64,000 bases of DNA from Centroscyllium fabricii (taxonomy: Eukaryota): NCBI GenBank assembly GCA_051313645.2, contig JBNRSN020000031.1, forward strand, positions 13,826,001 through 13,890,000, given 5' to 3'. Position numbers and translations under genes: made by a program. The notes under the pieces were generated by a model. That model saw nothing but the letters and a program-made list of their open reading frames with translations, was not told the origin of the DNA and ran no database searches. How positions within the stretch are numbered: the first letter of the stretch is position 1; each line of letters starts with the position of its first letter. Of this stretch, positions 1 to 64,000 are shown piece after piece.

Positions 1-237
1 CACAACGGAAGAAATAATTTTTTCATGGGTTGTCTATACATTTCTGGCTTAACCAGACACCAAAGGGTTGATTTTCCAGATGCAAAGGACGCTCACCCAC
101 TATTGGCACACAGCAGGAAATTGTGGGGAACTTTGCAATATGTGCTTCTTGTGGGCGAGGGTCTAAGATGGGAGCGCACATTCAGAAAACGGGTTTGCCA
201 AAGGTTGACTCATTTTTGTATCTCAAGGCATGAAGTA

Positions 238-665
238 CAGGTCCGGCACCGTTAATCCGGAAACTTCAGACGGCCGGAATGAATCCGGCCGACTCGTCTG
301 CGCATGCGCAAAATGGCCGTCGCGCTAGGCTGTGCATTCGCAAAACGGCCGCCACACTTGGCTGCGTATGCCCGGGCCTCTCCCCAACTGCCCGACTGGT
401 CTGTGCATGTGCAAAATGGCCGTCGCGCTTGGCTGCGCATACGCAAAATGGCCGCCGCGCTTGGCTGCGTATGCCCGGGCCTCTCCCTGAACGATTGATG
501 CTTCGGTGAGCACATGCGCAGACCATTCAAAATGGCCACCGGTGTGCACGGTGGCCATTTTGAATGGTCTGCCCAAGCGCTCGCCGAAGCTTCAATCGTT
601 CGGATTTTTCACTAGTCTGGCACTGGCCTGGTCCCGCCGGTGCCGGATTAATGGTGTCGGACCTG
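238..665. mobile_element. MITE with 23-bp TIRs and TA target duplication (Tc1/mariner/pogo-type, non-autonomous)
   Basis: Left TIR CAGGTCCGGCACCGTTAATCCGG at 238; the right end reads CAGGTCCGACACCATTAATCCGG in reverse complement. TA flanks both sides (236-237, 666-667). Internal GC-rich repeats with GCGCATGCGC and AAAATGGCCG. Confidence 0.85.
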
Positions 666-1457
666 TAGTTGGTTACTAAGGTAATTAATGCTTTCAGTTA
701 ACTTTCATCAGCAGCAAAATAAATAGAACTCAATCCACAATCTAATCTTCTGCCTTACCCTCAATCTACCTCTTGTTCGATTATATGGCACTGTCACAAT
801 GATGCTGGGACTAGTGCACTGCGTGGAATGGTGTGCAGGTAATATGGTGACTTGGCATTGCCTGAGTTTGCGAGGTCAGGATATTCGAATCATTTGGACA
901 CAATCCCTGCCCATATTGGCCCAGGAGCAGGAAACTCAACTGGTACATGTGCTGCATATCAGGCATGATATTTAAAAGGATGCAGCCAGAAATATTCCTT
1001 CACAATTGTGCAAGATGTTTCAATTCTATCAAGCTTGAAGCTTGACGGGAGAGTGAAGCACGAAATGGGCACCAGCACACCCCAGCATGCAAGGTGCAGC
1101 GGACTGCAGGATTGCAGCTTACAAGAAATTTGCAGGCCCGCTAATGGGTTGAACAACCGCATTTCCGCCATGTCCTTCTGTGGCAGGAAACCCTGCGCTG
1201 ACCGCATCAAAAGCAAAAGGTAGCCACTTTGTGATTAGCCTCAAAAAAAAATTGCGTCCCAAACCTTGGTGCTGATATTCACCACAACAAAAAGAGGCTA
1301 ATCAGCATCTGACGAATGGCTATGATCTGAACCTCTAAAATTTTTCTTGCCCTCGCAGTCTGGCCAACCTGTTAAGTGTTGCCTGTTCTCAAGTTTACCA
1401 GTTCTTGACTGGTGCAGGGATCACATCATTGAGATGGTAAGTGATCTTGTAGGTAAC

Positions 1458-1712
1458 AAAGATGTGCGGGTTAGGTTGATTGGTCAAGATAAATTGACCC
1501 TTAGTGTTAGGGCGATTGAATATGTGGGGTTACGGGGATAGGGTGGGATATGTGTCGGTGCAGGCTCGATAGGGATCGAGCGATATGGGGACAAGGCAGG
1601 GACAGGGTGCTGGGTTTGGATGATCAGCCATGATCTCATTGAATGGCAGAGCAGGCTCGAAGGGCCGAATGGCCTACTCCTGCTCCTATCTTCTATGTTT
1701 CTATGTTTCTAT
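1458..1712 (+). mobile_element. 5'-truncated HE1-like V-SINE (3' half with CR1-derived tail)
   Basis: Matches the 3' half of the full copy at 8372-8768 and ends in (TATGTTTC)n. Confidence 0.8.
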
Positions 1713-2489
1713 GTAACACTTGGTCCGTGTGATCTCCTAGGCTGGTTTCGATCACCTGAGGTGGTCGGAGAGGAATTTTCCCTTATTGGCCCTGGGTTTT
1801 TTCCCTGTGTCTTTGCCTCTCCCAGGAGACGATATGGCTGCGGGGATGGGTGGGGTTGCGGGGGTTGGGAGGTGGGGGGAGGGAGGAAGTGATTAGTCCT
1901 GATGCTCCATCCATCATGTTGTGAGGCAGGCTTGGCCCAGACACAATGCTGAATCTCTGCCCTTGAAGGACCAAGCTTCCCTCACTCTGCTCCTGATGTG
2001 TAGCAGCAGTTTAGAAGCAAGCATTTTATCTCTTCCCATGACTGGCAAAGGTGCGTGGCATGGACGGGCTACAGGGCCAGAAATCAGCAAAACAAATGAA
2101 TAAACATCTTAAGGTGAAAAGTCCGAAAGGCTGCTTCAAGGCAATGTGTGACAATAGGACGGGGAATCCAGGTTCAATAGGTGAAATGCAAGTTTAAGAA
2201 GTTCTTATTCACACCAATAGTGACAAACACTCTTAGGTGTCAGCCTTGGCTCCGTGGTAGCACTCTCACCTCAGAGTCAGTCGATTGTGCTTCAAACTTA
2301 AAGCTCCAATTTTAGACCCTGTGCCGCAGCCCTCCACCGCTGGGAGTTTCTTTGCCTCATGTCTGAGTTTGTTGTAGATTAATTGATAGAGATTGATTGC
2401 CACGATTAGTCAGCAACTCCATTATCATTGTACCATGCAACTACCAGGATGGGAGAAGGCAAACTAGATGGACCGTGTACTAAAGGATA

Positions 2490-2625
2490 ACAAAATACTG
2501 CAAATGCTGGAAACCCGAAGTAACAACAGAAAATGCTGGAAAAACTCAGCAGTTCAGGCAACATCCGTAAGAGAGAAATAGGAGTCAAGGTTTCGGGTCG
2601 GGACCCTTTATCGAGACTGAAATGA
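2490..2625 (-). repeat. Penelope-like pLTR-derived fragment with degenerate hammerhead core
   Basis: Similar to 15892-16047. The minus strand reads ...GATAAAGGGTCCCGACCCGAAAC, a decayed CTGATGA-stem-GAAA pattern. Confidence 0.45.
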
Positions 2626-2990
2626 AACAGATAAGAAGGACAGAAGAGGGCTGTGAGAGAACAAAGGGACGAGAAGAGACAATGAGAGTTATTCAAAGGC
2701 GTAATAGGACATCTCAAGATTAGGTGTGAAATGCGTTGGCTGAATAGGAGCTCTTAAAGTGGAGGAGCAGGGTTCAGATAGATATGCGATTCTTGGTTTA
2801 TACAAAGGGGCATTGACCATTAAAGTATGGAAGTGATGGTGAACGTGGAGAAAATGTTGGAGTGTTACCTGCAGTTGTAAGGAAGGATACTAGAGTATGG
2901 AAAGGGTACAGCAAAAATTCACTAAATAATATTGAGAATGTGGGACAGACTGGATGGACCAGAGGGCCTTAACCTCTCTACCATTGTTCT

Positions 2991-4041
2991 TGTCACAGTT
3001 TGGCATGCCCCCTTTAAGGCATCCATGTTTTATTTGGGCATATCCCTTTAATGTTCCCATTTTGGTTCTAAGTGTTGTTCTATGTGTGGGTTAAGTGTAT
3101 CAATTGGGTTGTTCACAACCAGGTGTTTTCTGTTTGTATATGCCTGCACCCTGATTGGTCAACATCAATCATCTGATTAGGCTGGTTTGGGTTTATTAGC
3201 CCATGGTTTGACCAGACAGGTTGCGGGATCATTGCAGAAGTTTCTATGATATCACACTTCACTGGATGGAAAAGAAGCAGAAGGGATTGCTCTGCTTCTC
3301 TGAGTGGACTTAAGAGGGACTATGGGACCGAGCCCACATCACTCCGTCTTGACATAGTACCCTGCTATCTGGGACTCAGACATGGACACTCATCTGTTGG
3401 GTAAGGGAGTTCCCCTGCCAGTAGACCTGGTGCGCTACTGCCTGATGCCATGGGGTTAAGTCTCCGTGGTGGAGCAGAAGAAGTAGGACGGACCCATTTC
3501 TATTCCTTGGACATTGGCTTAATTCACCCGAACCGAGGTTTGGACATCTGTTAGGAAGATCAGGAATTCTCTTTCCTGCTTGTTACCATGGGGTTAAGTC
3601 TCTGTGGTGGAACAGAAGATCTGGACATTATTGCATTCTACCTTCATAATTGGACTGTTCATTATCTGTTGTTATTAGGCCCTGTTGTATGTTAGCTACT
3701 CTACTACTTGGCTGCGTAGAACTTGTTCCTCTCTGATAGAAGTGGTCATGATACAGATTCCACTAAGGCTTGTACCTCTCTGGGGTTGTGGTCGGTTTAA
3801 AGGGTTCCACGCCCAGTAGAAAGCCGGTCCGGTTCGGAGGAGGACTTGTTAATATTCTGCCTCTAGGGTTTTAATAATAACGCTAAAGTATGTGCCTGTC
3901 TTTAGCCAAAGACTTGTGTCTAGAATTGTATGTCTTATTCAAACATGTTTTGTTAGATTAAAGGGGTTTTGTATCAAGACTGACGTCTCAGTGTCACTGC
4001 ATTTGGGTCCCGCCTTCATTCCATTTACATAATCCGTTACA
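2991..4041 (+). mobile_element. Solo LTR (~1.05 kb)
   Basis: Starts TGTCAC and ends GTTACA, with a 5-bp TSD GTTCT at 2986-2990 and 4042-4046. Termini are homologous to the solo LTR at 21417-22641. Confidence 0.85.
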
Positions 4042-4295
4042 GTTCTTATGTTTGTATGAAAGGTTATAGCTATGAAACAAGGCTCAGAAACATAAAGCTT
4101 TTAGAAAAGAGAAGGTTAAGCGGGTTTAATAAAAGCTTTCAGAATTAGTAAATAGGAACAGAGGGGTAGAAATTTGTCTTGGGCGCTGGCGCAAAACGGG
4201 CAGTATCGGATTGGCTGGCCATTATATGCAGAGTCTGATATTCATATCCAATTCGATATCACCCGTATTGCGCCATCGAGTGTCAGGGTCTGTCA

Positions 4296-7265
4296 GTGCT
4301 TCAGCTAAATGTCGAGGGCCTCACCACCGCCAAACTGGACATTGTACGCCACCTCGCCGACTCCCACGAAGTTGCAGCCGTCCTCCTTCAGGAGACACAC
4401 TGTGGAAAAGGAGACATCCTCAGATTGCCCGGGTTCCACCTCGCCGGGTCCATCCTCAGTAGGCAGCATGGGATGGCAACCTTTGTTAGGTCTGACCTCA
4501 GTTGGTCAGCCACTGGTCAATCTCCACCGGGCTCTGGTGTTGAGTGGCTGTCCACAAGAATACAGACAACAACGGTTGTGAACGTGTACAAGCCCCCACC
4601 ATCGGTACTGACCACATCAGCCCTCCCGATTGCCCCGGCACCCGCCATCTACGCCGGGGATTTCAACTGCCAGCACACCGACTGGGGATACACCCACACA
4701 ACACCGGACGGTGAGACGCTGAGTGATTGGGCCTCCAACGCCAATGCCCAGCTCCTGTTTGACCCCAAAGAGCCACCAAGCTTCTACTCCTCCAGATGGA
4801 ACACCTTCACCAACCCAGACCTTGCTTTTGCTGTGTTCCACAGTAATGACCCGCTGCCAGAGAGAAGGGTCATTGACAGGTTCCCCCGATCACACCACCG
4901 ACCGTCCGTCATCGGAATCCCATCACTGGTGCAGCCGGTCGCGGGGAAATCTGTCAGAAGATGGAACTTCCGGAAGGCCAACTGGCATGTATTTTCTGCC
5001 GAGACAGAGAGAGCATCTGCCAGTATTCCGGACCCAGACAGCCCTGATGTAGATGCCGCATATGCAGCCTACTGTGAAGTGCTGATAGGGGCAGCGAAAA
5101 AATCAATCCCACGAGGCTACAACGCGAACTACATCCCAGGTTGGGATGAAGAGTGTAACCACCTGTTGTGGGCCCACCAACAGGCTATTTCAAGAGTGGA
5201 AGTGGATGCAACGGCAACGACACTAGTTGAGAGGCTGGATGCCACCCGCAGGGCCAGATGGACGGAGGTCGTCGAGTCGATTGACTTCACCCACTCCAGC
5301 CGCAAGGCGTGGCAGACCATCAACCGGCTCTCAGGCAGAAACACGAAGCCTCCCAAGTGCCCGGTGACAGCAAATGCCATCGCAGCCCAGCTCCTGAAAA
5401 ATGGCCACTTCCCAGAGGCAGATGAGGACTTCGCCCGCTTGATAGCACGCGAGGTATCCGCTCTCTCCAGAGCAGCCAGTGCCAATGCCAACCTGTCAGG
5501 AGACTTTACATCAGCTGAGCTTAGGGATGCCTTATCCAAACTCAAGCAAGGCAAGGCACCAGGCCACGACAACATCCACCCAGAGTTTGTGATCCACCAG
5601 AGCGAAACAATATCTGCCTGGCTGTGCGCGTTCTTCTCTGCGTGCCTCCGGAGGTCCAAGCTCCCAAGGACCTGGCGACGGGCTGCTATCATAGCCCTGT
5701 TGAAACCCAACAAACCTGCGGATGACCCTAAGGCCTATAGACCAATCTCGCTGCTCTGTGTCCCTTTTAAGATTCTGGAAAGGATGATTCACAGCCGCAT
5801 TGAGCCAGTAGTCGACCCACAGCTACCGAGGGAACAGGCTGGTTTCCGTCGGGGCAGGTCAACAGTGGACCAGGTAACCCTACTCACACAAGATCTCGAG
5901 GACAGTTTCCAGGCCAAAGAAAAAGCTGGGGTTGTTCTACTGGACCTGACCGCCGCTTATGACACTGTCTGGCACCGCGGACTCCACTTGAAGCTGCTGA
6001 GAACCATCCCAGACCGGCATATGGTCAACTTCATCATGGAGATGCTGTCAAACCGTAGCTTCATCCTTCAGACCAGCAATGGCCAGCGTAGCAGGCTCAG
6101 AAGGCTGAGAAACGGGGTCCCGCAAGGGTCTGTCCTCTCAGCGATGCTATTCAATATATACATCTTTGACATACCGGTGACAACATCCAGAAGGTACGGG
6201 TACGCGGACGACCTAGCCATTATGCTGCAACAACCAACGTGGAAGGCGGTGGAAGAGGGCCTTAACCAGGATATGGGCATCCTGACTGCCTACCTTCGCA
6301 GGTGGCGCCTGCAGCTCAGTACCGGGAAGACAGTGTCGGCAGCATTCCATCTCTGCAACAGGGAAGCAAAAAGGGAGTTGAAGGTCTCTGTGGACAACAA
6401 ACACCTGGAGTTCCAGCAGGCGCCAAAGTACCTTGGCGTACGCCTGGACAGGACGCTGTCCTACAAACAACACCTCGAGGAAGTAAGGGCCAAAGTAACA
6501 TCAAGGGTCTCACTTATCCGTCGCCTTGCTGGTACGACCTGGGGTGCCTCCGCCAAGGTACTACGTATCTCCACTCAAGCCCTTGTCTTCTCTGCAGCAG
6601 AGTACTGTGCCCCAACCTGGAGCAGAAGCCCGCATGCCAAGAAGGTAGATGTGGCCATTAACAATGCTCTCCGGATCATAACTGGCTGCCTGAAACCCAC
6701 TCCCGTGTTCTACCTGCCAGTCCTAGCAGGAATTGCACCAGCCGGCCTACGGCGAGAGGCTGCTACCCTCGCCCTGGCAAGGAAAGCACAGGAACACGAC
6801 TGGCACCTCCTCCATGATACCACAATCAAGGCAGCACCTCCATGCAGGCTCAAGTCCCGCCACCCATACAGCAAGGCGGCACGGGAGATGCTTGTTTCTA
6901 CTCCGGAGGACTGGACAATGAAAGCCTGGCTGGCGGTAGCCTGGAAGCAAGAGTGGGAGTCGGCAGGACATACACGCCTGCACCAATACATCCGGGATCC
7001 TGGAGATGGCGTTGAGGGAGAGGACCTACCCCGCCGGCAATGGACCCTCCTGAACCGCCTACGCACCGGGGTCGGCTGCTTCAAGGCCTCCATGAAGAGG
7101 TGGGGCCTGACAGACAGCGCGGCGTGTGAGTGCGGGGAGCCGGAGCAGACTGCCGACCACATTACCACCGCCTGTCCCCTGCATAGACCACCTTCGGAGG
7201 AGGGCCTCTTCCGAGTGGGACCTGAGACGAGGGTGTGGCTGCACGACACGGAGCTGGACATATGA
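4296..7265 (+). CDS. Non-LTR retrotransposon ORF (APE endonuclease + RT + C-terminal Cys/His knuckle), Ingi/Vingi-like
   Basis: Uninterrupted 989-aa frame. APE motifs QLNVEG, LQETH, AGDFN, PDL, SHH. RT motifs YRPISLL, QAGFR, LDLTAAYD, GVPQGSVLS, YADD. C-terminal CECG...H...C...H, with no evident RNase H. The frame opens on GTG with no ATG, so it is probably 5'-truncated; the short 3' UTR ends in (GAA)n near 7290. Confidence 0.9.
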   Translation: MLQLNVEGLTTAKLDIVRHLADSHEVAAVLLQETHCGKGDILRLPGFHLAGSILSRQHGMATFVRSDLSWSATGQSPPGSGVEWLSTRIQTTTVVNVYKPPPSVLTTSALPIAPAPAIYAGDFNCQHTDWGYTHTTPDGETLSDWASNANAQLLFDPKEPPSFYSSRWNTFTNPDLAFAVFHSNDPLPERRVIDRFPRSHHRPSVIGIPSLVQPVAGKSVRRWNFRKANWHVFSAETERASASIPDPDSPDVDAAYAAYCEVLIGAAKKSIPRGYNANYIPGWDEECNHLLWAHQQAISRVEVDATATTLVERLDATRRARWTEVVESIDFTHSSRKAWQTINRLSGRNTKPPKCPVTANAIAAQLLKNGHFPEADEDFARLIAREVSALSRAASANANLSGDFTSAELRDALSKLKQGKAPGHDNIHPEFVIHQSETISAWLCAFFSACLRRSKLPRTWRRAAIIALLKPNKPADDPKAYRPISLLCVPFKILERMIHSRIEPVVDPQLPREQAGFRRGRSTVDQVTLLTQDLEDSFQAKEKAGVVLLDLTAAYDTVWHRGLHLKLLRTIPDRHMVNFIMEMLSNRSFILQTSNGQRSRLRRLRNGVPQGSVLSAMLFNIYIFDIPVTTSRRYGYADDLAIMLQQPTWKAVEEGLNQDMGILTAYLRRWRLQLSTGKTVSAAFHLCNREAKRELKVSVDNKHLEFQQAPKYLGVRLDRTLSYKQHLEEVRAKVTSRVSLIRRLAGTTWGASAKVLRISTQALVFSAAEYCAPTWSRSPHAKKVDVAINNALRIITGCLKPTPVFYLPVLAGIAPAGLRREAATLALARKAQEHDWHLLHDTTIKAAPPCRLKSRHPYSKAAREMLVSTPEDWTMKAWLAVAWKQEWESAGHTRLHQYIRDPGDGVEGEDLPRRQWTLLNRLRTGVGCFKASMKRWGLTDSAACECGEPEQTADHITTACPLHRPPSEEGLFRVGPETRVWLHDTELDI

Positions 7266-7629
7266 AAAATGACGATACACGAAAGAAGAAGTGAGAAACA
7301 ATGTCTACCCTAGAATGTTTCGATTGGCTGGAGCATTGACAGCAAAGGCGATGACTCAGGATTTACATATTTTTCCTAAAGTTTGATGAGACAACTCTCA
7401 AAATGTTATGTAAAGTTCTCTGCAGTGATCCATCTGGGAGACTACTCTGTGTTTGGAGCAATTTTTCATATTAGATAATTGGATAATCACAGAATTCTGT
7501 CATTTTGCTTGGGTGGGTGGGTGTGAGTTGAATAATGTAAAAGTTCATGCAAGCTGTTTACTTCAAGTACATCAAGAGACAATGGGGTAAATTATCATCT
7601 TCACTACCTGGACAATAACCTGGCAGAGC

Positions 7630-7888
7630 AGTCCAAAGATGTGCGGGTTAGGTTGATTGGCCAGGATAAATTGACCCTTAGTGTTAGGGGGATTGGATAT
7701 GTGGGGTTACGTGGATAGGGTGGGATGTGTGTCGGTGCAGGCTCGATAGGGATCGAGGGATATGGGGACAAGGCAGGGACAGGGAGCTGGGTTTGGATGA
7801 TCAACCATGATCTCATTGAATGGTGGAGCAGGCTCGAAGGGCCGAATGGCCTACTCCTGCTCCTATCTTCTATGTTTCTATGTTTCTA
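7630..7888 (+). mobile_element. 5'-truncated HE1-like V-SINE
   Basis: Near-identical to the 3' half of 8372-8768. Confidence 0.8.
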
Positions 7889-7926
7889 TAGACCACCCGT
7901 TGTAGAACCCGCCCAATTTTCATTCC

Positions 7927-8190
7927 ACACTCTTGCCTCTGAGTCAGAAGGTTGTGGGTTCAAGCCCCACTCCAGGGACTTGAGCACCAATTCCAGGCTG
8001 GAACTTCAGTGTAGTACTGAGGGAGTGCTGCACTGTTGGAGGTGCCACATTTTGGCTGAGAGGATAAACCCATCTGTCCTCTCAGGTGAACGCAAAAGAT
8101 CCCACTGCACTGTTTGAAGAAGAGCAGGGGACTTCTCCACGGTGTCCTGCTCTATATTCATCCCTCAACCAACATCACTAAAACAGATTG
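7927..8190 (+). mobile_element. DeuSINE/SacSINE-like SINE, 5' part (continues at 9616-9786)
   Basis: tRNA-like head with B-box GGTTCAAGCC. The body is homologous to the minus-strand copy at 20818-21192; the 3' part resumes at 9616 and ends AAAGGCGCTATATAAG. Confidence 0.7.
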
Positions 8191-9614
8191 GGGGCGATTT
8201 TCGGCAGCGCGTTCAGGCGCTAACAATCCTCCGAGGTGCCAAGATGGGTTTCTTTGGCTGAAACGCCAGTTTAGCCCGCGTTTAGCGCAGGACGCCATCT
8301 TAGTTAAGGAGTTGAAGTCTGCACTAAGAACGGCCACCCAGAGACTCATTAAGGGGCTGATGGCCACTTTTGGGCGGCACGGTGGCACAGTGGTTAGCAT
8401 TGTTGCCTCACAGCACTGGAGACCCGGGTTCAAATCCAGCCTCGGGTACTATCTGTGTGGAGTTTGCACATTCTCCCCGTGTCTGCGTGGGTTTCCTCCG
8501 GGTGCTCCGGTTTCCTCCCACAGTCCAAAGATGTGCGGGTTAGGTTGATTGGCCATGATAAATTGACCCTTAGTGTTAGCGGGATTGAATATGTGGGGAT
8601 AGGGTGGGATATGTGTCGATGGAGGCTCGATAGGGATCGAGGGATATGGGGAGAGGTCAGGGGTGGGATACTGGGTTTGGATGATCAGCCATGATCTCAT
8701 TGAATGGCGGAGCAGGCTCGAAGGGCCAAATGGCCTACTCCTGCTCCTAGTTTCTATGTTTCTATGTTAAAATACTTGCTAGCGCTCATTAAAGAGGCTG
8801 CACCGCATTTTGGTGGCTAATGCTTGCCCTAATGTCCTCTCCGAACATCAGCCAGCTGCTTGGGAGTAAACACGGCGTTGATGTCGATTTTAAGCGCTAC
8901 TGAAAGGATACTCAATATTTCATGTTCACTTGCTGCTTGAGCTGTGAATAGGGCCTCTCAAACACATCAGAAGATTTCTGGGACACTTTGTCAAGACTTC
9001 ACCAACACTCAAGCAACATTTAAATTCTCTGAGGACTTCACCTAAAAAGAGTGCGTGCTGTGCTACTCCACCTTATTGGGCACCTTATAGGAGTCACCAG
9101 GAGAAAGGGAGTGCTTGGTCATGGTCATCTGCTAGGGGTGCCCCTTGGTCTGGACGAAGGAGGAGGAAATGAGGCCAGGCAGAGCAGTACCAGCTGCTGC
9201 AGGAGAGAGGGACAGAAGGGCGAGGAGGGTGAGGTGTTGTCCTTCCCCCCTGCGGGTACAGGACCTTCATCCTCCACCAGGATCTCCATTGCCGTGTCCG
9301 AGAACATGTGCGCCTTCTCCCTCGGTCGCTGAGCCATCCTGCAATGTGCCACTGTGTGCCAGCCAGAGCACTCCACACCTTCGGTGGGAGAGAGTGTGAG
9401 GAGCCCACATATACCGCTCCACGGAAAATTGTGTCTCATCAGCGCTTGAGTGTTAAACCTGCAGGTTTCTAGTCCAGCACCTCCAGGCAAGGTCAACTTA
9501 TGGTAAGCAGCAATTAGGACCAAAATTGTGCGCAAAATGCAGACTTTCAAACAGATGTATTAGCACAGCACCCATTTAGTGCCTGTTTTCACCCCTTAGC
9601 CAAAATAACGCCCT
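8191..9614. mobile_element. Internally deleted Harbinger/PIF-like transposon interrupting the SINE
   Basis: Imperfect TIRs (GGGGCGATTTTCGGC / GCCAAAATAACGCCC). A minus-strand peptide near 9280-9340, MAQRPREKAHMFSDTAMEILVE, resembles the N-terminus of Harbinger Myb/SANT proteins. The SINE sequence resumes after the element. Confidence 0.55.
8372..8768 (+). mobile_element. Full-length HE1-like V-SINE
   Basis: A-box TGGCACAGTGG, B-box GGTTCAAATCC, V-domain (CTGCGTGGGTTTCCTCCGGGTGCTCCGGTTTCCTCCCACAGTCCAAAGA) and a CR1-type tail shared with the LINE 3' end at 17558. Confidence 0.9.
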
Positions 9615-9615
9615 C

Positions 9616-9786
9616 ATCTGGTTGTTATCATATTGCTGTTTGTGGGAGCTTGCTGTGCACAAATTGGCTGCCACATTTCCTACATTCCAACAATGTCTAT
9701 GCTTCAACAATGTACTTCATTGACTGTAAAGCACTTTGGGACATCCTGACATCGTGAAAGGCGCTATATAAGTGCACATTTCTTTT
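9616..9786 (+). mobile_element. DeuSINE-like SINE, 3' part
   Basis: Core TTGCTGTTTGTGGGAGCTTGCTGTG and an L2-like tail; continues 7927-8190. Confidence 0.7.
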
Positions 9787-10031
9787 ACAGCGGGCGACAT
9801 TTAGCGATAGCCTCCCGTAAAACTGAGTTTCATAAGGCACACTGGCCTGCAGTCTTACAAGAGACTAAGGCAAAGGGAACTCCCAGCATTGGGAATCCCA
9901 TTCCCTGGCTCCGCTCCCTCTGATAGAGACTCCGCCCCTTACTAGATCAAGTGGGAAATCCCAAAGACCAAGTGGCCCCTCCCCAGGGGTGGGGTGGGGG
10001 TGGAAAGAGGCAGAAAGACCAGGGAAGCAGT

Positions 10032-10753
10032 GAACTCCGTCGTGCATTGTAGGTGACAAGGGCCCCGATGTAGTGTGCGCCGGTGAATGAAAAGAAGGCC
10101 CCTGTTGTGGACATGCGACCTGGGAGGGCAAGGGCTCCGCCAACAACTCCACGTGAATGTCTCCAGCGGGCGCGAGGTCCCTAATCGAGATGGTATCCTC
10201 ACGCCCGTCTGGGTACTCCATGTAAGCGTACTGAGGGTTGGCATGCAGCAGGTGCACACGTTCAACAAGAGGGTCTGTCTTGTGCCCACGGGCATGTCTC
10301 CGATGCAGAACCGGCCCCGGGTTGGTAAGCCACGTAGGCAGAGACGTCCCCGAAGTCGATTTCCTGTGGAAAGAGAAGAGTCTCTCGTGAGGAGTGCAAC
10401 CGGTAGTTGTACACAAAAGGGAACGAGTAGCGTGGAGCGCATCCTGGAGGACCTCCTGCCAGTGGGAGGTTGGAAGGCCTTTGGATCGAAGGGCCAGAGC
10501 AATGGCCTTCCAGATGGTCCCATTATAACGTTCTACCTGACCATTCCCCCGGGGGTTGTAACTGGTCGTTCTGCTCGAGGCAACCCCCCTCGCGAGCAGA
10601 AAAAGACGCAGTTCGTCGCTCATAAAATTGATGCGCAAATCAATTACGCCAGTCTTTGGTGAAGTGTAAATGAAGGCTCATTGTAAAAATCTTAGCTAAT
10701 AAAATTATATACAATAATAACACAGTGTGAACCACACTAAATGGTTCACCACA
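10032..10753 (-). mobile_element. Deleted Gypsy derivative: shortened LTR fused directly to the integrase C-terminal half
   Basis: 10628-10753 matches both ends of the LTR at 27834-28086. 10032-10627 encodes FMSDELR...YNPRGNGQVER...GPV...ANPQYAY, close to 32045-32640. A 41-bp direct repeat flanks the insert. Confidence 0.85.
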
Positions 10754-13514
10754 GGGGTGGGGGTGGAGAGAGGTAGAAAGACCAGGGAAGCAGTAGTAAA
10801 ATGTTAAAGCCAAAATGATACAGACCAGTCATGATCTAATTGAATGGCAGAACAGGCTCGAGTCGTTGAATGGCCTCCTCCTGGCCTCAAAATATTTACG
10901 CTAAGGTGTGAACTTTGCCAGCCCCGGGGATGTGGATAAGGAGGCGGGACTTCCTGGAAAATGGCAGAATCTGGGGGTGGGTACCCATCCCATCCCCAAC
11001 CCACCTCCGTGCCATCTTCCCAGGCTGTAGGTACCCGACCCGCACTGGGAGCCACCTCCCCGAGGCGGGAAGGGGTTACTGCCAATTAACATTGTGGGGG
11101 GAATTTTAGGAGGTACATGAGTGCGGGTTTCTGGCAGGTCAGTTTCTAAAATTCCAATCCGGCGGGCGGGAAGGCACCCCGCCGGATCCCTGCCCATTTG
11201 GGATTTTCAGTGGCCGTGTTTTGCCGCCCCGCATGTTTCCTGCCCGCCGCCGGCAGGGATACAGATTGAGGTCGTTGAGGGCCCTTAATTGGATGGCTAA
11301 TCCTATTTTAAGGGCTGTCAGCTATTTTAGCCCTCTTCCCACCCAAAACTGCCTGGTGAAAACCCCGCCATGAAAAAGGTGGTGGGAACCCAGGCAGCTG
11401 GGCGTCTACCACCTTCAGGGCATGGGTACAGCACACATACAGCAGCTTGCTAGCCTCCACCATGCTGGAGGTGCAGCTGCCACCCAAGGGTGAGAAACTT
11501 CAGAGCCCAAAACCTTGAAATCATTCATCTTCAAATCGCTCCTATTCAACAGAGATCACGCTGCTGCGCTGTCTGTGAGCCCAGCTGTCAATCACCCAGG
11601 GGATCAGTTTCTGTTTACATTACATTGAAACCACAAACAAACAGTGACTCAATTCAGCTGTTTGTTTTGTGGTTTCAAGTGTTCCTTTCATAGTCTGACT
11701 CACAGAGGCTATGTAAGCATAGAAACAAAAGCAACACTTTAGATCTGTCAATCAAGCTTAGTGAGTTCTTACTACTCAGGCCTGTCAATGAACAGCCCAC
11801 CCAACTCAAACTGTGAATGTAAAGGGCTATGTTCCCACCCATTAGTGTGTATTGGAAGCCCGACAGTTCGGCGGGGATTTAATTGGCCACTTGAGCCAAA
11901 ATTGCTCGGGCCTCCCAGGTCCTTGGGCGGGCGGGACAGAAAACTGACCTGCCCAAGACTCGCCAGCTTCCCACAGCTTTTTAAAAATTACCCCCTCTGC
12001 TAACAGGTAGTTAACAGGCAGTTTTTTTTGAGAATCACTATTTTCAGCCCAGAAGTGTGGGCTTCCTGATGTCTCCAAACCTCGCCAGGGTCAGCAAGGC
12101 GGGCCATTGGTCTGCAGGGCCGGAGGGGCCGAGATGTCCAGTGTGCAGGTGAGTGATGAGTGCAAGTTTGGAGAGGTAAGTGTGTGAGGTGTGTGTAGAG
12201 TGTTTTAATAAGTTTTACTTACCTTTACTTCTTTCTGCAGGCTTCCTCCCTTCAGTTCTCTGGAGTCCCTCAGCTCACTGGCACAGAAAGCAGAATGGCC
12301 GCTGAACTGTCAGAAGCTGCAGCCTTCTGCTTTCTGCTCAGGAGAGCTCTCTAACTGAGCCTGAGTGGGGGGACTCAAATTAGAGGACAGATTGTCAGTG
12401 TTTGACAGCTTCACAGAGCCGTCAAACGATGACATTTCATCTGTTAAAAGCTCTTGACAGATGAAACGGCACTCGCTGACATCACCTGTAACCAGCTTTC
12501 CCTTAATTGGCCTGCTGAGCCCGCTGGGCGGGGCTTAACAAGGTCATTCAAGGGGAAATAGCGTGGATTGGCCACAAGTCGATGGAGGCGGTACTAAAAC
12601 CTGACAAATAGGAGTCCCGCCTCCAAAAGCTCCCCATTGACAAAATCCAGCCCTAAATGTCACAGGAACGGTTAGCCACTTTGGGGGTCGATTTTGATTC
12701 CCTTTGCCTGGCTAACGGGGCATTAACGGCCTCAAAATGGGGCCAGTCACCTTACCACCAGCCCCCCTCCCCAACATTAACACCACCGCCATTTTGAAAG
12801 GGATCTACCGTCTACTACTTCAGGCGAGAGGCCCCTTTTAATATGGAAATCGGGGTCCTATGAAGTAAATAGGATCCGCGGTGTCCATTTTAGGTTGGAG
12901 TGTACGCAGTGCTGTGACATTTATTCACTGCGGCGACATCGCTGGTGAATATCGCAGCATTATAGAATTCTAGAATCGTACAGCGCAGAAGAAAGCCATT
13001 CGGCCCATTGTGCCTGTGCCGGCTCTTTGAAAGAGCTGTAAAATGAGTTCCACTGCCCTTGCTCTTTCCCCATTGCCCTGATTTTTTTCCCGTTTGAGTA
13101 TTTATCCAGCTCCATAAATATTTATGTCCAACTGGTTGGCAAACAGCCAGAAAAGGCCTGCCGAACGAAACCCATGGCCCCTTTAAGAAACGTTCCTGAA
13201 GTCCTGTGGCCAGGTTCAGTCATTAAAATCGGATAAATCATCAGGGGTGACACAAGAAAACATGCATTTCACTCTCGCAAACTTGGAGGGATAAATGCAA
13301 ATCCAAGTGATATGAGGCTACTTAGCATTTATTATAATCCAAACACTAATTAGCTTCATTGAAGCATGAACATGAAGTCCTAATCCTGTTAATGTGCTGT
13401 TCGGAGGAAGGATGAGATGAAAGTCCATCTTTTGATATGCAACACAAAGCCCCACTCTTGTTGTTTTTGTCTATTGTGGCTTAAAAATATTACAAAAAAA
13501 ACAATAGAGAGGCA

Positions 13515-13697
13515 CTCTAGAAGGTGCAAAAAAGATTCACAAGGATGACACTAGAGCTGAGAAATTATAACTATCAGGAAAGATTGAACAGGCTGAGGAT
13601 CTTTTCTCTCGCAAACAGAAGGATGAAAGGTGACCCGATAGAGGTCTTTAAAGTTATGATGCAGTTCGATAGGGTAGATGGGGAGAAAATGTTTCCA
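13515..13697 (+). repeat. CR1 LINE RT C-terminal fragment
   Basis: Peptide QKRFTRM...YQERLNRL...RRMKGDPIEVFK resembles the C-terminus of the 17656-19179 ORF. Confidence 0.7.
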
Positions 13698-14712
13698 CTT
13701 CAATTCAATTCAATTCAAGTTTTATTGTCATTGCAGAGTTGGCATCGGGTGCTGCTCCTTGTTCACGTGGTGCGGGAGGTAGAAGAGGCAGTCGGGCCCT
13801 TATCGGGCCGTTGGTCGGCGTCGAGCGCTATTCCATCTCTCCATTCATGGAGCAGTGGTCGGAGTCGGGACTAGTTTCTTCAATCCAGGAACTGAGAAAT
13901 TGGTTTGGCCTGCGTGGTCTGTGGTCGGATGGATGGTCGGTGATTGGGTCGCTTTCTGGACTCCCTTAAACACTGATTAACTTGAACATATTTATATTTA
14001 TATATATATTGAATTGATTGAAGATTTGTTTTTTTAATAACGTCGAATCTAGGAACCGGAGCACATGCGGACCCTCAACGATGGCGCCGGAAAAATGGCT
14101 TGACGTCTTGTGGGTTCTCACGTGCTGTGTGTCTTTGTTCTTGTTGTATAGTTGTAGTTGTTTAGTTGTTATATAGTGCGTGAAACTGCAGTAAGCATTT
14201 CACCTTCTGAATTTAATGTTTATTTTCAGTTGTGTGACAATAAAATCTTTACTTACTTACTTACTTACTTACTAGTACAATACAACGAGACGAAGACTCA
14301 ATGCTCCCGAGAGTAGTGCAAATAAATTACATGCAAATTGCATACAGTAAAGTACATTATCAGGCGTGCAGGTACCGGAGTTTATTTTTAGAGTTCAGGA
14401 GGCTGACAGCCCTGGGGAAGAAGCTGTTCTTAAATCTAGTCGTGCGGGTACGAATTGATCTGTAGCGTCTCCCGGAGGGCAGGGGGGCGAACAGACTGTG
14501 GCTGGGGTGTGTGGGGTCTTTAATAATGTTCAGAGACCTCCGTAAGCAGCGTTTGAGGTAGATGCTTTCCACTGACGGTAGCTGGGTACCGGTGATTCGT
14601 TGGGCAGTTTTGACTACCCGCTGCAGGGTTTTCCGGTCCGAGATAGTGCAATTTCCATACCAGACTGTGTTGCAGCTTGTCAGTATGCTTTCTATTGTGC
14701 AGCGGTAGAAGG
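13698..14712 (-). mobile_element. Rex1/Babar-type LINE 3' fragment, interrupted at 13740-14269
   Basis: Peptide FYRCTIESILT...VWYG...LQRVVKTAQRITG...LPSGRRYRS...RFKNSFFP with a (TTGAA)n tail. An uninterrupted near-identical copy lies at 59779-60200. Confidence 0.85.
13740..14269 (+). mobile_element. 3' end of an unidentified retroposon with a (TTAC)n tail
   Basis: Splits the Rex1 3' UTR (compare GCAGAGT|ACTAG at 59809-59820) and ends AATAAA followed by (TTAC)n. Confidence 0.65.
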
Positions 14713-15545
14713 GGGGGGTGTCCAAAACTAGAGGTCATAAATATAAATTCGGTCACGAAGGTGGGGATTATCCCGAAGGTGCGGCGATTTGGCGGGTTTT
14801 GGTCGGGTCGGGTTTCTGGCCTGCCCGCCCAAGGGCCTGGGGACCCCACGCAAATTTGGCTTAAGTGGCCAATTAATTCCCCGCGTGTGGGGAGCCACTT
14901 CCAATTGCCTGAATCAAGTCGGAAAGCAACGGGCTGCAGCTGGGAGCCAGAGCTTTGATTGACAGTTCTAGGGACTGTCTGTTGTCAGTTTCCATGGAAA
15001 CAGTCCACTGTGACATCACAGTGGAGTGCAACCAATCGCAAAGCCCAAGTGTGTTGGGTGACAGGTGTAAGGACGCTCTGGAAATCTTTAGAGTTCGGGA
15101 CCAAGCATTTCATCATCTGTCAAGGTGAGTCTTTTCAGTGTTTTCTCCACAGATGGTCATCAGGAAAGGAAGTCACTTACACCTCCAGGGTGTTGAAGGC
15201 CTGGAAAGCATTCTGCTCTAGGTCCTTCAATGCCTTGAAGGTGAAAGCGACCAAGCCGACTGTGATCCCGCTAGCGGGGTTTCAGGATGGCGGGGAATGG
15301 GTGAGAAGGCCTTTACAATCACGAGGGGCCCTTAAAATGCGATTATCCATGGCAATTAAGGGCCCCTAATTACCTCAACGATCAGCCCCGCCGATGTTGG
15401 GCGGGAAAGAATCGGGGCAGAAAAACAGGCCCGCGGAAAAGTGCAAATCGGTGGGGATCCGACGGGGGGAGGGGGGTCGTGACCCCCCGGTTTCGCAATT
15501 TTAGGCCCCGCCCTGCCGGAAACCCCCCTTAGAAATCCAATAGGG

Positions 15546-15782
15546 AATTCAGGAAAACCTCTTTACCCAGAGAGTGGTTAGAATGTGGAACTCACTACCA
15601 CAGGGAGTAGTTGAGGTGAATAGCAGAGATGCATTTAAGGGGAAGATGGATAAACACATGAGGGAGAAAGAAATAGAAGGATATGCTGATAGGATGAGAT
15701 GAAGTAGGGTGAAAGGAGGCTCGTGTGGAGCATAAACACCTGCATAGATCTGTTGGGCCGAATGGCCTGTTTCTGTGCTGTA
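15546..15782 (+). repeat. CR1-type LINE 3' end fragment
   Basis: FTQRVVRMWNSLPQ...F-type sequence followed by a GGGCCGAATGGCCTG 3' UTR. Confidence 0.7.
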
Positions 15783-15891
15783 TAAGAGCTTCACCCTTGT
15801 GTCCAAACCTCTACTTGATCCCTTAACTCCTTCCACTTAACCTCCATAATCTCTTTCAGCTGTAAGTCGCCACATAAACCCTCTTCCAAAA

Positions 15892-16047
15892 GCAAAATAC
15901 TGCGGATGTTGGAAATCTGAAATAAAAACAGAAAATGCTGGAAATACTCAGCAGGTCAGGCAGCATCTGTGGAGAGAGAAACAGAGTTAACGTTTCAGGT
16001 TGGTGACCTTGACCCGCTGAGTATTTCCAGCATTTTCTGTTTTTATT
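15892..16047. repeat. Short inverted-repeat fragment, probably Penelope pLTR-derived
   Basis: AATAAAAACAGAAAATGCTGGAAATACTCAGC is mirrored by GCTGAGTATTTCCAGCATTTTCTGTTTTTATT. Confidence 0.5.
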
Positions 16048-17307
16048 ACATAAACCCTCTGTTCCTCCAACACTAACTTATTTCTCGGTTTCTTCCTCCC
16101 CATTCCGCTCTCCACCTCTGGTGGTCATTCTTTCAGCCACTGTGCTGCCGGCCTGTGGAACTTTCTGCTTTCTTTAAGTTATGTCTGTTTTCCTGACCAC
16201 CAACCCCCCCCCCCCCCCCACCACCCCCACCCACCACCAACTCCCCACTCCCAGACAGGTCCTCAACATTATTTTCATGCCAGCGGTCACTTCATCAGTC
16301 ATATATTTCACACTTTAGCATCTTCTTTGCATATTCAAAGTCTTCTCTTCCCCCACCAAAAATATGCTTGCGTTGCAGCATTACTGAGCTTACTAACACT
16401 TGCCGGGCCTTGCTGGTAAATCAACATTTCCTGTTGCTGTTGAATTATTTTACCATAGTATTGCTCACTGGATCGCTGGATGAACAAACGTTCAGCGATT
16501 ATTACTGCTGAAGTGTCTCATTAGCTGCCCGAGAAGCATGTAAAGAGCCTTTATTACCAGAGCATCATGATTTATTGCTGCTCACCTAATCGCATACGAA
16601 GATATCGTCTGGTTTGAAAACTTTCCAATCCCGCTCGATCATTAGAGATTCATTGGGGTAGAAATTGGACAACGCCCGAAGCTGGGCGGGTTTCCGGCAG
16701 AGTACAGCGAGGCCTGAGGACCGTCCTAACCCGGTCCAAGGACCCTAATCGCCATGTTTCCGCTGAGCACCTCTCCATCCGGGGTCTAGCCAATCTTGGC
16801 CAGCGGCTAGGCACACAGATAAGTTCGGGGAGTGGGGATGGCGATCAGGGGTGGGGGTGCAGGGGCTGCGAACGCCAGTTGACAGTGACCTGCAGTTGTT
16901 TTTGTGAAGCCAGGAGGAGCACGCCTACTCCTTCATTGCCCGTGAAATATTTAATTCCTCAAAGCTTTCGGGTCTTTTTTTGAGCAGCGTCCAGTGGTCC
17001 CTTTAAGAACCGCTGGTTAGGCTACTTAAGATGTGTAAACACTAATTGGTGCTTCTGACTACCATTGGCGCAAAGCGCCACCATTGGCGGTGATGCCTTC
17101 AGCTGCCTAGGGCCTAAGCTCTGGAATTCCCTCCCTAAACCTCTCCACCTCTCTCTCCTCTTTTAAGTCACTCCTTAAAACCTACCTCTTTGACTAAGCT
17201 TTTGGTCACCTGTCCTGACATCTCCTTATGTGGTTCGGTATCAAATTTTGTCTGATTGCGCTCCTGTGAAGTGCCGTGGGACATTTTACTACATTAAAGG
17301 CGCTATA

Positions 17308-17552
17308 TGTGGTAAACCACTGTATTGTACATATTGTATTATAGTCCACTGCATGTAACCTGTCTGGGCATGCCCCTGCTGGCCCCGACTGTGGCTCCTC
17401 CCCCGGACCCAGGTATAAGGGTGACTGCTCCCCAACCCTCCTTCAGTCTTGGACCAGTCACTCAGCAGAAAGGAATCCTCCTTCTTAGCGAATAAAAACC
17501 TATCGTTTATTCACATAACTTCTAGTCTTTTGAGGTTATTGATAGTGCATCA
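17308..17552 (+). mobile_element. Solo Gypsy LTR (245 bp)
   Basis: TGTGG...CATCA termini, TATA-like TATAA, AATAAA, and TSD CTATA (17303-17307, 17553-17557). Inserted in the tail of an L2-type repeat that resumes near 20102. Confidence 0.85.
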
Positions 17553-17557
17553 CTATA

Positions 17558-20101
17558 TAGATACATAGATACATAGAAAATAGGTGCAGGAGTAGACCAT
17601 TCGGCCCTTCGAGCCTGCACCGCCATTCAACACGTTCATGGCTGAACATGCTACATCAGTACCCCATTCCTGCTTTCTCGCCATATCCCTTGATCCCCCT
17701 AGTTGTAAGTATTACATCTAACTCTCTTTTGAATATATTTAGTGAACTGGCCTCAACAACTTTCTGTGGTAGAGAATTCCACAGGTTCACCACTTTCTGG
17801 GTGAAGAAGTTTCTCCTCATCTCAGTCCTAAATGGCTTACCCCTTATCCTTAGTCTGTGCCCCCTGGTTCTGGACTTCCCCAACATTGGGAACATTCTGC
17901 CCGCATCCAACCTGTCCAAACCCGTCAGGATTTTAAACGTTTCTATGAGATCCCCCCTCATTCTTCTGAACTCCAGAGAGTACAAGTTCAGTTGATCCAG
18001 TCTTTCTTGATATGTCAGTCCGGCCATCCCGGGAATCAATCTAGTAAACCTTCGCTGCACTCCCTCAATAGCAAGAATGTCCTTCCTCAAGTTAGGAGAC
18101 CAAAACTGCACACAATACTCCAAGTGTGGTCTCACCAAGGCCCTGTACAACTGTAGCAACACCTCCCTACTCCTGTACTCAAATCCCCTTGCTATGAAGG
18201 CCAACATGCCATTTGCTTTCTTGACTGCCTGCTGTACCTGCATTTCCACCTTCAGTGACTGATGTACCATGACGCCCAGGTCTCGTTGCACCTCCCCTTT
18301 CCCTAATCTGCCACCATTCAGATAATAGTCTATCTCTCTATTTTTACCGCCAAAGTGGATAACCTCACATTTATCCACATTGTACGTCATCTGCCATACA
18401 TTTGCCCATTCACCTAACCTGTCCAAGTCACTCTGTAGCCTCTTAGCATCCTCCTCGCAGCTCACACTGCCTCCCAATTTAGTGTCATCCACAAATTTGG
18501 AGATACAACATTTAATCGCTTCGTCCAAATCATTAATATATAATGTAAACAGCTGGGGCCCCAGCACCGAACCTTGCGGTACCCTGCTGGTCACTGCCTG
18601 CCATTCTGAAAAGTACCCATTTACTCCTACTCTTTGTTTCCTGTGTGCCAACCAGTTCTCAATCCATGTCAACACATTGCCCCCAATCCCATGTGCTTTA
18701 ACTTTGCATACCACTCTCTTGTGTGGGACCTTGTCGAAAGCCTTCTGAAAGTCCAGATACACCACATCAACTGGTTCTCCCTTGTCTACTCTGTTGGAAA
18801 CATCCTCAAAAAATTCCAGAAGATTTGTCAAGCATGATTTCCCTTTCACAAATCCATGCTGACTTGGACCTATCATGTCACCACTTTCCAAATGGTCTGC
18901 TATGACATCCTTAACAATTGATTCCATCATTTTACCCACTACCGATGTCAGGCTGACCGGTCTGTAATTCCCTGTTTTCTCCCTCCCTCCTTTTTTAAAA
19001 AGTGGGGTTACGTTAGCCACCCTCCACTCCATCGGAACTGATCCAGAGTCCATGGAATGCTGGAAAATGATCGTCAATGCATCCACTATTTCCAAGGCCA
19101 CCTCCTTAAGTACTCTGGGATGCAGACCATCAGGCCCTGGGGATTTATCAGCCTTCAGTCCCAACAATTTCCCCAACACATTTTCCCGATTAAATAGGAT
19201 CTCCCTCAGCTCCTCATTTTTTACTAGACCCTCTGACCCCTTTTATGTCCGGAAGGTTGTTTGTGTCCTCATTAGTAAATATCGAACCAAAGCACTTGTT
19301 CAATTGATCTGCCATTTCTTTGTTCCCCATTATGACTTCCCCTGCCTCCGACTGCAGGGGACCTATGTTTGTTTTTACTAACCTCTTTCTCTTTACATAT
19401 CTATAGAAACTTTTGCAGTCCGTTTTAATGTTCTCTGCAAGCTTCCTTTCATATTCTATTTTCCCTGCCTTAATCAAACCCTTCGTCCTCCTCTGCTGAG
19501 TTTTAAATTTCTCCCAGCCCCCGGGTTTGCTGCTACATTTGGCCAATTTGTATGCCACTTCCTTGGCTTTAATACCATCCCTGATTTCCCTTGTTAGCCA
19601 TGGTTGAGACACCTTCCCTTTTTTATTTTTACGCCAGACAGGGATGTACAATTGTTGCAGTTCCTCCATGTGATCTCTAAATGTCTGCCACTGCCCATTC
19701 ACTCATAACCCCTTAAATATCATTTGCCAGTTTAACCTAGCCAATTCACGCCTCATACCTTCGAAGTTGCCCTTATTTAAGTTTTGGACCATGGTCTCTG
19801 AATTAACTGTTTCCTTCTCCATCCTAATGTAGAACTCCACCATACTATGGTCACTCTTCCCCAAGGGGCCTCGCACCACAGGATTGCTAATTAGTCCTCC
19901 CTCATTACACAACACCCAGTCCAGGATGGGCTCCCCTCTAGTTGGTTCCTCAACATATTGTTCTAGGAAACCATCCCTTAGGCACTCCAGGAAATCTTCC
20001 TCTACTGTGTTGGTTCCAGTTTGAGTAGCCCAATCTATATGCATATTAAAGTCACCCATGATAACTGCTGTGCCTTTATTGCACGCACCCCTTATTTCCT
20101 G
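17558..20101 (-). mobile_element. 5'-truncated CR1 (HER1-like) LINE with stop-interrupted ORF2
   Basis: ORFs 19703-20200, 19214-19702 and 17656-19179 are contiguous pieces of one frame. APE motifs MGDFN, PTRG, LD, SDH. RT motifs KSPGPDG, YRPVSLT, QHGF, YLDFQKAFD, PQGSVLGP, FVDD. 3' tail (TATGTATC)n. Confidence 0.92.
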
Positions 20102-20817
20102 TATAAAAGCAAGTTGTTGTTGTATTCCAACCGAATTTAGGAATCTGGCTTGGAAATGGGCGCAGGAGCCTCCTTTCAAAATTGGGCCCCCCCCCTTCAA
20201 AAAAAGATCGCGACCAACTTAGCAGTGGCCACAATGCCCCAGCAGATCAGGCACAGGCCTCTATCCTGCTAAATTGGTTCTCAATTTGTACCCGTATAAA
20301 TGGGCACAAAAGTGTTGAATTTATGTCCCATTAACTTGTGCAAAAAATATGCATTTATCCCCTTTTTTCATGACAAGAGCACTGTCAGGACCAATGTGTC
20401 TGTAACACCAGAAAGATCAGCTAATGCTCCAGCTCCTGCTTCTAATGCGGATAATTGGTTTGTGCCATTATAATCTAAAGTGTATTTTGTACTCATTAAG
20501 GTGATGGCTGACAACTAAAGAATGAGAAAATGTATCCTTTTTGTTCCAAGTACAAGCGTTACCTATTTCCAGGTCAGCTGGAAATATAGAGCACACTCTT
20601 CACGGCCCACTCATAATCTGAACTTCAAATCAACACTTCCAGCAATGCCGACCTTGAAGACGTTTTGCTCCTCGCTGGGATTTTCATTTGTCCCCTGTTA
20701 CCCTGTTGCTAGCTATCTCCCTTTTGTGCTTGACCATGGGTTTGCTGAAACTCGCTTTCTCAGGCTTCTGGTGAGGGATTATCAACCGGAAACATTAACC
20801 CCACCTCTCCAACGGGA

Positions 20818-21192
20818 TAGACTTGCATTTATGATGTGCCTTTCGCAACCTAAGGCCATCCCAAAGCACTTCATGTGTACTGAAATATTTTCAAGCTGTA
20901 GTCGCCGTGGCAGCCAATTTGAACACAGCAAGCTCCCACAAACAGCAGTGAGGTGATGACCAGATTGAATCTGTTTTAGTGATATTGGCCAGGGCACCGA
21001 AGAGATCCTTTCTTTGAATAGTATGGTCGGACCTCTTATGTCCATCTGATAGGCTTTATCATCTGATCTGTAAGACATCGCCTCCAACAGTGCAGCCCTA
21101 GATTTTGTGCTCACGTTACAGGAGCGGGACTATGAACCCACAACCTTCTGACTCAGGGGCGAGAGTGCTACCCACTGAGCCACAGCTGACAC
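20818..21192 (-). mobile_element. DeuSINE-like SINE
   Basis: Reverse-complement homology to 7927-8190 plus 9616-9786, with a tRNA-like head at 21120-21192. Confidence 0.7.
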
Positions 21193-21213
21193 CTATTTCC
21201 TATCTCCACAGAT

Positions 21214-22847
21214 GGGCGGCACGGTGGCATAGTGGTTAGCACTGTTGCCTTACAGCACTAGAGACCCGGGTTCAAATCCAGCCTCGGGTGACTATCTGTG
21301 TGGAGTTTTCACATTCTCCCCGTGTCTGCGTGGGTTTCCTCCGGGTGCTCCGGTTTCCTCCCACAGTCCAAAGATGTGCGGGTTAGGTTGATTGGCCAGG
21401 ATAAATTGACCCTCAGTGTAACGGTGGTGTGTGGGGCCCAAATGCATAAACACTGATGAAACAGTCTAGACCTTAAATCCTTTAATATACCAACATGTTT
21501 TAAAAGACATACATGCATTCATACAAAATCCATAAACATCGAAACACAAGTCTTGACCGAAGACAGGCACAAACTTAATACAGATTATTAAACCCTCGAG
21601 ACACTCAGATTAGAGTATCTAAAATACAGAAAGGGCCTAATAACTTATTTAACCCTCGAGACACTCAGATTAGAGTATCTTAAATACAGAAAGGGCCTAA
21701 TAAGAAGTGGTAATGATAAGTCCAAAGTTGAGTACAGGTGATTGCAACAATGTCCTGACCTCCGGAACACTCAACATAGAGCATCCCTGGATATGGTCTT
21801 TCGGTGGTCATCCTCAGAACTTCCAGAACACCCGGTCAAGAGCGTCCAGGATATAAAAAGGGCCTCATTGCCGCAGGAATGAAATATGATTACAACAATG
21901 TCCTGACCTCCGGAACACTCAACCTAGAGTATCCCCGGATATGGTCTTTCGGTGGTCATCCTCAGAACTTCCAGAACACCCGGTCAAGAGCGTCCAGGAT
22001 ATAAAAAGGGCCTCATTGCCGTAGGAATGAAATATGATTGCAACAATGTCCTGACCTCCGGAACACTCAACCTAGAGCATCCCTGGATATGGTCTTTCGG
22101 TGGTCATCCTCAGAACTTCCAGAACACTCGGTCAAGAGCGTCCAGGATATAAAAAGGGCCTCATTGCTGCAGGAATCAAATAAGCAATGTCCATGAAGTA
22201 TTATTGGAAAGTCCAAAACTGATACAGGTGATGAAGCACAGTGTCCAGAAGTAGGATATAGGAATCCTCCGGAGTCCCCTGTTCAACAGGGACCCATCTC
22301 CTCCAGTGACTTCAGAGGAAGGAATCCAAAACCCAGCTCACTGTCTTCCACAGAAACTGCCAAGTGTACTTGCTCCCTTGATAGAATGAAGAGCTCTACA
22401 ATGATCCCGCGGCTGTCTGTTCAAACCATTCAGCTAATAAGCCAAACAGCCAACCCAGATTGATTAGTGTTACCCAATCAGATGCAGGTATTGATAACTA
22501 GCCACACATAGGTATGTGAACAACCAATTGAGGTACAATTAACAACACCAGAAAACAAAACCCAAAATACAAAATGGATACCTTAAAGAGGTATGCCAAA
22601 ATACAAAATGGATACCTTAAAGGGGTATGCCAACTGTGACACTCAGTGTTAGGGGGATTGAATAAGTGGGGTTACGGGGATAGGGTGGGATATGTGTTGG
22701 TGCAGGCTCGATAGGGATGTGGGGACAAGGCAGGGACAGGGTACTGGGTTTGGATGATCAGCCATGATCTCATTGAATGGCGGAGCAGGCTCGAAGGGCC
22801 GAATGGCCTACTCCTGCTCCTATCTTCTATGTCTCTTTGTTTCTATG
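21214..22847 (+). mobile_element. HE1-like V-SINE split by a solo LTR (parts 21214-21416 and 22642-22847)
   Basis: The two halves join to give a copy of 8372-8768. Confidence 0.85.
21417..22641 (-). mobile_element. Solo LTR (1225 bp) with internal tandem repeats
   Basis: TG...CA termini and TSD CTCAG (21412-21416, 22642-22646). Ends are homologous to 2991-4041. Contains about 3 copies of a 148-bp unit (21743-22180) and 2 copies of a 60-bp unit (21587-21702). Confidence 0.88.
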
Positions 22848-23432
22848 CTGGGTGACGTGCTGAGCATTTCAAGCACATTCTGTTTCTCCACTGTCCTGCA
22901 CAATGGGCCATGGCTTAGGGTTTCTTGAATCATTTTGATTTTTTTAATGCATTTATCAAAGTAAGAGATTGAAAAATTGGACGTGAGTTATTTGCAAGAC
23001 TGAAAGGCACAAGAATGTACTTAGAGTTATTGCTACTTTTGTGCCAATGTGCATTGAATAGAGAGACATTTCATATGTTGGGCTTAGAAGATCGAAAATG
23101 TCACAAACAATTTCTCTTCGGGCTTCATTTCATTTGCCTCCTCCTCTACAGTCGCACAAATGTGTTTGAAATGAAAGGACAGTGATGTAATTCATCGGAA
23201 TACTTAGGACCAAACATCTTTCCTGCCAAGTGAAAACGCAGTTAGAATCTCTAAGTATTCAGACGCATTAAAGTTTTAAATAGAATTTAATTGTTGTCAT
23301 TTTTGGTTGCCCTGAGTAGAATAGGGGGTGTTTGGTGTGTTGGAGGAAAGCCAGCTGTGCTTTTTTCTTGAAATCTATCGGTATTTCTTGTAACAGTAGA
23401 TTATTTTTGCTATCTATCTACGTTTCCTATTA

Positions 23433-24032
23433 CAGGTTGTGCACCATTAATCCGCCACGGGCGGGACCAGGCCCGTGCCGGGAAACTGAAAAAAACGGGA
23501 GAATGAAGCTGGACACTGTGCATGCGCACCATTCAAAATGGCCGCACGCATGCGCACAACATTGGGATTGGCTGGCGCGCGCATGCGCAGATCAACCAAT
23601 AATGGCCGCCGCAAAGTTTTTTGAGGGGCTCAGGCTTGTGTGGCGTTCCGTTTGCCTTTTAGGGCTGTCGGGCAGCAGTGAAAGGCCGGTGTTGCAGGGG
23701 GGTGGCTGCCGCCGAGCCGGACTCAGGCTGACAGCTGTTGCCTAGTGACTGTCCGCCTCAGTCACGGGGCTCAGCTGTTGAGAAAATAACCGGCGGCCGT
23801 ATTGAATTATCTGCGCATGCGCTGGCCGTCCGGCGACGCATGCGCAGATCATTCAAAACTCCCGGCAGCCGTTTTGTATGATCTGCGCATGCGCTCGGCG
23901 CATGCGCAGATCATTCGCCGAAGCCGCGATGGCGGCTGCCATCTTGCGCATGCGCAGTGCAGTCGGGGCAATTTGTGCCGGCAGACTGAAGCTGCCGGCT
24001 TTTCGGGACACGGATTCTCGGTGCACAACCTG
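23433..24032. mobile_element. MITE with CAGG TIRs and TA TSD
   Basis: CAGGTTGTGCACC...GGTGCACAACCTG flanked by TA on both sides. Related to 238-665 and rich in GCGCATGCGC palindromes. Confidence 0.85.
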
Positions 24033-24331
24033 TATCTGTCTACTTATACATTCTCCCTATTTTGTCTCAGCGCATCCATCACACACCAGCCATCGCATCT
24101 CAAAGTGTCATGTGTCTACCAAAAAAGAAAGACAGTCATTTCATGCTGGTTTCCTCTGACCAATTTAGAAAATAGAAAATAATATTTTATGCGATACAGT
24201 ATAGGAGTAATTTGAGACATGACGTGTGGTAAGTGTAGCGGGCTTGGGAGGAACAGAAGACTTTGGGCCTATGGTTCCTGAAGCTCTCCACCACTGGGGA
24301 TTTTCCTCACCTCATATTTGGGTCTGTTGTA

Positions 24332-24786
24332 AACATAGAAACACAGAAGATAGGAGCAGGAGTAGGCCATTCGGCCCCTCGAGCCTGCTCTGCCATTTAA
24401 TGAGATCATGGCTGATCATCCAAACTCAGTACCCTGTCCCTGCCTTCTCCCCATATCCCTTGATCCCTTTAGCTTTAAGATATATATTTAACTCCTTGAA
24501 TATAGTTAATGAATTGGCCTCCACTGCCTTCTGTGGTAGAGAATTCCACAGGTTCACCACTCTCTGGGTGAAGAACTTCCTCTTCATCTCAGTCCCCTTA
24601 TCCTTAGACTGTGACCCCTGATTCGGGATTCCCTCGCCACATCCTTCCTGCATCTAGTCTGTCTAGTCCTGTTAGAATTTTATAAGTTTCAATGAGATCC
24701 CCTCTCATTCTTCTGAACTCTTGCGAATATAAGCCCAATCAACCCAACCTCTCCTCATATGTCATTCCTGCCATCCCAGGTATCAG
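24332..24786 (-). repeat. CR1 LINE 3' fragment
   Basis: Homologous to 17570-18040 (FFTQRVVNLWNSLPQKAVEA). Confidence 0.8.
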
Positions 24787-24889
24787 GTAGACTAATTGAT
24801 AAGAGATTGATTGTTATGATTAGTCAACAACCCCATTATTGTTGTATCGTGCAAGATAGCTTTATTCTAGAACGTGGGGGGAGGGGCGA

Positions 24890-25931
24890 AGAAGATTAAC
24901 GGGTTCTTCTGCTCAAACAGCTGCTGGTGGGTATAGCTGGATTTTACACCCACAACCAGGGCGTCGCGGACCAGCGCATCCACGTGGGCCTGGGCCGTAA
25001 TGGCCTGGCAGTTGCAGGCCCGCACGAGCGCCTGCAGTTCTGCGACAAAGTCCACAATAGACTCACCAGCCTGCTGCTTGCGGCCCAGTAGTAGGTGCTT
25101 CGCGTAGATCTCATTCGTCGGGGCCGCAAATTGGTCCTTGAGGATCTTCAGGGCGCTAGCGTAAGTCGTTTCGCTCTCGATTAGTGAGTAGATGTCTGGG
25201 CTCTCACAAGGGGTAGTAGCACCGCCAATTTCTGCTCTTCTGTGGTGACGGTCGTCCTGGAGGTGGCTAAGAAAAGTTCAAACACCCTGAGCCAGTGGGT
25301 GAATCTCCGAGGGGTGCCCGGTGCCTGTGGCTGCAACTCCAGGCAAGCAGGTCACGATATTTTGTCCACTGCCAAAAATGTCGGTAATAAAATTGATGCA
25401 CGATCAATTATACTCGAGACGAGGTTAAGAATATAACTGAGGCTTTTATTACCAAAGAACTGGAGTACAGGTCTTGTTACTGTGGTAAACCACTGTTTCC
25501 TTGTATATACCCACCCCGTTATGTATCTCTGTAATCGTACCTATATTCATGTTGTACATAACCTGTTGTGCGATTACCTGGACATGCCCATGCTGGCTCC
25601 GCCCGCGACTCCTCCCTCCCAGGAGGAGGTATATAAGCGGCTGTCTCCCATCCCCCAGCCATTCCTGGGGACGGTCAACTAGCTGGTGCATGTCCACCAT
25701 TTAGCGAATAAAAGCCGTATTGTTTCACCCTTCTAACTACTCGTCCACGAGGTCGTTATTTCGGTCACAGTTACTAACCGGTCCTGGAATGCTACGCGGT
25801 CAGCAGTGCTGCCACCTTTATATGGCAGCCTGTGGGTGGAGCCAGGAGGCGGAGCCGGCTGAGTCATCCCAGGTAGCTCTCAGGTAGGCAAGAGGTAACT
25901 TATACCACACAGAGCAACTATATACAGTACA
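24890..25931 (-). mobile_element. Truncated Gypsy element: 5' LTR (25394 to ~25931) plus degenerate gag
   Basis: The gag peptide LQALVRACNCQA...LVRDALVVG is homologous to the gags at 28110 and 41240. The LTR 3' end CATCA is followed by ATTTTATTACC. The distal LTR boundary is approximate. Confidence 0.75.
25481..25769 (+). mobile_element. Solo LTR nested in another LTR
   Basis: TGTGG...TCACA termini, TSD GTTAC (25476-25480, 25770-25774), TATA and AATAAA. Confidence 0.85.
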
Positions 25932-26371
25932 GGAGGTTATGTAATGAAACCGCCAGGATTACATCCAACCAGAGTTGGCAACCCTAGCTGAAGTGCGAAA
26001 TCGTAACGTTTATCCCGTGACTTCTGTGTATGGATGTTTTGATTGGGGACAGTCCTGAATGGACACTTGCGCTAATAATCCCTGTGTGCTATTTAAACAT
26101 AGTCATTAACCTGTTTATTGGCGCCTGTGCTGCAAAACAAAAATCCTCAGTGTATCATAAAACTATTCCCTCCCACCTGGAATAAAAAGAGACATCTTGC
26201 AGTCAGACCAGTGCCATCACTCTTCATACTCACACTTCCTCCACCTACTGCTTGGCACCACGTTGCTGCCCTTTCACCAGCTTTCTTCTTGACTGTCAGT
26301 CACAAGCCTTTTTAACTAGTCTCCAATATTTTTATAACTTAATAAATGAAAGCGTTCCAACCAATTCGGAA

Positions 26372-26686
26372 GGCAAATGGTATGTTAGCCTTTATTGCAA
26401 GGGGTTGAAGTATAAGGGTAAGGAGGTCTTGCTGCAATTATATTGGGCTTTGGTGAGACCACACCTGGAGTACTGTGTACAGTTTTGGTTTCCTTACGTA
26501 AGCAAGGATATACTTGTTTTAGAGGGTTTGTAAGGATGTTTCACTAGATTAATTCCTGGGGTGAGAGGGCTGTCCTATGAGGAGAGATTGAGTAGAATAG
26601 GCCTATATTCTCTGGAGTTTAGATGAATGAGAGGTGTTCTCATTGAGCTGTATAAAATTCTTAGCGGGCTTGACAGGGTAGATGCT
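26372..26686 (+). repeat. CR1 RT C-terminal fragment
   Basis: Peptide [25 protein letters not shown]. Confidence 0.75.
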
Positions 26687-28109
26687 GGCCAGAATTTTCC
26701 CTCTGCCGGGCATGCGGGTTTGGAGGCAGGCTGGCAGTAAAAATTGCAGAAATTGTGAGCGCGTTGGGAGCCCGCCGCCATCCCGACTCCTCGCACCTTT
26801 AACTCGGGCGCGTTTGCCAGCAAGCCACGGACGCAAATGGCAGAGGCGGGCGACCTAATTAAGCTCATTAAATCCTCGTTGTGAGACCCTTAACAGGGAT
26901 TTTAACCAAACCTTTTGGGGGGAATTTTCTTAAAGGTGTGGGAAACTGGTGCGTTTTGGGTGGATCAGAGGTTTCTGTCCGGAATGTCTAAGGGCCTGGG
27001 AGCCCCACGCAATTTTGGCTCAATTGGCCAATTAATTGCCTGTGTGTGGGGAGCCCCTGCCAATTGAACGATTCCAGTCAGAAAGCAGCGGGCTGCAGAT
27101 GAGAGCCGGAGGTTTGATTGACACTTCTAAGGACTGTGTGTTGTTAGTTTCTATGGAAACAGTCCATTGTGACATCACAATGGAGTGCAACCAACCTCAA
27201 AGCCCAAGTGGGTTGAGTGACAGGTCTAAGGGCTCGCTGGAAAGCTTTCACAGTCAGGGGCCGTCTCTCTATGAAGCATTTCAGCATGTGCTGTTTCATG
27301 GAAAGGATGGTCACCTGTATGGAGCAGCTAATGCGCCACTCACATGAGCACATGCTAGCTACGGAGAACAGATGGCAGAGGCTCATAGACCTCCTCTCTA
27401 GGACAGACCTAAATGTAGATCTGGGTCCTTATGGCCCCACTGCTGTGCAGCGAGGTGCTCTCCAGCTCCTTGCTAGCAGGGGACTGTGGTTGGCCTATGG
27501 GAGGGATGATGGTGAGAGGGGACTTGGAAGTGGGGGCTCCTCGCAAAGTGCTCCCACTTCTCCTGCATTACCTTCCCCTCAGTCAGAGCCCCAGATGCTT
27601 CCTCGGATCCCAATGGCTGAGTCTGCCCCTGCACAGTCTAGGAGGAGCAGTCTTCCGCGGGGCCCTCAAAGGCACCAAAACCCAGAGGAAGTCCGCCAAA
27701 GGTGTCTACGCAGTTGCAGCAGGGAAGTGAGCAGCCTGCCTCTATCTCTGGTGAAGCCACAAGGGTTGCACCTTGTAGAAGCACGCATAAAAGAAAAAAT
27801 CCTAATTGCACAAGGGTATGCACATAGGTGTATTGTGATGAACCATTTGGTGTGGTTCACACTGTGCTGTTATTGTATATAGTTTGTGTCAATAAATCTG
27901 TACCTTTCTGTAAGGACCTGGACCTGGACCGGCTGACCCCGCCTCTGAGTATGGGTATAAAGGAGAATGCTCCGCCCACCCGGCTCTCATTCTGGGCGGA
28001 CTCATCGCAGACCAGGTTCAGTTCTTTGTGAATAAAAGCCTTCAATTACTTTTCACCAACGACTGGCGTTATTGATTTGCTCATCAATTTTATTCACAAA
28101 GTTACAAGA

Positions 28110-29591
28110 ATGCAGAATGATGATCAACAACAGAGCCACCAGCCAGCAGCATACCAGCTAACACCTTCAGAAAGCTGGAAAACTATCCTTAAACCGAAAA
28201 CTCTCGACCTCAACTCCCAGGCACCGAACGCATTGAACGATTTTGAGCACTGGCTGAGCTGTTTCGAATGGTTCCTGGTAGTGGCCAAAGTCAGCGATGC
28301 GCACAGGAGACAAGTCCTGGTCTCCTGCGTGAGTGGCAGGGTATATTCTATTATTAAGAATGCCACTGACTACGATGCAGCGTTGGAGCTGCTGAGGGCT
28401 CGGTACCTCCAGCCAGTCAACGCCGTCTACATTCACCATCTACTCGCCACACGGAGTCAACAGCATGGTGAGTCGAATGAAGCGTTTCTGGAGGTTCTTC
28501 AAGCTCTCGCTCTGCGCTGCGGATGTGCCCCTGTTAATGCCCAGGAGCACATGGACCTCCTCGTCCGCGATGCCTACGTGGCAGGAATCAGATCGGCCCC
28601 AGCTCGCACCCACCTGCTCGAGCAGGATAATTTGTCCCTGAATCAGGTGGTGAAGCTCTCTAACGCGGTGGATGGGGCCCTCCGAAGCCTGGATTCGTAC
28701 ACGGGGCACGGCTCCCACACGGTTTCCCCTGGGCCTTGGGACTCGCGTTCGACGCCCTCGACGGCGACCGTGGCGGCCACGGCGCCATCTGGACAGCCAG
28801 CGCCTCTGAAATGCTATTTTTGTGGCTAGAAACGCCATCCACGAAGCTCCTGCCCAGCAAAGTCGTCACCCTGCTCCAAATGTGGCAAGAAGGGCCACTT
28901 TGCGAAGGTCTGCCGATCGGCCTCGGAATCTGCAAGCAAAACGGCAGCAGCCTGCGATGTCCACGCCACAGAGTGGGCTCAGGTACCTGGCGCCCCCCAA
29001 CAGTGGCCCCCAGAACAATTCCTACTTACCTTGCCTCGGGTGCGGCCTGCCAGCGTCGTTTCCCGTGCTCCGCCATCGTTGGAGGCGCGGGCGTCTTTTC
29101 CCTCCGTCGGATCCCGCGCTGTATCGCCATATTTGGGGGCGCGCCCTTCTTCTTCGTTGGAGCGGCGCGAAACGCGGGCGCCGTCGGGCCTCCGGGCAGC
29201 AGAGGCCCCGCCCCATCACGTGACGCCACCATCTTCGTGCAGGACGGCAGCAGCGGAACCGCCCCATCACGTGACACCGCCATCTTCGTGCAGGACGGCC
29301 TGCATCCCAGCAACAGAGGCCCCGCCCCATCACGTGATGATGCCATCTTCCTGTGTCACGGCTGCAGCGGCCACGCCCCATCATGTGACGCCGCCATCTT
29401 TGTATAGGACAACCCGCATTCCGACTGCAGCGGGCCCGCCCCGTCACGTGACGCCGCCATCTTGGTGTAGGAACAATTTAAAAGAACAGGCTCCTGCAGT
29501 AACAGGCAACTTCACAGCAACCACTACGATTCTGGCAGCAGCAAAAGACCACTCCAGACCAATTCAGCATTCGGGCGCACGACTCACCTGA
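28110..29591 (+). pseudogene. gag: Gypsy gag (stop and frameshift disrupted) with Zn knuckles and Pro-rich tandem repeats
   Basis: LKPKTLDLN...FEHWL...LVRDAYVAG...CYFCG* followed by a CSKCGKKGHFAKVC-type knuckle. 51-60 bp repeats at 29200-29470. Confidence 0.85.
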
Positions 29592-29729
29592 CAGTCCGAA
29601 ACCCCACCGCGGCCCACCGCGTGTGAATCACGGGTGCCGCCATCACCCGCGGACCCAGCCTTGCACAAGGGCCCCAGCGCGCACACCACACTTGCCTCTA
29701 CGGCCCCGAACCCGTCTCTTATTTTATCA

Positions 29730-32700
29730 ATGATGCCAATCCGGGTGGAGGGGCACCTCACCCGCTGTCTGTTCGACACTGGGAGTACGGAGAGCTTCAT
29801 ACACCCTGATACAGTGAGCCGTTATTCCCTCAGGGTTAGGCCTGCACATCGTAAAATCTCCCTCGCCTCCGAGTCCCAGACTGTGGACGTCATCGGCTGC
29901 TGTACAGTCACCATTACTGTGAAGGGGACGACATACCACAACTTTCCACTGTACGTCCTCCCACAGCTCTGCGCCCCTGTGTTGCTTGGCCTGGATTTCC
30001 AGCGCCACCTGCAGAGCTTGACGATGGCGTACGGCGGTCCCCTGCCTCCTCTCATGGTGTGGAGGTGCCGGTGTTGGACTGGGGTGGACAAATGCAAAAA
30101 GTCACACAACACCAGGTTTATAGTCCAACGTTTTATTTTAAATCACAAGCTTTCGGAGCGCTGCTCCTTCCTCAGGTGACACCTGAGGAAGGAGCAGCGC
30201 TCCGAAAGCTTGTGATTTAAAATAAAACGTTGGACTATAAACCTGGTGTTGTGTGACTTTTTGCATTTGTCCTCTCATGGTCAGCAGCCGTGACTGCCCT
30301 GCCTCACAACCACACTCTTCTTGCGGTCTGTCTACCTTGAAGATATACTCCCCCTCGCTGTTCGCCAACCTTGACCCTGACTGCAAGTCCATTGCAACCA
30401 AGAGTCGGCGATACAGCGCGCGGGACCGCACCTTTATTAAGGCAGAGGTTGCTCGGTTGTTGCGGGAGGGCATCATTGAGGCCAGTAACAGCCCATGGCG
30501 GGCCCAGGTGGTCGTGGTTAAGTCGGGCGACAAACAGTGCATGGTCATTGACTATAGTCAGGCCATTAACCGCTACACTGGGCTCGACGCTTACCCGCTT
30601 TCTAGGATCAATGACATGGTCAATCAGATTGCCCAGTATAAGGTCTTCTCCACCATCAACCTTAAGTCGGCCTATCACCAGCTCCCCATCAGAGCTGAGG
30701 ACCATAAATACACTGCCTTCGAGGCAAATGAGCGCCTTTTTCACTTCCTCCGGGTCCCCTTTGGGGTTACCAACGGAGTTTCGGTCTTCCAACGGGAGTT
30801 GGATTGAATGGTTGACCAGTACCATTTGCAGGCCACATTCCCGTATTTGGACAATGTCACGATCTGCGGCCATGATCAGCAAGATCATGATGCCAATTTG
30901 GACAGGTTTCTCCATACGGGCCAGCGTCTGAACCTCACTTACAATGAGGATAAGTGCATTTTCAACACTAACCGGTTGGCTATCCTCGGCTACGTAATTG
31001 AGAACGGGGTCCTCGGCCCTGATCCCAAACGTATGCGCCCCCTTCAGGAGCTGCCCCTGCCGCACTCCCCCAAATCTTTGAGGAGATGCCTGGGTTTTTT
31101 CTCGTATTATGCACAATGGGTTCCCCATTATGCTGATAAGGCCCGGCCTCTCCTCAGAGCTACCTCCTTCCCGCTCCCGTTAGAGGCCCAAATTGCATTT
31201 TCGCATATCAAGCAAGACATCATCAAGGCAACCATGCACGCCATTGATGAGTCTCTTCCCTTCCAGGTTGAAAGCGACGCCTCCGACTTCGCCCTGGCCG
31301 CCACCCTTAACCAGGCAGGCAGGCCCGTCGCTTTCTTCTCCCGTACCCTACAGGGCCCTGAAGTCCGCCACTCTTCAGTGGAAAAAGAGGCCCAAGCAAT
31401 CGTGGAAGCAGTGCACCACTGGCGCCACTATTTGGCCGGTAAACGTTTTACCCTTCTTACTGACCAGCGGTCAGTAGCATTTATGTTCCACCATAAACAG
31501 AGGGGTAAGATCAAGAATGACAAGATCCTCAGGTGGCGGATCGAACTCTCCGCCTTTGAGTACGACATTCTGTACCGGCCAGGGAAGCTTAACGATCCCC
31601 CGGACGCCCTGTCCCGAGGATCGTGTGCCAGCGCCCAGTCGGGTAGTCTGAACACCCTCCACGCTAATCTCTGCCACCCGGGGGTCACCAGGCTCGCTCA
31701 CTTCGTCAAATCACGCAATCTCCCTTATTCCATTGCGGAGATCAAGGCGATGACGCAGGAGTGCCCTGTCTGTGCTGAGTGCAAGCCCCAGTTTTACAGG
31801 CCTGACAGGGCGCACCTCATCAAGGCCACCCGCCCATTCGAGCGCCTGAGTGTGGACTTCAAAGGTCCCCTCCCCTCTACCAACCGTAACTCGTACATTC
31901 TCACTGTGGTCGACGAGTTCTCCCGTTTCCCTTTTGCATTCCCATGCCCAGATATGACGAGTGCAACAGTGATAAAGCGTCTTATCACGCTATTCGCCAT
32001 TTTCGGCCTTCCCGACTTCATACACAGCGACCGGGGGTCCTCATTTATGAGTGATGAACTGCGTCATTTTCTGCCCGTGAGGGGTGTTGCCTCGCGCAGA
32101 ACGACCAGTTACAACCCCCGGGGGAACGGTCAGGTAGAACGTTATAATGGGACCATCTGGAAGGCCATCACCCTGGCCCTTCGATCCAAATGCCTTCCAA
32201 CCTCCCACTGGCAGGAGGTCCTCCAGGATGCGCTCCATGCTACCCGTTCCCTCTTGTGTACAGCCACCGGTTGCACGCCTCACGAGAAACTCTTCTCTTT
32301 CCCCAGGAAATTGACTTCGGGGACGTCTCTGCCGAAGTGGCTTACCAACCCGGGGCCGGTTCTGCTTAGGAGGCATGTCCGTGGACACAAGACGGACCCT
32401 CTTGTTGAACGTGTACGCCTGCTGCATGCCAACCCTCAGTATGCTTACGTGGAGTACCCAGACGGGTGTGAGGATACCGTCTCGATTAGAGACCTTGCGC
32501 CCGCTGGAGACGTTCACTTACAGTCGTTGGCAGAGCCCTTGCCCTCCCAGGTCACTTTTTCGCAACAGGGGCCGTCTTCTCGTTCACCTGCGCACACTAC
32601 ATCGGGGCCCTCATCACCCACAATGCACGACGGAGCTCATCACGTTGCTCAGCCTACCCTTCCGGCGGCTGCTACACCTCCACCAGATCTTCCTGCGCCT

Positions 32701-32859
32701 GAGGTACCTCTTCCACCGGTGGAGTCCCTGTTCAGGTCGGAAGCTCCGTCGGCGCCTTTTCCGATTGAAACTGCTCCCGCCTATTCGCGAGAGCCGCCAC
32801 TGCCTCGCAGGCCTGTTCGGACTGTTCGACCTCCTCAAAGACTGATAACACAGTGCTGA
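29730..32859 (+). pseudogene. pol: Gypsy pol (protease-RT-RNase H-integrase) with a PLE insertion and one stop
   Basis: PR LFDTGS. RT SPW, LKSAYHQ, PFG, YLDN. RH SDASD, EKEAQAI, TDQRS, DALSR. IN H...H...CPVC, VDFKGP, HSDRG, GNGQVER. Stop at 30805-30807 and insertion at 30059-30269. Confidence 0.92.
30059..30269. mobile_element. Penelope-like inverted pLTR insertion carrying minimal hammerhead ribozyme motifs
   Basis: Perfect ~93-bp inverted arms spanning 30086-30272. Motif CAC-CTGAGGA-A-GGAGC-AGC-GCTCC-GAAA-GCTT-GTG. 12-bp duplication TCCTCTCATGGT (30047-30058, 30270-30281). Homologous to the PLE end at 36107-36233. Confidence 0.8.
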
Positions 32860-33355
32860 TATTCGCCCCACGGGACTTGTTTTTGAGGAAGGGGTGAATA
32901 TGATGAATCATTTGGTGTGGTTCACACTGTGCTATTATTGTATATAATTTATGTTAATAAATCTCTACCTTTCTGTAAGGACCTGGACCTGGACCGGCTG
33001 ACCCCGCCTCTGAGTATGGGTATAAAGGAGAATGCTCCGCCCACCTGGCTCTCATTCCGGGCGGACTCATCGCAGACCAGGTTCAGTTCTTTGTGAATAA
33101 AAGCCTTCAATTACTTTTCACCAACGACTGGCGTGATTGATTTGCGCATCAGGTATAAAGAAGTGTTATTGTTAAGGTTCCGTTACTGTTATCACACATA
33201 TAAAAGTATTTATATTCACCTCTTTCTGATCATGCCCATTTTTGTCTGCTACTTTGGAAGTGTCTTTGTGAGTTGGAGTGAATGGTGAGACATAATGCAA
33301 CCTCCAGCAATGGGGGTCAGTGTGAGAGGAATGGCTTGGTCATTGTTGGGATGTT

Positions 33356-34140
33356 TTATGGTGTTGTGGCAGGAGGGGGAACTTGGCACAGCATGTGGCA
33401 GCCATATGGGTGCAATGCAGGAAGCCAAGTAAATCTGGCCATGATGAGGCCAACCCTGGTCTTCCAGGCAGCAATGTGCTCCGGTGCTGCTGCCATTTCA
33501 TCCTCAGGTTCCTCCTGCTCCTCCATCTTGTCTTCCAGCTGATTCTCCTTCTCCTCCTTTGAAGAGGCTGTGCTCTTTGCGCCTTGCTCCTCATACAGCT
33601 CCAATCCTCGCTGCCTCACTATGTTGTGTAGCTCACAGCAGACAACGATGATTCTGGAAACCCTGGCTGGTGCATATTGAAGGGCTCCTCCAGATCTGTC
33701 AAGGCATCTGAAGCGCATCTTCAGCATCCCTATTGTTTGCTCTACGACACATCTGGTGGACATGTGGGTCTCATTATTATGCTCCTCAGCCTCATTGCTT
33801 GGCCTCCTCAAGGGTGTCATGAGCCACAACTTTAGTGGATAGCCCTTGGCTCCAAGCAGTTGTGTTTGAAGAAGTGAAGAGCTGAGGGAGGGTGGAGTGG
33901 CGCAGGATGAAAAAGCCATGACAGCTGTCAGGGAATTTGGTGCCCACATGCATGATGGTCTTCCCAAGATTGCAGACCAGCTGCACATTGGGGGAGTGGA
34001 AGCCCTTGAAGTTGACAAAGACTCCTGGGTGATGATGGGTATCCTGATGGCCACATGTGTGCAGTCGATGATGCCCTGCACCCATGGGAAGCCAGCCAGA
34101 GCGGTAAAGCCAAGCACACACTCACCAACACTGGCTTCAT
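33356..34140 (-). pseudogene. Degenerate Harbinger (HARBI1-like) DDE transposase
   Basis: Motifs [29 protein letters not shown] (shifted frame), [45 protein letters not shown], followed by an acidic tail. Confidence 0.88.
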
Positions 34141-34429
34141 CAGTGAGAAAGAACCGACATACAACGAACAGTATGCTTACCTTCAGCGACTGGTGCACAA
34201 GGACACCCGGGTCTCATTGCACTTCCCCTTCTCCCAATCTGTTGTCATTCAGATAGCATTACCTGTTCTTAATATAACATTTCTAAATCATCTTTTTACG
34301 ATCCCACAGGTCCATCTAGAACCCCCCCCCCCTTCCCCCCGCCAACTGTCCAGCTGGAGGAGGAAGGCGCCTCCTCAGAGGAGCCTCCAGCCTCTCCGGG
34401 TGCACCTGAAGGGATAATTACTAGTCCTA

Positions 34430-35000
34430 GCCCTTTTCGGGTTACCCCGGATCAGGCGTATTCTTCAGACGTTCACTTTCAACTGAAGTTTGAGGTAGCC
34501 GAATCCTAAAGATGCTTAATTGGGTCTAAAGTTCCGGGCTACCTCTTCCTAAAGGAAAGGAACAACCTGAAGATGTTACTGTTCTCCAGATAGCACTTTT
34601 AATAAGTTTAGCTAGATTGTAATGTTCCGGATATTATGAGGGTCCAGAAAACTCCCTCAGAATCCTGCAACTCCTCACAAAGTGCATACAGAAATTGAGT
34701 TTGCGAGTTTGATACAGAAGTATTATGTGAGACAATTCTAAAAATATATAGATTTATTAAAGAACCGACACATAATTACAGTAGGTGTTTCAATCGCAAC
34801 ATTAACAGTTCCAAAACAAAGTAAGCTTACAATTCTTATTATCAGATCTTAACTTCTCTACAGTTTTACAGTTCTTAGTCTTATTCCAGAATATCCACCA
34901 AAATCAAATACAGTACCGTTGATCCCCAAGATACAAAGAGGTGTAGACTTACAGAGCCTGCCTCTGAAGCTGAGAATCGCTTTGCCCATTTACAGCGAGA
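34430..35000. repeat. Unclassified interspersed repeat (other copies at 58180-59250 and inverted at 60375-60560)
   Basis: Shared blocks such as TTCACTTTCAACT.AAGT.TGAGGTAGCCGAATCCTAAAGATG and TTTAATAAGTTTAGCTAGA. Confidence 0.65.
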
Positions 35001-35295
35001 CTATTATCCCATTTGAAAGTTCAATATCTATATCCTTTTTCAGCAGTATTTCTTTTGATGTTTTCTGCTGATGTAAGCTAATTATCTCAAGTCATTTTTC
35101 TTCTGATCCCTGCTATTCTTACAGTCAGTTCAGCTGGTAGCATTAAGAATCGTGTCTCTACTCTAGGTGTTCAGCGCATATCATAAAAAATGGTGTACCA
35201 GCAGGTGCATTTCACTTGATGTCATTTTTACAAAGGCATATGTTTCTGCTTCTTTTATGTGCCTGTTTACGAAGTGTACTTTAGAACACCTTAAC

Positions 35296-35673
35296 CACAG
35301 AAACACAGAAACACAGAAGATAGGAGCAGAAGTAGGCCATTCGGCCCTTCGAGCCTGCTCCGCCATTTTTGATGAGATCATGGCTGATCATCCAAACCCA
35401 GCACCCCCCTCCTACCCTCTCTCCATATCCCCCGACACCCCCATCTCTAAGAACTATATCTCACACACATACTCATGGGCAATTTTTAGTGTCTCCAATT
35501 CACCTGACCTGCATGTCTTTGGGTGGTGGGAGGAAACCAAATTACCCAGAGGAAACCCACACGAACACGGAGAGAACATGCAAACTCCACGCAGAGAGGT
35601 CCCGGGCCAAGCAGGATTCGAACCCAGGAGCTCCTTATTGTGAGGCAGCAGTGCTAACCACTGCGCCACCGTG
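35296..35673 (-). mobile_element. Variant tRNA-derived V-SINE
   Basis: Minus strand shows A-box TGGCGCAGTGG, B-box GGTTCGAATCC, a V-domain and a CR1 tail. Confidence 0.8.
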
Positions 35674-35675
35674 TC

Positions 35676-36233
35676 GTCCAACCAGGATGTACCATTGTCT
35701 GCCCCCAACACAAAATCATTGAGAAGAGGCTGATAGCCAAGTTCCGCACCCATGAGCATGACCTCAACCATGATATTGGCTTCATGTCGCGCTACATGTG
35801 ACCCCGCCTGACGTAGAGTCATCCAGACTCGAGTCATCTTTGGTTTGTTCTTACTACGCTGATGCGGCTGCGATTTCCAGTAAGAAAAATCCTTTTTTTT
35901 TTAAATCATTCTGTGGGTTTTCACACAGACACCAGACTGTAACATCTGACCCTTTGTGACTGCACCTCATTTATCTCAGGCTGACTGATATGTTAGAGCA
36001 CCTTTGATTGCTTTGATGTCCCTCTGCTGAGGTGTGATGTTGAACAGTTGGAGAGACTACATTGTTCTCTCCCTCTATATATATGCTGTGTTTAAATGAA
36101 TCTCTTCACTTCACCTGATGAAGGAGCTGCACACCGAAAGCTTGTGATTTCAATTAATACTGTTGGACTATAACCTGGTGTTGTGTGACTTCTTACAATT
36201 GTCCACCCCAGTCCAACACCGGCACCTCCACAT
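35676..36233 (+). mobile_element. Penelope-like element 3' end (GIY-YIG C-terminus plus pLTR with hammerhead motif)
   Basis: Peptide EKRLIAKFRTHEHDLNHDIGFMSRYM*. Motif TCAC-CTGATGA-AGGAGCTGCACACC-GAAA-GCTT-GTGA at 36111-36147. Confidence 0.75.
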
Positions 36234-39200
36234 CATGCCCAAAGATTCAGACTGTCAGGAACCTTTAACCATCTGTTTCAATAAGGTTATTGATTCAGTG
36301 TCAACAACCATTCCATCTCAATAGCCTGAATGCTGTTAATAATACAGCTTCTCCATTGTTAGGTTTTTAGATTTCCAAATCCAGTTTGTAATGTTTTAAT
36401 AAGGCCAGAATTATTTCATAGAATGGTGTATTTTTCTGAATAGGTATATGGCTTATTCCTTCACAAGTGCATACCTATGCTATGCAGATTGGACGCTGAG
36501 GTCCTCCCCCTTTCAGTTCACCTGGCCAGGAAATTCCACCCTCCGCATGGCCTTTGGCATTCATTCAGTGGGTTGAAAGAAAAACAGGTCACATTCTAAC
36601 ATTGTACAGCCTGCCGTACTTGTTGAAACAAACACAAGCAAGATACCAAAGTGTTAGGAATCATCAAGGACACCAGATACTTAACCATGATTGCGCTACA
36701 TAGAATTACATCGAATGTACAGCACAGAAACTGGCCATTCGGCCCAACTGGCCCATGCCAGTGTTTATGCTCTACACGAGACTCCCCCCACCCCTCTTCA
36801 TCTAACCCCATCACCGTAACCTTGGAGGTGTTACTTAAAACAAGTCAAATAATTTGAAAACCTCAAGAGATCTTTCTGGTTTCTGCGTTCTCAGTTTCAA
36901 TTAAAAAAAAAGATGCTTCTCAAAACTTCTACAGAAACATCTCAGGCCCATTTTTTTGAATTATTGCAGTGAGTATGGTTATGTTGCTTGCAAATCTTAA
37001 CCATAATATGGCATTTCATTCTATTGGGCTGGATTATACAACCACCTGTTTTGGAAGGATTCGCTCTTCAGAACATTCCGGATTAATTAAATAAACATTT
37101 GCTTAAGTAAGACACCTGCCAACAATGATCAGCACGATTCACCGGAGAGGATAAGCAACTTGGGAGAACAACGAGTGGTCCCTGGGTAACCATGAAAACA
37201 TGTTCCATCTCAAAGAATCATCATCTTGATAGGCCGCACTGGGGGAGTCGGAAAGCAAATTGAAGGACAGAAGAAAAAGAATTCCATTTCTGAATGCAAT
37301 GCAAATGTCTGGTGTAAATTTACTTCTAAGTGCACAGCAAATATAGATTAATTTATGCATGAACACATCTGCTGAAATCACAGAAATTCATAAATGTTCT
37401 ACCTCAATACAATTCCATTCGCCCCATGCTCTCTGGAGATGGATAAATTAAAGCCTGGTTTCCAGTGTCATTATATATTCGGTGGAATTGTTTTTACTCA
37501 TTTGTCTGGTTTGAAAACTAATTTGTTTCGGGAGAATCAGGATTCACATTGAATAGCTGCGACTGAACCACAGCTGGACATCGGTACCATGTCATGTTAT
37601 CTCAATACTTTAGGGTAAATAAATGAAAACTGTATGTGCATAGTGAGAGAGAGGAAGAAAGAGCGAGTAGCCACAGAAGCAATGTATAAAGCATGTTGAA
37701 ACCTCTGGCTGCATGCCAAATGGATTTTAAATAAATTTGCAATACATATGGGTTCAAATAAAGGGTCCTCAATTCTTCAGAACAATTTATGAGATTGAAA
37801 ACTGCTAAGCGAATGAAGGAGGCATCGAGCCATGCCTACAATAACAAGTGGTCCAACCATGATTATTTATATCAAGTCAAATGTAAAATGTCAGAATTCT
37901 CCGATGAACCTGCCGTGGAGATGAGCCAAGTTATTATATTGCAGTAATATTTGACTGCAACTTTGCTGGTTCATGAGTAGGAACAGCAGTTACCCACTGA
38001 GCCTTACAAACATAGGAAAAAAGACAAGCAGGACTAGGCCATTCAGCCCTTCGAGCCTGCTCTGCCATTCAATATGATTATGGATGATCCTCTATCCCAA
38101 TTCCATATTCTTCACCATTTTGTTAGCTGTGCCAGCTCTATCTGCTTAATCCCAATTCCCTCTCTTTTATTCCCATCCAAAGTAGTCCTGGATTCATGTT
38201 TCATGGTCAATTCAGGTTAAATTGGAAATATCTGACCAAGACCAGACATGATGGACTAAATGGCCTGTGTTGTACCGTTCTATGATAATAAATCAATTAT
38301 GCTTAAATTAATATGCTCAAATCCTTTAGTCATTTAACCTGGGATGTGGGTGTCACTAGTTTTATTCTTATTGGGCCGGATTTTCCGATGGCCCCCGACG
38401 CAAAACGCGTGAGTACGGAACGGGTACTCACGTGTGCGGCCCTCAGAAGTGCTGGTTCTGTGCGTGCACCGAGCATGCGCACAGAACCAGTACTTCCGAT
38501 GCCGGCTCTGGGGGGTCAGGAGCCGGAGCACGTTGGCCTGCGTACCAGGAGGTGCGCAGTGCACTTCCGATTTTTTTGGAAGTTTTTTATCGGGGTAAGT
38601 ATCGGAAAAGTTACGACTGAAAATATCAACCGTAACGACCCATTTTTAGCAGGTAAGTCTCTATTTTATTCAATTTATGTATTTCTTTCACAGGTTTTTT
38701 ATTTTTAAATAATTTAAACAAAGGTAAGTAGTTTTTTAGCCCAGTAAAAAACATAAAATATTTTTTCAAAATTTTTATTTTTTGTTTAAAATAGGTAATT
38801 TATGTTAGTGATAGTAATGTTAAAAAATGTGGGTTTTTAAAAAAATTATTTTATTGTTTAGTGTGTTTTTGGGGCTCTTGCATTTCATAACTTTGACAGA
38901 TCGCTCTGTCAAAGTTACGAATGGAGGATCCTTGGCAGTGATTGGTCCCCGCGGACCACGTGGTCCCGCACGGATCTTGCCCACTAACTCCGACGCTGAG
39001 TTGCCTCAGCACAGCGCGTGGAGCCTGGAGCAGTACTTGGAATCGGGATTTCAAATCCCAGAAGAGGACAACGGCAGGTGCGCTCCGTAAGTGTAGGTTG
39101 GAGGCTTGCACCCGCGGCAAGCCTCCGAGGCTAATTTTTGGGCCATTGTTTTTCATAGTGGTTTGGTACAACTGAGTGGCTTGCTATGCCATTGCTAAGT

Positions 39201-39294
39201 CTGGAGTCATATAGGCCAGACCAGGTAATAACAGATTCCCTTCTCCTAAAGGACATTAGTGAATCAGATGTTTTTTTTTATGACAATCTTAGTC

Positions 39295-39977
39295 CAGTTT
39301 GAGCACCAGTAATCCGGCACCCGATAGTCTGGCACATTCAGTGGTTCGGCATGAATTGAAACCGGTGGTCTTCAGTTTGTGGAGCAGCTGCTCGGCGGCA
39401 CCACCATTTCCTGTTGTAAAGCATGTAAATTTATTTTTCAAAAAATTAAAATTTTTGTTTTAAATATTTAATTAAATGCCGTTTTAATTCATTTTAAATA
39501 TGTGATTATTTTTATTTATTTGATGTCTAGGTGTATTTTCTGGGGTCTTCCAATTCATACTTATGGGGTTCCCATACATATGGAATACCGATAAGAATGA
39601 ATGGGGATTCCCTTCTCTCATTCGTTAGGCCGGCCCATGTGATCCCAGGGAAGCTCGCAAACCGCCTGCACCCCGGGATACGTGGGCCTCTACCCGCCAG
39701 CACCTGGAGAGTCCCAGGACCGCGAATCTCTGTACCTCCTGGACCACCAGGTAGGCGGGCAATTTATTTGTGGATCGGTGGCATTTCCCCGCGGGAAGCA
39801 CCTGACCACAAATTCAGCCCCATCAATTATCTCTGCCATTCCCGCACTCTGAAGTACAAGATAGCTCTGCTAATCAGTAAGTTTTTGATCCCTTCTTCAA
39901 CCTTCAGTGGTTTAGAATTTTCAATGGTCCGGCACCGGCCTGGTCCCGAGGGTGCCGGTTTACCGGTGCTCAACCTG
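39295..39977. mobile_element. MITE of the same CAG-TIR group
   Basis: Left CAGTTTGAGCACCAGTAATCCGGCAC; right end in reverse complement CAGGTTGAGCACCGGTAAACCGGCAC. TA is present on the right side only. Confidence 0.7.
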
Positions 39978-41239
39978 TACTTTCTTGGTGAAGCTTTTTA
40001 TCCCAGATTTAATTAATTGAATTAAAATTCCCCAACTGCCATGGTGGGATTTGAACTCACATTTAACATGGATCATTAATCCAGGCCTAACTAGGATTAC
40101 TAATTCAGTAACATAGCCACTATACTGTGGCAGTTCCACATCGGGCTATAAATGTCTGTACATAGAAACTATATGTAAAATCCCCTTTAACTTACATGTT
40201 TCCCCTCCCCATTAAGAGAGAGGGAAACGGACCTCACGCGACCCAACGTGGTGATGTCATCACGTGTTTCGTGGGCTTTCTTGTTTAGAGTGTTTTGGAG
40301 TTCGATCAGTAAAGACCTGTTTTTGAGTTAATCCTTTGAGTTGGCTGAATTATTTGTTAGGAGATCATAGTCTCCTACATTGGTGACCCCTAGTTAGTAA
40401 ACGTTTTTGCCGACCTACGCAGCATCATGGCAAAAAGCGCTACGGCCTTGAAACTGCCTTCCTTTTGAGAGCATCAAGCGCCCGCATGGTTTGCCCATGC
40501 CAAGGCTCAGTTCTCCCTATGAAAGGTTGAGGAAGACGGCGACAAATACCTCCACATTGTGTCGGCCCTCGAAAGCTCCACCGCTGCTGAAGTCATCGAC
40601 CTTCTGGAAAACCCTTCAGAAACTGGCAAGTACGAAGCGGTTAAAGACAGACTCCGACAGGTTTTAAGCCTCTCCAAGGAAGAGAGAGCATCCAGGCTCC
40701 TCACACTACCGGGCCTTGGAGACTCAACCCCTGCCCAGTTAATGAGCCGAATGCTCACGATTCTTGGGTCTGAGCCACAATGTTTTCTTTTTCGGGCATT
40801 ATTCTTAAGCCAGCACCCCCAGCAAGTCAAAGCTGCCCTCGCCGGTTTCCCAATTACAGACTGCGTCAAGCTCGCAGCCGCGGCAGATAAAATCTTCTCC
40901 GTAACCCAGCTCAGCTGCGCAGCAATGAGGTTCCCCTCCCCCATGGAGCACACCCCGCCTCGCCAGACGGTGTGGTAACCGTAATTACCAGTGTATATAT
41001 ATGGATGTGTTCACGTTCAACTCTGTACATCGTGTGCAAGGCCAGGTCAGCCACACCTCTAACTCCTCCCCTCAGGTGGGAGCATATAGGTGAGGCCCGC
41101 CCTGCCCCGCTCATTCTCGCCTTGAACTCAACAGGAGACTAGCTCCATTGTAAGTGAATAAAAGCCTGTAGTTTGGGTAACTACTCGTCTTTCGTGTTTG
41201 ATTGACGATACGTCAATTTTATTCACTTAAATTTAAAAC

Positions 41240-42580
41240 ATGGAGAGTAACGCAGTGAAACCGGATCGCCTCGATATCAATCCCCAGGCACCCGCTGCTG
41301 CTAACAACTTCGAACACTGGTTCGGCCTGGTCGAGGCCTACATGAAGGCCGTAAAGGCTACAAGTGATGAGGACAAACTCCAGGTACTCTCATCACAGAT
41401 CAGCGGCTGGGTGTATTCCTTTAGCCGCGGCCTCAAGACGTACGGGGAAGCGATGAAGAAACTAAAGGACTGCTACATGCGCCCGGCCCACTTGGTCTAT
41501 GCCAGGCATGTTCTGGCGACCAGACGACAACGACTCGGTGAGTCCAATGAACAGTTCTTACTAGCGCTTCAAGCCCTTGTACGGGCCTGCGACTGCCAGC
41601 CAAGGACGGCGGAGGAAGAAGCGAACCTCCTAATACGGGATGCATATGTGGCTGGACTCAGGTCCAGCCAGGCCCGCCAGCGGCTGCTGGAGCAGAACAC
41701 ACTGCCGCTCGAGGCCGCAATAACACTTTCAAATGCGGTGGACAGAGCACTCCGAAAGCTGGAGGCGTACGGAGACCACAGCCCACACGATACCCCTGAC
41801 ACATGGGCGACACCGCGACAGGCCGAGACTCCCACGATGGCAGCGGCGGCTGCGAAGACACCGGCGGGGCACAGATGTTACTTCTGCGGCCAAGGGAAGC
41901 ACCCGCGGGCGCAGTGCCCCGCGAGGAACGCGACCTGCGAGCGGTGCGCGAAGAAGGGGCACTACGCGAAGGTGTGCAAGTCCAGCCCAGCCTCCATCTC
42001 CAGAGCCAACAGCGCGGCCTGCGAAAACAGCGATGCCACTCCATGGCCCAAGGTACGGTGTTGCAGCGCGACCCAGCAGCGGTCAGCCGGGGATAAATCG
42101 CGGGCGCCTCAGTCCCCCTTAACTGTACAGCGGAGGCCGGGCGCGCGCGCAGCACAGGCACCGCCACTCCAAAAGCGACAGCAGCCAGCCAGATGCGACC
42201 CCCTGGCGCCGCCATCTTATCCTCAGCGGTCGGCCATGTGCGACCCCCCGGCGCCGCCATCTTGTCCACCGCGGTCCGCCATGTGTGAACCACGGGCGCC
42301 GCCATCTTATCCTCAACGGTTGGCCATGTGCGACCCCCCGGCGCCACCATCTTGTCCACCGCGGTCGGCCGCGTGCGAACCATGGGCGCCGCCATCTTAT
42401 CCACCGCGGTCGGCCGCGTGCGAACCACGGGCGCCGCCATCTTGTCCACAGCAGCCAGACTCGAGCGCATTGCCAGCGCCGCCATCTTACGAGCGGCCAT
42501 CTTGCCATCTGCCCCGGCCGGGGCCCCAGCTAGCGGAGGGCCCCCACTCACACACATACACCTTGGCCTCAGCCACTGTC
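41240..42580 (+). CDS. gag: Gypsy gag of element B, open up to the nested insertion
   Basis: ATG at 41240. Knuckles CYFCGQGKHPRAQC and CERCAKKGHYAKVC, and 7 copies of a 15-aa APPS[YC] repeat. Confidence 0.88.
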
Positions 42581-43024
42581 TGTGGTAATCATATTACCAG
42601 TGTATATAGTTGGATTGTAACTGTACTGCACCGCATGACCCATTTATATAGTTGCTTGGTGCATTGGATGTATTGGATGTAGAACACGGTTGTAAGGCCG
42701 AGGCCCCCACGATGGCTGCGACGGCCACTAAAGATAAACGCTGCTACTTCCAGGACTGCACCCAAGAGCGAAATGCTCAGCCAGGACAGCGACCTGCGAG
42801 AAATGTGCTAAGAAGGGACACTACGCTAAAGCCTGCAGATCAGCTCCAGCAGCGCCCAACTCAAGGTACAACAGTGCAGCCTGTGAGAGCACCGACAGAC
42901 ACCAGGTAAGCTGCAATAGCAGCGCGATCCAGCGACGGTACGGGGGTAGACAACAAGCGCCCCCATCCCCCACCCCGATGCGGCAAAGGCCGGCCAAGCG
43001 CGACCCCCCAATGCGGCCGGCTGC

Positions 43025-46000
43025 GTGCGAATCACGGGCACCGCCAACCCGACCACCGCGGCCCACTGCATGCGAATCACGGGCACCGCCAACCCGATCA
43101 CCGCGGTTCACTGCGTGCGAATCACGGGCGCCGCCAGCGCGTTCACAGGGCCCCACCATGTGCGTCCCCTCGGAGACGCCATTTTGTATCCAGGGCCCCT
43201 CCATGTGCGAGCCGGGGCGACGCCATCTTGTATCCAGGGCCCCACCATGTGCGAGCCAGGGGCGCCGCCATCTTGTACACAGGGCCCCACCATGTGCGAG
43301 CCAGGGGCGCCGCCATCTTGTGCACAGCCCCGATCAGCAGGGGCTGCGGCAACCAGAATCAGAGTTAGCCAGGGCAGGCCCCATACCCTGTCTAACTCAA
43401 TAATGCCGATTAATATTAATGACTACACTGTCGACTGCCTTTTCGACACAGGCAGCACTGAGCGTTTCGTTCACCCCGATACAGTGCGGCGCTGCGGACT
43501 GCAGATCCTGCCCACCAACTACCAAGTCTCCCGAGCTTCACAGTCCCACACCGCGGACGTCACCGGCTACTGCTCCGTCACGCTCACCATCAAGGGGCGC
43601 ATGTACCGTAATTTTAAATTGTATACCCTCCAGCAGTTGTGTGTCCCAGCCTTACTAGGTTTGGACTTCCAGTGCCACTTCAGGAGCGTGACAATGGAGT
43701 TCGGCGGGACCTTGCCCCCCCTCACCGTCAGTAGCCGGGACAACCCCTTCCCAAAGCGGAGCCCGGCCTGCGGCCTCTCCACCCTGAGAATCGACCCCCC
43801 CTCGCTGTTCGCCAACCTCGATCCGAAGTGCAAACCCATTGCTACTAAGAGTCGGCGGTACAGTGAGGGGGATCGCACGTTTATCAGGTCGGAGGTCGGG
43901 CGGATGCTGAAGGAGGGGATAATTGAAGCCAGCACCAGCCCCTGGCGCGCCCAAGTTGTAGTGGTGAAGTCTGGCAAAAAACAGTGGCTGGTTATCGATT
44001 ACAGCCAGACTATCAACCGCTACACCGGGCTCGACGCCTACCCCCTTCCCCGCATCTCGGAAATTGTCAATCAGATCGCCCAGTACAAGGTGTTCTCCAC
44101 GATCGACCTTAAATCGGCGTATCATCAGCTCCCGATTCGGAAAGCCGACTGCCCCTACACCGCCTTCGAGGCGAACGGTCGGCTCTACCACTTCCTCCGG
44201 GTCCCCTTTGGCGTGACCAACGGAGTGTCAGTGTTCCAACGAGAGATGGACCATATGGTTGACCAAAACGACTTGCAGGCCACTTTCCCTTACCTGGACA
44301 ACGTGACCATCTGCGGCCACAACCAGAAGGACCACGATGCCAATCTGGCCAAATTCCTCGCCACGGCGGACAAGCTGGACCTTACGTATAACAAAGACAA
44401 ATGTGTCTTTAATACAGACCGGCTCGCCATCCTCGGATACGTGGTGGAGAACGGGGTCCTCGGCCCCGACCCACAGCGTATGCGACCCCTGCAAGAACTG
44501 CCCCTACCTCACAACCCCAAAACCTTGAGGAGATGCCTAGGATTTTTCTCCTATTATGCACAATGGGTCCCACAGTTCGCAGATAAGGCTAGACCACTCC
44601 TCAAGGCTGCCGTCTTCCCCCTTTCTGTAGAAGCCCAAACGGCATTCGCAAGGATAAAGGAAGATATTATCAAGGCGACCATGCTCGCTGTTGATGAATC
44701 CATCCCTTTCCAGGTGGAGAGTGACGATTCGGACTTTGCCCTTGCTGCCACCCTGAATCAGGCAGGCAGGCCCGTAGCGTTTTTCTCCCGCACCCTACAG
44801 GGACCCAAAACTCGCCACTCAGCAGTGGAAAAGGAGGCCCAGGCCATCGTGGAGGCCGTGCGCTACTGGCGTCATTACCTGGCCGGTAAGCGTTTTACCC
44901 TGCTCACCGACCAACGGTCGGTGGCGTTTATGTTTAACAATAAACAACGGGGTAAAATCAAGAATGATAAGATCCTGCGGTGGCGGATCGAACTCTCGAC
45001 TTACGAGTATGACATTCTTTACCGACCAGGTAAACTCAATGAACCCCCGGACGCACTGTCCAGGGGAACGTGCGCCAGTGCCCAGCTCGACCGGCTGAAG
45101 GACCTCCACGACCGCCTTTGCCACCCGGGTGTCACCAGACTTGCCCACTTCGTCAAGTCCCGTAGCCTCCACTACTCCATCACGGAGATCAAGGCTATGA
45201 CCCGAGAGTGCCCTGTCTGTGACGAGTGCAAACCCCACTTTTTCCGGCCAGACACGGCGCACCTCATTAAGGCCACCCGCCCCTTTGAACGTCTCAGCAT
45301 GGACTTCAAAGGCCCCCTCCCGTCCACCGACCGCAACTCATACTTCCTCACGGTAGTGGATGAGTTCTCCCACTTCCCCTTCGCCTTCCCCTGCCCAGAC
45401 ATGACGAGCGCAACGGTGATCAAACACTTCACCACGCTGTTCGCCATTTTCGGTCTCCCCAGCTACATCCATAGCGACCGGGGGTCATCGTTCATGAGCG
45501 ATGAACTGCGCCAGTTTCTGCTCCAGAGAGGGGTTGCCACGAGCAGAACGACCAGTTATAACCCCCGGGGGAACGGCCAGGTAGAAAGGGAGAATGGGAT
45601 CATTTGGAAGGCGGTCACCCTGGCTCTCAAGTCCAGAGGCCTTCCAGTGTCCCATTGGCAGGCAGTCCTCCCAGACGCGCTGCACTCTATACGCTCTCTG
45701 TTATGTACTGCCACTAACGCCACCCCGCACGATCTGATTTTCTCTTTCAACAGGAGGTCGACTTCGGGGACAGCTCTTCCTTCATGGCTGACGACTCCGG
45801 GGCCGGTTTTGCTTAGAAGGCATGTCCGGAGCCACAAGACAGACCCCCTGGTGGACAAGGTACAGCTCCTACATGCAAACCCGCACTACGTCTTCGTGCA
45901 GTTCCCGGACGGGCGTGAGGACACCGTGTCCATCAGGGACCTGGCTCCCGCAGGAAGCACCACCGCAGAGCCCCCGGCCGGCCAGCAGGCCGACCAACCA

Positions 46001-46246
46001 CCAAACACACGATGGCCCCTGAGTTTCCCCGAACACCAGCAGTGGCCTGCACTGAACTACGACCCGGACGGCGGGGACCAGCCGAGTCCACCGCCACCTG
46101 AAGCCACAGCACCGGCAGATGCGGGCGATTCGAACCAGGAGGCACCACCACCAACACCGGAACGCCGGCGGTCCTCCAGGCAGACACGACCGCCGGACAG
46201 ACTTATCATGAACTGTTCGACCCATTTACCCCCCCTCCGGACTTAA
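43025..46246 (+). CDS. pol: Gypsy pol copy 1 (element E), uninterrupted PR-RT-RH-IN
   Basis: 1073-aa frame with LFDTGS, YLDN, RNase H and HHCC/DDE integrase motifs. The RNase H SDASD motif is changed to SDDSD. Confidence 0.92.
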   Translation: MRITGTANPTTAAHCMRITGTANPITAVHCVRITGAASAFTGPHHVRPLGDAILYPGPLHVRAGATPSCIQGPTMCEPGAPPSCTQGPTMCEPGAPPSCAQPRSAGAAATRIRVSQGRPHTLSNSIMPININDYTVDCLFDTGSTERFVHPDTVRRCGLQILPTNYQVSRASQSHTADVTGYCSVTLTIKGRMYRNFKLYTLQQLCVPALLGLDFQCHFRSVTMEFGGTLPPLTVSSRDNPFPKRSPACGLSTLRIDPPSLFANLDPKCKPIATKSRRYSEGDRTFIRSEVGRMLKEGIIEASTSPWRAQVVVVKSGKKQWLVIDYSQTINRYTGLDAYPLPRISEIVNQIAQYKVFSTIDLKSAYHQLPIRKADCPYTAFEANGRLYHFLRVPFGVTNGVSVFQREMDHMVDQNDLQATFPYLDNVTICGHNQKDHDANLAKFLATADKLDLTYNKDKCVFNTDRLAILGYVVENGVLGPDPQRMRPLQELPLPHNPKTLRRCLGFFSYYAQWVPQFADKARPLLKAAVFPLSVEAQTAFARIKEDIIKATMLAVDESIPFQVESDDSDFALAATLNQAGRPVAFFSRTLQGPKTRHSAVEKEAQAIVEAVRYWRHYLAGKRFTLLTDQRSVAFMFNNKQRGKIKNDKILRWRIELSTYEYDILYRPGKLNEPPDALSRGTCASAQLDRLKDLHDRLCHPGVTRLAHFVKSRSLHYSITEIKAMTRECPVCDECKPHFFRPDTAHLIKATRPFERLSMDFKGPLPSTDRNSYFLTVVDEFSHFPFAFPCPDMTSATVIKHFTTLFAIFGLPSYIHSDRGSSFMSDELRQFLLQRGVATSRTTSYNPRGNGQVERENGIIWKAVTLALKSRGLPVSHWQAVLPDALHSIRSLLCTATNATPHDLIFSFNRRSTSGTALPSWLTTPGPVLLRRHVRSHKTDPLVDKVQLLHANPHYVFVQFPDGREDTVSIRDLAPAGSTTAEPPAGQQADQPPNTRWPLSFPEHQQWPALNYDPDGGDQPSPPPPEATAPADAGDSNQEAPPPTPERRRSSRQTRPPDRLIMNCSTHLPPLRT

Positions 46247-46661
46247 AATTTTCAAGAAGGGGTGAATGTGGTAACCCTTTTGTGTCTGCATTACCACTGT
46301 ATCATTATGGCTAATAATGGGCTGTGTAGATGTTAGGCACTGCCCTGTATACTGTGACACTGTTGGGAGCCAGGTCAGCCACACCTCTAACTCCTCCCCC
46401 AGATGAGGCCCCGTTATAGGTGAGATCTGACCGAGGCTCCTCATTCCTGTACTGAAGTTCGTTCCGGAGGGTAGCTCCGTTCTTAGCAATTAAAAGCCTT
46501 TAGTTTCGGTAACTACTCGTCGACTCTTTTAATCGAAGGTATTGACGATACGTCAGAGACTAGCTCCATCTTTAAGTTATTAAAAGCCTGTAGTTAAGGT
46601 CACTACTCGTCTTTTGCCTTATTGACGATACGTCACTGTCGATCAGGCTAGGCCGCACACC

Positions 46662-49579
46662 TTGTCCAATTCCATGATGGGGATTAAGGTGGACGGGAAC
46701 GTCATGAATTGCCTGTTCGACACCGGTAGCATAGAGAGCTTTATACACCCCGACACAGTGCGGCGCTACGCACTGCGGACCCAGCCCACACACTACCAAA
46801 TCTCCCTTGCCTCAAAGTCCCACACGGCGGACGTCACCGGCTACTGCAGCGTCATGATCAGGGACTGCATTTACCGCAACTTTAAGTTGTACATCCTCCA
46901 GCGGTTGTGCGCACCAGTCTTACTGGTACTGGATTTCCAGTGCCACCTGAAGAGCGTAACGGTGGATTTCGGTGGAACCCTGGCCCCCCTCACCGTCAGT
47001 AGCCGGGACAATCCCTACTTAAAGCGGAGCTCGACTTGCGGCCTGTCCACATTAAAAGTCGTCACCCCTCACTGTTCGCCAATCTCGACCCCAAATGCAA
47101 GCCCATTGCTACTAAAAGTCGGCGTTACAGTGCAGTGGACCGGGCGTTTATCAGGTCGGAAGTCGAGTGTATGCTGCAAGAAGGGATCATTGATGCCAGA
47201 ACCAGCCCTTGGCGGGCCCAGGTCGTAGTGGTTAAGACGGGTGAGAAACTGCGCATGGTCATTGACTATAGCCAGACGATTAACCGCTACACCGGGCTCG
47301 ACGCCTACCCCCTCCCCCGCATCTCGGATATGGTAAACCAGATCGCCCAGTACAAGGTCTTTTCCACAATCGACCTTAAGTCGGCGTATCACCAACTCCC
47401 CATCCGGAAATCCGACCGCCAGTACACCGCTTTCGAGGCGAACGGCCGGCTCTACCACTTCCTCCGGGTCCCCATCGGCGTGATCAACGGAGTGTCGGTG
47501 TTCCAGAGGGAGATGGACCGTATAGTTGACCAGAACGGGTTGCAGACCACCTTCCCCTACCTGGACAACGTGACCATCTGCGGCCACGACCAGCACGACC
47601 ACGATGCCAACCTCGCCAAATTCCTGCACACGGCGAAACGGCTGGATCTCACGTACAATAAAGACAAGTGTGTCTTTAGTACGGATCGGCTCGCTATCCT
47701 CGGATATGTGGTGGAAAACGGGGTCCTCGGCCACGACCCACAGCGTATGCGCCCCTTGCAAGAGCTTCCCTTACCTCACAACCCCAAAGCCCTGAGGAGA
47801 TGTCTAGGGTTCTTTTCTTATTACGCGCAATGGGTCCCCCAGTACACGAATAAGGCCAGACCTCTCCTCAAGGCCGATGTCTTCCCCCTCTCGGAAGAAG
47901 CCCAAACGGCATTCGCCCGGATTAAGGAAGACATCATCAAGGCGACCATGCACACCGTTGATGAGCCCATCCCTTTCCAGATGGAGAGCGACGCTTCGGA
48001 CTTTGCCCTTGCTGCCACCCTGAATCAGGCAGGCAGGCCCATAGCGTTTTTCTCCCGCACCCTACAGGGACCCGAAACTCGCCACTCAGCAGTGGAAAAG
48101 GAGGCCCAGGCCATCGTGGAGGCCGTGCGCTACTGGCGTCATTACCTGGCCGGTAAGTGTTTTACCCTGCTCACCGACCAACGGTCGGTGGCGTTTATGT
48201 TTAACAATAAACAACGGGGTAAAATCAAGAATGATAAGATCCTGCGGTGGCGGATCGAACGCTCGACTTACGAGTATGACATTCTTTACCGACCAGGTAA
48301 ACTCAATGAACCCCCGGACGCACTGTCCAGGGGAACGTGCGCCAGTGCCCAGCTCGACCGGCTAAAGGACCTCCACGACCGCCTTTGCCACCCGGGTGTC
48401 ACCAGACTCGCCCACTTCATCAAGTCCCGTAGCCTCCACTACTCCAGCATGGAGATCAAGGCTATGACCCGAGAGTGCCCTGTCTGTGCCGAGTGCAAAC
48501 CCCACTTTTTCCGGCCAGACACGGCGCACCTCATTAAGGCCACCCGCCCCTTTGAACGTCTCAGCATGGACTTCAAAGGCCCCCTCCCATCCACCGACCG
48601 CAACTCATACTTCCTCACGGTAGTGGATGAGTTCTCCCGCTTCCCCTTCGCCTTCCCCTGCCCAGACATGACGAGCGCAACGGTGATCAAACACTTCACC
48701 ACGCTGTTCGCCATTTTCGGTCTCCCCAGCTACATCCATAGCGACCGGGGGTCATCGTTCATGAGCGATGAACTGCGCCAGTTTCTGCTCCAGAGAGGGG
48801 TTGCCACGAGCAGAACGACCAGTTATAACCCCCGGGGGAACGGCCAGGTAGAAAGGGAGAATGGGATCATTTGGAAGGCGGTCACCCTGGCTCTCAAGTC
48901 CAGAGGCCTTCCAGTGTCCCATTGGCAGGCAGTCCTCCCAGACGCGCTGCACTCTATACGCTCTCTATTATGTACTGCCACTAACGCCACCCCGCACGAT
49001 CTGATTTTCTCTTTCAACAGGAGGTCGACTTCGGGTACAGCTCTTCCTCCATGGCTGACGACTCCGGGGCCGGTTTTGCTTAGAAGGCATGTCCGGAGCC
49101 ACAAGACAGACCCCCTGGTGGACAAGGTACAGCTCCTACACGCAAACCCGCACTACGCCTTCGTGCAGTTCCCGGACGGGCGTGAGGACACCGTGTCCAT
49201 CAGGGACCTGGCTCCCGCAGGAAGCACCACCGCAGAGGCCCCGGCCGGCCAGCAGGCCGACCAACCACCAGACACACGATGGCCCCTGAGTTTCCCCGAA
49301 CACCAGCAGTGGCCTGCACTGAACTACGACCCGGATGGCGGGGACCAGCCGAGTCCACCGCCACCTGAAGCCACAGCACCGGCAGATGCGGGCGATTCGA
49401 ACCAGGAGGCACCACCACCAACACCGGAACGCCGGCGGTCCTCCAGGCAGACACGACCGCCGGACAGACTTATCATGAACTGTTCGACCCATTCACCCCC
49501 ACCGGACTTAAAATTTTCAAGAAGGGGTGAATGTGGTAACCCTTTTGTGTCTGCATTACCACTGTATCATTATGGCTAA
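46662..49579 (+). pseudogene. pol: Gypsy pol copy 2 (chimera: 5' B-type, 3' E-type), frameshifted between PR and RT
   Basis: PR ORF 46662-47228 and RT-RH-IN ORF 47036-49579 lie in different frames. The 3' half is near-identical to copy 1. Confidence 0.9.
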
Positions 49580-49926
49580 TAATGGGCTATGCAGATGTTG
49601 GGCACAGCCCTGTATACTGTGACACTGTTGGGAGCCAGGTCAGTCACACCTCTAACTCCTCCCCCAGATGAGGCCCCGTTATAGGTGAGATCTGACCGAG
49701 GCTCCTCATTCCTGTACTGAAGTTCGTTCCGGAGGGTAGCTCCGTTCTTAGCAATTAAAAGCCTTTAGTTTCGGTAACTACTCGTCGACTCTTTTAATCG
49801 AAGGTATTGACGATACGTCAGAGACTAGCTCCATCTTTAAGTTATTAAAAGCCTGTAGTTAAGGTCACTACTCGTCTTTTGCCTTATTGACGATACGTCA
49901 CTGTCGATCAGGCTAGGCCGCACACC

Positions 49927-52772
49927 TTGTCCAATTCCATGATGGGGATTAAGGTGGACGGGAACGTCACGAATTGCCTGTTCGACACCGGTAGCATAGA
50001 GAGCTTTATACACCCCGACACAGTGCGGCGCTACGCACTGCGGACCCAGCCCACGCACTACCAAATCTCCCTTGCCTCAAAGTCCCACACGGCGGACGTC
50101 ACCGGCTACTGCAGCGTCACGATCAGGGACTGCATTTACCGCAACTTTAAGTTGTACATCCTCCAGCGGTTGTGCGCCCCAGTCTTACTGGTACTGGATT
50201 TCCAGTGCCACCTGAAGAGCGTGACGATGGATTTCGGTGGAACCCTGGCCCCCCTCACCGTCAGTAGCCGGGACAATCCCTACTTAAAGCGGAGCTCGAC
50301 TTGCGGCCTGTCCACATTAAAAGTCGACACCCCTCACTGTTCGCCAATCTTGACCCCAAATGCAAGCCCATTGCTACTAAAAGTCGGCGTTACAATGCAG
50401 GGGACCGGGCGTTTATCAGGTCGGAAGTCGAGTGTATGCTGCAAGAAGGGATCATTGATGCCAGAACCAGCCCTTGGCGGGCCCAGGTCGTAGTGGTTAA
50501 GACGGGTGAGAAACTGCGCATGGTCATTGACTATAGCCAGACGATTAACCGCTACACCGGGCTCGACGCCTACCCCCTCCCCCGCATCTCGGATATGGTA
50601 AACCAGATCGCCCAGTACAAGGTCTTTTCCACAATCGACCTTAAGTCGGCGTATCACCAACTCCCCATCCGGAAATCCGACCGCCAGTACACCGCTTTCG
50701 AGGCGAACGGCCGGCTCTACCACTTCCTCCGGGTCCCCATCGGCGTGATCAACGGAGTGTCGGTGTTCCAGAGGGAGATGGACCGTATGGTTGACCAGAA
50801 CGGGTTGCAGGCCACCTTCCCCTACCTGGACAACGTGACCATCTGCGGCCACGACCAGCACGACCACGATGCCAACCTCGCCAAATTCCTGCACACGGCG
50901 AAACGGCTGGATCTCACGTACAATAAAGACAAGTGTGTCTTTAGTACGGATCGGCTCGCTATCCTCGGATACGTGGTGGAAAACGGGGTCCTCGGCCACG
51001 ACCCACAGCGTATGCGCCCCTTGCAAGAGCTTCCCTTACCTCACAACCCCAAAACCCTGAGGAGATGTCTAGGGTTCTTTTCTTATTACGCGCAATGGGT
51101 CCCCCAGTACGCGAATAAGGCCAGACCTCTCCTCAAGGCCGATGTCTTCCCCCTCTCGGGTGAAGCCCAAATGGCATTCGCCAGGATTAAGGAAGACATC
51201 ATCAAGGCGACCATGCACACCGTTGATGAGTCCATCCCTTTCCAGGTGGAGAGTGATGCTTCGGACTTCGCCCTTGCTGTCACCCTGAACCAGGCAGGCA
51301 GGCCCGTAGCGTTTTTCTCCCGGACCCTACAGGGACCCGAAACTCGCCACTCAGCAGTGGAAAAGGAGGCCCAGGCCATCGTGGAGGCAGTGCGCTACTG
51401 GCGTCATTACCTGGCCGGTAAGCGTTTTACCCTGCTCACCGACCAACGGTCGGTGGCGTTTATGTTTAATAATAAACAACGGGATAAAATCAAGAATGAT
51501 AAGATCCTGCGCTGGCGGATCGAGCTCTCGAATTACGAGTACGACATTCTTTACCGTCCAGGCAAACTCAATGAACCCCCAGACACACTGTCCAGGGGAA
51601 CGTGCGCCAGCGCCCAGCTTGACCGGCTGAAGACCCTCCACGATAGCCTCTGCCACCCGGGTGTCACCAGACTCGCCCATTTCGTTAAGTCCCGTAGACT
51701 TCCCTACTCCATCACGGAGATCAAGGCTATGACCAGAGAGTGCCCTGTCTGCACCGAGTGCAAACCCCAATTTTACAGGCCAGACACGGCGCACATCATC
51801 AAGGCCACCCGCCCCTTTGAACGTCTGAGCGTGGACTTCAAAGGCCCCCTCCCCTCCACTGACCGCAGCTCGTACTTCCTCACGGTCGTGGACGAGTTCT
51901 CCCGCTTCCCCTTCGCCTTCCCCTGCCCAGACATGACGAGTGCAATGGTGATAAGACACTTCACCACGCTGTTCACCATTTTCGGTCTCCCCAGCTACAT
52001 CCATAGCGACCAGGGGTCGTCGTTCATGAGCGACGAACTGCATCAGTTTCTGCTTCAGAAAGGGGTTGCCTCAAGCAGAACGACCAGTTACAACCCCCGG
52101 GGGAACGGCCAGGTAGAAAGGGAGAATGGGATCATCTGGAAGGCGGTCAACCTGGCCCTGAAGTCCAGAGGCCTTCCAGTGTCCCGTTGGCAGGCAGTCC
52201 TCCCAGACATGCTCCACTCCATCCACTCTCTGCTGTGTACGGCTACAAACGCTACACCTCACGACCTATTATTTTCCTTCCCCAGGAAGTCGACTTCGGG
52301 GACAGCACTCCCACCGTGGCTCACGACGCCAGGGCCAGTCTTAATTAGGAAACATGTCCGCGGCCATAAGACCGACCCCCTTGTGGAAAAGGTGCAGCTG
52401 CTGCATGCCAACCCGCAGTATGCCTACGTGCAATTCCCGGACGGGCGCGAGGACACAGTTTCCATCAGAGACCTAGAGCCCACCGGGAGCACTAGAGCAG
52501 AACCCCCGGTCGACCCTCAGCCCAACCAGCCACCATCTACCGAACACTGGCCTACATATCAACCAACATCCACCAATTACTGGCCTACCTACACACACAC
52601 ACCGGGGCCCTCGACGCTATCGGCCGACAACCCAGGGCCGGACGCCATGCTGCAGGCACTGTTGCCGGAGGACCCGACCCCGTCACCACAACTGGCACCA
52701 GCGCCGCTACCGGAAACCCGGCGGTCATCACGACAGACACGACCACCCGAAAGACTGATAGAAAATTGCTGA
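49927..52772 (+). pseudogene. pol: Gypsy pol copy 3 (5' B-type, distinct 3' tail followed by a D-type LTR), same frameshift
   Basis: ORFs 49927-50493 and 50301-52772. Confidence 0.9.
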
Positions 52773-53165
52773 TACGGACATATAATTTTTTTTGCACTGT
52801 GCTGTTCCATTCACCCCGCCGGACTCATTTTCAAAGAAGGGGTGAATATGGTAATCATATTACCAGTGTATATAGTTGGATTGTAACTGTACTGCTCCAC
52901 ATGACCCATGTATATAGTTGCTTGGTGCATTGGATGTATTGGATGTAGAACACGGTTGTAAGGCCAGGTCAGCCACACCTCTAACTCCTCCCCTCAGGTG
53001 GGAGCCTTATAGGTGAGGTCTGCCCTGCCCCCAGTCATTCTGTGCCTGATGTACAACTGGAGACTAGCTCCATCTTTAAGTTATTAAAAGCCTGTAGTTA
53101 AGGTCACTACTCGTCTTTTGCCTTATTGACGATACGTCACTGTCGATCAGGCTAGGCCGCACACC

Positions 53166-55936
53166 TTGTCCAATTCCATGATGGGGATTAAGGTGGACGG
53201 GAACGTCACGAACTGCCTGTTCGACACCGGTGGCATAGAGAGCTTTATACACCCCGACACAGTGCGGCGCTATGCACTGCGGACCCAGCCCACGCACTAC
53301 CAAATCTCCCTTGCCTCAAAGTCCCACACGGCGGACGTCACCGGCTACTGCAGCGTCACGATCAGGGACTGCATTTACCGCAACTTTAAGTTGTACATCC
53401 TCCAACAGTTGTGCGCACCAGTCTTACTGGGACTGGATTTCCAATGCCACCTGAAGTGCGTGACGATGGATTTCGGTGGAACCCTGGCCCCCCTCACCGT
53501 CAGTAGCCGGGACAATCCCTACTTAAAGCGATGCTCGACTTGCGGCCTGTCCACATTAAAAGTCAACACCCCTCACTGTTCGCCAATCTCGACCCCAAAT
53601 GCAAGCCCATTGCTACTAAAAGTCGGCGTTACAGTGCAGGGGACCGGGCGTTTATCAGGTCGGAAGTCGAGCGTATGCTGCAAGAAGGGATCATTGATGC
53701 CAGAACCAGCCCTTGGCGGGCCCAGGTCGTAGTGGTTAAGACGGGCGAGAAACTGCGCATGGTCATTGACTATAGCCAGACGATTAACCGCTACACCGGG
53801 CTCGACGCCTACCCCCTCCCCCGCATCTCGGATATGGTAAACCAGATCGCCCAGTACAAGGTCTTTTCCACAATCGACCTTAAGTCGGCGTATCACCAAC
53901 TCCCCATCCGGAAATCCGACCGCCAGTACACCGCTTTCGAGGCGAACGGCCGGCTCTACCACTTCCTCCGGGTCCCCTTCGGCATGATCAACGGAGTGTC
54001 GGTGTTCCAGAGAGAGATGGACTGTATGGTTGACCAGAACGGGTTGCAGGCCACCTTCCCCTACCTGGACAACGTGACCATCTGCGGCCACGACCAGCAC
54101 GACCACGATGCCAACCTCGCCAAATTCCTGCACACGGCGAAACGGCTGGATCTCACGTACAATAAAGACAAGTGTGTCTTTAGTATGGATCAGCTCGCTA
54201 TCCTCGGATATGTGGTGGAAAACGGGGTCCCCGGCCCCGACCCACAGCGTATGCGCCCTTACCTCACAACCCCAAAGCCCTGAGGAGATGTCTAGGGTTC
54301 TTTTCTTATTACGCGCAATGGGTCCCCCAGTACGCGAATCAGGCCAGACCTCTCCTCAAGGCCGATGTCTTCCCCCTCTCGGAAGAAGCCCAAACGGCAT
54401 TCGCCCGGATTAAGGAAGACATCATCAAGGCGACCATGCACACCGTTGAAGAGTCCATCCCTTTCCAGGTGGAGAGTGACGCTTCGGACTTCGCCCTTGC
54501 CATCACCCTGAACCAGGCAGGCAGTCCCGTAGCGTATTTCTCCCGGACCCTACAGGGACCCGAAACTCACCACTCAGCAGTGGAAAAGGATGCCCAGGCC
54601 ATCGTGGAGGCAGTACGCTACTGGCGTCATTACCTGGCCGGTAAGCGTTTTACCCTGCTCACCGACCAAATGGTCGGTGGCGTTTATGTTTAATAATAAA
54701 CAACGGGATAAAATCAAGAATGATAAGATCCTGCGGTGGCGGAACGAGCTCTCGACTTACGAGTACGACATTCTTTACCGTCCAGGCAAATTCAATGAAC
54801 CCCCGGATGCACTGTCCAGGGGAACATGCGCCAGCGCCCAGCTTGACCGGCTGAAGGCCCTCCACGACTGGCTCTGCCACCCGGGTGTCACCAGACTCGC
54901 CCACTTCGTCAAATCCCGTAGCCTCCCCTACTCCATCACGGAGATAAAGGCTATGACCAAAGAGTGCCCTGTCTGTGCCGAGTGCAATCCCTAATTTTAC
55001 AGGCCAGACACGGCGCATATCATCAAGGCCACCCGCCCCTTTGAACGCCTGAGCGTGGACTTCAAAGGCCCCCTCCCCTCCACTGACCGCAACTCGTATT
55101 TCCTCACGGTCACAGACGAGTTCTCACGCTTCCCCTTCATCTTCCCCTGCCCAGACATGACGAGCGCAACGGTGATCAAACTCTTCACCACGCTGTTCGC
55201 CATTTTCGGTCTCCCCAGCTACATCCATAGCGACCGGGGGTCGTCGTTCATGAGCGACGAACTGCGTCAGTTTCTGCTTCAGAAAGGGGTTGCCTCAAGC
55301 AGAACGACCAGTTACAACCCCCGGGGGAACGGCCAGGTAGAAAGGGAGAACGGGACCATCTGGAAGGCGGTCAACCTGGGCCTGAAGTCCAGAGGCCTTC
55401 CAGTTTCCCGTTGGCAGGAGGTCCTCCCAGACGCGCTCCATGCCATCCGCTCTCTATTGTGTACCGCTACTAATTCAACACCTCACGACCTGTTATTTTC
55501 CTTCCCCAGGAAGTCGACTTCGGTGACAGCACTCCCGCTGTGGCTCACAGCGCAGGGGCCGGTGTTGCTTAGGAAACACATCCGCGGCCACAAGACCGAC
55601 CCCCTGGTGGAACGGGTGCACCTGCTCCACGCCAACCCACAGTATGCCTACGTGACATTCCCAGACGGGCGCGAGGACACAGTCTCGATCAGGGCAGAAC
55701 CCCCGGTCGAGCCTCAGCCCGACCAGCCACCACCCACCGAATACTGGCCCCCATACATACACACACCGGGGCCCTCAACAACACCGATCAACCACCCGGG
55801 ATCGGACACCGCACCGCCGGCACCATTGGCGGAGAGCCCGATCCCGGCCCTGCAACCGGCACCACCACTGTTACCGGCACCCCGGCGGTCCTCGAGGCAG
55901 ACGCGACCGCCGGAGAGACTAATAGCACAGTGCTGA
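53166..55936 (+). pseudogene. pol: Gypsy pol copy 4 (element B proper), multiply disrupted
   Basis: Fragments 53166-53732, 53531-54283, 54436-54693, 54590-54994 and 55055-55936, followed by a PPT and the B-type LTR. Confidence 0.9.
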
Positions 55937-56949
55937 TTGCGTCTAACGGACATATCAAAATTTTATTTATTTTTTCTCTCTCTTCTCTCGTTCACCCCGC
56001 CGGACTTGTGTTTAAAGAAGGGGTGAATGTGGTAACCGTAATTACCAGTGTATATATATGGATGTGTTGACCTTCAACTCTGTACGTTGTGTGTATATAT
56101 ATGGATGTGTTCACCTTCAACTCTGTACATCGTGTGCAAGGCCTGGTCAGCCACACCTCTAACTCCTCCCCTCAGGTGGGAGCATATAGTTGAGGGCCGC
56201 CCTGCCCCCGCTCATTCTCGCCTTTAACTCGACAGGAGACTAGCTCCATTGTAAGTGAATAAAAGCCTGTAGTTTGGGTAACTACTCGTCTTCCGTGTTT
56301 GATTGACGATACGTCAGACGGCAGGCCTCTGCTATTATCATGCCCATTTTGGTGCGACGGCCTACCGCTGCCTCCCGCCCTGCAATTTCACCACAAAAAA
56401 AGGAAGCCCTGCCCGACCCACCGATTCCTCGCCCCCAGCGGATTTCATCTGATTGACACCCCGCCGCCACGATGGCCGTCGGTTCAGCATGGAAACTCCT
56501 CTACATTACTGATTCATTTTCCGGGCGGCGATTCCTCTGTGACACAGGTGCGCAGTGCAGTATTCTTCCAGCTTCCACCCTCGATGTCCAAGCAGGTCAG
56601 AGCGGACGTGCCTGCTCTTCAACCTGCCAGCCTTCCAGACACTCCTCCTCACCTGCCATCCGGGTAGTACAGCCGCTCTGGTCGTTTGATCAAACCACCT
56701 GAACGATTGACTTTCTCGGTTAAAGAGGATTCTGGGCGGGACGCATGTGGCAGTTCCACATCGGGGTATAAATGTCTGTATATAGAAACTGTATGTAAAA
56801 TCCTCTTTAACTTACATGCTTCCCCTCCCCTTTAAGAGAGAGAGAAAACAGACCTCACGTGATCCAACGTGGTGACATCATCACGCGTTTTGCGGGCTTC
56901 CTTGTTTAAAGTTTTTGGGAGTTCGATCGGTGAAGACCTGTTTTTGTGC

Positions 56950-57512
56950 TGAGAGGGAATGGGGTTCAGTGTTGGGAGGGAGTGGGGTTCAGTGTTCGGA
57001 CGGAGTGGGGTTCAGTGTTCGGACGGAGTGGGGTTCAGTGTTGGGAGGGAGTGGGTTCAGTGTTGGGAGGGAATGGGAATCAGTTTTGGAAGGGAATGGG
57101 GTTAAGTGTTCAGATGGAGTGGGGTTCAGTGTTGGGAGAGAGTGGGGTTCAGTGTTGGGAGGGAGTGAGATTCAGTGTTGGGACTGAGTGGGGTCCAGTG
57201 TTGGGAGGGAGTGGGGTTCAGTGTTGGGAGGGAGTGAGATTCAGTGTTGGGACTGAGTGGGGTTCAGTGTTGGGAGGGAGTGGGGTTCAGTGCTGGGAGG
57301 GAGTGGGGTTCAATGCTGGGACGGAGGGGGGTTCAGTGTTCGGACAGAGTGGGGTTCAGTGTTGGCAGGGAGTGGGGTTCAGTGTTGGGAGGGAGTGGGG
57401 TTCAGTGTTGGGACGGAGTGGGGTTCGGTGTTGGGACAGGGTGGGGTTCAGTGTTCGGACGGGGTGGGGTTCAGTGTTGGGAGGGAGTGGGGTTCAGTGC
57501 TGGGAGGGAGGG
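56950..57512. repeat. G-rich minisatellite, ~23-bp unit GAGTGGGGTTCAGTGTTGGGAGG
   Basis: Roughly two dozen tandem variant copies are visible. Confidence 0.92.
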
Positions 57513-58555
57513 GGTTTGGTTCAGGAAGGCAGTGGGGGCAGTTCTGAGAGGGAATTGAGGTTCGGTTCTGGCAGATCCAACTTCAGTCGGGAGTGCCGGC
57601 AGATTGACTTTTGTTTAAAGGATGGTTTGAAGGCTATTTTGGTTAAAGCCTATTTATGGATATTTATGGATGTGAATTGTAGATCATTGACTGCAATGGA
57701 ACTGAATATCAGGCGTTGCTTATAACGGGCAGCCGATCCGATGCCGCATGCTTTGTGCCACCGCCCGAGGCAAATTTCAATCCCTCTGTCTCACATGCTC
57801 ACAAGCCCGGTGAAACACCTGAAATTAAATTATTTAATTCCCCAGTACTAACGTCATTCACCCCATTGAGCACAAAGTTCGAAATAAAGTATTATTTTTT
57901 AAATCAGCCACATCTCGAAGTTGCATTCACATTTCATTTTCAATACATGCTGAGGGAACATGAGATCAGTCTTAGCCCATTCAACAACTCAAGCATGTTC
58001 CACCATTCAATTAGGTCATGGGCTAATATGTATCTTAACTCCATCTACCTTCCTTGGTTCTGTCACCCTTCATTCCCTTGGCTAAAAAGGGTGGGGATGG
58101 ACGGCCAATTGCGGGAGTGTGGGGCCGGGGCGGTTGAGGCGGGCGGACGTGTTGAAAGGGTATTTCCTAATCCTAGCCCTTTTGGGGTTAACTGGGATCA
58201 GGCTTATTTCCCAGGCATTCACTTTCAACTAAAGTCTGAGGTAGCCGAATCCTAAAGATGTGTAATTGGGTCTAAAGGCTATCTCTCCCCAACGGAAAGG
58301 AACAACACGAGAATGTTACCGTCCTCCAGATAGCGCTTTTAATAAGTTTAGCTAGACTGTAACCTTCTGGATATTATAAGGGTTCAGAGACCTCCTTCAG
58401 AATTATGTAACTCTTCACCAAAGAGTGTACAGAGATTAAATTAGCGAGTTATTGATACAGAAGACTTATGTGAAACAATTCTAAAAATATATAGAGATTT
58501 ATTAAAAGAACCGACATGCAATTTACAGTTGGTGAATCAGTCATTCGCAACGTTA

Positions 58556-59051
58556 AGGCCCTGTCACACCTAGACGTTTTAGCCAGCGTATGCAAATTTG
58601 GCTAAAACGCTGAACTTTTGACCTTTTTTTTCAGTTTTGGGCGTATAATAGCGTATTCATAACGTATTGGACGTATGCATAACGTATTAGTAACGTACAC
58701 AGAGCGTATCAATAACTTACAGATAACTTATACCAACGAATGCTTAGCGTTCACAACTTATGCCCAACAATAGTCTAACGTATGCATAGCGCGCGGCAGC
58801 GTATCGCCGACGTTTTAGATAAATTTTGATAAATTGGAAAACGCTAGCTTAAATCGTCAAGGTGTGACAGGGCATGACAGGGGCAAGGTAATGTGTGTTC
58901 AACGATCGCCTAACGTGCCTACAACGTATGTCCAGCGTATGCCAACGTGCTCTTAACGTATGCATAACGTACCCATAACGTATCCGACGTAAACCAGCGT
59001 TTTAGCCAAATTTGCATACGCTGGCTAAATCGTCTAGGTGTGACAGGGCCT
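58556..59051. mobile_element. PIF/Harbinger-type MITE with long TIRs and TTA TSD
   Basis: TIR AGGCCCTGTCACACCTAGACG...GGCTAAAACGCTG (~56 bp) mirrored at the right end. TTA at 58553-58555 and 59052-59054. An empty site exists in the paralog near 60490-60505. Confidence 0.88.
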
Positions 59052-59778
59052 TTAACAGTTGCAAAAAGAGAAAAAATACAATCTTATTATTAACAGAGAA
59101 TCTTACTTTTAAATCTTAACTTTGCTACAGTATTACAGTTCTTAAAGTTTTCTATACGGGATATCCATCAATATCAAATTCCTTTGATCTCCGTGGTACA
59201 AAGAGTGGGAGACCACAGAGTCAGCTCTGTTGTCGAGAATTGCTTTACCCGTTTAAAGCGACTCTGATATCCCATATACCCTTTACCAGCTGTATTTCCT
59301 TTAAGGTTTTTGTTGACCCACGTTAATTAACACTATTAATTTTTCTGCTGACCTCTGCAATTTTTTACTGCTGCATCAGCTTGTAATATTCCAAAATCTT
59401 GTCTTTCTCCAGGTGTTCTGGGTTCACCATATAAAACGGTGCGAAGGGCAGGTGTCCCTTATTTTTTGTCACCTTTACGAGGGCAGATCCTCCTTATCTT
59501 ATATGCCATCTTTACGAAGTTTAAATTAAAATACCTTATCCAGGGTGGACCATTGTTTTTGTTCCCAAAAGCCAGCTACTCGGAGCCATGCACCTTCTGT
59601 TTCAATAAGGTTATTTATTTAGGGTCAACAACTTGTCCTGTTTCAATAAGGCTAGAATTCTTTCATAAGATAGTGTTTTTTTTAAATAGGTTATATGGTT
59701 TATTACTTCACAGTGTGATGAAACCTCCGGGAATATGTCCAACCAGAGTTGGCAACTGTATGTGCAGGGCTTTACTCC

Positions 59779-60200
59779 ATTCAATTCAATTCAAGTTTTA
59801 TTGTCATTGCAGAGTACTAGTGCAATACAACGAGACGAAGACTCGACTCTCCCGAGAGTAGTGCAAATAAATTACATGCAAATTGCATACAGTAAAGTAC
59901 ATTATCAGGCGTGCAGGTACCGGAGTTTATTTTTAGAGTTCAGGAGGCTGACAGCCCTGGGGAAGAAGCTGTTCTGAAATCTAGTCGTGCGGGTGCGAAT
60001 TGATCTGTAGCGTCTCCCGGAGGGCAGGGGGGCGAACAGACTGTGGCTGGGGTGTGTGGGGTCTTTAATAATGTTCAGAGACCTCCGTAAGCAGCGTTTG
60101 AGGTAGATGCTTTCCATTGACGGCAGCTGTGTACCGGTGATTCGTTGAGCAGTTTTGACTACCCGCTGCAGGGTTTTCCGGTCCGAGATGGTGCAATTCC
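59779..60200 (-). mobile_element. Rex1/Babar-type LINE 3' fragment
   Basis: Near-identical to 13698-13739 plus 14270-14660. Confidence 0.85.
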
Positions 60201-61119
60201 ATGGGATGCAGAATGGAGAATCAGGCGCAGAATTCGCAGGGCTCCCAATTTTCAAGATAAAGTTATTCTGTAATCTCAGCAAAAAGGAACATACAGGCTT
60301 CAGGATGACAGTTGCATATTCTGGTGCTAAGCTGTGGTCTCCAACTCTTTGTACCTCGGAGATCAAAAGCATTTGATATTGATGGATATCCCGTATAGAA
60401 AACTTTAAGAACTGTAATACTGTAGCGAAGTTAAGATTTAAAAGTAAGATTCTCTGTTAATAACAAGATTGTATTTTTTCTCTTTTTAGAATTGTTAACG
60501 TTGCGATTAACTGATTCACCAACTGTAAATTGTATGTCGGTTCTTTTAAGAAATCTCTATGGGCAGGATTTTCATTGGGCTGTGGAGGCGGGATTGGAGG
60601 CATGTGGGGGGTTAAAATCCTGAAATCAGGGGTCCCGACCCCATCCTGCCCCCAACCCGCCTCCATGCCAGTTTCAAAGGAGGCGGGTACCCGCCCCGCA
60701 CTGGGACCCGCCTCCACGAAGCAGGAAGGGGATTATTGCCAATTAACGGCCTGTTCATAGGTAGTTAGCGAGCAGTTTTTAGCCTAATTCCTGTTTTCAT
60801 TGCTGAAATGTGGGATTCCCGACAGCTCCAAACCACGCCACGTTAGCAACCCATTACCTAACAGCCCAAAGCCACAAAATGGAAGATATTTTTTGCGGGT
60901 AATTTTTCCCCTGATCAGACCAGTTGATGGTAATGGAGTCTCCTCAGCCGGTACAATAACGGCAATAGTTGTGCGCCTGGTTTATTAAAATACAGACCCT
61001 GATAATTACACTGTGGAATTAGTGTTGCCAACTCTTGGTGGACATATTCCTGAAGGTTTCATCACATGACCTCCCATCTCCAACCACCGTGCCCTCACAT
61101 CGTTGATCGCCTGATCTCT

Positions 61120-61902
61120 TAGACAGTCCCTCGGAATCGAGGATGACCTGCTTCCACATTAAAAATGAGTTCGCAGGTGACTGATGAGGCTAATGCGGGA
61201 CCTACAGTCTCTGCCATAGGTGGGGCAGACGGTGGTTGAAGGAGCGGGCGGATGGGGTGCTTGGGTTAATAATAATAATAATAATAATTCAACTTTATTG
61301 TCATTATACAATGTACAATAACATGAACAACGAAATGTGATCTTGCAAGCTCCCAAGAGTCCAGCAAAGCCGCTGCGTCTGTGCGCGCCGCCATTCCATC
61401 TTTCCATCATTCCGACAATCTTCAGCCAACCGCCCCTCCCCGGGGCTCCTTTCGTGACCTTCTGCACCTGGCATTCCCTGGTGGTTGCCCCTCCAAGCAC
61501 TAACCAGGCCTGGCTCTGCTTAGCTTCCAAGCCTTGCCAGTGGCCCTGTCCCTAGTCCCAGGAACGACTGGGTTGTCGTGCGCTCCTTGCGCTGCCTGCG
61601 CTTGGCTTCCGCTTGCTCCCGGCGAAGAGACTCGAGGTGTTCGGTGCCTTCCCGGATGCTTCTCCTCCACTTTGTGCAGTCTTGGGCCGGGGATTCCCAG
61701 GTTTCGGTGGGGATGTTACACTTTTTCAAGGAGGCTTTGAGAGTGTCCTTGAAGCGTTTCCTCTGCCCACCCGGGGCTCTCTTGCCATGCCGGAGCTCCG
61801 AGTAGACCGCTTGTTTTGGGAGTCTCGTATCGGGCATGTGGACAATGTGACCCGTCCATCGGAGCTGATTGTGCGTGGTCAAAGCTTCAATGCTGGGGAT
61901 GT
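61120..61902 (-). mobile_element. RTE-clade LINE 3' fragment interrupted by a SINE
   Basis: Peptide QLRWTGHIVHMPDTRLPKQ...GKRAPGGQRKRFKDTLK...W...WR and a degenerate terminal zinc finger CPTYGRDCRSRISLISHLRTH. Confidence 0.85.
61268..61568 (-). mobile_element. 5S rRNA-derived SINE (SINE3-like) with (TTA)n tail
   Basis: Minus strand GGAAGCTAAGCAGAGCCAGGCCTGGTTAGTGCTTGGAGGGGCAACCACCAGGGAATGCCAGGTGC resembles the 5S rRNA internal control region. TSD TGGGTT (61262-61267, 61569-61574). Confidence 0.8.
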
Positions 61903-62311
61903 TAGAAACATAGAAACATAGAAACTAGGAGCAGGAGTCGGCTATTCGGCCCTTCGAGCCTGCTCCGCCATTCAATGAGATCATGGCTGATCATCCAAAC
62001 CCAGTACCCCGTACCTGCTTTCTCCCCATATCCCTCGATCCCTATCGAGCCTGCACCGACACATACCCCACCCTATCCCCGTAACCCCACATATTTAATC
62101 CCCCTAACACTAAGGGTCAATTTATCATGGCCAATCAACCTAACCCACACATCTTTGGACTGTGGGAGGAAACTGGAGCACTCAGAGGAAACCCACGCAG
62201 ACACGGGGAGAATGTGCAAACTCCACACAGATAGTACCCGAGGCTGGATTTGAACCCGGGTCTCCAGAGCTGTGAGGCAACAGTGCTAACCACTGTGCCA
62301 CCATGCTGCCC
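61903..62311 (-). mobile_element. Full-length HE1-like V-SINE
   Basis: Reverse complement of 8372-8768. Confidence 0.9.
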
Positions 62312-62560
62312 TGTTGCCTGATACGTCCATCCTCGTGGCGCACCACCTTCCCACAGCCAATTGGGAAGCAAATGGACTCTTCGTTAGCCAATTGGCTGAT
62401 TCTTAACTTCAATCCAACAGCCCTTTTTCCCATCTCCAATGTGTTTTGTAACTAATAAACGGAAATTTAAAAAAACACAATTTTTTTAATGTCCCAATGA
62501 TCTTTCTCCTGGCTCGCTCACAGCAGTAGTATGGTTGTTGAGGATGAAAGAGTGGTGCTA

Positions 62561-63135
62561 CCCGGAAAAAAATGGTAGTAAGCTGATTTTTGTACCAGAT
62601 GATTAGTATATATCATAGAACAACATATCCAAAATCCGCCAAATTCCGCTCTGGGGAAAATTTTTAATGAGCATTGGAATATTTTGCATATTTTTGTATC
62701 GAAAATGTCAAAGGTAAGATTTTTATTTGACTTTGGGGGTTAATTCACCTTCATTAAAGAAAATACAAAGAGTGAGTAGTTAAAAATTATTTTAAAAAAT
62801 GGCGGGGGCGGGGGCGATGACTGGAACCTAAATACAATTCATAAAAGCCCAAAAAATGCATTTTACGCATGAAATACCATAACTACAACGGATCTAAAAC
62901 CACCATATCTTCTCGACCCAGAGTAAATTATAGAAGAATTAGAAGAATTTATAGTGATTTAGATAAGTACAAAATTAAATTATTTGACCCCTACACCTTT
63001 TCAAAGGCACTAAAAATCTCATCTTGGATAATATTTTTTCCCCAAAGAACATTTTAGCGGATTTTGGATATGTTGTTTTATGGCATATTCTGCTCATCTG
63101 GTGCAAAAATCAGCTTACTACCATTTTTTTCCCAG
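62561..63135. mobile_element. AT-rich MITE-like element with ~80-bp TIRs
   Basis: GGAAAAAAATGGTAGTAAGCTGATTTTTG...CATATCCAAAATCCGC is mirrored at 63057-63132. The TSD is not resolved. Confidence 0.7.
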
Positions 63136-63650
63136 TCAAAATGCGCAACGACCATGCTACAGTGTCCTGGCGAACAATCTTCAATTTCTGCAGACTTCAG
63201 GGCAATCCCGGAGGGTTGCTCTAACCCTATGTAGGATATCAGTAGACAAAAGCTAACGCCTTCTGAAATTCCTCTCATCTATTTCAGAGAAGGCATTAGA
63301 CTGTTTGAAATAAATGTGTTTTTACCTCTGTTGTATCTCGTTGTCGTCAGTGTTGTGCTTGTGGCACAATAAATACTCAGACACAGATTTACAATAAACA
63401 AAAGGTCTTTACTCGGTCAATGCCCAGGTGGAAGCTGAGTACAACAGTCAGTGCAGCGCTATTTATACTAGGTGGCCCAAAGAGGTATTACAGTACCCTT
63501 CCACCATACACAATATAGTCCAGCTCTGCCACTGGCTTACAGGCTGTTCACAGGCTGTCCATCATGCCTTATCACATACACTACAGCCTCCACAGGAAAA
63601 ACAGATAGGGATTTCAGACTAACATACTAGCCTTCATTGGCTAATACCCC

Positions 63651-64000
63651 AGACTTGTGCTCCAGAACTAGCTGCGCCCCTAGCCAAGCTGTTCCAGTAC
63701 AGCTACAACACTGGCATCTAGCCAGCAATGTGGAAAATTGCCCAAGTATGTCCTGTCTACAAAAAGCAAGACAAATCCGACCCGGCCAATTACCGTCCCA
63801 TCAGTCTCCTCTCAATCATCAGCAAAGTGATGGAAGGTGTCGTCGGTAGTGCTATCAAGCGGCACTTACTCAGCAATAACCTGCTAACTGACACCCAGTT
63901 TGGGTTCCGCCAGGGCCACTCAGCTCCTGACCTCATTACAGCCTTGGTCCAAACATGGACAAAAGAGCTGAACTCAAGAGGCGAGGTGAAAGTGACTGCC
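63651..64000 (+). pseudogene. CR1-group LINE RT fragment running off the window
   Basis: Peptide TCAPELAAPLAKLFQ...WKIAQVCPVYKK...PANYRPISLLSIISKVME...QFGFRQGHS with one internal stop. Confidence 0.82.

Follow-up and report, generated by a model that had tools for sequence, protein, structure and literature searches.

The window, by which we mean the whole 64,000-nt stretch of DNA analysed here, contains LTR retrotransposons that are inserted into one another and, within them, four consecutive related pol genes. This raises the question of how a nest of insertions became a tandem array, and of whether the pol genes in this array combine parts of different subfamilies.

Architecture of the nest

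The nest has four levels: element A holds B, B holds D, and an LTR of D holds E. All parts of the nest lie on the forward strand. B, D and E are Ty3/Gypsy LTR retrotransposons, with the Pfam domain order protease, reverse transcriptase, RNase H and integrase (PR-RT-RH-IN) in pol, and with Ty3 Gag-Pol as the best match of pol in the PDB. They have TG...CA LTRs and a polypurine tract, and most of their full-length copies are flanked by 5-bp target-site duplications (TSDs). The nearest named proteins come from sharks and rays, which makes a cartilaginous fish the likely host. Pfam gave no match to a chromodomain. The reverse transcriptase motif of all four pol units is YLDN, not YxDD.

Element A begins with a 5′ LTR (40126–40379), next to which lies a TGG-type primer-binding site, presumably of the tRNA-Trp type. 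Its gag fragment (Pfam DUF7041; 40523–40970) is split by B. The initial annotation called A CsRn1-like, a putative label for which this gag domain and the TGG-type site are the remaining features, as no reverse transcriptase of A is left. The rest of its internal sequence and its 3′ LTR (56746–56946) occupy 56322–56946 on the far side of the nest, where the LTR is truncated by a tandem repeat array (56946–57566). This repeat array has a period of ~23 bp and begins exactly where the A 3′ LTR ends.

The initial annotation had placed B inside the relic A and D at the gag-pol junction of B, and both placements were confirmed. B is flanked by GACGG at 40966–40970 and 56317–56321. Its 5′ LTR (TG...CA; 40971–41215) and its gag (41240–42575) extend as far as the insertion of D, whose TSD, CTGTC, is found at 42576–42580 and recurs behind each D-LTR end (46635, 49900 and 53139). 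We consider CTGTC a true TSD because plain B copies carry it once at their gag-pol junction: exactly one CTGTC was present in five of nine copies and a one-letter variant in two, while the search anchor was missing in the other two. The first 119 nt of the D LTR (42581–42699) end at a deletion join: D-LTR nucleotide 119 runs directly into mid-gag sequence of E, with a microhomology of 4 nt, GGCC (42696–42699), at the join. The gag of D itself and the 5′ part of its pol are missing from the array.

Unit 1 (42700–46266; assigned by diagnostic sites and Pfam) consists of the 3′ part of E gag, E pol (PR-RT-RH-IN) and a polypurine tract at 46254–46266, and is pure E. It is followed by the E 3′ LTR (46267–46555) and by GAGAC with the 3′ end of the D LTR (46556–46635). 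The same arrangement of an E LTR, GAGAC and the final 75 nt of the D LTR recurs at the second E LTR (49532–49820), in agreement with the proposal that E lies inside the D LTR. GAGAC is the putative TSD of E, since the E 5′ LTR and the left TSD copy have been lost.

The next three units all start with CTGTC and a B-type 5′ half of pol, and differ in their tails (E, D and B, respectively). Unit 2 (46636–49900) continues with the 3′ half of E pol, the E LTR copy at 49532–49820 and the D LTR end (49821–49900). Unit 3 (49901–53139) continues with the integrase half of D and a whole D LTR (52847–53139) without E. Unit 4 (53140–56316) contains the original B pol, with frame breaks and one stop, and the B 3′ LTR (56028–56316), and is pure B. 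The three units are 3265, 3239 and 3177 nt long and the self-comparison offsets are ~3.24–3.27 kb, which bears out the reported period of ~3.25 kb; LTR starts, LTR ends and polypurine tracts were likewise found where the initial annotation had put them. The hybrid pol genes have no gag or 5′ LTR of their own.

Elsewhere in the window, element F (27836–33151) is a related full-length element (~77% in pol). It carries a 200-bp inverted-repeat insertion at ~30070–30272 that matches 36111–36237. A LINE at 4239–7265 has a 1008-aa endonuclease-RT reading frame without stops.

Subfamily identity and breakpoints of the pol units

Twenty genome copies each of B, D and E were fetched, from which 9 B, 9 D and 10 E copies were obtained as full-length references. 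The diagnostic-site alignment contained 9 B, 5 D and 10 E copies, as four of the nine D copies were dropped by a length filter. In comparison with these references, unit 1 had the E state at 422 of 429 diagnostic sites, and unit 4 had the B state at 394 of 397. Unit 2 showed 189 B sites and one E site up to 47965, followed by 215 E sites from 47989 onwards. Unit 3 showed 85 B sites up to 51620, followed by 100 D sites and one B site from 51645 onwards. Units 2 and 3 thus have one sharp breakpoint each. The diagnostic sites place the B-to-E crossover interval (47965–47989) at the start of the RNase H region, and the B-to-D crossover interval (51620–51645) in the region of the RNase H/integrase boundary.

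The gap between the flanking diagnostic sites is only 24–25 nt at these breakpoints, where the subfamilies are ~6–11% apart. Such similarity is low for classical homologous recombination. Moreover, the breakpoint of unit 3 lies outside the most similar stretch, with a divergence of 10.7% versus 4.1% nearby. Across the family as a whole, B, D and E are only 4–7% apart in the RNase H region of pol, versus 10–25% elsewhere in pol; this low divergence may reflect either constraint or an old exchange between the subfamilies. The suggested shuffling of reverse transcriptase and integrase between subfamilies is real in the sequence of units 2 and 3, but the hybrids have left no dispersed copies.

Origin of the array

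We conclude with considerable confidence that two unequal exchanges, each pairing one pol gene with a related one, duplicated the inner part of the nest where it stood and gave the B/D and B/E hybrids. The TSDs, the subfamily identity of each part and the single breakpoint in each hybrid can be read directly from the DNA; the order of the steps we infer. B would first have inserted into A, and D would then have inserted on the same strand at the gag-pol junction of B. Mispairing of B pol with D pol on the sister chromatid or homologue would have duplicated the segment from the 5′ part of B pol through the 3′ part of D pol to the D LTR, creating unit 3. E would subsequently have inserted into the upstream D LTR, which may have been the 3′ LTR of D or a solo LTR, and mispairing of the B half of unit 3 with E pol would have produced unit 2. 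At no fixed time in this series, a microhomology deletion would have removed the DNA from D-LTR nucleotide 119 to the middle of E gag. The D half of unit 3 is presumed to come from the local D copy, whose internal part is now deleted. Genuine crossovers, and switches of template while DNA was being repaired or replicated, would leave the same sequence, so that the exchanges may have been either.

Divergences among the units were used to examine this order. Units 2–4 have in common 20 alignment columns that are unlike most B copies, 16 of which occur in none of the nine B copies. Their B halves also have a 6-nt deletion and a frame break between protease and reverse transcriptase that are absent from other B copies. 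Because units 2–4 have these private changes in common, their B halves descend from the B element of the array locus. Eight further changes are common to units 2 and 3, two to units 2 and 4, and none to units 3 and 4, which yields the tree ((2,3),4).

In unit 2, the B half is 1.42% (19 of 1338 positions) away from unit 3 and the E half 1.44% (21 of 1460) away from unit 1 (Fisher p = 1.0). This equal age of the two halves is predicted by a single exchange between the B half of unit 3 and E pol. For the first exchange, the B halves of units 2 and 3 differ from unit 4 at 33 of 1323 and 34 of 1322 positions (2.5%), although the difference between 2.5% and 1.4% is borderline (p = 0.050). E arrived after the first exchange, as the D LTR of unit 3 is without E, and probably shortly before the second exchange, as units 1 and 2 have only three identical private changes in common. 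LTR divergences were 21/200 (10.5%) for A, 7/245 (2.9%) plus one indel for B, 4/119 (3.4%) for D and 5/289 between the E copies. These values are compatible with the proposed order, with wide intervals that overlap for B and D.

The array could have been produced by the assembly instead, if haplotypes or similar repeats had been mis-joined into extra units. No long read or contig spans the array, and the searched runs (Logan) consist of short contigs only. However, the units are 1.4–2.6% apart and form a clock-like tree, the two halves of unit 2 are of matching age, and mis-joined alleles would not create breakpoints between different subfamilies. A weak hint in the same direction comes from run X2, in which a 52-nt stretch crossing the E/D junction is matched exactly at a depth of 19.3, with 23 and 29 letters on its two sides, too few for the bridging rule of the search tool; this compares with depths of 7.6–11.7 in long low-depth pieces of run X1 from the same sample, which may be the assembly's own. 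We therefore consider an artefact very unlikely.

The initial annotation had offered unequal crossing-over or template switching as the source of the array. Of these, unequal exchange between the nested pol regions stands. Template switching by reverse transcriptase would have acted on co-packaged read-through RNAs, with the composite inserted as one cDNA. Copy-choice recombination yields breakpoints in homologous sequence, and the location of the breakpoints within homologous pol fits this process. Against it, no new TSD was found around any unit in the array, and the junction of D end, CTGTC and B pol gave three exact matches among 19 matches in the genome, all three within the array. Because this junction occurs only at the array locus, the hybrids did not transpose, and together with the lack of a new TSD this rules out a hybrid copy produced by reverse transcriptase and newly integrated. 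Furthermore, a fresh cDNA would carry identical LTRs, whereas the divergence of the outer B LTRs exceeds that of the youngest duplication (1.4%), so that these LTRs are no younger than the duplications. A single-cDNA origin thus appears extremely improbable. In place of it, the hybrid units show what unequal exchange leaves behind: a single breakpoint within a pair of homologous direct repeats, halves of equal age, no new TSD and restriction to one locus.

Nest-junction duplications comparable to the array were found at two other loci. Locus L272 (C822) is such an array on a smaller scale: the pol hot spot described below received an LTR, after which comes a tandem duplication of 1.58 kb that comprises the LTR and 3′ pol. 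At L277/L278 (C302), a 1.94-kb tandem duplication contains an opposite-strand solo LTR nested in an LTR.

Family abundance, self-targeting and insertion hot spots

The 7.2 Gb assembly contains 275,708 exact copies of a 14-nt LTR end, and the family and its relatives amount to roughly 1 Gb. In 40 random 9.9-kb regions the family covered 15.1% of the genome (bootstrap 8.8–22.5%). Since the family covers ~15% of the genome, formation of the nest needs no targeting; as a rough chance expectation, the 275,708 LTR ends would give some hundreds of same-strand three-deep nests.

Repeated same-strand insertion of relatives had been read as a possible sign that the family actively targets its own copies, thereby building the nest. 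We sampled 96 3′ junctions (29 B, 28 E and 39 D). Only eight of these insertions lay within family sequence, three on the same and five on the opposite strand, versus the background of 15.1%, which a host-age correction would lower. Hence, same-strand self-targeting of whole elements was not borne out.

Insertion into particular positions was studied by whole-genome pattern counts in 31-nt windows, expressed as junctions per 10,000 host sites. The rates were 4.8 for the LTR on the same strand, 7.5 for the LTR on the opposite strand, 9.2 for pol on the same strand and 0.9 for the adjacent pol window on the opposite strand. An unrelated control repeat, presumably a SINE, had a rate of 2.9 (1.4–5.4), based on 10 events. 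The mean across the four family windows is ~2x that of the control repeat, in favour of self-targeting, and the uneven rates imply that insertion use is very uneven by position.

The strongest hot spot is one 5-bp target in pol, equivalent to ~44946–44950 in the window (end of RNase H; loci L257–L272). In the 31-nt pol window, which has 147 same-orientation junctions in all, 45 of the 100 listed fell on this target, as did 46 of 83 in the opposite orientation (hand counts). Its rate is ~44-fold (24–91) that of the control repeat. Among 16 fetched loci, both TSD copies were present in 12, four had no left end in range, and the inserted LTR types differed. The site of E in the D LTR is warm: it is the top position of its LTR window, with 15 of 99 independent listed junctions (hand count), or ~8x the control rate. 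These hot spots would favour self-targeting, but the pol hot spot is used equally in both orientations, the adjacent pol window is cold (15 matches), and the site of D in B is used by no other insertion. Active same-strand targeting of the family's own copies is thus an improbable explanation of the nest. A narrower self-preference survives, in the form of nucleotide-level hot spots inside the family that are symmetric in orientation.

Given this symmetry, a property of the target DNA or of its chromatin is a better candidate cause of the pol hot spot than strand-specific homing or pairing with RNA. Of 60 junctions with the 8-mer of the pol hot spot, 43 lay in family context and 17 outside the family or in diverged sequence, as raw counts that take no account of the genome frequency of the 8-mer. 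The base profile of the 96 sampled target sites was weak and did not single out the pol hot spot.

At the GAGAC site, insertions with both TSD copies were found in L181, L182 and L184. Site-specific targeting at GAGAC was rejected for these loci, as the whole-genome counts show that many neighbouring positions are also used. We also rejected GAGAC as a transcription start with a D tail added by reverse transcriptase, because the three loci show ordinary TSD insertions.

Primer site

Each 5′ LTR is followed by one base and then by 12–14 nt that are complementary to an LTR segment around AATAAA or ATTAAA. In B, the primer-site position at 41217–41229, without the TGG of a tRNA type, is the perfect complement of 41151–41163, which overlaps AATAAA. 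The corresponding pair in F is 28024–28037 and 28088–28101, and further pairs were found at loci L061–L120. Following the 5′ LTRs of B, D and E there is no TGG-type tRNA primer-binding site, but this self-complementary site in its place; ARAGORN found no tRNA in the 64,000-nt window. Primer site and LTR segment co-vary, in about a dozen 12-mer types, not only between subfamilies (B, D, E, F and others) but also inside subfamily D.

A complement of at least 12 nt was present in 75 of 93 5′-type ends versus 5 of 268 other ends. The 5′-type filter favours T-rich starts, a bias offset by a swap control in which foreign primer-site types fitted in 232 of 7866 swaps. Folding predictions for the leaders of B and F contain a helix between primer site and LTR. 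The complementary stretch exceeds the at least 10 nt after the 5′ LTR that serve as the published criterion for predicted self-priming in the available text of PMC6317226. Co-variation of the primer site with the element's own poly(A)-signal region suggests that the family may be self-priming. Masking of the 5′ poly(A) signal may be an alternative or additional role of the helix.

Discussion

The array is a known process, in which nests are duplicated and LTR tandems arise by unequal exchange, seen here in a well-resolved case with exchanges inside pol between subfamilies. Our literature searches for arrays of this kind and for nests in sharks gave no direct match. Tandemly duplicated TE nests were described in Drosophila melanogaster (Bergman et al. 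2006, PMC1794594), and the available part of that paper likewise reports that elements inserted one after another and that the resulting nest was then duplicated in tandem, that one family can nest in itself, and that tertiary nests occur, if rarely. In contrast to the nests described there, the exchange points here lie inside the pol of different subfamilies, are mapped to 25 nt and are ordered in time. Tandem TEs are substrates for unequal exchange (McGurk and Barbash 2018, PMC5932611), and in the sections of this study at hand, as here, LTR-element tandems arise via ectopic recombination and expand via unequal exchange. Recombination in those sections is mainly between LTRs or after double insertion, whereas here it involved nested internal coding regions that are ~90–94% alike.

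Autoinsertions of plant LTR retrotransposons (Jedlicka et al. 2019, PMC6911290) resemble our data, according to the accessible portion of the paper, in that nesting rises with element density and prefers certain regions within host elements. Unlike that portion, we found no preference at the level of the family, only for individual nucleotides, of which one lies in a coding region. Human TEs have single-nucleotide nesting hot spots (Levy et al. 2010, PMC2836564), and the parts of this work available to us report that insertions into existing elements cluster at such hot spots, an example being a single nucleotide of Alu at which other Alu elements insert. The family studied here differs from what those parts describe in being integrase-driven and LTR-flanked, and in using both orientations alike.

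Complementarity between the primer-site position and part of the 5′ LTR of the same element is shared with Tf1, Tj1 and sushi in the available extracts of PMC4600332 and PMC6317226. In Tf1 and Tj1 the mRNA itself supplies the primer with its 5′ end (PMC4600332, same extract), whereas the segment here overlaps the poly(A) signal, 49–62 nt before the LTR end and ~40 nt past the predicted start site. PMC6238403, in its available text, names Cigr-1 without mention of a primer site. Our literature search on self-priming in the group of Gypsy elements around B, D, E and F found nothing specific; Repbase reports, which lay outside the search, may describe it. The name 'Selfy' has been applied to self-primed Gypsy elements, and a literature search for this name gave 0 matches.

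A joint reading of these results seems rather doubtful, if conceivable. A very abundant Gypsy family, with more than 275,000 LTR ends, would prime itself on its own poly(A)-signal region, such that one RNA helix serves as both primer and mask of the 5′ poly(A) signal. Within its pol, a single nucleotide would have evolved into a trap for integration that captures new copies in old ones, whichever way they are oriented, and the nests begun there would turn into tandem arrays and hybrid pol genes.

Taken separately, the primer-site types, about a dozen of which co-vary with the LTR, point to priming without a tRNA in elements outside the chromovirus group. The pol hot spot, symmetric in orientation and with independent insertions estimated at 100 at least, provides a natural assay of how integrase chooses its target. 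The array itself records chromosomal recombination between pol genes of subfamilies that are 6–11% apart at the exchange point, in events that can be ordered from the sequence alone. Such exchange is one route by which dense retrotransposon nests enlarge the genome and become tandem repeats.
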